NCBI GenBank assembly: GCA_017463615.1
Contig: JAFTOU010000004.1
Span: 29,319-93,318 of the forward strand
Length of the DNA: 64,000 nucleotides
Direction of reading: 5' to 3'
Source of the DNA: Alistipes sp.
Lineage (GTDB): Bacteria; Bacteroidota; Bacteroidia; Bacteroidales; Rikenellaceae
Shown: in pieces, positions 1 to 64,000 of the stretch
Position numbering within the stretch: position 1 is the first letter of the stretch
Layout: the number at the start of each line of letters is the position of its first letter
Program-made: the position numbers and the translations under genes
Notes under the pieces: generated by a model
The model's input: only the letters and a program-made list of their open reading frames with translations
The model's database searches: none
What the model was told of the DNA's origin: nothing

Positions 1-1291
1 CACCCTTGGTTGCGATAAGGATAGTCTGCTCGTCCTTGCGGTGGAGCGTTGTCATCAGCTTGCGCTCGGAGTCAAATGGAATCTCCGAGATGCGCGGATA
101 GGTGCTGTTGAGCGCCTCTTGAGATAGATTATTGCTCTCAGAGTAGGCTACAAGAGCCGTCTCTGTAGGGTCGCCAATAAGCTCGCCCTCGCCACTCTGA
201 GAGGTATCGTTGCAGAGCGTGCCGATGGTAAAGAGCATATCTGATGCCTTAGGGTATGCCTCCACGACGGTCATCTTATTCTGCGTAAGGGTACCCGTCT
301 TGTCGGAGCAGATTACAGTAGTGCTACCGAGAGTCTCCACCGACGGCAGGTTGCGCACAATAGCATTCTGCTTGGCAAGGCGCTGCACACCCAGTGCCAG
401 CACCACAGTAGATACGGCAGGCAGACCCTCTGGAATAGCCGCCACGGCAAGGCTTACGGCGGTCATAAACATCTCCATCAGACCACGACCGTAGCACAGA
501 CCGATGATAAATATCGCAGCGCAGACGATAAGGCTGATAACGGCAAGCGCCTTGCCCAGCTTATCAAGGCGCACCTGCATAGGGGTACGCATATCGGGCA
601 CAGACTTAATCATGGCGGCGATTTTACCCACCTCGGTATTCTCGCCCGTAGCTACAACAACGCCCAAGCCACGGCCGTATGTAACGCTGCAGGAGCTGAA
701 AGCCATATTTACGCGGTCGCCAATGCCTACGGTATTAGATATGGTATCGGTATCCTTCTCCACCGGTAGCGACTCGCCCGTAAGTGCCGCCTCCTGAATC
801 TTGAGATTGACACTCTCTATTAGTCGCAAATCGGCAGGCACGCTATCGCCCGTCTCTATCTCAACAATATCGCCAACAACCAGCTCGCGCGACTCAATTA
901 CCTGATGCTCGCCATCGCGGATAACCTTGCAGTGTGGCGCCGAGAGCCTCTCCAGTGCATCAAGGGCATTCTCAGCCTTCGCCTCCTGGAATACGCCGAT
1001 AATGGCATTTACGATAAGGATTGAGAGGATGATAATCGCATCGGTAATACCCTCGCCATTCATATAGCCCGTAATGCCCGAAATCACAGCGGCAATGAGC
1101 AGCACGATAATCATAAAGCTCTTGAACTGCGAGATGAACTTCTGCCACAGCGAGGAGTGTTTCTTCTTTGCAAACTCGTTGTAGCCATCGCGCTTTTGAC
1201 GCTCAGCGGCCTGGCTCTGGGATAGCCCCTGCTTGATATCTGTCTTTAGAAGTTGAACAATCTGTTCAACCGATTGCTGGTAATGTTCCAT
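1..1291 (-). CDS. Cation-transporting P-type ATPase (Ca2+/Mg2+-type, subfamily IIA-like), N-terminal part; runs off the left edge
   Basis: Manual minus-strand translation from ATG at 1291 gives MEHYQQSVEQIVQLLKTDIKQGLS...G.NE..., QEAKAENALDAL, VVGDIV, ALTGES and the phosphorylation motif CSDKTGTLTQNKM. It is absent from the ORF track because no stop lies inside the window. Confidence 0.92.
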   Translation of the reverse strand, partial: MEHYQQSVEQIVQLLKTDIKQGLSQSQAAERQKRDGYNEFAKKKHSSLWQKFISQFKSFMIIVLLIAAVISGITGYMNGEGITDAIIILSILIVNAIIGVFQEAKAENALDALERLSAPHCKVIRDGEHQVIESRELVVGDIVEIETGDSVPADLRLIESVNLKIQEAALTGESLPVEKDTDTISNTVGIGDRVNMAFSSCSVTYGRGLGVVVATGENTEVGKIAAMIKSVPDMRTPMQVRLDKLGKALAVISLIVCAAIFIIGLCYGRGLMEMFMTAVSLAVAAIPEGLPAVSTVVLALGVQRLAKQNAIVRNLPSVETLGSTTVICSDKTGTLTQNKMTVVEAYPKASDMLFTIGTLCNDTSQSGEGELIGDPTETALVAYSESNNLSQEALNSTYPRISEIPFDSERKLMTTLHRKDEQTILIATKG

Positions 1292-1457
1292 CAGTGTTAT
1301 TTTTTAGTTCCTTACAAAGATAGAGATTCTTTGGCGGAAAATATTACATCGTCGGCGATTTTATTTATCAAATTTCGTAAAACGGACTATTATTGCAACA
1401 TTTTTACTATATTTGTAAGACATTTGGACATTGCGGCTCTATAATTACGACACGACT

Positions 1458-2573
1458 ATGGACAGACAGCAGAGGCTACCACTCTCAAATCAGATACTGT
1501 ACACCTCCTCGGATGGGAAGGTGATAAACCCTGCGGCACGATATTTCAGCGCCATTCTGACCTCCAATACCTACGAGGATGGGGTGGGTGTTATTCAGTT
1601 TAACCGCCCGGTGAGTGATATCGGCTGGAACGCCTTTATGGGGTGCACAACGCTCACGAGCCTCTCCATGCCACTTGGTGTTGTGGAGATTGCCGACGGC
1701 GCTTGCTCGGGATGCACGGCGCTGGAGCAGGTGGTCGTGCCCGATAGCGTTACCAAGATTGGCAATAGGGCCTTTGCGGGCTGTACGGCTCTGCGTAGCA
1801 TATCTATCCCCGAGTCGGTCTCTAAGATTGGCGAGGATGCCTTTGATAGCGCTACGGTGGTTATCCGCCGTCCGAAGGCTATGCCTGTGGCGGATGAGAT
1901 ATGGTATACCACAGCCAACCACCAGCCTCTGGAGCTGCCAGAGTATACTGCCGAGGGTGGTGTTGTGACAAATAGCTACCGCAATGGCGTGGGTGTTATC
2001 AAGTTCTCCGCGCCACTGACCGAGCTGCAAAATTGTGCCTTCTACAACTGCGCTGAGCTTACGAGCGTAATACTTCCGAAGGGTATGACATCTGTCGGCA
2101 ACCACACCTTCTCGGGCTGCTCGGCGCTGACAAGCGTTACGGTTCCCGATAGCGTTGAGCATATCGGCATTTGCGCCTTTGAGGGTTGCTCGGCGCTCAA
2201 GAATATAGACTTGGGTCGCGGTGTGCAGCGCTTTGGCGAGTATGCCTTTGGTGGATGTCTGTCGCTCAAGAGCCTTGCTCTACCCGATGGTGTGCAGGTG
2301 CTCTCGGAGGGACTCTTTTTCGGCTGTAAGTCGCTCACCACGCTCTATTTGGGACAGAGTGTAAATGCTATAGAGACCCACGCCTTTGAGCGTTGCGGGA
2401 GCCTGCAGCGCTACTACCTAAGGGCTGCCGAGCCGCAGTTTAGCAGCTCTCTGCTACCACTCTCTGTGGGCGTTAGGGTCTATGTGTTAAATGGGTCGCT
2501 GGAGTGCTATAAGGGCCACGCCGATTGGGGTCAGCACGCCGACCGCATCTACGGATACGACCCCGAAAATTAG
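1458..2573 (+). CDS. BspA-type leucine-rich repeat (LRR_5) protein with two similar modules
   Basis: Repeated IGxxAFxGCxxLxSIxIPxSV motifs; likely start is ATG 1458 within ORF 1431..2573; no obvious signal peptide. Confidence 0.85.
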   Translation: MDRQQRLPLSNQILYTSSDGKVINPAARYFSAILTSNTYEDGVGVIQFNRPVSDIGWNAFMGCTTLTSLSMPLGVVEIADGACSGCTALEQVVVPDSVTKIGNRAFAGCTALRSISIPESVSKIGEDAFDSATVVIRRPKAMPVADEIWYTTANHQPLELPEYTAEGGVVTNSYRNGVGVIKFSAPLTELQNCAFYNCAELTSVILPKGMTSVGNHTFSGCSALTSVTVPDSVEHIGICAFEGCSALKNIDLGRGVQRFGEYAFGGCLSLKSLALPDGVQVLSEGLFFGCKSLTTLYLGQSVNAIETHAFERCGSLQRYYLRAAEPQFSSSLLPLSVGVRVYVLNGSLECYKGHADWGQHADRIYGYDPEN

Positions 2574-2578
2574 ATGCT

Positions 2579-5023
2579 ATGAGGAGGCTTCTGCTCATAC
2601 TCCTCTGCGCTATACTGCTCAGTTTCACTGCTTTAGGTCAGGAGCCTGAGCAGTATCGCTATTTTAAGTTCTACGAGCCAACCGACGAGAGCGAACCACT
2701 AATCTCCCAGTCCGATACCGTCATTCAGACCCTGCCACACCCCACTTGGGGTCAGAGTCTGTTTGAGCAACCATCTGCTGTGGTGAACGACCATCGCGGT
2801 GTGAACTACTACGACCAGACGGATATCTTTAATGGCATACGACTGCCTAAGATTAGCCACTACCGCGCCCGCAGGCTGGGTCTGCAAAGTACTCTGCTTG
2901 AGGATGTTAGCGCCCGCCGCTATACTGTCGTGCGCCCTAAGACGGAGCGTACGCAGGTGGGGCTGTCACTCGCCACGCGCGGCTATAGGGTCGGCGTTAG
3001 TGGCTCCACAGCGCACAGCATAGGGGAGCGGAGCATACTTCTGAGTGATATCAGCATGCGCACGGGCAGGGATGCCCATATCAAGGGTGTCTATACCAAC
3101 GATGCGCAGGTGAACCTCGCCCTGATGCACACGCCCGACAGCCTTAGTAGCCTCTATGTTGCCCTGCTCTTCAACCCCTCCGAGCGTGCGGTGCGCAGGG
3201 CGGCCTATGGTCAGTGCTTTGAGCTTACGGGCGACAGATACTACAACCCCGCCTGGGGTTATCAGGACTCTAAGGTGCGCAGCGCCAATGTCATCACCAC
3301 GCTGCAACCTACGGCTGTAGCCTCCTATAGCCGCGATTTTGCCCGCGCGGGAAGACTCAATGTAAGCCTTGCGGCTACCGTTGGCTCAAGGGCGCATAGT
3401 GGTCTGGACTACCTCAATGCCGCCACGCCCCTGCCCGATAACTACCGCTACCTGCCCGACTACTTCACAGAGTCGGAGGCTGCCGAGGCGGTTACTACTG
3501 CGTGGGCTACGGGCGATAGCCGCTATACGCAGATAGATTTTGACGAGCTGCACCGCCGTAATCGCCTGCAGCCGCACGCCGTCTACCTGATGAACAACCG
3601 CGTGACGCGCACCACCAATCTGCAACTCAGCGCCTCGCTTGTGCGCGAGCTTAATTCCTATCTGAGGATAACCTATGGCGCTACGGGGCAGTACGACCGC
3701 CGTCGTAGCTTCAAGCGGGCTACGGACCTGCTCTCAGGAGGGGCGTTTGAGGATATAGACTACTACTTGGTGGATGACGACTCCTATAGCTCCAACTTGC
3801 AGAACGACCTCAATAATCCTGGTAGAACTATCGGTAAATCAGACCGTTACGGCTACGACTACGCCCTTGTTCGCTCTCGTGCGGTTCTATTTGCTCAGGT
3901 GGAGTATACCCGTCAGCGCTTTGCCCTGGAGGGTAGGGTAGAGGTGGGTGGAAGCAGGACTCTTCGCCGCGGATATTTTCGCAAGGAGCTCTTTGCGGAC
4001 AACAGCTACGGGCGCTCCGAGCCGATAAACTTCGCCGACTATGCCCTGCGCCTTAGTGCCGACTTCCGCCCTCAGCCCAACCACCACCTCTACGGCTCTG
4101 TCACTGTCGCGGTAGCTCCGCCAGAGGCTGAGAACCTCTTTTTGCAGTCGCAGTATAACCATCGCGCCGTGACAAATAGCTCTCTTTCAACGCTTTACGC
4201 TGCAAATGTGGGATACGAGCTCTACGCTGGCGAACTCTCGCTCCGCACGGCACTCTTTGCCCGCTATCAGGGTCGGGGCACGGAGGTTATGCAGGTATAC
4301 TACGACCCCGCCTCGCAGTTTGCCGATATTGTAACTACGAATGTTGCCACCCTTGCCGCGGGTGTGGAGGTGGAGGCGCGCTATCGCGTGGCTCGCCACT
4401 GGAATTTTACCCTTGCCGCTACGGCGGGTCGTTATCGCTATGCGGGCACGCCTGTGGTTACGGTCTATGCCGACCGCGACAATGCCCTGCTGGCGCAGGA
4501 TAGCGTTGCAGGGGCGCGTAAGTTGCGTACGGGACGCACGCCAGGGGTCTCGGTGGCGGCGGAGATTGAGTACTTCAACCGCGGCTGGGGCGTTACGCTC
4601 AGCGGTGCTTATCATGCCCTCAGATATGTCTCCCCGTCGCTTGTTCGCCGCACGGAGAGCATCCTCTCGCACGCCGCCACGGAGCAGGCTCGTGCCGAAC
4701 TTGTCGCCCAGCAGAACATCGGCAGCGCCGCTACGGCTAACATTATGCTCTCCAAGAGCATCTACCTCAAGAGCTTTGACCGCCGACTGTACTCCACTGC
4801 CGCCGCGCCAAAGCTGCTTGACCGACACCCCTACTCGCGCATAACTATATCGGTGATTGTCAATAACTTACTCGGCACGGACACCTTCATCTACCGCGCC
4901 TACGAATCCTCCCGCATCCGCCGCAAGCGCCTCTGGCAGTCCTACTCCGCCACCGCCATGCCCGCCTACCAACTCTACGCCTACCCCCGCACCTACGCCC
5001 TGCATATAAAGGTGACATTTTAG
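2579..5023 (+). CDS. Outer-membrane beta-barrel, TonB-dependent-receptor-like protein
   Basis: Signal peptide MRRLLLILLCAILLSFTALG from ATG 2579; YYNPAWGYQD motif seen in a Bacteroidetes TBDR subfamily; amphipathic strands; C-terminal ...YALHIKVTF ending in Phe. Confidence 0.65.
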   Translation: MRRLLLILLCAILLSFTALGQEPEQYRYFKFYEPTDESEPLISQSDTVIQTLPHPTWGQSLFEQPSAVVNDHRGVNYYDQTDIFNGIRLPKISHYRARRLGLQSTLLEDVSARRYTVVRPKTERTQVGLSLATRGYRVGVSGSTAHSIGERSILLSDISMRTGRDAHIKGVYTNDAQVNLALMHTPDSLSSLYVALLFNPSERAVRRAAYGQCFELTGDRYYNPAWGYQDSKVRSANVITTLQPTAVASYSRDFARAGRLNVSLAATVGSRAHSGLDYLNAATPLPDNYRYLPDYFTESEAAEAVTTAWATGDSRYTQIDFDELHRRNRLQPHAVYLMNNRVTRTTNLQLSASLVRELNSYLRITYGATGQYDRRRSFKRATDLLSGGAFEDIDYYLVDDDSYSSNLQNDLNNPGRTIGKSDRYGYDYALVRSRAVLFAQVEYTRQRFALEGRVEVGGSRTLRRGYFRKELFADNSYGRSEPINFADYALRLSADFRPQPNHHLYGSVTVAVAPPEAENLFLQSQYNHRAVTNSSLSTLYAANVGYELYAGELSLRTALFARYQGRGTEVMQVYYDPASQFADIVTTNVATLAAGVEVEARYRVARHWNFTLAATAGRYRYAGTPVVTVYADRDNALLAQDSVAGARKLRTGRTPGVSVAAEIEYFNRGWGVTLSGAYHALRYVSPSLVRRTESILSHAATEQARAELVAQQNIGSAATANIMLSKSIYLKSFDRRLYSTAAAPKLLDRHPYSRITISVIVNNLLGTDTFIYRAYESSRIRRKRLWQSYSATAMPAYQLYAYPRTYALHIKVTF

Positions 5024-5270
5024 CTGTTGGCTATTAGCCATTAGCTATTGGCTCGCCTATGGCGACCCTTCCTCCTCGCGGCTCGGCATAGCAAACGAGT
5101 TTGTTCTGCTCTCGCTCCGCAGCGTCGGTTGGCTTTTCTAAGGTATCCGCTATACGGATGATATTTAGGGGTGCAAGCCGTGGCGATTTATTAAAGGTTA
5201 TTAAGGGTGGCTAAAATTAAGGGTATCGCTACCTTGATATAGCCAATGGCCAAAAGCCAACAGCCAAAAA
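5024..5270. repeat. Dispersed palindromic element family C, copy 1, bounded by inverted heptamer arrays (TTAGCTA/TTGGCTA ... TAGCCAA)
   Basis: Near-identical ~90-nt block (ggctcgc...gcgacccttcctcc...gcggctcggcatagcaaac...gctctcgctccgcagcgtcggttggctttt) recurs at ~37520-37610. Confidence 0.8.
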
Positions 5271-5302
5271 AAATAGGCCCCGGAAATCGGAGCCTATTTT
5301 TT
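5266..5302. terminator. Bidirectional intrinsic terminator between convergent genes
   Basis: aaaaaaataggc-cccggaaatcgga-gcctatttttt hairpin with A and T tracts on both sides. Confidence 0.75.
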
Positions 5303-5315
5303 ATAGTGGTAGTGA

Positions 5316-6926
5316 TTACTCAAGTACTGGACCTGCAGCAACCAGAGCCTTACCAGCCTCGTTGGTGGTGTACTTGCCGAAGTTCTTGATGAAACGACCT
5401 GCAAGGTCTGCTGCCTTAACCTCCCACTCCTTAGCGTCTGCGTAGGTGTCGCGTGGGTCAAGGATTGCAGGATCTACACCTGGAAGAGCTGTAGGAACCT
5501 CAAAGTTGAAGACTGGGATAGTCTTGGTAGGAGCCTCAAGGATAGCACCGTCAAGGATAGCGTCAATAATACCACGAGTGTCGCGGATAGAGATACGCTT
5601 GCCAGTACCGTTCCAACCAGTGTTTACGAGGTATGCCTTAGCACCGCTCTTCTCCATACGCTTTACAAGCTCCTCAGCATACTTTGTTGGGTGGAGCTCA
5701 AGGAATGCCTGACCGAAGCAAGCAGAGAAGGTTGGAGTAGGCTCGGTGATACCACGCTCTGTACCTGCGAGCTTAGCAGTAAAGCCAGAGAGGAAGTAGT
5801 ACTGAGTCTGATCTGGTGTAAGGATAGATACTGGAGGAAGTACGCCGAATGCATCTGCAGAGAGGAAGATTACATTCTTAGCTGCAGGAGCTGCGCTCTT
5901 AGGGCGAACGATGTTCTCGATGTGCTCGATTGGATAAGATACACGAGTGTTCTCAGTTACGCTCTTATCGTTGAAGTCGATCTTGCCATTAGCATCTACG
6001 GTAACATTCTCAAGCAGAGCGTTACGACGGATAGCGTTGTAGATATCTGGCTCAGACTCCTTGTCCAGCTTAATAACCTTTGCATAGCAACCACCCTCAA
6101 AGTTGAAGATACCGTTGTCGTCCCAACCGTGCTCGTCGTCACCGATAAGCTGACGCTTAGGGTCGGTAGAGAGGGTAGTCTTACCTGTACCAGAGAGGCC
6201 GAAGAAGATAGCGGTCTCGCCCTTCTCGTTGGTGTTTGCAGAGCAGTGCATAGAAGCGATGCCCTTCAGTGGCAGGTAGTAGTTCATCATAGAGAACATA
6301 CCCTTCTTCATCTCACCACCATACCAAGTGTTGATGATAACCTGCTCGCGAGAGGTGATGTTGAACACAACAGCGGTCTCAGAGTTAAGACCCAGCTCCT
6401 GATAGTTCTCAACCTTTGCCTTAGAGGCGTTGTATACGATAAAGTCTGGCTCAAAAGTCTCAAGCTCTGCCGCAGTAGGGCGGATAAACATGTTCTTCAC
6501 AAAGTGAGCCTGCCAAGCAACCTCCATGATGAAACGAACAGCCATACGGGTATCCTCGTTAGCACCACAGTAGCCATCAATTACAAACAGACGCTTGCCA
6601 GAGAGCTCGCGCTGTGCAATCTCCTTAAGAGCAGCCCAAGATGACTCAGAGCAAGGCTTGTTGTCGTTCTTGTACTCCTCAGAAGTCCACCATACAGTGT
6701 CCTTAGAGTTCTCGTCCATAACGATGAACTTGTCCTTAGGTGAACGACCAGTGTAAACGCCAGTCATCACATTTACAGCACCAAGCTCAGTCTCCTGACC
6801 GCGGTCAAAACCGGTAAGAGACTCCTTAGTCTCCTCCTCAAAGAGAACCTCGTAAGACGGATTGTAGACAACCTCAGTAGTCTCGGTAATACCGTACTTC
6901 AATAAATCTTCTTTCTTAAAAGCCAT
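5316..6926 (-). CDS. pckA: Phosphoenolpyruvate carboxykinase (ATP)
   Basis: [28 protein letters not shown] (P-loop), [21 protein letters not shown] motifs. Confidence 0.97.
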
Positions 6927-7017
6927 AGTTGTTTAATATTTAGTGATTTAACCTCTTATTCTTGTGTAATCTTTCCGTTCAAAAGGGCGCTATATGTAAG
7001 ACCCTTTTTTCCCGATG

Positions 7018-7025
7018 CAAAGATA
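7018..7025 (-). promoter_or_regulatory. Bacteroidetes sigma-A -7 element upstream of pckA
   Basis: TAtcTTTG on the minus strand ~90 nt upstream of the pckA ATG. Confidence 0.55.
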
Positions 7026-7071
7026 TTGCTAATTTTTGAATTGTGAAAATATTAACACACATTTTTTTGAA

Positions 7072-7197
7072 TTTTGTTGTGAAAAGCACGCATTTGCGGC
7101 ACATCCCTTAAATATTAGGCTCGGCTGTACGTTTTAGTACTATCCGAGCCTAATATTTTTCACGATGCACCGCAACTACGCACTTTTGACAACAAAA
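7072..7197. repeat. Palindromic element family A, copy 1
   Basis: Terminal IR ttttgttgtgaaaag/cttttgacaacaaaa; perfect inner stem aaatattaggctcgg/ccgagcctaatattt around ctgtacgttttagtactat. Confidence 0.8.
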
Positions 7198-7199
7198 TG

Positions 7200-7395
7200 G
7201 GTGCGGAGAATGGGAGGTGTGCACCAAATGACAAATAATGACATTCAATGGCATTGAATAGCGTTTGTCATTCATTGTCATTAAGGGCGCCAGCCCTTTG
7301 CTATTCTATGTCATTCTTTAATCGCGCTAAACACTCGTCGCCATAGGCGACACCTCTGAAAAGCCAATAGCTAATAGCTAATAGCCAACAGCTTT
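7200..7395. repeat. Composite short-period repeats plus a reverse-oriented end of family C
   Basis: aatgac/gtcatt repeats, the gtcgcc-ata-ggcgac hairpin, then the gaaaagccaatagctaatagctaatagccaacagc heptamer array. Confidence 0.6.
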
Positions 7396-7482
7396 TTAAC
7401 CAGTCATCCGCCAAAAACGACTGTTCACAGTAAAAATTCGCTCGGATTTTGCAGAAGTTGCAAAAATAGTTACTTTTGTACT

Positions 7483-8592
7483 ATGGCTGTGATATATTTC
7501 CATATCCCTTTTTGCAAGCGGTTGTGTGGCTATTGCGACTTTAGGCGTAGTGTGAAGGTTCAGTATATGCCGCAGGTGGTGGAGCAGATGCACAGGGAGC
7601 TGGAGGCGCAGCACGGTTTTTTGACAGATAGGACTATTCGTACAATATATTTCGGCGGAGGGACCCCTTCGCTACTCAATCCCTCGGAGATAGAGCGGTT
7701 TATTGCCCACTGTCGCCAGCTATTTGACTGTTCGGCTGTGGAGGAGATAACTGTGGAGGTAAACCCTGATGATATTACGGAGCAATATGTTGAGGCGTTG
7801 AGCCGCAGCTCGGTGAACAGGGTATCTATGGGTGTGCAGTCGTTTGACGATGCCGCCCTGCGCTTTATGGGCCGTAGGCATACTGCCGAGCAGGCGGTGC
7901 GGGCTATTGAGCGTCTGCGAAGTGGCGGGATTGAGAATATATCTATAGATATAATCTTCGGTATCAGCGGCTTCGGCGGTAGTAGTTTGGAGCGCACTTT
8001 GCAGCAGGCTGTGGCGATGGATGTGGAGCATATCTCGGCATACCACCTGACCATAGAGCCTACTACCCGCTTTGGTCGTCTGCTGGAGAAGGGGGAGCTG
8101 AGTCAGACCCCCGAGCAGCAGAGTGAGGAGGAGTTTGCCGCTGTGCATCAGGCACTTACGGCTGTGGGTTACGAGCACTACGAGGTGAGTAACTTCGCCC
8201 GCAAGGGTTTTCGCTCGCGCCATAACTCGTCCTACTGGACGGGGGCGCAGTACCTGGGCATAGGCCCCGGGGCGCACTCATACACCGAGGGTGTGCGTCG
8301 CTGGTGCGAGCAGGATGTGGCTCAGTATATCCACGCTGTGGAGTATGGCGAGGAGCATCTGAGCGTGGAAGATACTCTGAATGAGTATGTTATGGTCTCG
8401 CTGCGTCGCGTGGAGGGCATAGATTTGCAGCATATTGCCCAGCGCTGGGGCGAGGGTCATAGGGTGCGAATAGAGCGGTGCGCCGAGCCATTTGTGGCTA
8501 AGGGGCTGCTGGTAAAATGTGGCGAGAGGTTGGCTATTCCAGCCGCCCATTTTATCCTCTCCGATATGATTATAGAGGCACTATTTATATAA
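7483..8592 (+). CDS. hemW: Radical SAM heme chaperone HemW (HemN-like)
   Basis: YFHIPFCKRLCGYCDF (CxxxCxxC), IYFGGGTPS, EITVEVNP, YEVSNFA, HNSSYW motifs. Confidence 0.9.
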   Translation: MAVIYFHIPFCKRLCGYCDFRRSVKVQYMPQVVEQMHRELEAQHGFLTDRTIRTIYFGGGTPSLLNPSEIERFIAHCRQLFDCSAVEEITVEVNPDDITEQYVEALSRSSVNRVSMGVQSFDDAALRFMGRRHTAEQAVRAIERLRSGGIENISIDIIFGISGFGGSSLERTLQQAVAMDVEHISAYHLTIEPTTRFGRLLEKGELSQTPEQQSEEEFAAVHQALTAVGYEHYEVSNFARKGFRSRHNSSYWTGAQYLGIGPGAHSYTEGVRRWCEQDVAQYIHAVEYGEEHLSVEDTLNEYVMVSLRRVEGIDLQHIAQRWGEGHRVRIERCAEPFVAKGLLVKCGERLAIPAAHFILSDMIIEALFI

Positions 8593-8698
8593 TATAGGTA
8601 AAAATATTAAAAAATTTTAATAAAACTTTCAAATTTCAATGTAAAGTACTATCTTTGCGCCGGAAATTTTTGAGAAAAGTACAAAATATCAGATAATT

Positions 8699-11600
8699 AT
8701 GAGTGAAAAAAGATTTTCTCCAGATACCCTTTTTGAGGTTAGCTGGGAGGTGTGCAACAAGGTTGGTGGCATACACACAGTGGTAGCTACCAAGGCACTT
8801 ACTGTGACAGAGTTGCTGGGCGATAAGTATATCGTTATCGGTCCGGACTTCTCACAGGATAATGGTAATAGCGAGTTTGAGGAGGATACAACCCTGCTCC
8901 GTCAGTGGCGTCAGCAGCTCTATAACGAGGGCATTCGCGTGCGTATTGGTCGTTGGAAGATTGTGGGCAGCCCGCTGGCTATCCTCATTGACTTTACAAC
9001 CCACTTCGCACAGAAGGACGAGATTCTGAAGGGTCTGTGGGACAACTACAATGTAGACTCCCTCTCTGGTCAGTGGGACTATGTAGAGCCAGTGCTCTTC
9101 GGTCATATCGCAGGTCAGGTTATTGCATCGTATGTTGAGAATATCGCAGCGGCTACCGATAAGGTTGTGGCTCACTTCCACGAGTGGATGAGCTGCTCAG
9201 GTGGTCTCTACCTGCGCAAGTACTCTCCGTATGTTGCAACGGTGATGACTACCCACGCAACTGTTATGGGTCGTTGCATCGCTGGCAACAACCTGCCACT
9301 CTATGGCAACCTCTCTAAGTTCAACGCTGACGACCTTGCTCGTCAGTTCAATGTGGCTGCAAAGCACTCTATTGAGAAGATGGGTGCTCAGTATCACGAC
9401 GCCTTCCTTACCGTTAGCGACATCACTGCACGCGAGTGTAAGTATCTGCTGGGCAAGGAGGTTGATGTTGTTACCCCTAATGGCTTTGAGAACGACTTTG
9501 TTTGGACTGGTGCAGAGTATGACACCAAGCGTGCCGAGGCTCGTAAGGCGATGATTACCGTTGCTGAGGCTTGTCTGGGTTGCAAGTTTGAGTCTGAGCC
9601 GCTGATTGTCGGCACATCGGGTCGCTATGAGTTCCACAACAAGGGTCTGGATGTATTCTTTGAGTCACTCAAGCGTCTGGCGCAGTCAAATGTAGAGCGC
9701 GAGATTCTGGCTTATGTAACCGTTCCTGCTGCAAACCACGGTGCTCGCACCGACCTGCAGGCTCACCTGAAGGATAGCAGCAAGGCTATTGATGCTACTC
9801 AGTATCGCCACTCTACCCACTACCTTGAGAATCAGGCGTGGGATCAGGTAGCTCAGGCTATTGCAGAGAATGGTCTGGATGCTGCAGACTCTAAGGTAAA
9901 GGTTATCTTCGTGCCTACATACCTCAACCAGAACGACGGTATCTTTAACAAGAACTACTACGAGCTGCTTGTAGGTATGGACCTCACCGTATTTGCATCT
10001 TACTACGAGCCATGGGGCTACACTCCACTGGAGTCTATCGCATTCTCAGTACCTACAATCACCACCACCCTTGCAGGTTTTGGCGTTTGGGCAGCAGGTC
10101 TGGAGAACCACGAGGGTATCACCGTAATTGAGCGTAACGATACCAACGGCTCGCAGGCAGCAGCTGAGATTGCACTCACCATTCAGCAGTTCGCTTCTCG
10201 CCTTGAGGAGGAGGTTGCTGAGATTCGCGCTTCGGTATACGAGGTATCTAAGCTGGCATTGTGGGATAACCTGTTCAAGCACTATCAGAAGGCTTACCAG
10301 GTGGCTATTGAGAGCTGCGTAGGTCGTACAAACCGCGCCGTGCTGGGCGATGGCGGCTCAAAGACCGAGCAGATTAACTTCGTTAGCCAGCAGCTCTTTG
10401 CTGAGCGTCCAAACTGGCAGCGTGTGATGGTTGAGAAGTCACTGCCAGAGGTTCTTCATCCGCTGGAGGAGCTCTCACGCAACCTTTGGTGGAGCTGGAC
10501 CCTCGGTGCGCGCGACCTGTTTGAGTATATTGACAAGGAGCTGTGGGTTGAGGTAAACCGTAACCCTATCGCGCTGCTTGACAAGCTCTCTGTAGAGCGT
10601 CTGGCAGAGCTGGCTGCAGATAAGGAGTTCCTCAAGATGATGGGCGAGGTATATGCTCAGTTCCAGGAGTATATGAACGAGGCTCCAAAGGCAGAGACTC
10701 CGAAGATTGCATACTTCTCTATGGAGTACGGTCTGCACCACACCCTCAAGATCTACTCAGGTGGTCTTGGTATCCTTGCAGGTGACTACCTCAAGGAGGC
10801 ATCAGATAAGAATGTTCCTATGGTTGCCGTAGGTCTGCTCTACCGCTACGGTTACTTCACACAGCGCCTCTCAAGCCAGGGTGCTCAGGAGGCTGTATAT
10901 GAGCCACAGAACTTCTCTAAGCTCCCAATCTCGGCAGTTCGTGACGAGGATGGCAGCTGGGTAACTGTTCAGGTGGCATTCCCTGGTCGTACACTCTATG
11001 CTCGCGTATGGCGTTGCATGGTGGGTCGTACCGCCCTCTACCTGCTCGATACCGACTACGAGGCGAACCTTGAGGAGGATCGTCAGGTTACACACTACCT
11101 CTACGGTGGTGACTGGGAGAACCGTCTTAAGCAGGAGCTGCTGCTCGGCGTAGGTGGTATCCGCGCCCTCAACAAGATGGGCATCCGTCAGGATGTTTAC
11201 CACTGCAACGAGGGTCACGCAGCATTTATCGGTCTGGAGCGCATCCGCAACTTCATCGGTCGCCAGAAGCTGTCATTCTCTGAGGCTCTGGAGGTTGTTC
11301 GTAGCTCATCGCTCTTTACAACCCACACTCCAGTGCCTGCAGGTCACGACGCATTCCCAGAGTCTATGATTCGTCAGTATATGTCGCACTATCCAGATGT
11401 GCTGGGTATCACTTGGGATCAGTTCATCAACCTCGGTAAGGTTAATCCAAACGATGTGAACGAGAAGTTCTCTATGTCAGTGCTGGCATGTAACCTGTCT
11501 CAGGAGGTTAATGGTGTATCTTGGCTCCACGGCGAGGTATCTAAGGATATCCTGGGCAATATGTGGCCAGGCTACTTCAAGAATGAGCTCCACATCGGTT

Positions 11601-12946
11601 ATGTAACCAATGGTGTTCACTATCCTACTTGGACTGCATCAAATATGCGTCGTCTCTACGCTAAGTACTTCCCAGAGGGCTTCAGCGGTCACCAGTACGA
11701 CATCCCTGCATGGCAGAAGATGAAGAATATCTCTAACGAGGAGCTGTGGAACGAGCGTATGTTCCTCAAGAACCGCCTTATCAAGACCATCAAGCGTCGC
11801 TATACCGACCCTACACAGGTGCGTTTTGACTCTCCTCGTCAGCTGGTGCAGGTATCTGAGGCTATTAAGCCAGAGGTGCTCACTATCGGTTTTGCTCGCC
11901 GCTTCGCAACTTACAAGCGTGCACACCTGCTCTTTACAAACCTTGAGCGTCTGTCAAAGATTGTAAATAACCCAGAGCACCCAGTACAGTTTATCTTCGC
12001 TGGTAAGGCCCATCCAAATGATAAGCCAGGTCAGGATCTGATTAAGCGTATCGTTGAGGTATCTCTCCGTCCAGAGTTCGTGGGTAAGATTATCTTCCTG
12101 CAGAACTACGATATGGAGCTTGCTCGCCGTATGGTTCAGGGTGTGGATGTATGGTTGAATACCCCTACCCGTCCACTGGAGGCTTCAGGTACTTCGGGTG
12201 AGAAGTGCGTTATGAACGGTGTTATGCAGTTCTCTGTCCTTGATGGATGGTGGGTTGAGGGCTACAAGGAGGGCGCTGGCTGGATGCTTCCTATGGAGCG
12301 CACTTTCACAGACCAGAACTACCAGAACGACCTTGATGCCGAGATGATCTACACCACTATTGAGGAGCAGATTGTACCTATGTATTACTCGCGCGACGAG
12401 AAGGGTATCCCTGCACAGTGGTGCGAGGCTATCAAGAGCTGCGTGGCAGATATCGCATCTAACTTTACAACAAACCGTATGCTCACCGACTATGAGGAGC
12501 GCTTCTACAATCAGCTTGCAGAGCGTAAGAGCACAATGGTTGAGAACAACTATATCCTCGCTCGCGAGATTGCCGCTTGGAAGCGTAAGGTTTCGGCTGC
12601 GTGGGATAATGTCAAGGTGCTTGATGTTCAGCGCGTGCGCGTAGATAAGGAGGCACTCTTCGTTGGCGAGTCATACCGCTTTGAGGTTAAGCTCGACATC
12701 GCAAACCTCAAGCCAGAGGATATCGGCGTAGAGCTTGTTGTTGCTAAGCCAATGGTTGGCAACCAGGCTGCAAATGTGGACTACTCACTCGCCTTTGTTC
12801 AGAGCAAGGTAGAGGGTAATAAGGTATCTTACACCCTTGAGTACACCCCACGCCGCACCGGTATCTTTGATATCGCAATCCGCGTATTCCCTCAGAATGA
12901 GAAGCTCGCACACCGTATGGACTTCGCATTGGTGAAGTGGGCATAA
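8699..12946 (+). CDS. glgP: Fused glycogen synthase (GT3, eukaryote-type) and alpha-glucan phosphorylase (GT35)
   Basis: N-half has EVSWEVCNKVGGIHTV and SYYEPWGYTPLE (GT3); C-half has YFSMEYG, YSGGLGILAGD, GFARRFATYKR and the PLP-lysine motif EASGTSGEK (GT35). Single uninterrupted 1415-aa ORF. Confidence 0.93.
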   Translation: MSEKRFSPDTLFEVSWEVCNKVGGIHTVVATKALTVTELLGDKYIVIGPDFSQDNGNSEFEEDTTLLRQWRQQLYNEGIRVRIGRWKIVGSPLAILIDFTTHFAQKDEILKGLWDNYNVDSLSGQWDYVEPVLFGHIAGQVIASYVENIAAATDKVVAHFHEWMSCSGGLYLRKYSPYVATVMTTHATVMGRCIAGNNLPLYGNLSKFNADDLARQFNVAAKHSIEKMGAQYHDAFLTVSDITARECKYLLGKEVDVVTPNGFENDFVWTGAEYDTKRAEARKAMITVAEACLGCKFESEPLIVGTSGRYEFHNKGLDVFFESLKRLAQSNVEREILAYVTVPAANHGARTDLQAHLKDSSKAIDATQYRHSTHYLENQAWDQVAQAIAENGLDAADSKVKVIFVPTYLNQNDGIFNKNYYELLVGMDLTVFASYYEPWGYTPLESIAFSVPTITTTLAGFGVWAAGLENHEGITVIERNDTNGSQAAAEIALTIQQFASRLEEEVAEIRASVYEVSKLALWDNLFKHYQKAYQVAIESCVGRTNRAVLGDGGSKTEQINFVSQQLFAERPNWQRVMVEKSLPEVLHPLEELSRNLWWSWTLGARDLFEYIDKELWVEVNRNPIALLDKLSVERLAELAADKEFLKMMGEVYAQFQEYMNEAPKAETPKIAYFSMEYGLHHTLKIYSGGLGILAGDYLKEASDKNVPMVAVGLLYRYGYFTQRLSSQGAQEAVYEPQNFSKLPISAVRDEDGSWVTVQVAFPGRTLYARVWRCMVGRTALYLLDTDYEANLEEDRQVTHYLYGGDWENRLKQELLLGVGGIRALNKMGIRQDVYHCNEGHAAFIGLERIRNFIGRQKLSFSEALEVVRSSSLFTTHTPVPAGHDAFPESMIRQYMSHYPDVLGITWDQFINLGKVNPNDVNEKFSMSVLACNLSQEVNGVSWLHGEVSKDILGNMWPGYFKNELHIGYVTNGVHYPTWTASNMRRLYAKYFPEGFSGHQYDIPAWQKMKNISNEELWNERMFLKNRLIKTIKRRYTDPTQVRFDSPRQLVQVSEAIKPEVLTIGFARRFATYKRAHLLFTNLERLSKIVNNPEHPVQFIFAGKAHPNDKPGQDLIKRIVEVSLRPEFVGKIIFLQNYDMELARRMVQGVDVWLNTPTRPLEASGTSGEKCVMNGVMQFSVLDGWWVEGYKEGAGWMLPMERTFTDQNYQNDLDAEMIYTTIEEQIVPMYYSRDEKGIPAQWCEAIKSCVADIASNFTTNRMLTDYEERFYNQLAERKSTMVENNYILAREIAAWKRKVSAAWDNVKVLDVQRVRVDKEALFVGESYRFEVKLDIANLKPEDIGVELVVAKPMVGNQAANVDYSLAFVQSKVEGNKVSYTLEYTPRRTGIFDIAIRVFPQNEKLAHRMDFALVKWA

Positions 12947-12950
12947 GGCT

Positions 12951-13072
12951 GAATGCGTCTAACAAGGTGATTTCTGCATTACTCTTGTCCTCAAAATCCT
13001 CACATACGCTTTAGTATGCTGCGGTTTTTCGGACTGCGAAAGCCTTGAAATCCCTCTTGTTATACACATTCG
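12951..13072. repeat. Palindromic element family B, copy 1
   Basis: IR gaatgcgtctaacaaggtgatttc / gaaatccctcttgttatacacattc; core aaaatcctca-catac-gcttta-gtatg-ctgcggttt shared with ~44930 and ~53650. Confidence 0.8.
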
Positions 13073-13247
13073 GGGTTTGTGATTGGATGTTCCAATTGGC
13101 CCCAAATACAACACTACAAGGTGGTTTGAGTGCTATTTTTGCGCTCAAACCGCTTTGTTTGATAAAAAACTCTGAAAAAGGGTTGCAAATTGGTAAAATA
13201 ATTTGTACCTTTACATTACATCTTGTAAAATCTTACAAAATAATATT

Positions 13248-15242
13248 ATGCCGGGATTAACATTTGACAAACGGGAACTTGGAAACTTGGAGTATTCGCT
13301 TCAGCGCGAAATGCTTGCAACCGACCGTCGTGGTGGTTATATGAGCACCACCATCGTGGGTTGCAACACTCGCAAGTATCACGGACTGATTGTTGCCCCT
13401 ATTGACACGACAGACCAGACCTATGTGCTGCTCTCGTCGCTCGATGAGACTATTGTGCAGCACGACCAGTCTTTCAATCTGGCTCTGCATCGCTTCCGCG
13501 GTGTGTACGAGCCAAGGGGTCACAAGTACATCACTGACTTTGAGTACACTCCTTGTCCTACAATCACATACCGCGTAGGTGGTGTGATTCTGAAGAAGGA
13601 GCTGCTCTGGATTCACAAGCGTACGCATCTGATGATTCGCTACACACTTGTGGATGCACACTCAAAGACTACTCTTCGCCTGCGTCCATTCCTCGCCTTC
13701 AGAAACAAGCACTCGCTCTCTAAGGCAAATATGGATGCGAATGTTCGCTCTTATCCAGTGAAGAATGGTGTTAAGAATCGTCTCTACGACGGCTTCCCGT
13801 GGCTGCACATGCAGCTGAGCAAGGATAGCGCACAGTTTATCGCCGCTCCAGACTGGTACTACGACTTTGAGTATCAGAAGGAGATTGAGCGTGGCTACGA
13901 GGGCTACGAGGATCTGCTCACTACCGGTTACTTCGAGATGGAGATTGAGAAGGGCGAGAGCATCATCTTCTCAGCCTCTGTAGACGAGATGGAGTCGGCA
14001 GAGGATATTGTAAACTACTTCAACGCCTCTATCGCTCGTCGTACACACAAGATTGACTTCCGCAGCTGTCTGCACCACTCTGCTCGCCAGTTCATCATCC
14101 GCCGCCCAGGTGACCGCACCGAGGTTGTGGCTGGATACCCTTGGTATGGCGAGGATGGTCGCTCTACATTTATCTCTCTGCCAGGTCTTACTCTGGAGCA
14201 GGGATATAAGGAGGACTGCATGGCAGTGCTTGATACTTTGGTTGGCGATATGCACAATGGCGACTTCGCGGGCTCTGCATCTGCCGAGGTTGCTGCAGAC
14301 GCTCCGCTGTGGTTCTTCTGGACTCTGCAGAATCTGGAGGAGCATATCGGCGCTAAGGCTGTTTGGGAGAGGTATGGCGCAGCTATGAAGAGCATCCTCG
14401 GTGCTTACCGCAAGGGCTTCTTCGGTGGTTGCGTAGCACTGCATAGCAACGGCCTTATTTGGGCTGCTCGCGAGGGTTATGCCCTCACTTGGATGAATAG
14501 CGTAGTGGGTGGCGTGCCACAGACTCCGCGTGCAGGTTATACCGTAGAGATTAACGCTCTGTGGTACAACGCTGTATCTTATGCCCTTGAGCTTGCCAAG
14601 AAGTGCGGCGACAAGGAGTTTGTAGCAGAGTGGAAGAGCCTGCCTGCACAGACCAAAAAGTCGTTCCTTGAGTGCTTCTACCTCGCAGACGAGGGTTATC
14701 TGGCAGACTATGTAGACCTTCGCGGTGCAGATAAGGCGGTGCGTTGCAACCAGATTATCGCGTGCGGTCTGCCATACACCATGGTGGCAGAGGAGCAGGT
14801 TGTAAGCATTCTGCTCACTGTGCGTCAGCACCTTCTCACCCCGCTGGGTCTTCGCTCACTCTCTCCAGAGGATAGCCGCTTTGAGTCTACCTACAAGGAG
14901 AACCCTATTGAGCAGGAGGCTGCAAGCAAGAACGGCGCTGTATGGGTATGGCCATTGATGTTCTACTTCGAGTGCGCCTTTGCACTTCAGGGCGAGAAGT
15001 TCCTCGCTAAGGCAAAGGATATGTACGAGGCGTATGACGACAATATCCAGACCTACTGCATCGGCTCTGTTGCAGAGTACTACGATGCAAACCCTCCATT
15101 TGCCCCTCGTGGCGCATTCTCTATGGCTTGGAGCGTAGGTGCACTGCTCTACATCCAGCAGCTTATTGAGAAGCAGGAGGCTAAGGCAGCTCGCGCAGCA
15201 AAGCGCACTGCAAAAAAGAGTGTAAAAACAAGTAAAAAATAG
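13248..15242 (+). CDS. Glycogen debranching enzyme / amylo-alpha-1,6-glucosidase (archaeal-type, GH133)
   Basis: GCNTRKYHGL N-terminal motif, VVAGYPW, DAPLW, LTWM, VEINALWYNA, GSVAEYYD; lies in the glycogen locus; start at ATG 13248. Confidence 0.88.
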   Translation: MPGLTFDKRELGNLEYSLQREMLATDRRGGYMSTTIVGCNTRKYHGLIVAPIDTTDQTYVLLSSLDETIVQHDQSFNLALHRFRGVYEPRGHKYITDFEYTPCPTITYRVGGVILKKELLWIHKRTHLMIRYTLVDAHSKTTLRLRPFLAFRNKHSLSKANMDANVRSYPVKNGVKNRLYDGFPWLHMQLSKDSAQFIAAPDWYYDFEYQKEIERGYEGYEDLLTTGYFEMEIEKGESIIFSASVDEMESAEDIVNYFNASIARRTHKIDFRSCLHHSARQFIIRRPGDRTEVVAGYPWYGEDGRSTFISLPGLTLEQGYKEDCMAVLDTLVGDMHNGDFAGSASAEVAADAPLWFFWTLQNLEEHIGAKAVWERYGAAMKSILGAYRKGFFGGCVALHSNGLIWAAREGYALTWMNSVVGGVPQTPRAGYTVEINALWYNAVSYALELAKKCGDKEFVAEWKSLPAQTKKSFLECFYLADEGYLADYVDLRGADKAVRCNQIIACGLPYTMVAEEQVVSILLTVRQHLLTPLGLRSLSPEDSRFESTYKENPIEQEAASKNGAVWVWPLMFYFECAFALQGEKFLAKAKDMYEAYDDNIQTYCIGSVAEYYDANPPFAPRGAFSMAWSVGALLYIQQLIEKQEAKAARAAKRTAKKSVKTSKK

Positions 15243-15247
15243 GTAGA

Positions 15248-16555
15248 ATGAGAGTTTTAATGTTTGGATGGGAGTTCCCACCGCATATCGCTGGTGGTCT
15301 GGGAACTGCTTGCTACGGAATGACGCGCGGACTGGCGCGTAACGGCGTAGATGTAACTTTCGTTATGCCGCACGCCAGTGGTGACGAGGATGAGCGTTTT
15401 GTTGATATCGTCAATGCAAGCGATGTGGAGACTGTCTTCGGTAAGGTTGATGCCGACTGCGAGGATATCATTCAGAAGATGTCATTTATTCATATTGACT
15501 CTAACCTGGTGCCATACCTCTCGCCTGAGGACTATGAGACCTACCACGACGAGTTTGTAAAGACAGGCGAGAAGCGTTGGGAGACCCGCGATGTGTGGAG
15601 CCAGCGTTACACATTCTCTGGTAAGTATGGCGCAAACCTGCTTGAGGAGATTGCTCGCTATGCTATCGTGGCAGCTCAGGTGGCAAAAGACCACGCTGGC
15701 GAGTTTGATGTTATCCACGCGCACGACTGGCTGACATACTTCGCAGGTATCGCTGCAAAGCGCGTATCTGGAAAGCCGCTGGTGGTACATATGCACGCAA
15801 CAGAGTTTGACCGCTCGGGCGAGAATATCAACACCCAGACCTACGCTATTGAGCGCGCAGGTATGCACGCTGCTGACCGCGTAATTGCTGTGTCAAACCT
15901 TACTCGTAATATCATCATCAACCGCTACGGCGTGCCTGCAGAGCGTGTTGTGGCTGTGCACAACGCTGTACGCTTTACCGACAAGGGCGAGGCTTGGCCA
16001 GAGCGCGGTGTGGATGATAAGGTTGTAACATTCCTGGGTCGTATCACCTTCCAGAAGGGTCCTGACTACTTCGTTGAGGCTGCTGCAAAGGTGCTTAAGC
16101 GTTGTCCAAATGTGCGTTTCGTAATGGCTGGTTCGGGCGATATGATGAACCATGTTATCCGTCGTGTTGCTCGCCTCGGTATTGCTGACCGATTCCACTT
16201 CACCGGCTTCCTCCGTGGTGCCGATGTGGATAAGATGTTCCAGCTCTCCGATGTATTCGTAATGCCATCCGTTTCGGAGCCATTCGGTATCGCGCCGCTG
16301 GAGGCTATGCGTTCAAATGTGCCAGTGATTATCTCTAAGCAGAGTGGTGTTGCCGAGGTGCTCGACTATGCCGTGAAGGTAGACTACTGGGATGTAGACG
16401 CTATGGCTGACGCAATTTATGGTCTTGTAAACTATCCTGCCCTCTCTAAGATGTTCGCCGAGAAGGGTCTGGAGGAGGTTATCTCCCTGAAGTGGAACGA
16501 TGCCGCTGCAAAGATTAAGAAAGTTTACGAGGACGCTATTGCAGATTGTAGATAA
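15248..16555 (+). CDS. Glycosyltransferase family 4 (glycogen-locus alpha-glucosyltransferase)
   Basis: MFGWEFPPHIAGGLG, IHAHDW, FVMPSVSEPFGIAPLEA motifs. Confidence 0.9.
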   Translation: MRVLMFGWEFPPHIAGGLGTACYGMTRGLARNGVDVTFVMPHASGDEDERFVDIVNASDVETVFGKVDADCEDIIQKMSFIHIDSNLVPYLSPEDYETYHDEFVKTGEKRWETRDVWSQRYTFSGKYGANLLEEIARYAIVAAQVAKDHAGEFDVIHAHDWLTYFAGIAAKRVSGKPLVVHMHATEFDRSGENINTQTYAIERAGMHAADRVIAVSNLTRNIIINRYGVPAERVVAVHNAVRFTDKGEAWPERGVDDKVVTFLGRITFQKGPDYFVEAAAKVLKRCPNVRFVMAGSGDMMNHVIRRVARLGIADRFHFTGFLRGADVDKMFQLSDVFVMPSVSEPFGIAPLEAMRSNVPVIISKQSGVAEVLDYAVKVDYWDVDAMADAIYGLVNYPALSKMFAEKGLEEVISLKWNDAAAKIKKVYEDAIADCR

Positions 16556-16581
16556 ATAAGAAATAAATAAAAACTAAAGAT

Positions 16582-17793
16582 ATGAAAACAGTTTGCTTGT
16601 ATTTTCAGGTACATCAGCCTTGGCGACTTAAGACCTATCGCTTCTTTAACATCGGCAAGGACCACAACTATTTGGACGATTTGACCAATCGCGCCATTAT
16701 GCAGAAGATTGCTCGCGAGTGCTATCTTCCAATGAACTCACTGCTGCTCAAGCTCATCAAGGAGAATAAGGGCGCTTTCCGCTGCTCGTTCTCGCTGACA
16801 GGTACTGTTGTTGAGCAGTTCAAACTCTATGCTCCAGAGGTGCTGGACTCTTTCCGCGAGCTTGTTAAGACTGGCTGCGTAGAGCTTCTGTGCGAGACCT
16901 ACTCTCACTCTCTTGCCGCTCTGTCAAGCAAGGAGGACTTCGTAGAGCAGGTTAAGGCTCATCAGGCAATGCTTAAGAAGGAGTTTGGTGTTAAGCCAAA
17001 GGCTTTCCGCAATACAGAGCTTATCTACTCAGACGCTATCGGCGCTATGGCTGGCGAGCTGGGCTTCAAGACTATCCTCGCTGAGGGTGCAAAGCATGTG
17101 CTGGGTTGGAAGTCTCCAGACTTCGTATATGCAAGTGCTGGCGACCAGAGCCTGCGCGTTCTGCTGCGTAACTATAAGCTGTCAGACGATATCGCTTTCC
17201 GCTTCTCAAATCAGGGTTGGGACGAGTATCCACTCACTGCCGACAAGTACGCTGCTTGGCTTAGCGAGGCAGACGGCGAGGTTGTAAACCTCTTTATGGA
17301 CTACGAGACCTTCGGTGAGCACCAGAAGGCCTCTACAGGCATCTTTGACTTCGTTAAGGCTCTGCCAAAGGCTGTTCTCGGCCGTGGCGACTTGAAGTTC
17401 GCAACTGTATCTGAGACCGCTGCTGCACACCAGCCGGTAGCTGTTATCCACTGCCCTCACGTTATGTCTTGGGCAGACGAGGAGCGCGATGTTACCGCAT
17501 GGCTCGGCAACGACCTTCAGAACGAGGCATTTGCAAAGATTTACGAGCTTAAGGATAAGGTTCGCGCCCTGAAGAGCGAGGACTTCAACTATGTTTGGAA
17601 CTTTATGCAGACCTCAGACCACTTCTACTATATGGCAACCAAGTGGCTCTCTGATGGCGATGTACACTCATACTTCAACCCATACGGTTCGTCTTACGAG
17701 GCATTTATCAACTATATGAATGTCCTCTCCGACTTCCAGATTGAGGTAGAGAAGGCACTTGCTGCAAAGAAGAGCCGCAAGAAGAGCAACTAA
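16582..17793 (+). CDS. Glycoside hydrolase family 57 (alpha-amylase/amylopullulanase-like)
   Basis: YFQVHQP, ETYSHSL, FRNTELIY, MDYETFGEHQ, QTSDHFYYM GH57 motifs. Confidence 0.9.
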   Translation: MKTVCLYFQVHQPWRLKTYRFFNIGKDHNYLDDLTNRAIMQKIARECYLPMNSLLLKLIKENKGAFRCSFSLTGTVVEQFKLYAPEVLDSFRELVKTGCVELLCETYSHSLAALSSKEDFVEQVKAHQAMLKKEFGVKPKAFRNTELIYSDAIGAMAGELGFKTILAEGAKHVLGWKSPDFVYASAGDQSLRVLLRNYKLSDDIAFRFSNQGWDEYPLTADKYAAWLSEADGEVVNLFMDYETFGEHQKASTGIFDFVKALPKAVLGRGDLKFATVSETAAAHQPVAVIHCPHVMSWADEERDVTAWLGNDLQNEAFAKIYELKDKVRALKSEDFNYVWNFMQTSDHFYYMATKWLSDGDVHSYFNPYGSSYEAFINYMNVLSDFQIEVEKALAAKKSRKKSN

Positions 17794-17810
17794 TTAGAAG
17801 CTGATTCACA

Positions 17811-17847
17811 GAGCCTGTCTATTCTATAGGCAGGCTCGTTTTGTTTT
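17811..17847 (+). terminator. Intrinsic terminator of the glycogen operon
   Basis: gagcctgtcta-ttcta-taggcaggctc followed by a T-rich tract. Confidence 0.7.
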
Positions 17848-17852
17848 AAGAT

Positions 17853-19049
17853 ATGAAAAGATACCTTTTAACCGTTGTGGCGATAGCGTGTGGGTATGTT
17901 GCTTCGGCGCAGTTTTATACCGAGCAGCACTATCCGAATGCGATTAGGTTGTACAACAAGAATGTGCCGCGCAGGGAGATTATTCTGCCCAAGGTGGAGG
18001 GGTATACCCTCTACAAGGCCGATTTCCACGTGCATACAATCTACTCCGATGGCGATGTGACGCCGCGAGAGCGTGTGCGCGAGGCGTGGCAGGATGGGTT
18101 GGATATTATTGCGCTGACCGACCACTTGGAGATTCGTACCTACGAGAAGTTTATGCTCAAGGTGCTTGAACCCTACAACAAGGGCAAGGCGCCGTTTAAG
18201 TACGAGCACGCGGGCATTGCCAACAAAAAAGATAAGGGTTATCCCGTTATGGCAAATCTCAATGCAGCCTACGACGAGGCGGTATACTATGCCGAGCGCG
18301 AGAACTTGCCGATAATGGTTGTGCGCGGAACGGAGATTTGGCGTAACACAAAGAGCATAGGCGAGTTTAACGCCCTCTTTATCAGCGACATAAATGCTGT
18401 ATGCGATGCCGACCTCTTTGAGTCGTTCCGTCGTGTGAAGCAGCAGGGAGGACTCATCATGCACAACCACCCTGGCTACACCCGCCAGACGGCAGAGATT
18501 GCCGAGGGTGAGCAGGCGCGCGCCTACGATGAGGGGTGGATAGATGGTGTGGAGGTGATAAACTCCACGACCCTATATCCGACTGTTGTGCGCCGATGTG
18601 GCGAGCGAGGACTCTTTATGGCTGCCAACACCGATGCACACCGACCAACGGCGCAGGTCTACAACGGGGTGAACGAGTTTTTCCGCACGATGACCTTCGT
18701 CCTTGCCACAGAGTGCACCGAGCAGGCGATAAAGGAGGCGCTCAAGGCTGGGCGCACCATAGGCTACAGCGGAAACCACTTGGTGGGTCAGCTGCCGCTG
18801 CTCACAGCGTTTCTAAACGCCGCCGTGGAGTGTCGCAAGGTGGCTCAGAGTGACAAGGGGGTGACCTACAGCGTTACCAACACCTGCTCTGTGCCATTCT
18901 TCCTCCGTCAGACCAAAAACACATTCAAGTTAGAGCCTTTCCGCACACTCACATTTACATTCAAGAGTGGCGAGCCGACTTTTACGATTGCTAATATGTG
19001 GTATACCGACGAGCAGCATCCAAGGATTACTCTTGATATAGATAGGTAG
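17853..19049 (+). CDS. Secreted PHP-domain phosphoesterase (Sb-PDE-like)
   Basis: Signal peptide; DFHVHTIYSDG, ALTDH, HNHPG, IDGVEV, ANTDAH PHP metal-binding motifs. Confidence 0.8.
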   Translation: MKRYLLTVVAIACGYVASAQFYTEQHYPNAIRLYNKNVPRREIILPKVEGYTLYKADFHVHTIYSDGDVTPRERVREAWQDGLDIIALTDHLEIRTYEKFMLKVLEPYNKGKAPFKYEHAGIANKKDKGYPVMANLNAAYDEAVYYAERENLPIMVVRGTEIWRNTKSIGEFNALFISDINAVCDADLFESFRRVKQQGGLIMHNHPGYTRQTAEIAEGEQARAYDEGWIDGVEVINSTTLYPTVVRRCGERGLFMAANTDAHRPTAQVYNGVNEFFRTMTFVLATECTEQAIKEALKAGRTIGYSGNHLVGQLPLLTAFLNAAVECRKVAQSDKGVTYSVTNTCSVPFFLRQTKNTFKLEPFRTLTFTFKSGEPTFTIANMWYTDEQHPRITLDIDR

Positions 19050-19094
19050 CACAAAAAATATTTAGTAAAAGAGAACACTTTTGAAAAATATTAC

Positions 19095-19102
19095 TACCTT
19101 TG
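19095..19102 (+). promoter_or_regulatory. Bacteroidetes -7 promoter element for the btu operon
   Basis: TAccTTTG immediately before the riboswitch 5' end. Confidence 0.65.
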
Positions 19103-19104
19103 TA

Positions 19105-19280
19105 GCATAGAAGGTGTCTTACTGAGTCGCTCAGTGAGATGAAAAGGAAATTCGGTGAGAATCCGAAACAGTACCTGCTGCTGTAAGTTCCTGTCCGTAA
19201 GGATGTTACATCTTGCACAAAGCCATTGGGAAACTGAGAAGGCGCAAGATGTGGAATAAGTCAGAAGACCTGCCTCTATG
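19105..19280 (+). ncRNA. Cobalamin (B12) riboswitch
   Basis: Hallmark segments aaggtg...aaaaggGAAttcggtgagaatccgaaacagtacctgctgctGTAA...GCCATTGGGAAACTGAGAAGGC...AAGTCAGAAGACCTGCC, upstream of btu homologues. Confidence 0.93.
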
Positions 19281-19378
19281 ATTATGATTTTTCAAACCCT
19301 GCAGGAGAACGGGGCGAAATCAAAACAGCTCAGGCAGGTTGGTGCACAAATCGTTGTCCGTAGAGTAGAGTTTTGATA

Positions 19379-19419
19379 AAACACCGTGATCCGAAAAGGG
19401 TTGCGGTGTTCTTTATTTA
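19379..19419 (+). terminator. Putative riboswitch expression-platform terminator
   Basis: aacaccgtgatcc-gaaaa-gggttgcggtgtt hairpin plus ctttattt, between the aptamer and the first ATG. Confidence 0.55.
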
Positions 19420-19444
19420 TAAACTCTCTAACAGGACTATTAGA

Positions 19445-20686
19445 ATGAGAAAATTTTTGTTTTTGGCAATCGTACCTATATTATTTATAGGGTGCCAGTA
19501 TGATGACGATGCCCTCTGGGGCGAGGTTGAGAAGCTGAACGACAAGGTTGAGCAGAATGCAGAGGATATTGCTACTCTCTCTGCCATTGTTGAGGCTCTG
19601 AACAAGGGTAAGGTGATTACCGCTACCGAGCAGACCGCCGAGGGCGTGGTGCTTACATTTAGCGACGGCAGCAGCGTGACTATCAAAAATGGTGCAGACG
19701 GCAAGGACGGCATAGACGGCAAGGATGGAAAAGATGGCGTAGATGGCGCTGACGGCAAGGATGGCGCTGACGGTAAAGATGGTGTAGATGGCAAGGACGG
19801 CGAGGATGGCGATTCACTATTTGTATCTATCACTGAGGATGATACGAGCGTGACTATCGTACTTGCAGATGGTCGTGTGATTGTGCTTCCGAAGGCTGTT
19901 GCAGACCAGGAGCCAGAGCCAGAGGCTGACATTCGCGTGCTGACATTTGAGGATAGCGATGTGAAGTTTACCTCCTATGCGCTGGACTTCTACGGCCCGC
20001 TGATTGACTGCTGGAGTGCGCTGATTGACCCGCTGCAGTATGGTGGCGAGCTGCTCTACTATCAGGGTGGTGGCACATACTACTGGTACGACGAGGGTAA
20101 CACCGAGCTATACCACAGTTTTGTAACGCCGCTATGGACTGGCGGACACGCGCTCTCAAACTATGTGATTGCCGACTATGCGACCCTGCCAGAGGGTTAC
20201 TACGGCTGGTACGAGTTGCAGCTGGCAAACCCTATTGGTGGAAACAACGGCTCGGCTAACTTCTGCGTGCACAACGGATATGTAGATAGCTTTAACTCAG
20301 GCATTTACGATGCTCAGCTGCAGGGCTTTGAGTTTGCCGATGGCGTGGAGAGGGTTATAGACCACCTCTACATTACCAACACCTGCTATGTGCTCAACTC
20401 GCTGACTTATGGCGACGGCTTCTGCGCAGCGGCAACAGAGAGCAGCTACTACAAGGTTATCGCCTACGGCTATGACGCCTCGGGCAACCAGACCGGCAGC
20501 GTAGAGTTCACCCTCTGCAACGGCACCGAGCTGGTAACCACATGGGAGAAGTTTGACCTCTCGCCATTAGGCAAGGTTGCAAAGGTGGCCTTCAACTTTG
20601 ACGCTTCTGCCGACCTGAAGGGCGACTACGGAATGAACGCCCCAGCATACTTCGCCTATGACGATGTAGCTGTGGTTTTTGAATAG
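19445..20686 (+). CDS. Lipoprotein with coiled-coil and collagen-like stalk and C-terminal DUF4465 (BtuJ-like cobalamin-binding) domain
   Basis: Lipobox ILFIG-C then QYDDDALW; (GKDGxD)n Gly-X-Y repeats; C-terminal YITNTCYV, ELVTTWEKFDLSPLGKV and MNAPAYFAYDD resemble DUF4465; first gene after a B12 riboswitch. Confidence 0.75.
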   Translation: MRKFLFLAIVPILFIGCQYDDDALWGEVEKLNDKVEQNAEDIATLSAIVEALNKGKVITATEQTAEGVVLTFSDGSSVTIKNGADGKDGIDGKDGKDGVDGADGKDGADGKDGVDGKDGEDGDSLFVSITEDDTSVTIVLADGRVIVLPKAVADQEPEPEADIRVLTFEDSDVKFTSYALDFYGPLIDCWSALIDPLQYGGELLYYQGGGTYYWYDEGNTELYHSFVTPLWTGGHALSNYVIADYATLPEGYYGWYELQLANPIGGNNGSANFCVHNGYVDSFNSGIYDAQLQGFEFADGVERVIDHLYITNTCYVLNSLTYGDGFCAAATESSYYKVIAYGYDASGNQTGSVEFTLCNGTELVTTWEKFDLSPLGKVAKVAFNFDASADLKGDYGMNAPAYFAYDDVAVVFE

Positions 20687-20722
20687 GAGAAGGTACGCGA
20701 CCTCATTCGCGCAAAATATACT

Positions 20723-22438
20723 ATGAAACAATTTATTGTAATACTCTCTATCGCGCTCATTACGCTATCCTGTAATAGGGATGGCGTAATTGAGGCGGAG
20801 GGTGGTGTGCCACAAATTGAGCTTGGCGAGCAGGCGGGCGTGTATGCCGTGAAGGTGGGCGAGCAGGTGGAGATTGCTCCGCAATATATCAATGCCGACA
20901 GCAATACGGTATACAGCTGGAGCATTGATGGCGTGCGCGTGGCGACGACGCCTGTCTACACATTTACAGCTCAGAGTGCCGGCGAGGTATTTATACTGCT
21001 GGAGGTGGCAAATAGTTATGGCTCTGATAGTGAGGAGTTTAGAGTTGATGTAGCAGATTTGGAAATCCCGACGGTAACCATCACAGCGGCGGAGCAGATG
21101 ACTCTTGCCGTAGGCTCTACATACCACTTTAGGGCCTCGGCGAAGCAGACCTCGCTGCCCACAACGCTACGCTGGTTGCTCGGTAGTGAGCAGGTGGCAG
21201 AGGGCTTTGGTTACATCTTTGAGGCTACAGCAGCGGGGCATTACACCCTGACTGTGACGGCAGTAAACAGCGATGGCGAGCATAGCGATAGCGTTGAGAT
21301 TGAGGTACTTGCGGCGGAGGATATGCCATTTGTCTGGGAGTTTGCCAGCACAAATCTCTCGGCCGTTGTTGGGCGCGAGATGTTGATAGAGCCGACAGAG
21401 TGCAGCGACCCTGAGGGGGTTACATACTACTGGCAGTCGGAGAATCAGCCGACAGATATAAGCCGAGAGGCGCGCTACACATACACGCCGCAGAGCCGCG
21501 GAAGGCATACGATAAAGGCGACAGCCTCCACGCTTCGTGGCGGGGAGACGATGGTGGTAAGCAAGCTCTTCACCATTGATGTCTACGAGGAGGGGGAGTT
21601 TCTCCGTCCCGAGACTCAGGCGAGCGTTGCCAACTGCAACAAGGTATACGACTTCACCCCAGCGCCGGGTCAGTTTATAAACGAGAACTACACCGCCACA
21701 ACCCCCGTAGAGGCGTGCGCCGTAGCCCTTGAGCGTATGCAGGCGGGCACTTATGTCAGCCTCGGCGGCTTTGGTGGCTACATCGTCGTAGGCTTTGACC
21801 ACAGCGTGCAGAATGGCGAGGGGTATGACTTTGCTGTGGATGGCAACTCGTTCAACTCCTCCTCAGAGCCAGGCATAGTGTGGGTTATGCAGGATGAGAA
21901 TGGCGACGGTATGCCAAACGACACCTGGTACGAGCTTGCGGGCAGCGAGACGGGCAAGGAGACGACAATTCGTGGTTACGAGGTGACCTACTTCCGCCCC
22001 TCTGGTGCGGGTATGAGTGTGCAGTGGGTAGATAACCTCGGGCAGAGTGGCGAGGTGGCATATCTTGCCTCCTACCACAAGCAGGAGTACTACTACCCTG
22101 AGTGGATAACTGCCGAGAGCTACACCCTGCGAGGTACACGCCTTGAGGCGCGAAACTACGACAAGTATGGCAATGGCGCGATGTGGATTCAGCCGCCATA
22201 CGACTGGGGCTATGCCGACAACTACTCCTCTGTAGACCGTCTGGCGGAGGGCGAGGGGTCGGACAACAAGGCTATGCCTAATGGTTTTGATATCTCCAAG
22301 GCTATAGACCACAGCGGCAAGAGCATTGAGCTCAAGTTTATAGATTTTGTCAAGGTGCAGACCGCCTGCAACACAAGCAGTGGCTGGTTGGGCGAGAACT
22401 CTACCGAGGTATTCGGCATCTACGACATACAACAGTAG
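20723..22438 (+). CDS. btuH: PKD-domain surface lipoprotein with BtuH-like cobalamin-binding domain
   Basis: Lipobox ITLS-C; PKD/Ig-like repeats; PAPGQFIN, YVSLGGFGGYIVVGFDH, GNSF..SSEPGIVWV..DENGDG.PND.WYEL, WGYADN motifs. Confidence 0.75.
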   Translation: MKQFIVILSIALITLSCNRDGVIEAEGGVPQIELGEQAGVYAVKVGEQVEIAPQYINADSNTVYSWSIDGVRVATTPVYTFTAQSAGEVFILLEVANSYGSDSEEFRVDVADLEIPTVTITAAEQMTLAVGSTYHFRASAKQTSLPTTLRWLLGSEQVAEGFGYIFEATAAGHYTLTVTAVNSDGEHSDSVEIEVLAAEDMPFVWEFASTNLSAVVGREMLIEPTECSDPEGVTYYWQSENQPTDISREARYTYTPQSRGRHTIKATASTLRGGETMVVSKLFTIDVYEEGEFLRPETQASVANCNKVYDFTPAPGQFINENYTATTPVEACAVALERMQAGTYVSLGGFGGYIVVGFDHSVQNGEGYDFAVDGNSFNSSSEPGIVWVMQDENGDGMPNDTWYELAGSETGKETTIRGYEVTYFRPSGAGMSVQWVDNLGQSGEVAYLASYHKQEYYYPEWITAESYTLRGTRLEARNYDKYGNGAMWIQPPYDWGYADNYSSVDRLAEGEGSDNKAMPNGFDISKAIDHSGKSIELKFIDFVKVQTACNTSSGWLGENSTEVFGIYDIQQ

Positions 22439-22449
22439 CATATTGTATT

Positions 22450-23529
22450 ATGAGCAGCCTACGACACAACATACAATTGGTTGTTGCCATAATGGTACTC
22501 CTGCTTACGACCGCAACGGGTTGTATGCGCTGGGAGTATGGTACTATGGAGGAGTTTAGGGTTACCGAGTCGGGGCTGCTTATCTGCAATGAGGGCAACT
22601 TCCAGTATGGAAATGCTTCGCTATCCTACTACGACCCAGAGACGAAAAGCGTTGAGAATGAGCTCTTCTACCGCGCCAACGGTATGAAGCTGGGCGATGT
22701 GGCGCAGAGCATGGTTATCCGCAACGGCGTGGGGTGGATAGTGGTAAATAATTCGCATGTTATCTTCGCCATAGATATGGAGACCTTCCGCGAGGTTGGG
22801 CGAATAACGAACCTCACCTCGCCGCGATATATCCACTTTATCTCCGACACCAAGGCCTATGTGACCCAAATCTGGGACAACCGAATTTTTATCGTAAACC
22901 CCAAGACATACACCGTTACGGGGCATATCACCTGCCCGAATATGACCATGGAGAGTGGCTCTACCGAGCAGATGGTGCAGCTGGGCGACTATCTATATGT
23001 GAACTGCTGGTCGTACCAAAATCGTATTCTGAAGATTGACACCCGCACAGATACCATCGTAGACTCGCTCACCGTGGGCATACAGCCTACATCGTTGGTT
23101 ATGGACTGCAACAACAAGCTCTGGACAGTCACCGACGGCGGATATGCGGGCTCGCCATACGGCTATGAGGCGCCGTCGCTCTACTGCATTGATGCAGAGA
23201 GCTTTACCATAGAGAAGCAATTTCTCTTTAAGTTGGGCGATGCCCCTTCGGAGGTGCAGCTCAATGGCGACAAAAATACCCTCTACTGGATAAACGACGA
23301 CATCTGGGCGATGGATGTTACGGCCGACCGCGTGCCTGTGCGACCGATAGTGGAGTCGCGAGGCACGAAGTTCTACGGCCTTACCGTAAGCCCGACAAAT
23401 GGCGATATATATGTTGCCGATGCGATAGACTATCAGCAGCAGGGCATTGTCTACCGATATACAGCTGCGGGGGAGTTGGTAGATGAGTTTTATGTGGGTA
23501 TTATCCCCGGTGCATTCTGTTGGAAATGA
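22450..23529 (+). CDS. btuG: BtuG-like beta-propeller cobalamin-binding lipoprotein (YncE family)
   Basis: Lipobox TATG-C; NEGNFQYGNASLSYYD, LGDVAQSM, SPRYIHF, YVADAIDYQQQG motifs; directly upstream of btuB. Confidence 0.85.
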   Translation: MSSLRHNIQLVVAIMVLLLTTATGCMRWEYGTMEEFRVTESGLLICNEGNFQYGNASLSYYDPETKSVENELFYRANGMKLGDVAQSMVIRNGVGWIVVNNSHVIFAIDMETFREVGRITNLTSPRYIHFISDTKAYVTQIWDNRIFIVNPKTYTVTGHITCPNMTMESGSTEQMVQLGDYLYVNCWSYQNRILKIDTRTDTIVDSLTVGIQPTSLVMDCNNKLWTVTDGGYAGSPYGYEAPSLYCIDAESFTIEKQFLFKLGDAPSEVQLNGDKNTLYWINDDIWAMDVTADRVPVRPIVESRGTKFYGLTVSPTNGDIYVADAIDYQQQGIVYRYTAAGELVDEFYVGIIPGAFCWK

Positions 23530-25553
23530 GGCGATTAGTGGTCATACTTGCACTTCTGTTTGTCGTGGTTGCAGCTACGGCAGAGGAGCGCACTGTGGCT
23601 ATACGCGAGGTGACCGTTCTGGGGCATCGTCCGATGAAGGAGATAGGCGTGCAGCAGACCAAGTTGGACTCTGTGACGCTGAAGGAGAATGTCGCCCTCT
23701 CGCTTGCTGATGTGCTGAGCTTCAACAGCTCAATATTTGTCAAGAGCTACGGTCGTGCGACCCTCTCAACGGTCTCATTCAGAGGTACTTCCCCCTCGCA
23801 TACGCAGGTGTCGTGGAACGGCATGAAGATAAACAACCCGATGCTCGGCATGACCGACTTCTCGATGATTCCCTCCTACTTTATTGACGACGCCTCGCTG
23901 CTGGCGGGCACCTCGTCGGTGAACGAGTCGGGCGGAGGTTTAGGCGGAGCAGTAAAGCTCTCAACGCGCCCAGCGGAGAATCGCGGCTTTGGGCTTCAGT
24001 TTATACAGGGTGTGGGGTCGTTTAAGACCTTTGACGAGTTTCTGCGTCTGACATACGGCTCGGAGCGCTGGCAGGTATCTACCCGCGCGGTATATATGTG
24101 TTCGGCAAATGACTACAAGTATCGCAACCACGACAAGAAGGAGAACATCTATGACGAGGAGATGAACATCGTGGGGCAGTACTTCCCCATAGAGCGCAAC
24201 CGCAGCGGAGCATACCGCGACCTGCATATTCTTCAGGAGGTGTACTACAACACCCTGCGTGGCGACCGATTCTCGCTAAATGCTTGGTACATAGGCTCTA
24301 ACCGCGAGTTGGCGATGCTGACGACAGACTATGGCGAGGGTACAGACTTTGACAACCGTCAGCGCGAGCAGACCCTGCGTGCCGTGTTGGGCTGGGACCA
24401 CCTGCGTAGCAACTGGCGCACGGGCGTGAAGGCGGGGTATATCTACTCGTGGATGGCGTATGACTACAAGCGCGACCCGGGCAATGGCATTATGACCTCC
24501 ATGACCCGCTCGCGCAGCAACATAAACACCCTCTACCTGCAGGGCGATGGCGAGTATCACCTCTCGGACAAGTGGCTCTTTACTGCCAACATCGCTGCCT
24601 ATCAGCACTTTGTGCTCAGCCGCGACAAGAACATCATCCTCCAGCAGGGCGGTACGGGCATTGTCGGCTATGACAAGGCGCGAGTGGAGTTGTCGGGCGT
24701 GGTGAGTGCCAAGTATCGCCCCATAGAGCGGTTTGGCGTGGCGCTGACGCTGCGCGAGGAGATGTTTGGCAACGAGTTTACGCCACTCATCCCCGCACTA
24801 TTTCTTGATGGCGTGCTCTCCAAGCGTGGCAGCGTGATACTCAAGGCCTCCGTATCGCGCAACTACCGCTTCCCGACCCTTAACGATAGGTACTTCCTGC
24901 CAGGCGGTAACCCCGACCTGCGCCCCGAGAGCGGCTTTACATACGATGCAGAGCTGAGCTTCAAGGTGGGCAAGGCGGAGCGATACTCCCTATCGGGCTC
25001 GGCAGCGTGGTTTGAGAGCTACATAGACGACTGGATTCAGTGGCTGCCAACGACAAAGGGCTTCTTCTCGCCTCGCAATGTAAAGCGAGTACATAGCTAC
25101 GGAGTAAACCTCAAGGCGAACCTTACGGTAGACATAACCAAAGATTGGAAACTGGCGTTAGACGGCACCTTCGCATGGACGCCGTCAATAAATATCGGCG
25201 AGAAAATCTCTGCGGGCGACCAGTCCGTGGGTAAGCAGCTGCCCTATGTGCCACGACTGACATCCAATGTCGTCGGCCGCCTGAGCTACCGCAGCTGGGC
25301 ATTCCTCTACAAGTGGTGCTACTACAGCACCCGCTACACCATGTCCAGCAACGACATATCCCTCTCAGGCACCCTCCCACCATACTTTATGAGCAACATC
25401 TCCCTGGAAAAGAGCTTCGACTTCCGCTGGGCAGACCTCTCCCTGAAAGGTACTATCAACAACCTCTTCAACGAAGAGTACCTCTCCGTCCTCGCCCGCC
25501 CTATGCCCGGCATCAACTTTGAACTCTTCCTCAGCATCCGCCCGAAGTGGTAG
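23526..25553 (+). CDS. btuB: TonB-dependent cobalamin receptor
   Basis: Signal peptide; plug motif LATVSFRGTSPSHTQVSWNG-like (RATLSTVSFRGTSPSHTQVSWNGM); PGGNPDLRPE; ATGA overlap with btuG; under a B12 riboswitch. Confidence 0.85.
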   Translation: MRRLVVILALLFVVVAATAEERTVAIREVTVLGHRPMKEIGVQQTKLDSVTLKENVALSLADVLSFNSSIFVKSYGRATLSTVSFRGTSPSHTQVSWNGMKINNPMLGMTDFSMIPSYFIDDASLLAGTSSVNESGGGLGGAVKLSTRPAENRGFGLQFIQGVGSFKTFDEFLRLTYGSERWQVSTRAVYMCSANDYKYRNHDKKENIYDEEMNIVGQYFPIERNRSGAYRDLHILQEVYYNTLRGDRFSLNAWYIGSNRELAMLTTDYGEGTDFDNRQREQTLRAVLGWDHLRSNWRTGVKAGYIYSWMAYDYKRDPGNGIMTSMTRSRSNINTLYLQGDGEYHLSDKWLFTANIAAYQHFVLSRDKNIILQQGGTGIVGYDKARVELSGVVSAKYRPIERFGVALTLREEMFGNEFTPLIPALFLDGVLSKRGSVILKASVSRNYRFPTLNDRYFLPGGNPDLRPESGFTYDAELSFKVGKAERYSLSGSAAWFESYIDDWIQWLPTTKGFFSPRNVKRVHSYGVNLKANLTVDITKDWKLALDGTFAWTPSINIGEKISAGDQSVGKQLPYVPRLTSNVVGRLSYRSWAFLYKWCYYSTRYTMSSNDISLSGTLPPYFMSNISLEKSFDFRWADLSLKGTINNLFNEEYLSVLARPMPGINFELFLSIRPKW

Positions 25554-25554
25554 G

Positions 25555-25840
25555 CTACGCAGTACGGCTACGCAGTACTGCCCCTTTTTGAAAAAAGCGG
25601 CACCAAAAACTTTTGGAGAAACTTCGTTTCTCTTCTATGCGCTGCGGATTTAGGATAACTGAAGTTATTGAAACAAAAAATAGCCACCTTCGGTTTCAAG
25701 CGAGCTTGACCTTGGATGGCTATTTTTCATTTCACTGCCTTCGGCAGCTGTCCTAAATCCGAATAGAAATCAACTCTCGTCGCGTAGCGACACCGCTGAA
25801 AAAGCCAATGGCTAATGGCCAACGGCTAACGGCTAACAGT
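25555..25840. repeat. Composite nested palindromes plus heptamer array between btuB and the tRNA
   Basis: gcagtac-ggctacgca-gtactgc hairpin; ggatttaggataactg...cagctgtcctaaatcc enclosing aaaaatagcca...tggctattttt; gtcgc-gta-gcgac; gccaatggctaatggccaacggctaacggctaacag. Confidence 0.65.
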
Positions 25841-25877
25841 CAACAGAGGAGAAGCAAAACCTGCTTCTCCTCTGTTG
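25841..25877. terminator. Perfect hairpin just 3' of tRNA-Thr (terminator or processing stem)
   Basis: caacagaggagaagca-aaacc-tgcttctcctctgttg. Confidence 0.65.
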
Positions 25878-25880
25878 CTG

Positions 25881-25952
25881 AGCTGAATCCGGGACTTGAA
25901 CCCGGGACCCCTTCATTACGAGTGAAGTGCTCTACCACTGAGCTAATTCAGC
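25881..25952 (-). tRNA. tRNA-Thr(CGT)
   Basis: Reverse complement is GCTGAATTAGCTCAGTGGTAGAGCACTTCACTCGTAATGAAGGGGTCCCGGGTTCAAGTCCCGGATTCAGCT; acceptor stem GCTGAAT/ATTCAGC, anticodon loop CTCGTAA, GGTTCAA T-loop; CCA not encoded. Confidence 0.96.
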
Positions 25953-26048
25953 ATTTGTGAGGCAAATATCGTAAAAATTTTCTTTGGATGTGCATTTTCA
26001 GCTACTTTTTTTGTACCTTCGCATAGATAAACCTAAAAAACCATAACT

Positions 26049-27470
26049 ATGTTAACCTTTATTATCTGCTTAGTGCTTCTGGTGGTGGCATATTTTACAT
26101 ACGGCCGCTACTTGGACAAGGTGTGTAAGATTGACCCTAAGGCGTCGGTGCCAAGTGATCGCCTATACGACGGTGTGGACTATGTTCCGATGCCGCGCTG
26201 GAGAACTTTTCTCATTCAGCTGCTAAATATTGCCGGTACGGGACCTATCTTTGGTGCGATACTGGGTGCGTGCTATGGCCCTGTGGCGTTCCTCTGGATT
26301 ACCATTGGTGGTATATTTATGGGTGCGATGCACGACTTTATCTCGGGTGTGATTCTTGTCCGCAACGACGGTCTGAGCATTACCGAGATTGTGGCGCGCT
26401 ACCTTGGCAAGGGCGCGGGAGCGTTTATGCGCGTATTCTCGGTAATTCTGCTGCTGCTGGTGGGTGTTGTCTTTGTGGTTAGCCCTGCAGATATTCTGTC
26501 TACGAAGTTTGAGTTTATATCTCGCAGCTGGTGGTTGGCGATTATCATCGTCTACTACTTCATCGCTACGCTGCTACCTATTGACAAGCTGATTGGCAAG
26601 ATATATCCGCTCTTTGGTGCAGCGCTGGTATTTATGGCTGTGGGTCTGCTGGGCGTGCTGCTCTTTGGCGACTACACCATCCCTGCGATGACCCTTGAGA
26701 ATCTGCATATCAACAAGGCTAACCTGCCGCTGGTGCCGACCCTCTTTATCACAATTGCCTGCGGAGCTATTTCGGGCTTCCACGCAACTCAGTCGCCACT
26801 TATGGCACGCTGTGTGAACAACGAGGGTGAGTGTCGTATGGTATTCTACGGCGCGATGATTTCCGAGTCGGTTATCGCTCTGATTTGGGCGGCGATATCT
26901 ATGGCGTTCTTCTACGAGGATGGTGGCGTGTCGGCAGTTATGGCTACACATACTCCTGCGTGGGCAGTGAACGAGATTTCTAACACCACGCTGGGTATTG
27001 TGGGTGGTATTCTGGCAATTCTGGGCGTTGTGGCAGCACCTATTACCTCGGGCGATACAGCCTTCCGCTCGGCACGACTTATCATTGCCGATGTGTTCCA
27101 TATTGAGCAGCGCACAAAGTGGAAGAGATTGGTTATCTGCATTCCGCTCTTGACCATAGGTATCATCCTCACATTTGTGGACTTTGATGTGGTTTGGCGC
27201 TACTTCGCCTGGACAAATCAGGCGCTGGCGACCGTGGTGCTCTGGTGCATTGTGGTCTACCTGAACCTCAATAAGCGCAATATATGGGTTGCACTGCCTC
27301 CTGCAGTATTTATGACCTATATCTGCTCGTCATTCGTATTTGTCTCTAACCAGTTTGTGGGCATGGGCTCCACGGCGCTGGCATACGCGCTCGGTGGCGT
27401 GCTGACCGTTCTGCTTACGGCTCTGATGTGCTACAAGCTGCGCAAGGATAGAAAAACTCTGCTGGTATAG
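26049..27470 (+). CDS. cstA: Carbon starvation protein A (CstA) family transporter
   Basis: DGVDYVPM, IAGTGPIFG, LFITIACGAISGFHATQ, APITSGDTAFRSARL motifs; polytopic membrane protein. Confidence 0.9.
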   Translation: MLTFIICLVLLVVAYFTYGRYLDKVCKIDPKASVPSDRLYDGVDYVPMPRWRTFLIQLLNIAGTGPIFGAILGACYGPVAFLWITIGGIFMGAMHDFISGVILVRNDGLSITEIVARYLGKGAGAFMRVFSVILLLLVGVVFVVSPADILSTKFEFISRSWWLAIIIVYYFIATLLPIDKLIGKIYPLFGAALVFMAVGLLGVLLFGDYTIPAMTLENLHINKANLPLVPTLFITIACGAISGFHATQSPLMARCVNNEGECRMVFYGAMISESVIALIWAAISMAFFYEDGGVSAVMATHTPAWAVNEISNTTLGIVGGILAILGVVAAPITSGDTAFRSARLIIADVFHIEQRTKWKRLVICIPLLTIGIILTFVDFDVVWRYFAWTNQALATVVLWCIVVYLNLNKRNIWVALPPAVFMTYICSSFVFVSNQFVGMGSTALAYALGGVLTVLLTALMCYKLRKDRKTLLV

Positions 27471-29285
27471 ATGGTGCTAAATACGCTCTATATCCTGCTA
27501 CTTTTTGCCGCGGTGGTGCTGCTCTCGGCTCTCCAGAAGCCTATCTTTATGCTCTGGTATGCCGAGCAGTGCTCGGAGGCTTCGGCGGCAGAGTTGTGGG
27601 GCGTGGTGGAGCACGGACTGAGCCTTGACGCCACTATGGCGGGCTATATCTGTGCGCTGCCGGTGCTGTTTCTGCTGCTCTCAACGCTCTTCCCGCATAT
27701 ATTTTGGCGGAGAGCTACGCAATATTGGCTCTATGTGGCGGCGACGGTTGTCGCTGTGAGCTTCTCGGTAAACCTCGGACTCTATGAGTTCTGGGGTTTT
27801 CCGCTTGATGGCTCTATTATGCAGTACCTTGCAACGCCACGCGAGGCTATGGCGAGCGTTACGCCGCAAATGTTTGTAGTTCAGACGGTTGTGGCGGTTG
27901 TCTACAGCGCTGTGATGGTGCTCCTCTGCAGGCAGATAGTGAGAATTTACAACCCTACGCTGCACCTTAAATGGGGCAGAAGGTTAATCTACTCGCTCTT
28001 TGTGCTGTTGCTTGCGGGGCTTGACTTTCTGGCTATTCGCGGTGGCGTGACTACGGCGGTGGCGAATGTGAGCAAGGTATACTTCAGCGACAAGATTATA
28101 CTCAACCACGCGGCGGTAAATCCGACATTCTCCTTTATCTCCTCCCTCTCTGCGGGCGAGGATTTGAGCCGCTATGACTACTTTGAGAGCGAGGCATGCG
28201 CTGCTCAGTTTGAGGCGCTGAAGCCTAAGACAGCCGCGACGGAGAGCCTGCTGACAACTTCGCGCCCGAATATTGTGATGATTATCGCCGAGAGTTTCGG
28301 TCGCTCAACGATAGACGAGCATGTGGCTGGCGAGTCCGTAGCGCCTAATATTCAGCGACTTAAGGGCGAGGGTGTGTGGTTTGAGAATATGATTGCCTCC
28401 TCGTTCCGCACCGACCGCGGTGTGCTCGCTACGCTGAGTGGCTTCTGCGCTCAGCCGACGATGTCTATTATGAAAGAGGCGCAGAGGGCGTCACGACTGC
28501 CCTCTATAGCGGGGTCGTTGCGCGAGGTGGGGTACAGGACATCGTATATCCACGGCGGGGACTTGAACTTTACCGATATGGCGTCGTATCTCTACGCTAC
28601 GGGCTTTGATAAGTTGGTGGCATACAAGGATTTACACTTTGACGCGCCGACATCTAAGTGGGGTTATGCCGACGATGTGCTTGCCGACTATTTCGTAGAT
28701 TTTATCAACCAGCAGGGTGGCGAGGCTCCATATTTTACCGTATGGCAGACCCTCTCCAGCCATGAGCCATTTGATGTTCCGACGGCGGTGTTTGAGGATA
28801 AGATGCTCAGCTCTATGCACTTTGCCGACAGCTGCATCAACAGCGTGGTGGAGGCGCTCAGGCAGAGCGAGAGCTGGGACAACACCCTTGTGGTCATCAT
28901 TGCCGACCACGCCTACCTCTACCCGTACGGTATCAGCGCAAGTGCTGTGGAGCGCCACCGCATACCGATGCTCTGGCTTGGCGGGGCGGTGAAGGAGCCG
29001 AGGGTGGTGGATGCCTACTGCTCGCAGAGCGACTTGGCAGCTACGCTGCTGCAACAGTTGGGCGTAGACCATAGTCAGTTTACCCTTAGTCGCGACATTT
29101 TCGCCGCTGATTATCAGTCATTTGGCTACTATACATTCAACAATGGCTTCGGCGTGGTGGATAGCCTCAGTACGACCATCTACGACTGCACCACCGAGAG
29201 CGTTATTACTGGCGAGGGTGGCAGTCAGGAGCAGATTGGCAAGACAATGTTACAGACGACATATAATATTATCAAGGAGTTATGA
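27471..29285 (+). CDS. LTA synthase family / sulfatase-like membrane protein
   Basis: N-terminal TM helices, FLAIRGG, PNIVMIIAESF, FRTDRG, TLSSHEPF, IIADHA motifs. Confidence 0.82.
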   Translation: MVLNTLYILLLFAAVVLLSALQKPIFMLWYAEQCSEASAAELWGVVEHGLSLDATMAGYICALPVLFLLLSTLFPHIFWRRATQYWLYVAATVVAVSFSVNLGLYEFWGFPLDGSIMQYLATPREAMASVTPQMFVVQTVVAVVYSAVMVLLCRQIVRIYNPTLHLKWGRRLIYSLFVLLLAGLDFLAIRGGVTTAVANVSKVYFSDKIILNHAAVNPTFSFISSLSAGEDLSRYDYFESEACAAQFEALKPKTAATESLLTTSRPNIVMIIAESFGRSTIDEHVAGESVAPNIQRLKGEGVWFENMIASSFRTDRGVLATLSGFCAQPTMSIMKEAQRASRLPSIAGSLREVGYRTSYIHGGDLNFTDMASYLYATGFDKLVAYKDLHFDAPTSKWGYADDVLADYFVDFINQQGGEAPYFTVWQTLSSHEPFDVPTAVFEDKMLSSMHFADSCINSVVEALRQSESWDNTLVVIIADHAYLYPYGISASAVERHRIPMLWLGGAVKEPRVVDAYCSQSDLAATLLQQLGVDHSQFTLSRDIFAADYQSFGYYTFNNGFGVVDSLSTTIYDCTTESVITGEGGSQEQIGKTMLQTTYNIIKEL

Positions 29286-29983
29286 AACCTTTTTTAGAGC
29301 TGCAACCGACAGCAAATCAGACATTTAGACTTATAGGCAACGGCGCTCGCGGAAACCTTGCTGCCAGACTTGAGAACTCCTACAAGCGTGAGCAGGAGGG
29401 TGACTACGAGGCGGCGTGCATTATGCGATATGAGGCGTTTGAGGATATTTTAGCAACCTTCCCCGATGACGAGGAGAGCATCGTAGAGCTTGACCGCAAC
29501 CACCCCAACAGCCTTGCGGCGATGGAGATTATGCACTCCTCGGCGGTAGATTTCTACCTTGCTGGCGAGGGCGAGATGGCTGCGGCGCAGCTTGAGTTGC
29601 TGCTTGACTGCGACAGCGAGGACCCATTAGAGGCGACCCCTACGCTTGCGCTCTGCTATGCAATGTGTGGCGAGTGGGAGGATCTGGAGGCGATAGATAC
29701 CGACTTGGGCGAGAAGACAGCCTTGCGTCCGCTGCTGCGTGCGTTGCATCAGTATGTTAAGGGTGGTAAGATTGAGGCTACGACGGTGGCGGAGCTTGCC
29801 CGCTTCAAGGAGTTTGCTGCTGAGCTTAAAAAGGAGGAGCACAATGCCGACGAGAGATACTCGCAGGATATCCACTCCGACCGCCCATCCCGCAATGCCC
29901 TTGCCCTGCAACTATACCTACAGGCGGAGCGGGCGCTTGCGACATACCCCGAGTTCCTAAAGGCGCTTAGGGAGCTGTTATAA
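29282..29983 (+). CDS. Hypothetical alpha-helical (TPR-like) protein
   Basis: Helical acidic protein with LLDCDSEDPLEA..LALCY; ATGA-coupled to the upstream gene. Confidence 0.5.
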   Translation: MKPFLELQPTANQTFRLIGNGARGNLAARLENSYKREQEGDYEAACIMRYEAFEDILATFPDDEESIVELDRNHPNSLAAMEIMHSSAVDFYLAGEGEMAAAQLELLLDCDSEDPLEATPTLALCYAMCGEWEDLEAIDTDLGEKTALRPLLRALHQYVKGGKIEATTVAELARFKEFAAELKKEEHNADERYSQDIHSDRPSRNALALQLYLQAERALATYPEFLKALRELL

Positions 29984-29986
29984 AAT

Positions 29987-30018
29987 AAAAAGGAGAGATT
30001 TGTAATCTCTCCTTTTTT
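29987..30018. terminator. Bidirectional intrinsic terminator
   Basis: aaaaaggagagatt-tgt-aatctctcctttttt between convergent genes. Confidence 0.8.
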
Positions 30019-30034
30019 GTTGAGTATCAGTTGT

Positions 30035-31021
30035 TTACAACCACTTCTTGTACTTGAAGAAGCCCATAGTAAGCAGCGAGGCGAGAATCATCAGACCCAG
30101 GGCGAAGATATATCCCACAGGGATGGTCATACCGTTCTCAAGGGTCCAAATCCACTCCAGCTCGGGCATAAACTTGAAGTTCATACCGTAGATACTTGCC
30201 ACAAGGGTTGCGGGCAGGAAGACCACGGCAGCGACGGAGAAGATCTTAACCACCTCGTTCTGCTCAATATTGATAAGACCCAGAGCCGCATCCTGGATAT
30301 AGTCCAGACGCTGGAAGGTGAAGTCCGTATGGCTAATCAGCGAGCTTACATCCTTAATCATCAGCTGCAGGCGTGGGTAGATATCGTTCGGGAAGCGCTC
30401 GGAGCGGTGTATGCCCGAGAGTACGCGCTGGCGGTCAAAGATATTCTCGCGCAGCACCATCGTACGCTCCTGCAGGGTGTTGATGCGCTGGATAACCTCC
30501 TTGTCGATGCTATCCTCGCGGTTGATATCCTTGCTCAGCGCCGATACCTGGCGACCGACCATCTCTACAAGGTCGGCGTCAAAGTCAATACGCACCTCAA
30601 GCAGCGAGATGAGGATATGGTAGCCGGTGGAGTAGTTGCGGTAGTTCATCTGTAGGCGCTTCTCCGCCTCGCGGAAGGTGCGCATATCTGCCTGACGCAC
30701 AGAGACTAACACACCCTCGTTAGAGAGCGTGAACGATACAGGCTCAACCTTGAATGAGTCGCCACCGACGGGAACGAAGAAGTTGCTATTGGAGATAATT
30801 GCGTTCTCCGACTCCGAGTACTTTGATGTAGACTCAATCTCCTCCACCTGCTGGCGGGTCTGGAGGTTTATCTCCATAAAGTTCTCTACGGCCTTCTGCT
30901 CCTTGATTGTGGGTTGCATCATATCAATCCACAAAATGTCGTCAAAACCCAAATCGTCAAACAGCTCTGTGTCGGCGTTTCGGATAATCTTGTTGTATTG
31001 CTTTAGATAGATTGTAATCAT
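30035..31021 (-). CDS. corA: CorA-family Mg2+/Co2+ transporter
   Basis: ASIYGMNF signature followed by MPEL and two C-terminal TM helices. Confidence 0.92.
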   Translation of the reverse strand: MITIYLKQYNKIIRNADTELFDDLGFDDILWIDMMQPTIKEQKAVENFMEINLQTRQQVEEIESTSKYSESENAIISNSNFFVPVGGDSFKVEPVSFTLSNEGVLVSVRQADMRTFREAEKRLQMNYRNYSTGYHILISLLEVRIDFDADLVEMVGRQVSALSKDINREDSIDKEVIQRINTLQERTMVLRENIFDRQRVLSGIHRSERFPNDIYPRLQLMIKDVSSLISHTDFTFQRLDYIQDAALGLINIEQNEVVKIFSVAAVVFLPATLVASIYGMNFKFMPELEWIWTLENGMTIPVGYIFALGLMILASLLTMGFFKYKKWL

Positions 31022-31092
31022 TGTTCTAGTCCTCTCTGTTTTTTGATTTGTAAGTTCATATTCCAGATTGGGCGGTCTCCCGCTTAACCCCT

Positions 31093-31866
31093 TCAGCCGG
31101 GATTGACCTTAGGCTCAATCTTGAGTCCAAAGTCCCAGAACTTCTTTAGTGCTTTATGCTTCTGACTATCAAAAAGGAAATCAATATTCTCGGTAAGGTA
31201 GCTGTAGGCGTAGTCCTTCTGAGCATAGTCGCTCTCCATAATCGCCTCGTAGATATGCTCCACGCCGTATGTCAGGCAGCGCTGCAGGGCGTCGTGCACC
31301 TGATAGCTAAGACCCTTGCGTGCCACCCAGAGGGCAAAGGCAAATGGCAACTTTGTCTGCGCAATCCACTCCGAGGCAAGGTCGTAGCTGTAGGCAAAGC
31401 GACCCTCGTAGCCGAAGCACTTGTCGCCAATAATTAGGAAGGCGTCGCCCGGCTGCGGATTATCCAGCAGGGTGTAGTCGTCCAACGCAAGATACTGAGG
31501 CGCAATCTTCCAGCGGTGCTTTGCCAAGTAGCCCACCAGCTGCACAGATGTGCGAGAGTGGCAGTCCATCCAGATGCGCTCCACACGCTCTATAGGGGTG
31601 TTGCTCACAACCAAAACCGTGCGCACAGGGCCCACAGCGCCGATGCAGTAGTCGGTAATCACCTGCGCATCCTTGAGCGTTGGCACTACGGCAGCAGGCA
31701 GCAGAGCAAGGTCTACCTTACCCTCTATAAAGTGTTGTACATTCTCAGATGGGGGCGCAATGATTAGCTCGGCGCAAAGACTACCTTCGTGCCGAATACC
31801 ATAGAGGAATGGTATCGTATTGAGATACGATATTGCTGCTATTTTTGCATTGATAACCATCACCAT
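31093..31866 (-). CDS. mqnA: Chorismate dehydratase (futalosine menaquinone pathway)
   Basis: ISYLNTIPF, IGAVGPVRTV, SRTSV, LIIGD, DLASEW..T.LPFAFALW motifs; start at 31866 or 31860. Confidence 0.88.
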   Translation of the reverse strand: MVMVINAKIAAISYLNTIPFLYGIRHEGSLCAELIIAPPSENVQHFIEGKVDLALLPAAVVPTLKDAQVITDYCIGAVGPVRTVLVVSNTPIERVERIWMDCHSRTSVQLVGYLAKHRWKIAPQYLALDDYTLLDNPQPGDAFLIIGDKCFGYEGRFAYSYDLASEWIAQTKLPFAFALWVARKGLSYQVHDALQRCLTYGVEHIYEAIMESDYAQKDYAYSYLTENIDFLFDSQKHKALKKFWDFGLKIEPKVNPG

Positions 31867-31872
31867 CCATAG

Positions 31873-32095
31873 TTAAGGGAGGTTCTATAAATTAGTAAAC
31901 TTTTTATCGCTATTGGAAGATTCTATTTCGGTTGCTTTTGAATTTATTTCAGTATCTTTTCCATCTTTCCTCAGTTACAATAGGCTATTGCGCCTTCAGA
32001 AGAGATGAAAAATCTACTTGAAATAATTTTCAAAATCAACTCGACTAATTTACAGAACCTCCCTTAATAGGGTGCAAGTTGGAGAACTTGACCCC
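31873..32095 (-). ncRNA. Candidate structured RNA (long rod with asymmetric bubble) in the mqnA 5' leader
   Basis: 24-bp closing stem 32067-32044/31896-31873 with one G.U pair on the minus strand; further paired segments inside; small 5' hairpin at 32070-32095. Confidence 0.5.
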
Positions 32096-32105
32096 AAAAC
32101 ATACG

Positions 32106-32113
32106 CAAAGGTA
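32106..32113 (-). promoter_or_regulatory. -7 promoter element for the mqnA leader
   Basis: TAccTTTG on the minus strand just upstream of the structured region. Confidence 0.6.
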
Positions 32114-32265
32114 GTATTTTTTTTGCACAGAGTATGCCCTGAGGGCAATTTTTTTCAAAAAAAGAGATTTTTTTGGGGCTTTAACAACTTTGGCGTGAAG
32201 AATTTAGCCACCAGCGCCCTGCGGAAAATCACTTTGCCCTCTTGACAAGGGCTATTTTTGTGTTA

Positions 32266-32273
32266 TATATTTG
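32266..32273 (+). promoter_or_regulatory. -7 promoter element pointing into the phage-like cluster
   Basis: TAtaTTTG, with TTG about 21 nt upstream (cttgac); divergent from the mqnA promoter. Confidence 0.5.
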
Positions 32274-32452
32274 CACAGCCATTGAGAAGTTGCTTAAAAT
32301 TTATTTATCTCATTCTTTTCTGCTGTTTACGACTCTTTTCTCGCCTAATTATCGTTACATAGGAGCCCCTATGCGCCTCAAATTATACGAGGAAATAGCC
32401 ACAAAACAGCTGTAAAATAATTTCGCAAATAAATTCAAACAACTTCCGAGCA

Positions 32453-32550
32453 GTTATCAACAATTTCTCACGCCTGTTGATAACCTTATTAACACCGCAA
32501 CATACAGACAATCAATGCCCCCGCGCGGGGTTGTTGCGCAGTTTTCAACA
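32453..32550. promoter_or_regulatory. Cluster of DnaA-box-like 9-mers / inverted-repeat operator
   Basis: TTATCAACA (32454-62) and TGTTGATAA (32475-83) form gttatcaaca-N12-tgttgataac; also TTATTAACA (32486-94) and TTTTCAACA (32542-50); AT-rich upstream. Confidence 0.45.
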
Positions 32551-32578
32551 CAAGTACTAACATCTATTACCACCTATT

Positions 32579-32983
32579 ATGAACCGAAAAACTCTAATTT
32601 CGGCGGTGGAGCAGAGCTGTGCCCTCAGTGGTTACAACTTTGCAACCCTGACGGCAGAGAGTATTGCCGCCCACCCGCCACATTTCCCCGTCGCACTGCT
32701 TGCAGAGCCCAAGTTCCAATCTATCACCGGTCGCCACCACGGCAGAATAACCTACGCCCTGACCCTCCACCTGCTTGTGCAGGGGGCATACCTGCCGCCC
32801 GAGCAGCGTAGAGAGGCGCTCTCAACCCTCCAGTCGCACGCCCTTGAAATCTTCTCAAACCTCTCCACCCATCCCCAGGTGGCACTCGTGCAGGAGCTGA
32901 CCATCAACCCCACCGCCCACACCCTCCTGAACAAGGGCGAGCTGGGTATCACCTGCCAGGCGGAAGTGGAGGTCATCTTTTAA
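32579..32983 (+). CDS. Hypothetical protein, possible phage tail-completion/terminator-like
   Basis: 134 aa; size and FPVALL...G..TY.LTLHLL pattern resemble tail terminator proteins; first gene of the virion cluster. Function is inferred. Confidence 0.35.
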   Translation: MNRKTLISAVEQSCALSGYNFATLTAESIAAHPPHFPVALLAEPKFQSITGRHHGRITYALTLHLLVQGAYLPPEQRREALSTLQSHALEIFSNLSTHPQVALVQELTINPTAHTLLNKGELGITCQAEVEVIF

Positions 32984-32990
32984 CCATTGA

Positions 32991-33115
32991 TTTTGGTGTG
33001 ATAGTGGGGCATATACGGCACATTCCTCAATTTGCTGAATGGGCAGTACGCCTTAGTACAGTCCATCCAACAAATTATCACGATGCACCGTATCTACCCC
33101 ACTCTGACACCAAAA
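32991..33115. repeat. Palindromic element family A, copy 2
   Basis: ttttggtgtgatag...ctctgacaccaaaa IR; core gcagtacgccttagtacag; near-identical to 38713-38836. Confidence 0.85.
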
Positions 33116-33129
33116 TAGCCAATGGTTAC

Positions 33130-33303
33130 AACCATTAGCTATTAGCCATTGGTCATTGGCTTTTCAGCGGTATCGCCTGCGGCGATGGTGTTTATAGGGT
33201 GCAATATGTAGTCAGATTGCAAATAGCAACCTCTAAACACTATCCGCGCAGCGGATACCTTAATAAAGCCAATAGCCAACAGCCAATAGCCAACAGCCAA
33301 ACA
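33130..33303. repeat. Palindromic element family C, copy 2
   Basis: ccattagctattagccattgg...gcggtatcgcctgcggcgat...tttatagggtgcaa...tatccgcgcagcggataccttaataaagccaatagccaacagccaatagcc; near-identical to 38850-39024. Confidence 0.85.
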
Positions 33304-33310
33304 AAAACCT

Positions 33311-34282
33311 ATGATTACAATCGTTTCACAACCAGCAGATTTTACCCCGATAGAGAGTGGGGTAGTATATGTCGTGGAGAGTGACTACTCCGGCGACTTT
33401 CTAATCAAGATTATCAACAACACTACGGGCGAGGTGGTGGGGAGCAAGGCGGTCGTGGCCTCTATCCGCGCGGCGGTAGATATTGCTCCGTACATCACCG
33501 CCATCACTGCCGCCGAGCCCGCCCAGCAGGGGGTATTCTCCTTAGCGCCAGCCCCTGCGGAGGAGTACTACATTGAGGTTACCACCGACGAGGAGAGTGA
33601 GGTGTCGGAGGTGGTGCGTGTGAGCAACAACCGCCGAGTGCCGAAGTTGGGCAGCGTGCAGAGCATCTTCGGCCTGAGTCGCAAGATAAGCTATGGCGAG
33701 GATGACGAGCTGCGCTTTACGGCGGCGAACAACAGCACCATAGTGGCACGCATAACCACCGACAGAGGCGAGGTGGTAGAGCTTGAATGCTATGCCCCCT
33801 ATGGCGTTGCGGTGCTGCACATAGCAACGGCGCAGTTGGACTATCGCACCAGCCGCTTTGAGGTGGAGTTCTATGCCGATGATGTGCTGATGCAGAGCGT
33901 GGAGTATGCCGTAGTGCCGCGCTACGAGGGTGCTGTGAGGGTGGCGTGGCTCTCGGAGGAGGGGACTGTTGAGCGTCACACCTTCCGCCAGACCCTCTCC
34001 AAGAGTGTTGCCACGCAGCGAGATACCCTCTTTACCAACCGTCAGGGCGAGCATATCGTCCGCTGCCGAAGTGCCAAGCGTATAGCTCTGCGCTCGCACC
34101 CCCTCACGGAGGCTGAGACGGATGCGTTAGCGACGATACTCAGCGCGCCGAAGGTCTGGATAGAGAGCCTTCAGATGGCCGTCGCCCGCCCATTGGATGT
34201 GGAGGCTGTGACCTACAGCTTCGGTAAGTTGGCAAGGGTAGACCTCACCCTTGAGTATGGCGAGGAGGAGGTGGTGCTATGA
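33311..34282 (+). CDS. Phage-like structural protein (distal tail/baseplate-like)
   Basis: N-terminal MITIVSQPADF and C-terminal VRVAWLSEEGTVERHTF...ILSAPKVWI resemble Bacteroidetes siphophage tail-region proteins; coupled to the hub-like gene. Confidence 0.45.
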   Translation: MITIVSQPADFTPIESGVVYVVESDYSGDFLIKIINNTTGEVVGSKAVVASIRAAVDIAPYITAITAAEPAQQGVFSLAPAPAEEYYIEVTTDEESEVSEVVRVSNNRRVPKLGSVQSIFGLSRKISYGEDDELRFTAANNSTIVARITTDRGEVVELECYAPYGVAVLHIATAQLDYRTSRFEVEFYADDVLMQSVEYAVVPRYEGAVRVAWLSEEGTVERHTFRQTLSKSVATQRDTLFTNRQGEHIVRCRSAKRIALRSHPLTEAETDALATILSAPKVWIESLQMAVARPLDVEAVTYSFGKLARVDLTLEYGEEEVVL

Positions 34283-36651
34283 TGCTCTATGTAGATGGGT
34301 GCAGCTGTCCGATAGAGGGCTCGCCCAAGTTGCCCACGCTCTTTGCCATAGATAGCCTCACAGACCCGCAGCAGGCGATGCAGGGTCAGGTACTGGAGCT
34401 TGAAATACCCTCCACAGCCGCCTCAGACGCTATATTCGGTGTTGCGAGGGATATATATGCTGCCCAGCGATTTAACGACAGCCACCATACTGCCGTAGTG
34501 GTCTGCGAGGGTGTGGAGCTCTTTGAGGGTACGATATATATCCTGAGCAGCACCATGGCGCAGCGCCACGGCGGAAGCTATCGGGTGCGCATAGCCGCAG
34601 GAGGTGCCGACTGGGCTAAGCGCGCGGCGAGGACGACACTGCGCAGTAGCGGCCTGGAGTTTGAGACCACGCTCACGGCGCAGAGCATTATGGATAGCTG
34701 GTCGGGGAGTAAGGATGTGCGCTTTCTGCCCGTGCTCCGCAATAGGTACTCGCCCATCTACTCGGGCTACTCGGGCGCACCTGTGGAGTATATCATGACG
34801 GCGGACGATTTTCATCCATACTTCTCCTTGGCGGCGCTCCTTGAGCGTATATTTGACGGCTATACCATTGAGGGCGACTTTATAAATAGCAGCGAGCTGC
34901 GCCAGCTATATATCAGCGGTCAGTATGCCTCGCCCGACACCATCAAGCAGCGCGCCCTGCTGGACTTTTTCGCTCGTCGCAAGGATAGGGCGACGGCGGT
35001 GGCGGATGAGTGGGGTATGGTCTACGCCACGGAGAGCTTTGACGGCGATAGCGCGCTGGGAAATATCGTAGATACTGCCGACCCTACGGCGGTAGATTGC
35101 GATGGCGCGGTGATGCACGACACCTTCACCACGGGCAAGGTCTTTACTATCAACGAGGAGGGCTATTGTCAGTTTACGAGCACCATAGCCGCCACGGTGG
35201 GTTTCCTGCTCCACCTGAAGTACACCACCGACTACCGCATAGCCTCGCGCACAAGCCTCTGTGGCTTCAACCGCGTTGTTGCCGAGCCCGATGTGGATGT
35301 CTCCTTTACGCTGGCGAATGTCTTTGAGGATCAGCGTGAGAAGTTGGTCGGGGGCATAGAGTACAGCCTCTGCATCTTTGACTATGTGCCCGACAACCTC
35401 TACCTGCTAACTGTCTACGATGCCGATAGTGGCTCTAAGCTCGCGGAGCATGTCGTAGAGTCCCGCTTCAGCCGCATAACTATGCCCGAGGGTTGCACGC
35501 CACACTGCACGCTGGAGCTTATGTCGGGCGAGAAGGAGCAGGGGCAGAGCGACTGGGCGCTCTACTTCGGCTATGTGGAGGAGTGCGGCAAGACAGAGGT
35601 TATCGTAGACCTTCGCATACCGCCGCAGGACTTTGCGCCCGAGCAGACTATGCGCTTCAACCGCATAAAGTTCGGCGGGGCAGAGCAGGGTATGGAGATA
35701 ACCCTCTCTACCGAGTGCTCGCTGCGCCCATACTTCTCCACCGTGCCAGGATATGGCTCTACGGTGACCTTCGCCGACATCTCGCACACCAATATCTGGC
35801 TCATAGAGCTTGTGGACGCCCTCTGTCGTATGTTCAACCTTGTAATCCACACCGACGAGAAGAGCCGCCGCGTGAGGATTGAGCCTATGGAGAGCTTCTA
35901 CAGCGACAAGGTGTGGGAGTGGAGCGATAGGGTAGACTTCAGCTCGCCAATAACCATCAGCGACATGGGTGTAGATGTGCCGCACACTCTGGAGTGGGGC
36001 TATCGCTCGGGCGACTGGGCTACGGAGCAGTTTAACGAGCTCAACAACACGCAGTTTGGCGTTTGGCAGGTGGAGAACGGCACCTATGGCGCAAAGAGCA
36101 GCACCCGCCGCAACACCGTCAGCCTCTTCACTACGGGTATAAATCGTACGGGACACTACGCCCTTGCCCCCTCAGCCTCCATTATGCAGGTGGGCGATAG
36201 TGCCGCCGAGGGTAGTATGGACGCCCCCTTTACCACCCATATTGTCCGCTATGTGGGGCTCAGACCCCTGCCCGAGGGGGAGCGGTGGGGCTACCCGCTG
36301 AGTGATAATCGCTATCCGCTCTCGGCATTCTTCTTCCCGGGGGATAGGTATACCGAGGGCTTCTCGCTCTGCTACGAGGATAGAGAGGGCATTGCGGGTC
36401 TCAACCGCTTCTTCAAGGATGCCGTCGCCCGCCTCACCACACGCCAGCGGCTGAGCCTCTCGCTGCACCTCACACCCGCAGAGCTTGCCCGCCTGCTCTC
36501 TACAGAGGAGAATAGCTTTGCAAGCCTTAGCGACAACTTCCGCCTTGATATTCTGGGCGAGAGCTCGCTCTACCGCATTGAGAGCCTTCAGAGCTACGAC
36601 GCCGAGCGCCAGAGTGCAAAATGTACACTTATCAGATTAACCAAAGACTAA
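34279..36651 (+). CDS. Phage tail tip / baseplate hub-like protein
   Basis: N-terminal MLYVDG...LEIPST..SDAIFG...ELFEGTIY...YRVRI and later LCRMFNL...RVRIEPMESFY...WEWSDRVD resemble Bacteroidetes siphophage hub proteins. Confidence 0.55.
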   Translation: MMLYVDGCSCPIEGSPKLPTLFAIDSLTDPQQAMQGQVLELEIPSTAASDAIFGVARDIYAAQRFNDSHHTAVVVCEGVELFEGTIYILSSTMAQRHGGSYRVRIAAGGADWAKRAARTTLRSSGLEFETTLTAQSIMDSWSGSKDVRFLPVLRNRYSPIYSGYSGAPVEYIMTADDFHPYFSLAALLERIFDGYTIEGDFINSSELRQLYISGQYASPDTIKQRALLDFFARRKDRATAVADEWGMVYATESFDGDSALGNIVDTADPTAVDCDGAVMHDTFTTGKVFTINEEGYCQFTSTIAATVGFLLHLKYTTDYRIASRTSLCGFNRVVAEPDVDVSFTLANVFEDQREKLVGGIEYSLCIFDYVPDNLYLLTVYDADSGSKLAEHVVESRFSRITMPEGCTPHCTLELMSGEKEQGQSDWALYFGYVEECGKTEVIVDLRIPPQDFAPEQTMRFNRIKFGGAEQGMEITLSTECSLRPYFSTVPGYGSTVTFADISHTNIWLIELVDALCRMFNLVIHTDEKSRRVRIEPMESFYSDKVWEWSDRVDFSSPITISDMGVDVPHTLEWGYRSGDWATEQFNELNNTQFGVWQVENGTYGAKSSTRRNTVSLFTTGINRTGHYALAPSASIMQVGDSAAEGSMDAPFTTHIVRYVGLRPLPEGERWGYPLSDNRYPLSAFFFPGDRYTEGFSLCYEDREGIAGLNRFFKDAVARLTTRQRLSLSLHLTPAELARLLSTEENSFASLSDNFRLDILGESSLYRIESLQSYDAERQSAKCTLIRLTKD

Positions 36652-36661
36652 CTAAACGACT

Positions 36662-37492
36662 ATGAATCAGATTATTAACATCTCCGCGACGGCTACCGTT
36701 GCGACGATAGACATCGAGGGCATTATCGGCAGTCAGAGCGAGAGCGGCGCTATTACAACCTATCAGGCACTGAGCGAGCGACTGCAGCAGATAGAGGCTA
36801 TACAGGCACCTATGGTGGTGGTAAATATCCGCTCTGTGGGTGGTAGCGTTGCCGATGCGCTGCTAATCTACGAGGCTCTGCGCTCGCTGGATGCCCATAT
36901 CACCACCCGCTGCTACGGATATACCGCCTCGGCAGCTACCGTTATCGCCCAGGCCGCCAGCGAGGGTAGCCGCGAGATTGCCTCCACGGCGCTATACCTT
37001 ATCCACAACTCATCCTGCATCGCCGAGGGTAACGCTGCATCCCTTGCCCAGCAGGCAGAGCTGCTGCGAAAGACCGACGAGCGCATCGCCGCCATATACG
37101 CCGCCAACTCAGGCCGTAGCGCCGACCACTTTGCGGAGCTTATGGCTCGCAATGGTGGCGATGGGGTGTGGCTCTCGCCCGAGCAGGCGGTGGAGGCGGG
37201 ACTGGTAGATACCATCATCACCTCCGATGCAACCCCTACAGCCTCGCTCATCGAGCGCGTGGCTGCGTGGTTGGGCATCAAGAGCAAGAGCGCAAAGCCA
37301 ACGCCCCAACCCCCTACCGACCGCCTCAACATCCTGCCTCAGCAGGGTCTCTGCACCCCTATAACCCTCTCCGAGGGTCAGCTCGCCGTGCAGAGGAGCG
37401 CCACCCAGCCCGTTGAGGACCCCGACTTTGACGGCAGAGCCATGACTGCTAACGCTACTGCCTATAATCGTGACATTGCAGCATTTTTCTAA
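36662..37492 (+). CDS. ClpP-like (S14) prohead maturation protease
   Basis: VNIRSVGGSVADALLIYEAL, GYTASAATVI (catalytic Ser), YLIHN (His), VWLSPEQAVEAGLVD; immediately upstream of the capsid-like gene. Confidence 0.85.
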   Translation: MNQIINISATATVATIDIEGIIGSQSESGAITTYQALSERLQQIEAIQAPMVVVNIRSVGGSVADALLIYEALRSLDAHITTRCYGYTASAATVIAQAASEGSREIASTALYLIHNSSCIAEGNAASLAQQAELLRKTDERIAAIYAANSGRSADHFAELMARNGGDGVWLSPEQAVEAGLVDTIITSDATPTASLIERVAAWLGIKSKSAKPTPQPPTDRLNILPQQGLCTPITLSEGQLAVQRSATQPVEDPDFDGRAMTANATAYNRDIAAFF

Positions 37493-37496
37493 TTAT

Positions 37497-37745
37497 TAAC
37501 CATTAGCTGTTAGCTATTGGCTCGCTTTCAGCGACCCTTCCTCCTTGCGGCTCGGCATAGCAAACTTTGTTTGCTCTGCTCTCGCTCCGCAGCGTCGGTT
37601 GGCTTTTCAGAGGTATCGCCTGCGGCGATAGAGTTTATAGGGTGCAAGAGGTAGTCAACCCTGCAAACAGCAACCAATACTATCCGCATAGCGGATACCT
37701 TAATAAAGCCAACAGCTAATGGCCAATGGCTAAAAGCCAAAAAAA
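37497..37745. repeat. Palindromic element family C, copy 3 (long form)
   Basis: Matches 5024-5270 in its left half and 33130-33303 in its right half; heptamer IR ends. Confidence 0.8.
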
Positions 37746-37756
37746 ACACTAAAACT

Positions 37757-38710
37757 ATGCTTATTGAAAATCCAAAGACTTACAAGGGCAGCGATGCCGA
37801 GACAATCTTTTTCCGTCCAACTTTTTGCGGAGATAACGCCACAGAGCTGGGTATCCGCGTACTCTACAATATGCCTATGCCGACCACCGTACAGGTCTGG
37901 AGCCGTGCAGAGAATGTTCTGCAGCCATTTGCCAGCGGTTGGAATGGCGGCTCAAACTCGCAGAAGCTGCAGAAGACCATTGATATGCAGAAGGTGAAGG
38001 CAGAGACCAGCTTCTCTGCAGACGACTACTTCTCTATGGTGCTTGAGAAGCTCGTAGCCGACAATGGTGTTAATTATCAGGACCTTACGGGCACAGAGCT
38101 TGAGAAGGCAGAGACCGAACTCTTCCGTCAGGCTATTGCCGAGGGTGTGCGTAGCACCATGTGGATTGGCGACACCTCCGAGGAGATATCGGAGCTTACG
38201 ACCTTCAACGGTTTCTTCCGCCATATCGCCGATGCGGGCGACAAGGTAGCCTCTACTATCGCTGGCGATGACGAGTTTACCGCTACCGAGCAGCTCAAGG
38301 GTTGCTGGACGCAGGCTGCAGACGAGCTCCGCTCACTGCGTTCGGAGGGTCAGCTGGTCTACTTCGTCAGCTCGGACATCTACAACGCCTACCTTGACGA
38401 GCTTGACCAGAAGGGGGTAGATACCGCCTACACCGATATTGTCAGCGGTCAGGGCACGCTCTGCTACCATGGCATCCCAGTTGTGGAGGTTCCGCTGGGC
38501 AACTACACCCAGGCATGCTACTCATCCTTCTGCCTGCTCACCGACCGTCGCAACCTTGTCCTCGCCCTCAATACTGCCGATATGCCTGAGAATGAGGTTC
38601 GTATGTGGTACAACCCCGACCAGATGGAGAACCGCCAGCGCGCTGTCTTCCTCGCTGGCGCAGAGATTATTGATGAGAAGTTGATTTCAATTTATCACTC
38701 CGACCATTAG
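37757..38710 (+). CDS. Putative major capsid protein (HK97-fold inferred)
   Basis: 317 aa directly after the prohead protease; MWIGDT....FNGF, LCYHGIPVVEVP and LLTDRRNLV patterns resemble Bacteroidetes phage capsids. Confidence 0.65.
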   Translation: MLIENPKTYKGSDAETIFFRPTFCGDNATELGIRVLYNMPMPTTVQVWSRAENVLQPFASGWNGGSNSQKLQKTIDMQKVKAETSFSADDYFSMVLEKLVADNGVNYQDLTGTELEKAETELFRQAIAEGVRSTMWIGDTSEEISELTTFNGFFRHIADAGDKVASTIAGDDEFTATEQLKGCWTQAADELRSLRSEGQLVYFVSSDIYNAYLDELDQKGVDTAYTDIVSGQGTLCYHGIPVVEVPLGNYTQACYSSFCLLTDRRNLVLALNTADMPENEVRMWYNPDQMENRQRAVFLAGAEIIDEKLISIYHSDH

Positions 38711-38712
38711 CC

Positions 38713-38836
38713 TTTTGGCGTGATAGCGGGGCACCTACGGCACATCCCTCAATTTGCTGAATGGGCAGTACGCTTAGTACAGCCCATCCAACAAATTCTC
38801 ACGATGCACCGTATCTGCCCCACTCTGACGCCAAAA
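38713..38836. repeat. Palindromic element family A, copy 3
   Basis: ttttggcgtgatag...ctctgacgccaaaa IR; core gcagtacgcttagtacag. Confidence 0.85.
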
Positions 38837-38849
38837 TCACCAATGGTTG

Positions 38850-39024
38850 ATAACCATTAGCTATTGGCCATTGGCTTTTTAGCGGTATCGCCGTAGGCGA
38901 TGGTGTTTATAGGGTGCAATATGCAGTCAGCCTTGCAAATAGCAATCTCTAAACACTATCCGCGCAGCGGATACCTTAATAAAGCCAATAGCCAATAGCC
39001 AACAGCTAACAGTCAACAGCCAAA
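38850..39024. repeat. Palindromic element family C, copy 4
   Basis: Near-identical to 33130-33303; follows an A copy in the same arrangement. Confidence 0.85.
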
Positions 39025-39027
39025 ACT

Positions 39028-39414
39028 ATGTCCTACAAACCGATTGGCGGAGTGCAGAGCGTGGCTCTGCGCTTCGTGGCGGTGACGGAGCAGATTGCCG
39101 TGCCGCTAATAGACGACGCCTCGGAGTATAAGCAGACGGTAGTGGCCTCTGAGCTGGGCGTGGTGCATCATGTGCTGACCCTTGTGGCGCGGCGAGATGA
39201 TGCCCAGCCGTGGCTCGGGGAGGAGTTTGCCCTGAGGGCGGTGTTGGAGGGTGTGGTTGCAACGCTGACGCTTGAGGATGGCAGGGAGTGCACTCTTGGT
39301 AGCCCTGACATCCCCCTGCGCCTTGACACGCTGCAATCAACATCGGCACTCTCGCCCTCGGACGAGCCCACCGTAACGCTCACACTCCGATGTGAAACAT
39401 TAACATTAAACTAA
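39028..39414 (+). CDS. Hypothetical protein, possible short tail-tube-like protein
   Basis: N-terminal IGGVQSV and LEDGRECTLG...LRL....S...SD..TVTLTL resemble Bacteroidetes phage tail tube proteins; 128 aa. Confidence 0.35.
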   Translation: MSYKPIGGVQSVALRFVAVTEQIAVPLIDDASEYKQTVVASELGVVHHVLTLVARRDDAQPWLGEEFALRAVLEGVVATLTLEDGRECTLGSPDIPLRLDTLQSTSALSPSDEPTVTLTLRCETLTLN

Positions 39415-39420
39415 AACCTT

Positions 39421-40635
39421 ATGAGTAAAATAACAAAAATTTGCGGTCAAGCCTCCACCGCCACCGACCCCTACAGCTATCGTGCGGGCAGGGTTGAGAG
39501 TCGCCAATTTTGGCGCTGGGGCAGCGACAACCGCCTGCCGCAGCTGCTCTCGGCGGTCTCGCGCTGCTCCACGACCCACCGCCGAATAATCAACGACAAG
39601 GCGGACTACATCTCGGGCAAGGGCTTTGTCTTTGACAGCTCACAGCCCCTGCTTGAGCAGTTTGTCGGGCGCGTGAATGGGTCGGGAGAGTCGTTGCGCC
39701 AGCTGATAAACAAGGTGGCCTTTGACAAGGCGCTCTTCGGTAACGCCTTTGTGGAGGTTGTTACCGATGCCGACCACACCTTCCTCTCGCTCTACCATCA
39801 GGATGCTGTGCGCTGTCGCGTGGCGAAGGACTCCGAGCATATCCTTATGCACCACGACTGGGATACCTTCAAACCTCAGGAGGCCATTAGCCTGCCGCTC
39901 TATCCCGCCTTTGAGTCGCAGGAGGATGGCACGCTGCGCTCTATAATCCACTACAAGGACTACGAGCCGGGCTTTGAGCACTACGGCGTGCCGCCCTATA
40001 TCGCGGGCCTTGGTGTGAGCGCAATAGCCTATAAGACAGACCGTTGGAACATCTCACGATTGGACAACTCCTTCCAGCCCTCGGGCGTTATGATTCTGGA
40101 CGATGTGGTGGATAGCGAGGCGGAGGCGGAGCGTATTGTCCGCAATGCCGAGGAGCGCTTCTCAGGCAGACCCGGTCAGGTGATGTTCGTGGTCAAGGAT
40201 GGTACGGAGAGCGATAAGTCGCGCTTTGTGCCCATATCGTCGGACAACGACGGCGACTGGGCGGCGCTACATACGCAGGCGACCAACGATATTGTGGTTG
40301 CGCACTCGTGGTTTCGCTCGCTCAGCGGTCTGGACTACGCCACGGGCTTCAACTCCGAGCGAATACTGCACGAGTACGAGATTGCCCTCAACACCGTAAT
40401 CCTGGGCGAGCAGGCGGAGTTGCTTGAGCCGCTGCGCGAGGTGGTGGAGCGCGTGCTGGGGGTAGATACCTCCTCGTTAGAGTTTGTCAATCGCCCACCG
40501 ACTCGCTCCAAGCCTATATATATGAAGGTGTGGGAGGCTCGCCGTGCCGATGGCCTGGAGTACGACCCTCAGGATGAGGAGCAGCAGTGCTTCCTGTCAG
40601 AAATCACAAAGTATAATGTAACAAAAATCGGATGA
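39421..40635 (+). CDS. Phage portal protein
   Basis: WGSDNRLPQLL....STTHRRIINDKADYISGKG, VAFDKALFGNAFVEV, HYGVPPY, NSFQPSGVM are Bacteroidetes-phage portal-like motifs; 404 aa. Confidence 0.85.
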   Translation: MSKITKICGQASTATDPYSYRAGRVESRQFWRWGSDNRLPQLLSAVSRCSTTHRRIINDKADYISGKGFVFDSSQPLLEQFVGRVNGSGESLRQLINKVAFDKALFGNAFVEVVTDADHTFLSLYHQDAVRCRVAKDSEHILMHHDWDTFKPQEAISLPLYPAFESQEDGTLRSIIHYKDYEPGFEHYGVPPYIAGLGVSAIAYKTDRWNISRLDNSFQPSGVMILDDVVDSEAEAERIVRNAEERFSGRPGQVMFVVKDGTESDKSRFVPISSDNDGDWAALHTQATNDIVVAHSWFRSLSGLDYATGFNSERILHEYEIALNTVILGEQAELLEPLREVVERVLGVDTSSLEFVNRPPTRSKPIYMKVWEARRADGLEYDPQDEEQQCFLSEITKYNVTKIG

Positions 40636-41108
40636 TGAATACCCTAATTACACCCCAGCAGGTGGTAGATATCGCCTTTGCGGGCTCATTTTACCTCTCG
40701 CCGCAGAGTATCGGCAGCGCAGATATTGTAGCCGCCACGGCGCGATATGTTGAGCCTATTGCGGGTCGGGCGTTGATAGATGCCCTCGCGGAGGGGAAGT
40801 ACGCCGAGCTGCTTGAGAGCTATGTCGTCCCCGCCCTCGCCTTTGCCGTCAGGGCACTGGTGCAGCCCGCCCTTGCCCTGCGTATGGGTGAGGGAGGACT
40901 CGCTGCCCCGCGCACAGAGAGCTCAACAGCCCCCACCTCGGAGGCTACAAGGGCGCTGCAACGCTCCGTCACAAAGCGTGCTCGGCAGCATCTGCACCGA
41001 CTCTCGGACCACCTGAACAACAACGCTTCGCTATATGCGGAGTATGACCCTAAGTTGAACATTCTAAATCGTTGCTCTATAGATGGAGGCCTTGTACAGA
41101 CTTTTTAA
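40632..41108 (+). CDS. Putative head-tail adaptor protein
   Basis: MNTLITPQQV...YVEPIAGRALIDAL...LLESYVVPALAF helical pattern; coupled to the portal gene. Confidence 0.5.
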   Translation: MMNTLITPQQVVDIAFAGSFYLSPQSIGSADIVAATARYVEPIAGRALIDALAEGKYAELLESYVVPALAFAVRALVQPALALRMGEGGLAAPRTESSTAPTSEATRALQRSVTKRARQHLHRLSDHLNNNASLYAEYDPKLNILNRCSIDGGLVQTF

Positions 41109-41511
41109 CTCGCTCTTCCTCTCACTTGTCGCCCTCTTTGCCCCTGTGCAGTCGGTGATATACTGCGCCCTGAGCTTTGTTGCCGTGGATTTCGTCAGTG
41201 GTGTGCTTGCCTCGCGCGCCACGGCACACAGAGAGGGTCGCAAGTGGTACTTCGAGAGCCGCGAGGCGTGGCGAACACTCTATAAGACGGGCTTTGTCAC
41301 CCTCGCCATCGCCCTTATGTGGGCATTGGAGAGCTGCGTGCTCAACTTCGTAACCCTGAACCTCACTAAGCTCTTCGCCGGCTTTATCTGCTCGGTGGAG
41401 ATGTGGTCGTTCCTTGAGAACGCCGCTCAGCTCTCTGACGCGCCACTATTTGAGTGGATGAGAAGATATTTACACCGTAGAATTGAAAAACAGATAGATA
41501 ATGTCAAGTAG
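41083..41511 (+). CDS. Phage holin family protein
   Basis: TM helices with VAVDFVSGV, AWRTLYK, ICSVEMWSFLEN (holin-4-like) and a basic C-terminus. Confidence 0.8.
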   Translation: MEALYRLFNSLFLSLVALFAPVQSVIYCALSFVAVDFVSGVLASRATAHREGRKWYFESREAWRTLYKTGFVTLAIALMWALESCVLNFVTLNLTKLFAGFICSVEMWSFLENAAQLSDAPLFEWMRRYLHRRIEKQIDNVK

Positions 41512-41920
41512 ATTAAGCCGAGGTCTTCGCAATCTCAACCCTGGAAATATCCGCCGCTCCAAAACCCGCTATAAGGGCGAGAAGAGTCACTCCACCGACC
41601 CCGCTTTCAAGCAGTTTGAGAGCCTTGAGTGGGGATATAGGGCGGTATTTATGCTGCTGCACACCTATCGCGTGCGTGGCTATGGCGACACTATCGCTAC
41701 GATGATTGCTCGCTACGCTCCACCCTCGGAGAACGATACTCAGGCGTATATCAACCGCCTTGTTCGCGCCACAGACATCGCCGCCGATGCCCCGCTTGAT
41801 ACGCTCAGTGGCGAGCAGATGATACCCCTCGTCTGCGCCATCTCGGCAGTTGAGAACGGCGTGGCGGCAGATAGGGAGGCGGTCACTCGTGGCTGGGAAC
41901 TCTTTATTTCATCTTTATAG
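41501..41920 (+). CDS. P5-like phage protein, putative lysozyme-fold endolysin
   Basis: RGLRNLNPGNIR, FKQFESLEWGYRA, IARYAPPSENDTQAY, AISAVENG motifs; follows the holin. Confidence 0.75.
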   Translation: MSSRLSRGLRNLNPGNIRRSKTRYKGEKSHSTDPAFKQFESLEWGYRAVFMLLHTYRVRGYGDTIATMIARYAPPSENDTQAYINRLVRATDIAADAPLDTLSGEQMIPLVCAISAVENGVAADREAVTRGWELFISSL

Positions 41921-43055
41921 CGAGTAGATGGGTGCCGATGCGCGTAAAACACCAGCGGGAGTCGGCACCCTCTTTTGCTGAGAATTTACGGCATATCTCG
42001 CTGTTGGATAGCGGGAAGTCACGACGGAATATCTCTATGCGCTGCCCCTTTAGCGCTCGCTTAAGCTCCTTATTACCAACCTCATAGATAGCCTCAATGC
42101 CGAATGTGCGACCCACAACACCCTCTGGATACTCGGTGCTCAGTGCCACACCGTTATTACTCCACACATCGGCCTTGCCCATAAAAGCAGCGGCGGTGAG
42201 GCGGGAGTGGACGAGTGCCACATCGGGCAGTGTTATATAGTGGTATGAGTCAAAATTTTCGGGCACCTGCGCAAAGCTGTAGTTGCTAAGGTCGCTATAG
42301 CGGATAGCGAAACTTCCGATGCCGATAGCTGTGGCTGAGAGCCTTGGCTCGCCATCCTCTATGTGGATATTCACCTCCTTGCACTCGCCACCGAGGGAGA
42401 CGGTCTGCACGGAGCACTGCTCAAACTTACGGAACGCCTCGGCAGTGTCAAAGAGTGGCGAACACTTGATGCAGATTTTGTCGCCCACCTCGCGCAGACG
42501 GGGATATAGGGCGACCATATTTGGCGAACAATCCTCAAGCAGCACCCTTCGCTCACCACTCTCCGAGCGGCGGTCGGGGTCGGCAAATATCCAGTCAAAG
42601 TGGTCGGTTGTCGCTGCCAAATACTCCTCGGCAGATGCGCAGATAACCTCCACATTCTCAGCCCCTAACAGCTTGAGGTTGTGGCGCGTAACCTCAGCCA
42701 GCACCTCGTCGCGCTCTAAGGATACGACCCTTCTGAACTTGCGCGACAGAGATAGCGTATCAACGCCCAAGCCGCAGGTCAGGTCAAGGACAGACTCGCC
42801 CGTAAGTTGCTTATTTATAGCACATTGCTCGCTGGATGACTGCTCGTATGCACGCGGAGGCAGTATCGCCCTTACGGCATAGTATGACGGCAGCTTAGCC
42901 CTTGCCCTCTGCAGGCGTTTTACCTGCGTGGCGACTAACGAGGCGTGGTCAAGATGCTTGTCAAGCGCAATATCTATCGGGTTGCACTCTATGCGCTGGC
43001 AGATAGCCTCTCGCACCTCTGGGCGGGTTAATATCTGAAACTGCTCGGCTGTCAT
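41904..43055 (-). CDS. Class I SAM-dependent methyltransferase with THUMP-like domain
   Basis: EQSSSE, VLDLTCGLGVD, WIFADPDRR, IKCSPLFD, GECKE motifs; C-terminus overlaps the lysin gene by 17 nt. Confidence 0.8.
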   Translation of the reverse strand: MTAEQFQILTRPEVREAICQRIECNPIDIALDKHLDHASLVATQVKRLQRARAKLPSYYAVRAILPPRAYEQSSSEQCAINKQLTGESVLDLTCGLGVDTLSLSRKFRRVVSLERDEVLAEVTRHNLKLLGAENVEVICASAEEYLAATTDHFDWIFADPDRRSESGERRVLLEDCSPNMVALYPRLREVGDKICIKCSPLFDTAEAFRKFEQCSVQTVSLGGECKEVNIHIEDGEPRLSATAIGIGSFAIRYSDLSNYSFAQVPENFDSYHYITLPDVALVHSRLTAAAFMGKADVWSNNGVALSTEYPEGVVGRTFGIEAIYEVGNKELKRALKGQRIEIFRRDFPLSNSEICRKFSAKEGADSRWCFTRIGTHLLAIKMK

Positions 43056-43058
43056 ACG

Positions 43059-44081
43059 CTAACTCTCTGTGGTACTCAGTAGTCCGCACGCCGCCTTGAT
43101 ATCCTCGCCGCGGGAGGCACGGATGGTGGTCATTATGCCGCGTGCTGTGAGGGCATCGCGGAAGGCGACAATCTTCTGCTGCTCGGGCGAGAAGTATGGC
43201 GAGCCGGGAATCTTGTGAAAGCGGATAAGGTTTATGCGGCACTTGATGCCGTTGAGTAGGCGGCAGAGCTCCTTGATATGCTGCGGGGTGTCGTTCAGCC
43301 CGCTCATAACGATATACTCAAACGATACTCGGCGCTGATGTGTGAAGTCATATCGGCGCAGGGTCTGCATAATGTCGGCGATAGGGTAGGCACGCTCAAT
43401 AGGCATAATCTGCGCGCGCTGCTCGTGGAATGGATTGTGGAGCGATATGGCAAGGTGCACAGAGGTGCTCTCAAGGAATCGCTCAAGCTCGCGACCCACG
43501 CCCGAGGTAGATACCGTAATGCGCGTTGGTGACCATCCGTAGCCCCACTCGGCAGTCATAATCTCTAATGCCGCGAGCAGGTTCTCCATATTGTCAAATG
43601 GCTCGCCCATACCCATGTAGACCACATTGGTGAGTGTTTCCCGCTCAGGCAGTGAGGCTATCTGGTTGAGTATCTCGCACACCGAGAGCGAGTGTATCAA
43701 CCCCATGCGTCCCGTAGCGCAGAAGTCGCAACCCATGCGGCAGCCCGCCTGTGAGGAGACGCAGAGCGTTGCGCGCTCGCCATCGGGAATATATGCCGAC
43801 TCGATAGCCGCCCCCTGACTGGTCTTGTAGAGGTACTTCTTCGTCCCATCTGCCGAGGTGGTGACCTTCACTGGCGGGGTAAGACCTACGCAGTAGCGCT
43901 CGCTCAGCTTGGCGCGGTTGGCCTTAGATAGGTCGCTCATCTGCTCAATATCCGTAGCTCCACGACGGTAGAGCCATCCGGCAATCTGCTTGGCCGCAAA
44001 GCGGGGCATAGCAAGCTCGGCGCAGAGGCTCTGCAGCTGGGCGAGAGTCATACCATAAAGTGGCTTTAGTGGGGTGCTCAT
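43059..44081 (-). CDS. rlmN: Dual-specificity RNA methyltransferase RlmN
   Basis: CVSSQAGCRMGCDFC, VYMGMGEPFDN, ITVSTSG, LAISLH, DIKAACGLL motifs; start at ATG 44081. Confidence 0.95.
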   Translation of the reverse strand: MSTPLKPLYGMTLAQLQSLCAELAMPRFAAKQIAGWLYRRGATDIEQMSDLSKANRAKLSERYCVGLTPPVKVTTSADGTKKYLYKTSQGAAIESAYIPDGERATLCVSSQAGCRMGCDFCATGRMGLIHSLSVCEILNQIASLPERETLTNVVYMGMGEPFDNMENLLAALEIMTAEWGYGWSPTRITVSTSGVGRELERFLESTSVHLAISLHNPFHEQRAQIMPIERAYPIADIMQTLRRYDFTHQRRVSFEYIVMSGLNDTPQHIKELCRLLNGIKCRINLIRFHKIPGSPYFSPEQQKIVAFRDALTARGIMTTIRASRGEDIKAACGLLSTTES

Positions 44082-44245
44082 ATATGCGTATTGGTTATAA
44101 TTCTTCACAAAAGTATAGATTTTTCGCGATTTTTTTATAAGATTCTCTTTTTTTTGAAAAATAATCTTTATATTTGTACCAAAGTATGCACGCGTAGTGT
44201 TGGACGGGTGCTGTAGTGTGACAAATAATTAAAACTTAACTTATA

Positions 44246-44929
44246 ATGGAAATTAAGAAAAATCCTAAGGTTGATGTCAATAACAAGCGTATGGTTATGC
44301 TTGAGATTGGCTTGATTCTTGCGCTGCTCGCAGTTATCGCAGCGTTCCTCTACGCTCCAAAGGAGGTTGAGGTTGAGAAGATTGATATTAATTACGGTCC
44401 TGTGGAGGAGCAGATCACCGAGATCACCCGCCAGGAGGAGCAGCGTCAGGAGCCTCCAAAGAAGACCGAGATTACCGTTATCACCGATGTGCTTAACATC
44501 GTAACTAACGACGAGAAGATTGAGACTGGCTTTGACTTCGCTGAGTTTGACGAGGATGTAGAGATCGTTCAGCAGGTAGCAGTTGAGGAGGAGGTTATTG
44601 AGGAGGATCAGCCATTCGTAAAGGTAGAGGAGATGCCTTCATTCCAGGGTGGTGACCTGCAGACCTTCCGTAACTGGGTACAGAGCAAGGTTCGTTATCC
44701 ACAGATTGCTCAGGAGAACAACATCTCTGGTCGTGTATTCCTTATGTTCGTGGTAGAGCGCGATGGTACTCTGACAAACATCCAGGTGCTCCAGACTCCA
44801 GACTCTTCACTCTCTGACGAGGCTATTCGCGTGCTTAAGACCTCTCCAAAGTGGAAGCCAGGTAAGCAGCGTAATCAGACTGTGCGAGTTAAGTATACAT
44901 TGCCAATCGACTTCCGTATCCAGAACTAA
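44246..44929 (+). CDS. tonB: Energy transducer TonB
   Basis: N-terminal TM helix, acidic/Pro linker, VEEMPSFQGG, YPQIAQENNISGRV, WKPGKQR C-domain. Confidence 0.9.
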   Translation: MEIKKNPKVDVNNKRMVMLEIGLILALLAVIAAFLYAPKEVEVEKIDINYGPVEEQITEITRQEEQRQEPPKKTEITVITDVLNIVTNDEKIETGFDFAEFDEDVEIVQQVAVEEEVIEEDQPFVKVEEMPSFQGGDLQTFRNWVQSKVRYPQIAQENNISGRVFLMFVVERDGTLTNIQVLQTPDSSLSDEAIRVLKTSPKWKPGKQRNQTVRVKYTLPIDFRIQN

Positions 44930-45041
44930 TCTGTTCTAAGCCGTTCTGCTGCGTTACTCTTGATTTCAAAATCCTCACATACGCTCGGTATGCTGCGGTT
45001 TTGAAACCTGCAAAAGCCTTCAGAACACCTTATAACAAATT
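44930..45041. repeat. Palindromic element family B, copy 2
   Basis: gcgttactcttg...aaaatcctca-catac-gctcg-gtatg-ctgcggtttt...gcaaaagcctt. Confidence 0.8.
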
Positions 45042-45069
45042 AGTTTACTAAGCGGAAAAGTTAAATATC

Positions 45070-45095
45070 AGGGGGTTCATTTGAGCCCCCTTTTT
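45070..45095 (+). terminator. Intrinsic-terminator-like hairpin after tonB, just before hflX
   Basis: agggggttca-tt-tgagccccct followed by tttt. Confidence 0.6.
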
Positions 45096-45107
45096 CTGAA
45101 ATAGCAG

Positions 45108-46322
45108 ATGGACAACAACAAGAATAACAAACCCACCGAGGTGGTAGAGCAGACCGAGACTCGCGCCGTGCTTGTTGCCGTTATTCGCGACTCGCAGGAC
45201 CCCCGTCAGGCTACTGAGTTCCTTGACGAGCTTGAGTTTCTGGCCCTCACAGCCTCTATCACTACCGTAAAGCGATTTACTCAGCGACTGCCGCAGCCCT
45301 CGTCGCGCATATATGTAGGCCCCGGAAAACTTGAGGAGATTGCCACCTACTGCGCTGATAATGAGATAAATGTGGTTATTTTTGACGACGAGCTCTCCCC
45401 TTCGCAGACCCGAAATATTGAGGCAGCGATGCCTTGTCGTGTCATTGACCGTACGCGCCTAATTTTGGATATCTTCCACCAGCGCGCACAGACCGCCTAC
45501 GCCAAGACGCAGGTAGAGCTTGCGCAGTGCGAGTATATGCTGCCGCGCCTGACGGGTATGTGGACCCACCTTGAGCGTCAGCGAGGAGGTACTGGTACGC
45601 GAGGAGGTGCTGGTGAGCGCGAGATTGAGACCGACCGTCGTATCGTGCGCAACCGCATAGCCAAGCTCAAGGAGGATTTGAAGAAGATTGACAAGCAGAT
45701 GGCCGTTCAGCGCTCCAATCGTGGCTCTATGGTGCGCGTGTCGCTGGTCGGATATACCAATGTGGGCAAGTCTACGCTGATGAACCTTATCGCCAAGAGC
45801 GAGGTCTTTGCCGAGAATAAACTCTTCGCAACCCTTGACACTACGGTGCGCAAGGTGGTCTTTGACAACCTGCCCTTCCTGCTCTCCGATACCGTAGGTT
45901 TTATCCGCAAGCTCCCTACGCAGCTCATTGAGTCCTTCAAGTCTACCCTTGACGAGGTGCGCGAGGCTGACCTGCTTATCCATGTTGTGGATGTCTCGCA
46001 CCCGCAGTTTGAGGATCAGATAGATGTCGTTAAGCAGACCCTGCAGGATATCGGCGCGGGCGATAAGCCTGTATATCTGGTCTTTAATAAGATTGACGCC
46101 TATACCTATATTAAAAAAGAGGAGGACGACCTGACCCCTGCCACCAAGGAGAACCGCTCGCTGGACGATTTGCGCCAGAGCTGGTTTGCACGCCAGAATA
46201 CGCCGTGCATATTCCTCTCGGCACGCGAGAAGATGAATATAGACAAGTTCCGCCGCGACCTCTACGGTATGGTGCGCGAGATACACTGCGGTAGATACCC
46301 ATTTAATAACTTCTTGTACTAA
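45108..46322 (+). CDS. hflX: GTPase HflX
   Basis: LILDIF..RA, QVELAQ, HLERQRGG, GYTNVGKSTL, LFATLD, DTVGFI, NKID motifs. Confidence 0.95.
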   Translation: MDNNKNNKPTEVVEQTETRAVLVAVIRDSQDPRQATEFLDELEFLALTASITTVKRFTQRLPQPSSRIYVGPGKLEEIATYCADNEINVVIFDDELSPSQTRNIEAAMPCRVIDRTRLILDIFHQRAQTAYAKTQVELAQCEYMLPRLTGMWTHLERQRGGTGTRGGAGEREIETDRRIVRNRIAKLKEDLKKIDKQMAVQRSNRGSMVRVSLVGYTNVGKSTLMNLIAKSEVFAENKLFATLDTTVRKVVFDNLPFLLSDTVGFIRKLPTQLIESFKSTLDEVREADLLIHVVDVSHPQFEDQIDVVKQTLQDIGAGDKPVYLVFNKIDAYTYIKKEEDDLTPATKENRSLDDLRQSWFARQNTPCIFLSAREKMNIDKFRRDLYGMVREIHCGRYPFNNFLY

Positions 46323-46978
46323 TGATACACATCCTTGACTCTCAGAACTCGGTGGTTAATAACTACTTAGCTCAGCTGCGCGACACCTCGGTGCAGACCG
46401 ATAGTATGCGCTTCCGCCGAAATGTTGAGCGCATAGGCGAGATTATGGCTTACGAACTCTCTAAGACCCTCAACTACGCCCCTCAGAGCGTCACCACCCC
46501 GCTGGCAACCGCTACGGTAAACCTGCCTAAGGAGCAGATTGTCCTCGCAACCATCCTGCGCGCGGGACTGCCTCTGCATCAGGGACTTATGAACTACTTT
46601 GACGATGCCCAGAACGCCTTTGTCTCGGCATATCGCAAGGGACTTACCGAGAGCGACTTTACCATCGCCCTTGAGTACCTCGCCTCCCCATCCCTTGAGG
46701 GCAAGGTGCTTATCCTCGCCGATACTATGCTCGCCACGGGCGCCTCTATGGTCGCTGTCTATCAGGAACTTATCGCCCGCTGCGGCAAACCCCTGCATAC
46801 CCATATCGTCTCCGTCATCGGCTGCCCCGAGGGCGTCAAGATGATTCAGGATAATATAGATTTGTCCCACGACGCCACCCTCTGGGTCGCTACCGTAGAT
46901 GATTTTCTCAACGAGAATAAGTATATCGTTCCGGGACTGGGTGACGCTGGTGACCTCTGCTACGGAGAGAAGATGTAA
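46322..46978 (+). CDS. upp: Uracil phosphoribosyltransferase
   Basis: FRRNVERIG, ILRAGLP, LILADTMLATGAS, YIVPGLGDAGD motifs. Confidence 0.93.
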   Translation: MIHILDSQNSVVNNYLAQLRDTSVQTDSMRFRRNVERIGEIMAYELSKTLNYAPQSVTTPLATATVNLPKEQIVLATILRAGLPLHQGLMNYFDDAQNAFVSAYRKGLTESDFTIALEYLASPSLEGKVLILADTMLATGASMVAVYQELIARCGKPLHTHIVSVIGCPEGVKMIQDNIDLSHDATLWVATVDDFLNENKYIVPGLGDAGDLCYGEKM

Positions 46979-47103
46979 TTTGGCGTGATAAGGGGCATAC
47001 CTGCTTCCGCTAGCTAAAAAAATGACTCTGGCTGTACGCTCCTGTACTATCCAGAGTCATTTTTTTACCCGAGCGTTGCATCTAACCCCTTCTGACGCCA
47101 AAA
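46979..47103. repeat. Palindromic element family A, copy 4
   Basis: tttggcgtgataagggg...ccccttctgacgccaaaa IR; perfect inner stem aaaaaatgactctgg/ccagagtcatttttt around ctgtacgctcctgtactat. Confidence 0.8.
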
Positions 47104-47350
47104 TGGATGGTGCAGGGGGGCACGCCAAATTGGGTGGTGCAGAGGATTCATACCAAATTGGTGCACAGAATAACCGACGGTGTAAGCTTGAATAGCGTAG
47201 CGTCGCGCCAGCGACCCTTAGTAACCCTTAGTGCTCTTTAATATCCCTTAATAAATTCTACTGAAAAAGCTATAGCTAAAGCCTAACTATTGTGCTATCA
47301 ATATTTTTCACTATCTTTGTAAAGGACTAACCACCTAAAACGATTCAACT

Positions 47351-47920
47351 ATGAAGAGATTTACTCTGTTTGTTTTATGCGCCCTCTTTACATCTGCCAC
47401 TTGGGCTCAGGATGTTACAGCGCAACAGCCGCCAGTTAAGTTCCAGAGCTATATGACTTTAGGAGTGAATTTTGCCACATCGGGAGCTGGCCCTATTTTT
47501 AACGCGGGGTGTGGTGTAAAGGTACATGACTTCTTCTATGCAGGTTTTGAAACAGGTCTTTACACATTCCTTGCGCCATACAAGAAGGTCTACCACTACA
47601 ATAGTGGAACTGTGGAGGCTGAGAAAGGGTCGTATACAAATACGGCAGTGCCTTTGGGTATCAATATGAAAGGCTATATAACAAAAGATACTGTGGTTAT
47701 TCCGTATATAGACTTCTCATTTGGGTTCTTGTTCGGCTCGTTTACTGATGTTGAGTCGGCAGATTATGATTATGTTGATACTTACAATGTAGATTTTGGA
47801 TGCAAGGTGGGTTTAGGCGTTGATTATAAAAGGCTTACTATAGGCGCTGGTTATTCCTATCTTGTAGATTATGGAGCACACTGCGGCTATATTCAGTTTG
47901 GTGTTCGCCTTGGCAAATAG
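47351..47920 (+). CDS. Small outer-membrane beta-barrel (porin-family/OmpA-TM-like) protein
   Basis: Signal peptide; alternating aromatic strands, PYIDFSFG, GLGVDY; visibly lower GC than its neighbours. Confidence 0.65.
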   Translation: MKRFTLFVLCALFTSATWAQDVTAQQPPVKFQSYMTLGVNFATSGAGPIFNAGCGVKVHDFFYAGFETGLYTFLAPYKKVYHYNSGTVEAEKGSYTNTAVPLGINMKGYITKDTVVIPYIDFSFGFLFGSFTDVESADYDYVDTYNVDFGCKVGLGVDYKRLTIGAGYSYLVDYGAHCGYIQFGVRLGK

Positions 47921-47974
47921 TCGTAGGCGAGCAAAGAAAAAGGGGAGTGCAGTACAGATGCGCTCCCCTTTCTG

Positions 47975-50200
47975 TTATTTAACTGTGAATTCGGCTTCAA
48001 GGGTGGCGTTGGAGTCGGCGCCGACCCAGATTTTGAATGTGCCGGGGTCGGTCTTGAAGCTATGGTCGGTGTGGCAGTAGGCGAGAGAGGAGGTTGGGAG
48101 CTCAAAGGTTATGGTGCGCTGCTCGCCGGCCTTGAGGCTGAAGCGCTCAAAGCCCTTCAGCTCGCGCATTGGGCGGGTGGTTTGAGCCACAACATCGCGG
48201 ACATAGAGCTGGGCAACATCGTCGCCATCGTACTTGCCCCTATTGGTAACCGTAACGCAGATTTTCACCGTATCGTCCATCTCAACCTCTGGCGTAAGTA
48301 CTTGCAGGTCAGAGTAATCAAACTCCGTATAGCTCAGTCCATAGCCGAATGGGAACAGTGGCTCGTTAGGGGCGTGCATATAGCGAGAGAGGTACTTCTC
48401 GTTGTGCTCAATGCCATTGCGAGGGCGGCCTGTGGTCTTCATGCTATAGTGTATAGGTGACTGTCCCACGCAGTAAGGGAAGCTCATAGCCAAGTGTCCC
48501 GAAGGGTTTGCATCGCCCGAGACAAGGTCGGCAACGGCAGCACCCTCCATAGTTCCGCCATGCCAAGTGACAAGCAGGGCGTCTGACTTATCAACCTCGT
48601 TGCGGATATCCATAGCGCGGCCAGTACCCAGCAGCACAACGATAGGCTTGCCCGTGCCCTTCAGTGCGTCAAGCAGTGCCTGCTGCGGCTCTGGGACGGA
48701 TATATCTGTCAGCGAGGTAGCCTCGCCAGACTCCTTGCACGACAGACCTATAGAGAGCAGCACCACATCGGCTTTGCGCGCAGCGCGAAGAGCCTCCGTA
48801 ATACCTCCCTTGATAGGGGCGCGGAAGTCAGAGCCCTTAGCGTAGAGGATATTCTGCCTACCGAAGCGCTCCTCCAGACCCTCGCGGATAGTTACCGAGT
48901 GCTCAGGCTCGCCGAAGCCACGCCAAGCGCCCAGCTGGTCGCGCGGAGCATCTGCTAAAGGGCCTACAAGGGCGATTTTTGTACCCTCCTTGAGTGGCAG
49001 GACGCCACTATTCTTAAGCAGCACCATTGACTGCGCAGCCACCTGGCGGGCATACTGCAGGTTCTCGGGGCGGTACATAACCTCTGCGTGGTCTTGACGG
49101 CCATACTTGAATGGGTCGTCAAAGAGTCCCAGACGGTACTTTACAGCCAGCACCTCGCGGCAGAGCTGGTCTATAGTGCTCTCCGACACCTTACCCTCGG
49201 CGACAAGCTGCTCGCCGTGGTTGATATAGTCGCCATAGACCATATCCATATTCAGGTGGGCATTCATAGCCTGCTGGGCAGCATCCTTACCGTCGGCAGC
49301 GGTGCCATGAGCCACCTGCTCGTGCACGGCGTTATAGTCCGAGACGACAAAGCCCGTGAAGCCGAGCTCCTCGCGCAGCAGGGTGTGCATAAGCCATCTA
49401 TTGCCCGACGCGGGCACGCCCATAAAGTCGTTGAACGACGACATAACGGTCACAGCACCAGCCTCTAACGCCGCCTTATAAGGTGGCAGGTAGCGGTCGC
49501 GGAACATCATCTCCGACATATCAACCGTATGGTAGTCGCGACCCGCCTGCGGAGCACCGTAGGCAGCAAAGTGCTTGACACACGCGGCGATGGTCTTATC
49601 CGACGCCAGATCGTCACCCTGATAGCCTCGCACGATAGCGGCGGCAATCTTTGCACCCAAGTATGGGTCCTCGCCAGCACCCTCTGAGACGCGTCCCCAG
49701 CGGGCATCTGCCGAGATGTCGCACATAGGCGAGAAGGTCCAGTGGAAACCGAAGGCGGCAGACTCCTCGGCAGCAATGCGGGCGGCATGCTCTATAGCCT
49801 CAATATTCCAGCTACACGCAGCGCCGAGATTCTCGGGGAAGATGATGCGGCAGCCGTGGATGATGTCGTAGCCAAAGATGAGCGGTATGCCCATACGGCT
49901 CTGCTCAACGGCAACCTTCTGCAGGTGGTGCATCTCCTCGGTGGTGCGGATAGAGAGGAAGGAGCCCACCTCGCCATTACGGACACACGCCTCGGCATCG
50001 CGCTGCACGCCATCGGGACCTGTGATGTCGGCACTACTGGTAGTAAACTGCTGCAGCTGACCCAGCTTCTCCCTCAGGGTCATCTTCGCTATCAGCTTAT
50101 CTGCAAATTTGTACGCCTCCTGCTCCGCCTCGGAGAGTTTTGGGGCTGTTGAGCACGATACAAGGGCGAGCAGGGCGGCAATGGTTAGTAATTTTTTCAT
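47975..50200 (-). CDS. bglX: GH3 beta-glucosidase (BglX-like) lipoprotein
   Basis: Lipobox ALVS-C; SRMGIPL, DIIHG, WGRVSEGAGEDP, KHFAAYG, FVVSDY (nucleophile), PLFPFGYGLSYT, RELKGF. Confidence 0.92.
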   Translation of the reverse strand: MKKLLTIAALLALVSCSTAPKLSEAEQEAYKFADKLIAKMTLREKLGQLQQFTTSSADITGPDGVQRDAEACVRNGEVGSFLSIRTTEEMHHLQKVAVEQSRMGIPLIFGYDIIHGCRIIFPENLGAACSWNIEAIEHAARIAAEESAAFGFHWTFSPMCDISADARWGRVSEGAGEDPYLGAKIAAAIVRGYQGDDLASDKTIAACVKHFAAYGAPQAGRDYHTVDMSEMMFRDRYLPPYKAALEAGAVTVMSSFNDFMGVPASGNRWLMHTLLREELGFTGFVVSDYNAVHEQVAHGTAADGKDAAQQAMNAHLNMDMVYGDYINHGEQLVAEGKVSESTIDQLCREVLAVKYRLGLFDDPFKYGRQDHAEVMYRPENLQYARQVAAQSMVLLKNSGVLPLKEGTKIALVGPLADAPRDQLGAWRGFGEPEHSVTIREGLEERFGRQNILYAKGSDFRAPIKGGITEALRAARKADVVLLSIGLSCKESGEATSLTDISVPEPQQALLDALKGTGKPIVVLLGTGRAMDIRNEVDKSDALLVTWHGGTMEGAAVADLVSGDANPSGHLAMSFPYCVGQSPIHYSMKTTGRPRNGIEHNEKYLSRYMHAPNEPLFPFGYGLSYTEFDYSDLQVLTPEVEMDDTVKICVTVTNRGKYDGDDVAQLYVRDVVAQTTRPMRELKGFERFSLKAGEQRTITFELPTSSLAYCHTDHSFKTDPGTFKIWVGADSNATLEAEFTVK

Positions 50201-50258
50201 ACGGATGGTTGTAAAAAGGGAGACCCTATGCAGAGTCTCCCCAAGTGGTTATTGTAAA

Positions 50259-51257
50259 CTACATCTTCTGCCAAACCAGGGCTGAGGCGCCGAGGATAGC
50301 GGCATTCTTATTCTGAAGACCCGATGGGAGCACCTTAACCTTATTCTTGAAGGCGAAGAGCATATTCTCCTCCAGGTACCACTTGATAGGGTCAAGAATC
50401 AAGTCACCAGCCTTTGCAAGGCCACCAAAGACGAAGATAGCCTCTGGCGAAGTGATAGTAACGGCGTCAGCCAGGGCGTAACCAAGGCGCATACCAGTCA
50501 GACGGAATGCCTCCTTAGCGATAGGGTCGCCCTTCAGAGCGTGCTGGTAGAGGATAGCCGAGTCAAGGTCGTTGAACGAGATGTCGCGCAGAGGGGACTT
50601 GTCGTTCATCGTAGCCATAAGCTCAAAGGCGGTGCGCTTGATACCGATAGCCGAAGCGTAAGCCTCCAGACAGCCCTTGCGACCGCAGCCGCACTCACGA
50701 CCGCCGCGCTCAACGATAACATGGCCGAACTCGCCAGCAAAGCCGTCGTGGCCATAAATCATCTCGCCATTAGCCACAAAACCCGAACCTACGCCAGTGC
50801 CCAGAGTGACCATAATAAAATCCTTCATGCCCTTTGCATTGCCGTAGACCATCTCGCCGATAGTTGCGGCGTTAGCGTCGTTGGTAACATATACAGGGAT
50901 GCCAGGGAAGTGTGCCTGGATATCGCTGCCGAAGTTGAAGATGCGCAGGCTCTCGTCCTGATTTGCATCATCTGCAGTGAACTTCCAGAGGTTTGCAGGG
51001 GTCTCGATAGTGCCCTTGTAGAAGTTTGCATTCGGAGCACCTACGCCGATACCGATAAGCTCAAAGTCAAAGTTTACTGCATTGATGAGCAGCTTCATAG
51101 CCTCAGTAAGGTCGGCAATGTAGCGTGGATAGTCCGAGTAGTTAGGATATGCGCGGGTAGAGATTACAGACTCGCCAAACAGCTCGCCCTTCTCGTCCAC
51201 CAGACCAAAAGCTGTGTTGATACCACCGATATCAACACCGAAAGCCAATTTTTTCAT
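50259..51257 (-). CDS. ROK family sugar kinase (glucokinase-like)
   Basis: GVDIGG, NDANAA..GE, TLGTGVGSG, GEFGH, CGCGRKGCLE motifs. Confidence 0.92.
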   Translation of the reverse strand: MKKLAFGVDIGGINTAFGLVDEKGELFGESVISTRAYPNYSDYPRYIADLTEAMKLLINAVNFDFELIGIGVGAPNANFYKGTIETPANLWKFTADDANQDESLRIFNFGSDIQAHFPGIPVYVTNDANAATIGEMVYGNAKGMKDFIMVTLGTGVGSGFVANGEMIYGHDGFAGEFGHVIVERGGRECGCGRKGCLEAYASAIGIKRTAFELMATMNDKSPLRDISFNDLDSAILYQHALKGDPIAKEAFRLTGMRLGYALADAVTITSPEAIFVFGGLAKAGDLILDPIKWYLEENMLFAFKNKVKVLPSGLQNKNAAILGASALVWQKM

Positions 51258-51436
51258 AATAAGGTATTCTAAGTTAGTAATTAGTTATTTTGTCTTTTCC
51301 TTCTCAAAGGTACACAAAAAACTCTCAAATTCAAAATGTTATTGCGCCCAAAGGGCGTGAATAGTTAAAATATGGGGCTGAGGTGCATAAAATCAAGATT
51401 AATTTGTATATTTGTATCGGGAAAATAGTTACTATT

Positions 51437-52408
51437 ATGAACACTCCGAAACAGATTGCCGAGATTTTTGAGCGTCATCTGGCGTTGATAAATATGCCAG
51501 ACGAGCCACAGAGGCTCTATGCGCCAATTCGTTACTCGCTTGCCGAGGGTGGTAAGCGTATGCGCCCAGTGCTGGCGATGCTGGCATACAACATCTATGC
51601 CGATGATATTCAGCGCGTGCTCCCTGCCGCTACGGCGGTAGAGGTGTTTCACAACTTCACGCTGCTGCACGATGATATTATGGACAACGCCATGGTGCGC
51701 CGCTCGCGACCGTCGGTATATGCCAAGTGGGGCAGTAATGTGGCGATACTCTCGGGCGATGTGATGATGATTGAGGCATATCGCCACCTGCAGGGTGTTG
51801 AGCCGCGATACCTGCCGACCGTATTTGAGCGATTTAACGCTATGGCGGCGCAGGTGTGCGAGGGTCAGCAGTACGATATGGACTTTGAGAGCCAGCCGAA
51901 GGTGGCCGTAGCGGAGTATATGAATATGATTGAGCTCAAGACTGCCGCGCTGCTGGCAGGCTCGGTGGTTATAGGCGCAACGATAGCGGGTGCTTCGGAG
52001 GAGGATCTGCAGAAGCTGCATAAGTTTGCCACCGAGGTGGGCCTTGCCTTCCAGCTGCAGGATGACCTGCTGGATAGCTATGGCGACGAGCAGTTAGGCA
52101 AGAAGATTGGTGGCGATATCTTGGAGGGTAAGAAGACCTACCTGATGATTATCTCCCTCTCGCACGGCACGGAGGCTCAGCGCGAGGTGCTCCGCTCAAC
52201 GCACCTGCGCAAGGATATGACCGACGAGCAGAAGATTGCCGCCGTGAAGGAGGTTTACGACCAGGTGGGCGCTCGCGCGATGACGGAGCAGCAGGTATCT
52301 GTTCGTATATCGCGTGCGTTGGCGATACTGGATACCCTTGATGTAGCACCAGAGCGACTGGAGTATATGCGCTCCTATGTAGAGAGTCTTGTTGGAAGAA
52401 AAAAGTAG
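51437..52408 (+). CDS. Polyprenyl diphosphate synthase (IspA/IspB family)
   Basis: GGKRMRP, LHDDIMD..RR, GQQYD, FQLQDDLLD, EGKKT motifs; start at ATG 51437. Confidence 0.92.
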   Translation: MNTPKQIAEIFERHLALINMPDEPQRLYAPIRYSLAEGGKRMRPVLAMLAYNIYADDIQRVLPAATAVEVFHNFTLLHDDIMDNAMVRRSRPSVYAKWGSNVAILSGDVMMIEAYRHLQGVEPRYLPTVFERFNAMAAQVCEGQQYDMDFESQPKVAVAEYMNMIELKTAALLAGSVVIGATIAGASEEDLQKLHKFATEVGLAFQLQDDLLDSYGDEQLGKKIGGDILEGKKTYLMIISLSHGTEAQREVLRSTHLRKDMTDEQKIAAVKEVYDQVGARAMTEQQVSVRISRALAILDTLDVAPERLEYMRSYVESLVGRKK

Positions 52409-52409
52409 T

Positions 52410-53648
52410 ATGAGGCGTTCAGATATAGAGATTATGGCACCTGTGGGCTCGTATGAGAGCCTGCGAGCGGCTATTGCTGCGGGAGCAAACTCGGTATACT
52501 TCGGTATTGGGCAGCTAAATATGCGCTCGGCATCGGCGGCGAACTTTACTGCCGACGATATGGCTGAGATTAACCGCATAGCCCACGAAAATGGGGTTAA
52601 GACCTACCTTACGGTAAATACGATAGTCTACGACACCGAGCTACAGCAGATGCACGATGTGGTGGATAGGGCAAAGGCGGAGGGCGTGGATGCGATTATC
52701 GCCTCCGACCTCGCTGTGATACTCTATGCCTATCAGGTGGGTGTGGAGGTGCATATCTCTACGCAGTGCAATATATCCAATAGCGAGGCTGTGAAGTTCT
52801 ACTCGCAGTGGGCAGATGTGGTTGTGCTGGCGCGAGAGCTGTCGCTACAGCAGATTGCGATGGTTAAGCGCGCTATTGTGGAGCAGGATATCCGTGGTCC
52901 GCGTGGCGAGCTGGTGAAGATAGAGATGTTCAGCCACGGTGCGCTCTGCATGTCTATCTCGGGCAAGTGCTACCTCTCGGAGCACGAGACCGCCTGCTCG
53001 GCAAATCGTGGCGCGTGCCGTCAGATATGCCGTCGCAAGTATACCATTCAGGATAAGGACTCGGGCGAGATGCTCGATATTGACGGCCGTTACATCCTCT
53101 CGCCAAAGGACCTCTGCACGGTAGACTTCCTTGATAAGTTTATAGATGCGGGCGTTAGCGTGCTCAAGATTGAGGGTCGCGCTCGCGGTGCGGAGTATGT
53201 CAAGCGCGTGGTAGAGTGCTACGATGCGGCTCTGTGTGCTATTGAGCGTGGCGAGTATAGCCGCGAGTATGCCGAGAATCTGAAAGTGACCCTCTCAAAG
53301 GTCTTTAACCGCGGCTTCTGGGGCGGATATTACGCTGGGGCGAAGGTTGTTGAGCATAGCACAAACTACGGCAGCTCGGCTACGCGCCGCAAGGTATATG
53401 TGGGCAAGGTTACCAATTTCTTCAAGCGCTTGGGCGTTGCCGAGGTGCTGATTGAGGCCTCTCCGCTTGCCGTAGGCGACGAGATTCTCTGGATGGGCGA
53501 GACCACGGGCTGCGTGGAGCAGGTTGTCGGCGAGATTCGCCTTGACCTACAGCCTGTTGATAGCGTTAAGCAGGGGGATGTTTGCTCCATTAAGGTAGAA
53601 GGCGAGTGCCGCCGAGGAGATAAATTGTACAAAGAGGAAATAAGATAG
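52410..53648 (+). CDS. Peptidase U32 family protein (TrhP/RlhA-like RNA hydroxylase candidate)
   Basis: EIMAPVGS, GANSVYFG, HISTQ, ARELSL, HGALCMSISGKC, NRGACRQICR, LSPKDL, LKIEGR. Confidence 0.85.
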   Translation: MRRSDIEIMAPVGSYESLRAAIAAGANSVYFGIGQLNMRSASAANFTADDMAEINRIAHENGVKTYLTVNTIVYDTELQQMHDVVDRAKAEGVDAIIASDLAVILYAYQVGVEVHISTQCNISNSEAVKFYSQWADVVVLARELSLQQIAMVKRAIVEQDIRGPRGELVKIEMFSHGALCMSISGKCYLSEHETACSANRGACRQICRRKYTIQDKDSGEMLDIDGRYILSPKDLCTVDFLDKFIDAGVSVLKIEGRARGAEYVKRVVECYDAALCAIERGEYSREYAENLKVTLSKVFNRGFWGGYYAGAKVVEHSTNYGSSATRRKVYVGKVTNFFKRLGVAEVLIEASPLAVGDEILWMGETTGCVEQVVGEIRLDLQPVDSVKQGDVCSIKVEGECRRGDKLYKEEIR

Positions 53649-53770
53649 CAAGCGGTGAAAATGGCGAATTTCCGCGTTACGCTCGCCTCGGAAATCCTCA
53701 TTTACGCCTCAGTAAACTGCGGTTTCCTCGGCTTCGCAAGCCTTGAAATTCATCCATTTTGACCACTTGC
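53648..53770. repeat. Palindromic element family B, copy 3
   Basis: IR gcaagcggtgaaaatgg/ccattttgaccacttgc; core gaaatcctca-tttac-gcctca-gtaaa-ctgcggtttc. Confidence 0.75.
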
Positions 53771-53822
53771 AAGTAGTGCGATAGGGGGGAGTAATAACCG
53801 AAATAAACTACATCATACAGCT

Positions 53823-54638
53823 ATGACACCAGAGGAGAGAGTTGCAGTGATTTTCACAGAGCCAGAATTTTGCGCAGAGAACTACACGGGCGAGACAGAT
53901 GAGAATGGTCTGCCGCACGGCGAGGGTACTATGGACTATGCTCACAGTGAGCATACCCTTTGGCTTGGATACAGCATAGCCCCAAAGCGTTATACGGGGC
54001 AGTGGTGTCACGGCGCAAAGAGTGGTTGGGGCACTATGGAGTACTATTTTGATGGAGAGTACAGATGTGTTAAATATACTGGTAATTGGACAGATGATGT
54101 ACCAAATGGCAAGGGCGAGTTGCGAGTAACGCTTGCCAATGGTACGGACAACTCCCATCTGCACGAGTTTAGGGCTGGTAGCCGTGAGGATTGGGGTCTG
54201 GAGATTGTGGATGGCGTGGATACGGGCTGTTATTGGAAAGACGACCGCAAAAATGGCCGAGGAATATGCTCACTGGGGTACAAAAAGGCCTTTCGTGGTA
54301 CTTGGACTGATGATGTGCTGGACTACAGTAGTTGTACTCTGGCGGAGGAAGATACAACAAAGACACTTGTTGTGGAGGTATCTGGGACTGCTATAGATAA
54401 GAGTTTTGTGGCGTTAGTACCTGCCAAAGTGGGCGAGTATACCACTGACAATGTGATAGTTTTATGCCCAGAGGACGGTGTGGTGGATAATATGCCGTTG
54501 GTTACTATTGTCAAGGTAGAGTCTGATGAGGTGACCTTTGCCTGTGGAGAGGCACTTAGCACTATTTCAGTGGGGCAGAGCACCATTGTAGATGAGCAAG
54601 AGGGTCAGTATAGATTAAAAATTAAATATATAGAGTAA
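53823..54638 (+). CDS. MORN-repeat protein
   Basis: YTGETDENGLPHGEG, YTGQWCHGAKSGWG, YTGNWTDDVPNGKG repeats; lower GC. Confidence 0.8.
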   Translation: MTPEERVAVIFTEPEFCAENYTGETDENGLPHGEGTMDYAHSEHTLWLGYSIAPKRYTGQWCHGAKSGWGTMEYYFDGEYRCVKYTGNWTDDVPNGKGELRVTLANGTDNSHLHEFRAGSREDWGLEIVDGVDTGCYWKDDRKNGRGICSLGYKKAFRGTWTDDVLDYSSCTLAEEDTTKTLVVEVSGTAIDKSFVALVPAKVGEYTTDNVIVLCPEDGVVDNMPLVTIVKVESDEVTFACGEALSTISVGQSTIVDEQEGQYRLKIKYIE

Positions 54639-54640
54639 TT

Positions 54641-56038
54641 ATGTTTAGTGCAACGACTTACGCTGCTCGTAGAGCAGAGCTTTGCCGCCGCATTGGCAGC
54701 GGACTGATACTTATACCTGGCAACTGGGAGGCGCCATACAACTATCCGAACAACGCCTACCACTTCCGTCAGGATGGTACATTTATCTACTACTTTGGAC
54801 TTACATTGCCGCAGTTTTTCGGTGCGATAGATGCGCAGACGGGCGAGGCGGTGATATTTGGCGACGATGTGACCGTAGATGATATCATCTGGATGGGTCC
54901 ACAGCCTACCGTAGCCGAGCTGAGTGCCAAGGTGGGTGTGACAAAGAGTTATCCGCTCTCTGCCCTTGCAGATTTCGTTTCGCAGGCAGTAAAGAGTGGT
55001 CAGCAGGTGCACTACTTGCCACCATATCGCGGACAGACGACGCTGCTGCTCTGCTCGCTGTTGGGCAAGAGCCCCGAGGAGCTGCACCGCGACAAGTCGG
55101 TAGAGTTGATGTTTGCCGTGGCGGGCATGCGCGAGGTTAAGAGTGCGGAGGAGATTGAGGCTATGGAGCGCGCCTTCCACATCGGCTACGACATGCACAC
55201 AACGGCGATGAAGATGTGTCGCGCGGGAGTTGTGGAGCGCGAGATTGCAGGTGCGATAGAGGGCGTGGCACTCAGTCGCGGTGGAGGTATATCCTTCACA
55301 TCCATCGTTTCGCAGCACGGCGAGACGCTGCACAACCACAACTACGACGGCGTGCTGGAGAATGGTCGTCTGCTGCTGGTAGATGCCGGTGCGGAGAGCG
55401 TGGAGAACTACTGCTCTGACCACACCCGTACATATCCGGTAAGTGGAAAGTTTACCGACAAGCAGAGGGATATATATAATATAGTACTGGCAGCGCACCA
55501 GCAGGCACCTCAGAATATGCGCACGGGTGCGATGTATATGGAGGATGTGCACCGCAAGGCGTTGCTGACCCTTGCCGAGGGACTGCGTGGCGTGGGACTT
55601 ATAAATGGGTCTGCCGAGGATGCTGTGGCTGCGGGGGCGATGTTCCTCTTTATGCCACACGGACTGAGCCACGGTATGGGTATTGATGTGCACGACTGCG
55701 AGGCTATTGGCGAGCGTAGCTACGACTTCTCGGCTATCGTGGAGCGTGCAGCAGCTGAGGCTACCTGCGTGCATCGCGCATCGTGGCGTCTGCGTGCAGG
55801 TACTGTTATGAGCAACGAGCCAGGTATATACTTTATCCCTGCGCTGATAGATAAATCGCGTGCCAAGGGTCTCTACAAGGGCATTGTGAACTACGACAAA
55901 CTGGATAGCTACCGCGACTTCGGCGGCATCCGCATTGAGGACGATGTGGTTGTGACTGATAATGGTGGTGTAGTACTCGGCGGAGATAAGAAGATTCCAG
56001 TAACCGTAGACGAACTGGAGGCTGTAGTAGGCAAGTAA
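54641..56038 (+). CDS. pepP: Xaa-Pro aminopeptidase (M24)
   Basis: FRQDGTFIY, LLVDAG, SDHTRT, PHGLSHGMGIDVHD, SNEPGIYF, GGIRIEDD motifs. Confidence 0.9.
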   Translation: MFSATTYAARRAELCRRIGSGLILIPGNWEAPYNYPNNAYHFRQDGTFIYYFGLTLPQFFGAIDAQTGEAVIFGDDVTVDDIIWMGPQPTVAELSAKVGVTKSYPLSALADFVSQAVKSGQQVHYLPPYRGQTTLLLCSLLGKSPEELHRDKSVELMFAVAGMREVKSAEEIEAMERAFHIGYDMHTTAMKMCRAGVVEREIAGAIEGVALSRGGGISFTSIVSQHGETLHNHNYDGVLENGRLLLVDAGAESVENYCSDHTRTYPVSGKFTDKQRDIYNIVLAAHQQAPQNMRTGAMYMEDVHRKALLTLAEGLRGVGLINGSAEDAVAAGAMFLFMPHGLSHGMGIDVHDCEAIGERSYDFSAIVERAAAEATCVHRASWRLRAGTVMSNEPGIYFIPALIDKSRAKGLYKGIVNYDKLDSYRDFGGIRIEDDVVVTDNGGVVLGGDKKIPVTVDELEAVVGK

Positions 56039-56039
56039 T

Positions 56040-56555
56040 ATGAAGAAAACACTCTTTATCTTTGCTACCGAGGCTGAGGCGGCGCTGTTGCGTGCTCAAA
56101 GGCCTGACCTGCAGATAGCTATCTGTGGCGTTGGGCTTGTGGAGTCGGCGTGTGCGATGGCGGAGATATTGGAGCGTGAGCGTCCTGAGCAGGTGGTGCT
56201 CTGTGGCATTGCGGGGGCGTACGACAAGGCTCTGCAGGTGGGCGATGTGGTAGCGGTGGTGGAGGAGCGGACAGCGACCCTGCCCGCGGCGTACCGCAAG
56301 AGCTACTATGCGACCATAGGCCTGCCACTCAAGGGGGTGGTCTCAAACTCTGTGATGAGCGTAGGGGCTCAGCCATTGGGTGCTCAGGTGGAGAATATGG
56401 AGGGGGCGGCGATATTTGCCCTCTGCGCGGCACAAGGGGTGCTCTGCGGGCAGATACGCGCCATATCCAACTACACGACCGACAAGCGCGAGCAGTGGGA
56501 TATACCCGCGGCGCTTAAGGCACTGACAGAAACGATAGATAGACTATACAGATGA
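56040..56555 (+). CDS. mqnB: Futalosine hydrolase (nucleosidase fold)
   Basis: GVG, GIAGAY, ENMEGAA, IRAISN, WDIPAAL motifs; coupled to mqnD. Confidence 0.8.
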   Translation: MKKTLFIFATEAEAALLRAQRPDLQIAICGVGLVESACAMAEILERERPEQVVLCGIAGAYDKALQVGDVVAVVEERTATLPAAYRKSYYATIGLPLKGVVSNSVMSVGAQPLGAQVENMEGAAIFALCAAQGVLCGQIRAISNYTTDKREQWDIPAALKALTETIDRLYR

Positions 56556-57349
56556 AGCCACTGACGCTGCATATATCGCCCTGCCCAAACGACACCTTCG
56601 CCTTTGATGCGATTATAAATCGTAGGTTAGAGCACGACTTTGACCTTGCAGTGGAGTACAAGGATATTGAGGAGTTGAACTTGGGTGTGATTGCGGGCGA
56701 GCCAGATATCTCTAAAATCAGCTACTCCGTATATCCCAAGATTGCCGACCGATACGCTATCCTTGACAGCGGCTCGGCGTTAGGGCGTGGAAATGGGCAG
56801 CTGCTTGTGCGCCGAAAGGGGGAGCAGACCCCTATTCGCACCGTAGCATCGCCGGGGTTGAATACTACGGCAAATGCGTTGCTGTTGCGCTACTTCCCTG
56901 AGGTTGAGAGTGTTACGCCGATGTTGTTCTCCGATATTGCCGCGGCAGTAGAGCGTGGCGATGTGGATGCGGGCGTGCTGATACACGAGGGGCGATTTGT
57001 CTACCATCGTCGCAACTTAGAGCTTGTAGCCGATCTGGGAAAGCTGTGGGAGGCGGAGACAGCACTGCCACTGCCGTTGGGGGCGATAGTTATTAAGCGT
57101 ACGATTGCCGAGGATGTCAAAAGCCGCTTTGAGGCTCTGCTTGCCGAGTCGGTGAGGTATGCTCAGGCGCACCCTACCGTAAGTCGCGACTTTGTAAAAG
57201 CGCACGCGCAGGAGCTGGAGGATGGGGTTATAGATAGCCACATCGCACTATTTGTAAACCACTACACCGTAACCCTGGGCGCAGAGGGGCGCGAGGCGGT
57301 AAAAAGGCTGATTGGGGCGTGTGAGAGAGGGGATATGAAAATTTTTTAA
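56552..57349 (+). CDS. mqnD: 1,4-dihydroxy-6-naphthoate synthase
   Basis: SPCPNDTFAF, DIEELN, GSALGRGNG, PGLNTTA, IHEGRF, DLG..W...LPLPLG, HIALFVN motifs. Confidence 0.93.
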   Translation: MKPLTLHISPCPNDTFAFDAIINRRLEHDFDLAVEYKDIEELNLGVIAGEPDISKISYSVYPKIADRYAILDSGSALGRGNGQLLVRRKGEQTPIRTVASPGLNTTANALLLRYFPEVESVTPMLFSDIAAAVERGDVDAGVLIHEGRFVYHRRNLELVADLGKLWEAETALPLPLGAIVIKRTIAEDVKSRFEALLAESVRYAQAHPTVSRDFVKAHAQELEDGVIDSHIALFVNHYTVTLGAEGREAVKRLIGACERGDMKIF

Positions 57350-57614
57350 TATTTTTTTGTAAACCCTTAACCCTTCAATAGTTGCCCCACTTTTGTAGAT
57401 AAGCGGTTACAGATTGTTATAAAACAAGGCTCTGTAGTTGCAAATCGTAATATCCAAAGTCGGTCTTCCAATGCTAAAAAGTGTTGGAAGATTTTGTTTT
57501 GAAAAAATTTATTTATATCTTGCACAACAAATCGGCGGTAGAATGGCTTTTTGACCGCAGATTTTGGCTGAGAAATTTACAATACAATTTAATAATAACT
57601 AAATATTTGTTCGT

Positions 57615-59675
57615 ATGAAAAAATTTAGACTTTTACTTATGATGTCATCGTTGCTGGCACTGGTATGCTCTTTTACCGCCTGCAACACCGACATAACTGA
57701 TGATTATCCAGTAGTGTCGCTCTCTTTGGAGGCAGGCGAGGTTGAGGGTAATACACTTACCTTTACCGTTAAGGCTACAGGTGCAGACGATATCTACTAC
57801 TGGGTAGAGGCTGTTGAGGCTCCAGATGCACAGCCAGCAGAGGCTGCTGATGATGCAGAGGACGACAAGGAGAATCAGCTTGACCTGGAGGGCGCTTCTT
57901 ACCTCGACGCGCAGCCAGATCAGCCATTTGAGCAGGAGGTGACTGTGACTGTGAAGTACAACACCGAGTATGTTGTTCGCGCATTCGCAAAGAACTTCGC
58001 TCACAACGCTTATGCAAACGAGATTACTATGGCAACCGGCGCGGCTCCAGTAGTAGCACCAGCTCCAGAGGTTAGCGCAGAGGCTGACGAGGAGGAGGTT
58101 TACGAGGATAGCTTCCTTGTGTGGGTGACTACAAAGAACGCTGCTAAGGCTGCTTGGCTCGTAGTTCCTAAGTACACCGAGGGTGTAGACGCTGCTAAGG
58201 TTTTTGCTGAGGGTGTTGAGATCCCTGCTTCTGAGCTCAACGGCGAGGCTGCTGCTATCGTTGAGGACCTTACTCCAGATACAGAGTACGACTTCTACGC
58301 TGCTGCAGAGAATGTTGATGGCGTGCAGGTGCTGAGCGCTGTTGTCGCTGTAACTACTGCTAAGAAGGAGATTCCAGTACTTGAGTTCAACCCAACAGAG
58401 TTGATGAGCAATACGAATTTGTTCCAGTCTGCTTTAGCTCTGCCAGGCGCTTGGATTACACTTAGCAACCCACAGAATGGTGTGTCAGGTACGCTGTTTA
58501 TGTACGACCTCTCTACATACCCAGAGTATGCTGGTTACCTCTCTGATGGTGTTTATCCTGCACTTGGTGGTTCATTAGACGCTGGTTCTCTGCCACAGGC
58601 TACTTGTCTGCTCGCAGACCCTGGTTACACCAACTTTGTGGTAGGTGAGACTGAGTACTATCCAGTAGGCGATATGGGTGTAGATGGTGACGACAACCCT
58701 TACGGTGTTTCTATTATGACTCAGATGCCTAACGGTGTTGATAACAACCTGCTTGAGTTCAACATCCCAGTTCAGGATGCAAGTGGTAACCTTGCAATTC
58801 TCCGCGGGCAGTATATCGGCCCTCTCGGCTATAGCGTAACTCCTGCAACTATTGACCTCAGCCTTGCAGAATGGGGCTTTACTAAGTATGTTGCAACTGT
58901 TGAGGGCAACACTGTAACCCTTACAAGCTCATCTATTAACGGTAAGTTTGAGATGGTGCTGACAACTGAGAACGGCGACATCACCGAGGGCGCATTTATC
59001 GCTGGCGATGGTGAGGGTGCTAACATGACTGGTGGGTACACATCATTCGTTGAGACCGAGGAGTTCTTCGGCTTCATCAGCGGTCGTATCGCATTTGAGA
59101 AGGTAGACGATAACGGTAACTACAAGCTCTATGTAGCATACTCTCGCGAGGGTCAGGCTGCTACAGTGCCTGATTGGATTATGCAGGGTGCAAGCTGCGC
59201 ATACAAGATTCCAGCTCCAGAGGCAGGTTATGACATCACCATTGAGTGGCCAGCAGCCGAGGAGCCAGAGACTCTCTCTATTGACGGCAAGCAGTGGCAG
59301 CTCCCTGCAGAGGTTGTTATGAATGTTGTTGGCGCAGAGACTGTAGGCGTTGCAGACCTTGGCGTATCTGCACCTGGTCAGCTGCTCGTAGGCTTCAGCC
59401 TTGAGCCTTTATATGGCGCAGAGGCTGCAGGTCAGTGGCAGGTGATGATTGCTACAGCATACTCTGTAGAGGCTACAGATGCTACTTCTGGTAACATCGT
59501 ACTCACACAGACAAATATGTACGACGAGGTTACTACTACACTCCTTCCTTACAGCAACCTTACTGCTGAGAGTGTAACTATTGACTTCACAAATATGGGT
59601 GTTGGCGGTGTATCTAACTGCACCCTCTACACTGGCAATGCTCCATTGTCAGCTGGTGGTGGTATCGCACAGTAA
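57615..59675 (+). CDS. Acidic surface lipoprotein with fibronectin-III-like domains
   Basis: Lipobox SFTA-C; EDLTPDTEYDFYAAA and NTEYVVRAFA FN3-like strands; very acidic. Confidence 0.6.
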   Translation: MKKFRLLLMMSSLLALVCSFTACNTDITDDYPVVSLSLEAGEVEGNTLTFTVKATGADDIYYWVEAVEAPDAQPAEAADDAEDDKENQLDLEGASYLDAQPDQPFEQEVTVTVKYNTEYVVRAFAKNFAHNAYANEITMATGAAPVVAPAPEVSAEADEEEVYEDSFLVWVTTKNAAKAAWLVVPKYTEGVDAAKVFAEGVEIPASELNGEAAAIVEDLTPDTEYDFYAAAENVDGVQVLSAVVAVTTAKKEIPVLEFNPTELMSNTNLFQSALALPGAWITLSNPQNGVSGTLFMYDLSTYPEYAGYLSDGVYPALGGSLDAGSLPQATCLLADPGYTNFVVGETEYYPVGDMGVDGDDNPYGVSIMTQMPNGVDNNLLEFNIPVQDASGNLAILRGQYIGPLGYSVTPATIDLSLAEWGFTKYVATVEGNTVTLTSSSINGKFEMVLTTENGDITEGAFIAGDGEGANMTGGYTSFVETEEFFGFISGRIAFEKVDDNGNYKLYVAYSREGQAATVPDWIMQGASCAYKIPAPEAGYDITIEWPAAEEPETLSIDGKQWQLPAEVVMNVVGAETVGVADLGVSAPGQLLVGFSLEPLYGAEAAGQWQVMIATAYSVEATDATSGNIVLTQTNMYDEVTTTLLPYSNLTAESVTIDFTNMGVGGVSNCTLYTGNAPLSAGGGIAQ

Positions 59676-59690
59676 TCTGCGATACGGCAC

Positions 59691-59728
59691 AAAAAAATAG
59701 TCTCTCGGTTGAGAGACTATTTTTTTTA
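59691..59728. terminator. Bidirectional intrinsic terminator
   Basis: aaaaaaatagtctctc-ggtt-gagagactattttttt; followed by a heptamer array at ~59730-59765. Confidence 0.8.
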
Positions 59729-59763
59729 TAGCCAATGGCTAAAAGCCAATAGCTAATGGCCAA

Positions 59764-60306
59764 TTAGTGGCAGCCGCCGCAGTCGCAGCCCTCGCCGCAC
59801 TCGTGCTCACCGCAATCGTGGTCGCCACAGCCGCAGCCGCACTGACCCTGAAGGTCCTCAGGGGTAACATCGCGAACAGAGACAATCTCAACATCAAAGT
59901 TGAGGGTCTTGCCTGCCATAGGGTGGTTGAAGTCCATAGTTACAGTCTCCTCCTTAACCTCGCGGATGATACCGTTCATACGGTGACCCTCGGCGTCTGA
60001 CATAGGCACGATATTGCCAACGAAGAGGATATCCTCGGCAATCTTGCCGTCAATCATAAAGATATTCTTTGGCAGCTCTACGATTGCCTCAGCGATAACC
60101 TCGCCGTAGCCATCTGCTGGCTCAAGGGTAAATGATACCTTCTCGCCTGGCTCCTTGCCCATCAGCGCGCCCTCAAACTTAGGCAGCAGCATACCTGCGC
60201 CACATACAAACTCCAGTGGCTTGCCCTCTGGGTTCTGATCTGCAATCTGACCGTCTACGGTAAGGGTATAGTTTACCGCAACCATCTTACTGTTCTCTAC
60301 TTTCAT
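59764..60306 (-). CDS. slyD: FKBP-type peptidyl-prolyl isomerase SlyD with Cys/His-rich tail
   Basis: LEPADGYG, DFNHPMAGKTLNFDVEI motifs; tail CGCGCGDHDCGEHECGEGCDCGGCH. Confidence 0.9.
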   Translation of the reverse strand: MKVENSKMVAVNYTLTVDGQIADQNPEGKPLEFVCGAGMLLPKFEGALMGKEPGEKVSFTLEPADGYGEVIAEAIVELPKNIFMIDGKIAEDILFVGNIVPMSDAEGHRMNGIIREVKEETVTMDFNHPMAGKTLNFDVEIVSVRDVTPEDLQGQCGCGCGDHDCGEHECGEGCDCGGCH

Positions 60307-60348
60307 TGTCTTTCTATTTAATTGTTTTGGTTTGCAAATATAGTGCTT

Positions 60349-61215
60349 TTATTTTGATTTACGATAGCGGCCCGAAAAATCTTCGGAGTTGTAAATCTCA
60401 AGGTAGTAGTACGACGCATCCTCGCTGATGTCAACAGTGGCGGAGCTGTCGTAGCCGATAGATAGTTTCTTGCCGTTGAGAGAGTAATCATAGCGCATAT
60501 CTGCTCCATACTTGGTCTGAATAGCTGCGCCGTACTTAGTGAGTTCAAGATTAAACTCCTGGCCATCTAAAGGTTTCCACTTGCCTACAATATTCTCAGC
60601 GTATACAGAGGTATCAAGAGGCCTCATTGCAATCTTGCGAGGCTGAGATACGCGCTTGTATTTACCAGAGAAGTCGGTAGTGTTAAATAGCTCTAAGTAG
60701 ACTACTCCATCCTCTTTGGTTATCTCAAATTTTGCATTGCTGTCGTATCCGATATCTATCCTCTTACCCTTTATGGCGTATCTATATCGCATTTTTACGC
60801 CATACTTGGTCTGGATAGCACAACCGTACTTGCTAATCTCCAACGGGTACTGGCTACCCTCTACAGGAGTCCATTGTCCAATAATCTCGCGGGCATAGTC
60901 AATGCTCTGAGCTGCAGGCTGCTCGGAAGGTGCAGGAGCAGGAGCAGGAGCAGGTGCAGGAGCAGGGGTTGCCTCCTCTGTCTTCTCTGCCTCCTCTGCC
61001 TTCTCAGCCTTCTGGGCGGCCTTCTGCTCAGCCCTCTCCGCCTTTTTGGCGGCGCGCTGCTCGCGCTTAGAGGTTGGCGCAGGGGTAGCAGGCTGCTCCA
61101 CAACGGTGGTAGGCTCTGCACTCTCAGCCTCCGTAGGCTCGCGAAGCTCAAAGAAGCAGGCGATGACAAATGCCCAAGCGAGGGATGTCAGTAGTACGGT
61201 AAGGATAGTACGCAT
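60349..61215 (-). CDS. Membrane-anchored hypothetical protein with Ala/Glu/Lys/Pro linker and two tandem lipocalin-like domains
   Basis: N-terminal hydrophobic segment; (PA)n linker; two repeats of I.G.W.P..G....LE..KYG.AIQTKYG..MRY.Y...GK...IGYDS...YLE..N..DFSG.Y. Confidence 0.55.
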   Translation of the reverse strand: MRTILTVLLTSLAWAFVIACFFELREPTEAESAEPTTVVEQPATPAPTSKREQRAAKKAERAEQKAAQKAEKAEEAEKTEEATPAPAPAPAPAPAPSEQPAAQSIDYAREIIGQWTPVEGSQYPLEISKYGCAIQTKYGVKMRYRYAIKGKRIDIGYDSNAKFEITKEDGVVYLELFNTTDFSGKYKRVSQPRKIAMRPLDTSVYAENIVGKWKPLDGQEFNLELTKYGAAIQTKYGADMRYDYSLNGKKLSIGYDSSATVDISEDASYYYLEIYNSEDFSGRYRKSK

Positions 61216-61230
61216 AGCAGTTACACTCTG

Positions 61231-64000
61231 TTAGTCGTTATTTACAGCCACCAGATTTCTATCGCCATAGCCGTTGTCAATCTTAGAGACATACGGGAAG
61301 AACTTAGACGCTCCGACCCACTCAAGAGGGAAGGCGGCCTGCTGGCGGGAGTATGGGTGGTTCCACTCGCCCGCAAGCTCGGATGCGGTATGAGGGGCGT
61401 TGGCAACAACATTATCTGTCTCGCCCGCGATAGCCTCGCACTCGCGCTTGATAGCCACCAGAGCCTCAATAAAGCGGTCCATCTCTGCCTTTGGCTCACT
61501 CTCGGTAGGCTCTACCATCAGAGTCTCGTGAACAGGGAAGGAGAGGGTAGGTGCGTGGAAGCCGTAGTCCATAAGTCGGTGGGCGATATCGCCACAATCT
61601 ACGCCATACTCGCGCTTGAAGTGGGTCAAATCGAGAATCATCTCGTGTGCCACGCGGCCAGTCTCGCCAGAGTAGTAGGTGCGGAACTCATCCTTGATAG
61701 CCGAGGCCATATAGTTGGCATTGACGATAGCCATCTCGGTAGCGGTACGCAGACCCTCCTCGCCCAGCATCTTGATATATCCGTAGGTGATTGGTAGCAG
61801 CATAGCCGAGCCCCAAGGAGCTGACGAAACGGCTGTAATGCCCTGCTCGCCACCAGTAGCGACAACAGAGTGTGAAGGGAGGAATGGTGCCAAGTGCTTA
61901 GCGCAGCAGATAGGGCCTACGCCAGGGCCACCACCGCCGTGAGGCATAGCGAAGGTCTTATGCAGGTTGAGGTGGCAGACATCTGCGCCGATGAAGCCAG
62001 GGTTGGTAAGGCCCACCTGAGCGTTCATATTTGCGCCGTCCATATATACCTCACCGCCCGCATCGTGAACAGCGTCCACAATCTCGCGGATGCGGCTCTC
62101 AAAGACGCCGTGGGTAGATGGGTAGGTGACCATCAGGGCGCAGAGCTCGGCAGAGTACTGCTCAGCCTTAGCCTTAAGGTCGTCTACATCAATATTTCCG
62201 TTGCTATCGCAAGCCACAGTGACAATCTTCATGCCCGCCATAGCTGCCGAGGCTGGGTTTGTGCCGTGAGCCGATGCAGGGATAAGCACCACATTGCGGT
62301 AGCCCTGGCCGCGGCTCTGGTGGTATGCGCGGATAACCATAAGTCCTGCATACTCGCCCGCAGCGCCCGAATTTGGCTGCAGAGAGCAGGCGTCAAAGCC
62401 CGTAATTACGGCGAGGTCGCGCTCAAGCTCCTCAATAAGCTGGAGGTAGCCCTCGGTCTGGTCGGCAGGGGCGAATGGGTGTACATTCTGGAAGCCCGCA
62501 AGCGAGAGTGGCTGCATAATAGCCGCCGCGTTGAGCTTCATAGTACAGCTACCGAGAGAAATCATTGAGTTTGCAAGCGAGATATCGCGCAGTTCAAGGC
62601 GCTTGATATATCGCATCAAGTCGCTCTCCGAGCGGTAGCGGTTGAATACCGGCTCGGCAAGCAGAGGCGTGGTACGGCGCAGCTCCGCAGGGATGTTATG
62701 GTTTGCGGCAATCATCAGCTCGCCCATCTCAACGCCCGCAGCAGTGGCGAAGATGCTGATAACAGAGACAATCTCCTCAATGGTAGTAACCTCGTCAAAG
62801 GCGATGCGGACAACATCCTCTGCAGGGTAGTAGAAGTTGATGCCACTCTCCAGAGCGATAGACTCCACAACGGCAGCGTCGGCAACGACCTCAATGGTAT
62901 CAAAGAAGTTCTCCGAGACAATCTCGTAGCCCATATCCTGAAGATTCTTAGCCACCGAAACAGCGGCGGTATGAGCCGTCATAGCTGCGCGGGTAAGACC
63001 CTCAGCGCCATTATAGACGCAGTGGAAGCCGACGATAGAGGCCATAAGAGCCGAGGCGGTACAGATGTTTGATGTTGCGCGCTCGCGCTTGATATGCTGC
63101 TCGCGCATCTGGAGCGACATACGCAGAGCCTTATTGCCCAGGCGGTCTACAGATACGCCGATGATTCGTCCCGGCATATTACGCTTGTACGCCTCGCGGG
63201 TAGCCATATAGCCTGCCGAAGGGCCTCCGAAGCCCATAGGGCAGCCCAGACGCTGGGTAGTACCTACGGCGATATCTGCGCCCCACTCGGCAGGAGGGGT
63301 AAGCAGTGCGAGAGAGAGCAAATCGGCATCTACAGCCACAAGAGCACCTACATCGTGGGCAGCAGCGACGAACGATGCGTAGTCGCGCACAGCACCATTA
63401 GCAGCAGGATACTGAAGGATAGCGCCGAACTCCTTGCCCGTGAAGGTGTAGTCGGCAAAGTCGTCTACGATAAGCTCAATGCCGAAAGGCTCGCTGCGGG
63501 TAAGCAGTACATCAAGCGTATGTGGGAAGATATTTTCGTCTACAAAGAGCTGGTTTCTGCCCTGCTTAACAGCCTCGCGCGAGCGGAGGGAGTACATCAT
63601 GAGCATAGCCTCAGCAACGGCAGTGCCCTGGTCAAGCAGCGAGCAGTTGGCAATCTCCATGCCCGTGAGCGAGCAGATGGCGGTCTGGTAGTTGAGCAGC
63701 GCCTCAAGACGACCCTGCGAAATCTCCGCCTGGTATGGGGTGTAGGAGGTGTACCACGCCGGATTCTCAAAGACATTGCGCATAATGGCTGCGCTGGTGG
63801 CGTTAGGGTAGTAACCCATACCGATGAAGGAGCGGTATGGCTCGTTCAGGTCGGCAAGCTCGCGAACATGCTGCGCGAACTCGTACTCGCTCATACCCTC
63901 AGCAAGCTCCAGCGGCTGCTCCAGACGGATATTGTCGGGAATAACCTGACCGATAAGCTCATCTACACTCTCTACGCCAATAGTCTGCAACATCTGACCA
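61231..64000 (-). CDS. gcvP: Glycine dehydrogenase (decarboxylating), glycine cleavage P protein; 5' end lies beyond the right edge
   Basis: YTPYQAEISQGRLE, REQHIKRERATSNICT, LGSCTMKLN, HLNLHKTF (PLP Lys), EPTESE motifs; the frame is still open at the window edge. Confidence 0.96.
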   Translation of the reverse strand, partial: GQMLQTIGVESVDELIGQVIPDNIRLEQPLELAEGMSEYEFAQHVRELADLNEPYRSFIGMGYYPNATSAAIMRNVFENPAWYTSYTPYQAEISQGRLEALLNYQTAICSLTGMEIANCSLLDQGTAVAEAMLMMYSLRSREAVKQGRNQLFVDENIFPHTLDVLLTRSEPFGIELIVDDFADYTFTGKEFGAILQYPAANGAVRDYASFVAAAHDVGALVAVDADLLSLALLTPPAEWGADIAVGTTQRLGCPMGFGGPSAGYMATREAYKRNMPGRIIGVSVDRLGNKALRMSLQMREQHIKRERATSNICTASALMASIVGFHCVYNGAEGLTRAAMTAHTAAVSVAKNLQDMGYEIVSENFFDTIEVVADAAVVESIALESGINFYYPAEDVVRIAFDEVTTIEEIVSVISIFATAAGVEMGELMIAANHNIPAELRRTTPLLAEPVFNRYRSESDLMRYIKRLELRDISLANSMISLGSCTMKLNAAAIMQPLSLAGFQNVHPFAPADQTEGYLQLIEELERDLAVITGFDACSLQPNSGAAGEYAGLMVIRAYHQSRGQGYRNVVLIPASAHGTNPASAAMAGMKIVTVACDSNGNIDVDDLKAKAEQYSAELCALMVTYPSTHGVFESRIREIVDAVHDAGGEVYMDGANMNAQVGLTNPGFIGADVCHLNLHKTFAMPHGGGGPGVGPICCAKHLAPFLPSHSVVATGGEQGITAVSSAPWGSAMLLPITYGYIKMLGEEGLRTATEMAIVNANYMASAIKDEFRTYYSGETGRVAHEMILDLTHFKREYGVDCGDIAHRLMDYGFHAPTLSFPVHETLMVEPTESEPKAEMDRFIEALVAIKRECEAIAGETDNVVANAPHTASELAGEWNHPYSRQQAAFPLEWVGASKFFPYVSKIDNGYGDRNLVAVNND

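Follow-up and report, generated by a model that had tools for sequence, protein, structure and literature searches.

The gene transfer agents (GTAs) of the RcGTA type, known from Alphaproteobacteria such as Rhodobacter capsulatus and Caulobacter (CcGTA), are built from a phage-derived set of head, tail and lysis genes without replication or integration genes. They are inherited vertically across a whole clade under purifying selection, have their genes distributed over several chromosomal loci, and lack a sequence-specific TerS of the phage type. These features recur in the Rikenellaceae element analysed here, an old group of phage genes for heads, tail tips, lysis and DNA packaging, passed down by vertical inheritance and located at two or more separate sites in the chromosome. 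Its origin is nevertheless independent, the nearest relatives being Bacteroidales siphophages and a temperate phage from IMG/VR. Furthermore, the Rikenellaceae terminase is split off and paired with a CI/LexA-like self-cleaving repressor, whereas RcGTA is under control of the GafA/CtrA type, and the element, a putative particle system, has neither a tape measure nor an identified tube. No paper describing a Rikenellaceae system was found in the literature.

As for the Rikenellaceae element, FpGTA from Faecalibacterium (PMC12946183, Nat Commun 2026) is a compact operon of ten genes and ~10 kb in a dominant human gut commensal, and is near-ubiquitous in its host group; its morphology is short-tailed, and the Rikenellaceae element has no long-tail genes. 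FpGTA belongs to Bacillota, carries TerS and TerL inside the operon, and is supported by long reads of 8.4-8.9 kb from VLPs (PMC12946183), whereas the putative Rikenellaceae system has no sequence relationship to it and is divided among loci. PBSX of Bacillus subtilis, a defective prophage or phage-like bacteriocin, is likewise a chromosomal, SOS-inducible defective phage released by a lysis cassette, and the Rikenellaceae portal protein weakly matches the PBSX-type portal model (TIGR01540, 6e-14, below the model's cut-off). However, PBSX forms one contiguous stretch of ~28 kb that includes two terminase subunits as well as a tape measure and contractile tail, and it is confined to a few species, whereas the Rikenellaceae element is split and family-wide. 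Like the element, capsid-forming phage satellites (cf-PICIs) code for a capsid protein, a portal, a protease, a connector and packaging functions of their own, and lack a full tail. They are mobile, with integrase, att sites, replication genes and a patchy distribution, whereas the Rikenellaceae element shows none of this; it is a fixed element, divided between loci, whose distribution follows the phylogeny of its hosts.

In the window, i.e., the 64-kb stretch of DNA that was analysed, the structural and lysis locus spans positions 32579-41920 and consists of ten intact ORFs (g1-g10), all read from the + strand and uninterrupted by stop codons, as an earlier note on this DNA had described. The flanks also match that description: corA (30035-31021, PF01544) and mqnA (31093-31866, - strand; PF02621, 6e-38) lie upstream, and downstream a SAM-dependent methyltransferase gene (41904-43055, - strand), which converges on g10, is followed by rlmN (43059-44108). 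No integrase, replication gene or terminase is present within the block, and no att-like direct repeat was found flanking it. The earlier statement that a repressor and a terminase are missing holds for the block but not genome-wide, since both are encoded elsewhere in the source genome (G000). About 320 nt 5' of g1, a match to the Bacteroidota housekeeping promoter (TTTG...TAnnTTTG; 32233-32260, + strand), one of 4 consensus matches in the 64-kb window against 0.68 expected, is a candidate host-type promoter for the operon. Three spacers are occupied by a host interspersed repeat (repeat families D1-D5; 179 blastn HSPs on 23 contigs of G000), located between g1 and g2 (32991-33300), between the protease and capsid genes (37497-37740, a partial copy), and between the capsid gene and g6 (38713-39016). 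The compact orthologous cluster of genome G184 is without this repeat.

g4 (36662-37492) encodes the ClpP-type prohead (head maturation) protease noted earlier (PF00574, 3e-28; phrog_94, 5.9e-44; NF045542, 1.7e-31), and g7 (39421-40635) the portal protein (PF04860, 4e-11; phrog_11226, 3.5e-23), also recognized then. Directly after the protease gene, g5 (37757-38710) is a candidate for the major capsid protein; it matches a "virion structural protein" family (phrog_1623, 2.5e-10), in agreement with the earlier capsid-like assignment, has a mean column identity of 65% over 6 orthologues, and has no sequence match in the PDB. The small gene between capsid and portal genes, g6 (39028-39414, 128 aa), has no family match, and tblastn finds orthologues (29-44% identity) in only some genomes; nothing supports its earlier reading as a tube-like gene. 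g8 (40632-41108) encodes a DUF6712 protein (PF20459, 2.4e-11), and its gene follows that of the portal in every genus as well as in the related phage; by this position alone it is a candidate head-tail adaptor, as labelled earlier. The lysis genes were identified as before, i.e., the holin g9 (41083-41511; PF05105, 4.4e-12; phrog_199; relatives 42-78% identical) and the endolysin g10 (41501-41920; phrog_873, 2.4e-36; relatives 47-75% identical), which resembles transglycosylase-type enzymes.

Of the two genes that had been called tail- or hub-like, the assignment stands for g3 (34279-36651, 790 aa). Its AlphaFold2 model (pLDDT 88.7, pTM 0.83) supports a tail-tip or baseplate hub fold, with Foldseek matches in the PDB to the cyanophage A-1(L) baseplate initiator, the lambda tail tip, the monocin tip, VgrG and eCIS baseplates, and ~146 matches among viral proteins (BFVD; best E 6e-39). 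There are 80 full-length homologues of g3, and the gene occurs in 39 of 55 genomes, in each case just upstream of the portal gene and free of internal stops. In g2 (33311-34282, 323 aa), the model (pLDDT 77.8) instead contains three Ig/FN3-like β-sandwich domains, for which Foldseek returned Ig/FN3 tandem domains, and a hub is not demonstrable. No other gene of the cluster evolves as fast as g2 (homologues 31-51% identical, 22-36% by tblastn), which is a candidate for an exposed or receptor-binding tail protein. The first gene of the operon, g1 (32579-32983, 134 aa), has no match in Pfam, PHROG or NCBIfam; several genera have orthologues in the corresponding place, as located by tblastn, with 23-46% identity.

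The earlier note had proposed to look elsewhere in the genome for orphan terminase, regulator and tape measure genes, and the first two were found together, while no tape measure was detected in G000. An intact TerL of 470 aa is encoded on another contig (C40, 348204-349616; phrog_38, 6.9e-85; PF03237), and its Walker A (PPQHGKS), Walker B (LDD) and acidic nuclease residues do not vary among 20 genomes. In G000 it is accompanied by a small upstream ORF, without detectable similarity to any TerS, and by a divergent CI/LexA-like self-cleaving repressor (HTH_3 plus Peptidase_S24; phrog_4, 1.3e-34). Such a repressor adjoins TerL in genera g1, g31, g41 and g42 (genus labels are distinct from the ORF names). 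The distance between TerL and portal exceeds 0.7 Mb in complete genomes of genus g1. In genera g41 and g42 they are 10-18 kb apart, and an arrangement in which two host genes lie between TerL and the cluster also occurs in genus g41. In the early-branching genera g26 and g31, the genes for repressor, TerL, protease, capsid and portal still adjoin one another. No operator or motif common to the repressor-TerL intergenic region and the region upstream of ORF g1 was found, so co-regulation of the two loci is putative.

The portal gene is present in all 24 genomes of the genus and in 136 of 151 Rikenellaceae genomes (21 of 28 genera), nearly always as a single copy and without internal stops, the apparent stops being genuine C-terminal stop codons; it was not found in any of 16 further families from this order. 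TerL has an almost identical distribution, occurring in 48 of 55 genomes and missing from the same seven genera as the portal. As housekeeping yardstick we used the methyltransferase, which occurs in all 55 of the family genomes compared; its tree has one branch to the same side of which all genera without the element fall. The trees of portal, TerL and methyltransferase agree with one another (Mantel r among the three 0.79, 0.87 and 0.76; each p = 2e-4), distances for the portal amount to 0.61 times those for the methyltransferase, i.e., the portal evolves more slowly than the neighbouring housekeeping gene, and portal dN/dS is 0.06-0.20, well below 1. Like the other computational checks that the earlier note proposed (locus, orphan terminase and phage relatives), conservation, gene trees and dN/dS are in favour of its view that the element is host-maintained and not a decaying prophage. 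Conservation of the mqnA/rlmN locus applies within the genus, in which at least 10 species have the cluster between corA-mqnA and the methyltransferase, and does not extend to the family as a whole.

Based on these observations, the block probably represents the structural and lysis part of a particle system that derives from a phage, has been domesticated, is spread over more than one locus, and descends vertically from an ancestor of most Rikenellaceae genera. In the mechanism we propose, DNA damage or another signal would cause self-cleavage of the S24 repressor and de-repression of the small ORF and TerL. The structural operon, probably transcribed from the host-type promoter 5' of g1, would provide portal, protease and capsid protein for procapsids, and since a sequence-specific TerS of the phage type is lacking, TerL would fill these heads with host DNA. 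The products of g8, g6, g1, g3 and g2 could assemble into a short tail tip that has no tape measure, and holin and lysin would release the particles as a subpopulation of cells lyses.

An unlikely alternative is a defective phage or killer particle of the PBSX type, DNA-filled or empty, that binds and damages competing strains through the g2/g3 tip without productive DNA delivery; the same question has been raised for FpGTA (PMC12946183). Rapid evolution and Ig-like domains in g2 are as expected for surface recognition in an arms race, the lysis cassette is conserved, and the repressor is of the SOS-cleavable type, as in PBSX-like elements. However, a contractile or long puncturing tail cannot be built from a genome without sheath, tube and tape measure genes, and an intact packaging ATPase-nuclease under selection would be superfluous for killing alone.

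The particle system we favour can also be compared with its phage source lineage. The temperate provirus UViG_3300029766_000276 (IMG/VR, 44.2 kb; near-identical contigs exist) shares with the element an unusual late gene order, in the phage TerL, small ORFs, g2-like, g3-like, protease, capsid, small ORF, portal, DUF6712 and lysis, with a 180-aa ORF at the g6 position. The permuted gene order pointed out in the earlier note comes from the source phage lineage; domestication did not produce it. Identities between phage and element are 67% for portal, 59% for TerL, 46% for capsid and 38% for g8, and with TerL and capsid at these levels in the nearest true phage, the element has no close relative among complete phages. 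Among 50,697 phage records, none carries the capsid or g3 genes, and the portal gene was found only in two mislabelled fragments of the chromosomal cluster. The provirus additionally carries a replication module (helicase, ParB, initiator and DnaC-like loader), TerS (phrog_309), tail fibres, and a 1491-aa tape measure between its g3 counterpart and the protease. No phage-type replication genes, TerS, tape measure or tail fibres were detected in the G000 genome, and these are the parts lost from the host element. With no tail tube, tape measure or TerS identified, a tail of the infectious type may not form. The lysis cassette of the phage consists of holin, glucosaminidase and a DUF6549 gene; an orphan gene of the latter kind is kept alone among host housekeeping genes. 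In maximum-likelihood trees, the live phage joins near the base of the clade containing genera g1-g3, and not outside all chromosomal copies, so that two captures from related phages are possible.

This relationship raises the rather doubtful prospect of a fixed, helper-dependent head module, an immobile satellite serving defence and/or transduction. Its heads, packaging motor and tail-tip parts, encoded in the chromosome, would be completed by borrowing tubes, tape measures or fibres whenever relatives of the source phage infect the cell. The live phage, with its 67%-identical portal and homologous g8 connector, carries exactly the tail parts that the host element is missing, and two genomes (G021 and G121) hold the element together with a second, phage-like copy. 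On the other hand, the element's own holin, lysin and repressor switch suggest induction independent of infection, the element is found in about 90% of family genomes while the phage is sporadic, and integrase, replication genes and excision function are missing, unlike in known capsid-forming satellites.

Losses within the family bear on a further and improbable explanation, in which single genes were co-opted without any particle, e.g., for regulated autolysis releasing extracellular DNA or vesicles, or with TerL as a damage-induced nuclease, and the head genes are passengers. In G129, a within-genus synteny comparison shows an empty site, and in G152 the lysin g10 is the sole remaining cluster gene; both genomes retain TerL and repressor although the head locus is gone, so TerL may serve some use of its own, and the orphan DUF6549 gene amid housekeeping genes fits the same picture. 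Passengers would have decayed, however, whereas portal, capsid, protease and hub genes are intact and slower-evolving than the methyltransferase across 21 genera. An ordinary decaying prophage remnant, although in keeping with the missing integrase, replication genes, tape measure and tail fibres, is scarcely credible for single-copy, intact ORFs spread family-wide, with such low dN/dS, trees congruent with a housekeeping gene, and the same truncated gene content in at least 17 genera.

Most Rikenellaceae gut bacteria keep both predicted gene sets intact, which makes the proposed domesticated particle system a strong contender to be a GTA-like system in Bacteroidota. In these bacteria, any particles formed may deliver DNA, as a true GTA would, or they may only kill or bind cells.

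At window positions 32579–41920, ten ORFs (genes g1–g10) lie in one orientation on the forward strand, none of them interrupted, and housekeeping genes border them on both sides (cstA, a sulfatase gene, corA and mqnA upstream; a methyltransferase gene, rlmN, tonB and hflX downstream). The earlier note had described such a block of co-oriented, full-length ORFs lacking any integrase, replication gene, terminase or att repeat, and this description stands: family scans found none of these genes in the cluster, and no att-like direct repeats flank it. Scans against Pfam, PHROG and NCBIfam, by which families were assigned both for the cluster and for the terminase locus, identify six of the ten ORFs. 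These are a ClpP-type head-maturation protease (g4; PF00574, 3e-28; phrog_94, 6e-44), a virion structural or capsid protein (g5; phrog_1623, 2.5e-10), the portal (g7; PF04860, 4e-11), a DUF6712 protein (g8), a holin (g9; PF05105) and an endolysin (g10; phrog_873, 2.4e-36). The 790-residue product of g3 has no sequence-family match in the same three collections. Its AlphaFold2 model, built from 34 homologues (pLDDT 88.7, pTM 0.83), matches tail-tip and baseplate hubs, namely the baseplate initiator of cyanophage A-1(L), the lambda tail tip, the monocin tip, VgrG and eCIS baseplates, and about 146 viral proteins in BFVD (best E 6e-39); the predicted fold also rules out g3 as a divergent terminase. 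The predicted structure of g2 consists of three Ig/FN3-like sandwich domains, so that only one of two genes thought to be tail- or hub-like, g3, is hub-like by its model. Genes g1 and g6 fall outside both the family-based and the two structure-based assignments, and PDB sequence searches with g2, g3 and the capsid and g8 profiles returned nothing informative.

Three copies of an interspersed repeat of a host family (32991–33300, 37497–37740 and 38713–39016; up to 310 nt, with internal palindromes) are confined to intergenic spacers within the operon and break no ORF. The family gives 179 blastn HSPs over 23 contigs of the host genome, and in the closest relative, G184, the orthologous cluster is repeat-free and fully compact (8.5 kb). 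The methyltransferase gene of G184 is on the same strand as the cluster, unlike that of the host genome, where the 3' ends of the lysin gene (+) and the methyltransferase gene (−) overlap by 17 nt (41904–41920).

A supposed absence of terminase and repressor applies to the block but not to the genome. In G076, a genome of the Rikenellaceae genus g31, the cluster order is a divergent CI/LexA-like repressor (HTH and S24 domains), two small ORFs, TerL (PF03237), protease, capsid, portal and DUF6712. With this TerL as query, a match is found in 48 of 55 genomes, mostly in single copy, and the genera without TerL are exactly the seven without a portal. In the host genome, where a search for an orphan terminase and regulator had been advised, both are present on contig C40. 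TerL (348204–349616) is intact, with 470 residues (phrog_38, 6.9e-85), its start is overlapped by a 97-aa ORF, and a divergent HTH_3 and Peptidase_S24 repressor lies alongside (phrog_4, 1.3e-34); the three genes form a module among housekeeping genes (348204–350723, equivalent to 9205–11724 of the extracted locus L048). The Walker A, Walker B and acidic nuclease residues of TerL are invariant in 20 genomes. The genes directly 3' of TerL, on the same strand, encode an ECF sigma factor, a zf-HC2 protein resembling an anti-sigma factor, an OMP beta-barrel protein and a DUF4252 protein. The ORFs preceding TerL were searched for TerS (97 aa in the host genome, 88 and 78 aa in G076, and 123 aa in G093 of genus g41), and none has a PHROG match; those of the host genome and G076 have no detectable mutual similarity, and that of the host genome shows weak tblastn similarity (26–31%) to genera g41 and g42.

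The distance between TerL and the portal differs widely across the family. It is 2–3 kb in genera g26 and g31, with only the protease and capsid genes in between, and 10–12 kb in g41, where in G093 two opposite-strand host genes separate TerL from gene g1. In g42 it is 10 kb and 18 kb in two genomes and about 0.75 Mb in a third (G110), in g40 and g21 it is 48–168 kb, and in six complete genomes of the host's own genus it reaches 0.7–2 Mb. In the host genome TerL is on C40 and the cluster on contig C3, a dispersal of the kind by which GTAs are recognized, under which a single particle would not carry the whole system. The simplest reading is that an ancestral contiguous element of about 12 kb was later pulled apart, with the order repressor, small ORF, TerL, g1–g2–g3, protease, capsid, (g6), portal, g8, holin and lysin. 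In the clusters of g26 and g31, genes g1–g3 are absent and no holin or lysin was detected alongside; the DUF6712 orthologue of G076 (6373–7521 of locus L033) has an insert of about 220 low-complexity residues, rich in Thr, Ser, Glu, Asn and Gln. A possible third piece of the system is an orphan DUF6549 gene on C40 (256128–256715, reverse strand), alone between genes for a PLP-dependent sulfhydrylase-like protein and a BamD-like lipoprotein. Its 195-residue product combines a membrane anchor at the N-terminus with a coiled coil and is 55% identical to that of the final gene in the lysis cassette of a temperate phage related to the cluster. DUF6549 occurs in 25 of the 55 genomes, inside the cluster in g21, g24, g30, g31 and g34 and unlinked to it in the host's genus.

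This phage was found in IMG/VR, where the 44.2-kb UViG_3300029766_000276, together with contigs nearly identical to it and at most 91% complete, represents a real temperate phage group. Its gene order starts with CI-like repressor, helicase, ParB-like, replication initiator and DnaC-like loader genes, which are followed by TerS (phrog_309) and TerL. After these come three small ORFs, genes resembling g2 (301 aa) and g3 (838 aa), the gene for a 1491-aa tape measure, protease and capsid, and then a 180-aa ORF, portal, DUF6712, tail fibres, holin, glucosaminidase and DUF6549. Because the phage has the same late-gene order, the order of the cluster, noted early on as permuted, is native to the phage lineage. 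When all ORFs of the phage were compared with the host genome by tblastn, matches were limited to CI (weak), TerL, g3, protease, capsid, portal, g8, DUF6549, and host-like ParB and glucosaminidase; the replication genes (apart from the host-like ParB match), TerS, fibres and tape measure, the last of which had been suggested as a possible orphan gene, are without homologue anywhere in that genome. By this comparison, the host element equals the phage minus its replication genes, TerS, tape measure and fibres.

The simplest reading of its origin is one ancient capture, which is favoured by the repressor–TerL junction common to both architectures. The less simple alternative is that two related phages were captured separately. 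In maximum-likelihood trees the phage joins near the base of the clade carrying genes g1–g3 and not outside all chromosomal copies, and a position as strict outgroup was accordingly set aside, although AU tests do not reject it (p = 0.09 for TerL and 0.17 for the portal).

In a search of 50,697 deposited phage genomes, TerL had 51% identity to that of lytic Bacteroides siphophages of the B40-8 group. The only one of these records matched by the capsid and g3 is MT838736.1, and the portal finds just this entry and MT838805.1. Both are unannotated scaffolds titled “UNVERIFIED: Bacteriophage sp.”, from human faeces sampled in Mexico. MT838736.1 is a Rikenellaceae chromosome fragment that carries the cluster, from mqnA through gene g1 to the portal, and in MT838805.1 the match is limited to the C-terminal end of the portal, at the scaffold end. 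Of the 22 loci matched in IMG/VR, most are likewise chromosomal clusters called viral, and several of the UViGs labelled “provirus” or “linear”, e.g., loci L117–L123, are such clusters and not phages.

Within Rikenellaceae, 136 of 151 genomes, from 21 of 28 genera, have the portal, with few exceptions as a single copy and with 47–81% identity; every one of the 24 genomes sampled from the host's genus has it, and all 16 genomes taken from the order's other families lack it. Full-length g3 is found in 39 of 55 genomes, every time directly upstream of the portal. The expectation that relatives would share the mqnA/rlmN locus is borne out within the genus, where the cluster occupies one site, between corA–mqnA and the methyltransferase gene, in at least 10 species, but not between genera, where its neighbours vary. 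At this site none of the cluster genes is present in G129 (L042, C11), and the lysin is the only survivor in G152 (L043, C21); TerL and DUF6549 are still found elsewhere in both genomes, which we count as recent losses. Two further genomes, G021 (L020, C31) and G121 (L039, C19), have a second, more divergent head module with a portal of 51–59% identity. In the capsid tree the second copy of G121 groups with the lineage of the temperate phage and that of G021 sits on a separate long branch. Each is probably a prophage of the source phage family, resident beside the domesticated element.

Descent of the element was followed with trees of the portal, TerL and the flanking methyltransferase, the last serving as a housekeeping yardstick, for 20 genomes from 10 genera. 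The three trees agree on the main groupings, with g26 and g31 apart, the pairs g23+g43, g42 and g41, and the same order inside the genus. Patristic distances are correlated between portal and methyltransferase (r = 0.79), TerL and methyltransferase (0.87), and portal and TerL (0.76; Mantel p = 2e-4 for each), a congruence (r 0.76–0.87) of the kind that had been put forward as a check. The portal diverges at 0.61 times the methyltransferase rate, and its pairwise dN/dS is 0.06–0.20 even at dS of about 0.65–1.8, which answers to the anticipated values well below 1. When the seven element-free genera are added to the methyltransferase tree, they fall on one side of a single branch with weak support (73/48), so that one gain or one loss is enough. 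As expected of a GTA, the element has thus been inherited vertically and kept under purifying selection throughout the host clade.

Conservation is uneven along the cluster. In tblastn comparisons across the genus, identity to the host genome is 61–81% for the portal, 52–75% for the lysin, 47–78% for the holin, 49–65% for the capsid and 42–64% for the protease, and it is lower for g8 (35–53%), g3 (30–58%), gene g1 (31–46%) and g6 (34–44%). Gene g2 is the least conserved (23–36%). We infer that a fast-changing Ig-domain tail tip on a conserved head would be expected if the particles must recognize variable cell surfaces.

What these genes represent can be weighed against several known classes. 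Like a GTA, the element consists of phage-derived virion genes in the chromosome without replication, integration or excision genes of their own. The closest functional analogues are the RcGTA-type agents and FpGTA of Faecalibacterium; by descent the Rikenellaceae system belongs to neither group. Descent from the RcGTA lineage (Rhodogtaviriformidae) is not supported by the nearest relatives of TerL and the head module, which are the B40-8-type Bacteroides phages and the IMG/VR temperate phage with the same gene order, and these point to an independent capture in Bacteroidota. Satellites of the cf-PICI class have an integrase, att sites, their own replication, mobility and a patchy distribution, none of which applies to the Rikenellaceae element; since it has no mobility genes, keeps a fixed site within the genus and has trees that follow the host, it does not belong to this class. 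A decaying (cryptic) prophage, against which the earlier note had preferred host selection, is at odds with the intact ORFs, the family-wide presence in 136 genomes, the low dN/dS, and the lack of internal stops in portal or g3 across the genomes. Apparent internal stops in portals of g25, g26 and g31 were considered as signs of pseudogenes, and in the three aligned portals (g26 and g31) they proved to be true stops of slightly shorter proteins. A PBSX-like defective phage or tailocin is unlikely, as the cluster has no family matches for the parts of a contractile or long tail (sheath, tube or tape measure) and the tape measure of the related phage has no homologue in the host genome.

The genome retains head, packaging, tail-tip and lysis genes at more than one locus, intact and under selection, with a repressor of the self-cleaving type beside the packaging motor, and this CI/LexA-like repressor is conserved next to TerL. 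A host-type promoter match lies upstream of gene g1 (32233–32260; four such matches in 64 kb compared with 0.68 expected). No operator or palindrome common to the repressor–TerL intergenic region and the region upstream of gene g1 was found; the two regions share only a 13-mer near the mqnA start and, within the interspersed repeat, a 9-mer at chance level. The 13-mer, ATAAATTAGTAAA, is located at 31887–31899, some 20 nt 5' of the start codon of mqnA, and an identical ATAAATTAGTAAA occurs at L048 10913–10925, some 10 nt 5' of where the 97-aa ORF preceding TerL starts. It may be due to chance in AT-rich leader sequence.

In the mechanism we propose, cleavage of the repressor would induce the small ORF and TerL, and the structural operon would be transcribed from the host-type promoter upstream of gene g1. 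Heads would then assemble and fill with DNA, presumably that of the host, the sequence-specific TerS having been lost. The tail tip would be short and made without a tape measure, and the holin and lysin would release the particles. Domestication and the multi-locus architecture are very probable. That DNA-filled particles are made and released by lysis is somewhat favoured, and true gene transfer appears a little less likely than its opposite. If such transfer is true, damaged cells would package chromosomal DNA in short-tailed particles, freed by lysis, and move genes among abundant gut commensals.

Few GTA lineages are known, almost all of them in Alphaproteobacteria. The gut of humans and animals harbours Alistipes and its relatives in abundance, and these bacteria have high rates of gene exchange. 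Literature searches found no description of a GTA in Alistipes, Rikenellaceae or Bacteroidota, and no data on virus-like particles for Rikenellaceae. FpGTA, from a member of the Bacillota, was reported in 2026 as the first GTA in a gut commensal (PMC12946183). We tentatively suggest that the cluster and its terminase locus form the first GTA-like system known in Bacteroidota, in Rikenellaceae including Alistipes, with the motor split from the head, tail-tip and lysis operon and placed under a self-cleaving SOS-type repressor, and with the tape measure, tube and fibres lost and a fast-evolving Ig-domain tail tip kept. The architecture would be unusual in two respects, the separation of the terminase under an SOS-type switch and a tail without tape measure. 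The system would also add an independent instance of phage domestication, in which the states before and after can be clearly compared because a living phage relative with the same gene order exists. Virus-prediction pipelines and GenBank virome records already label the chromosomal clusters “provirus” or “Bacteriophage sp.”, and virome counts are inflated as a result. For the family itself, host-owned DNA-packaging particles throughout Rikenellaceae would mean a new route of gene flow in the gut, or a means of interference between strains.
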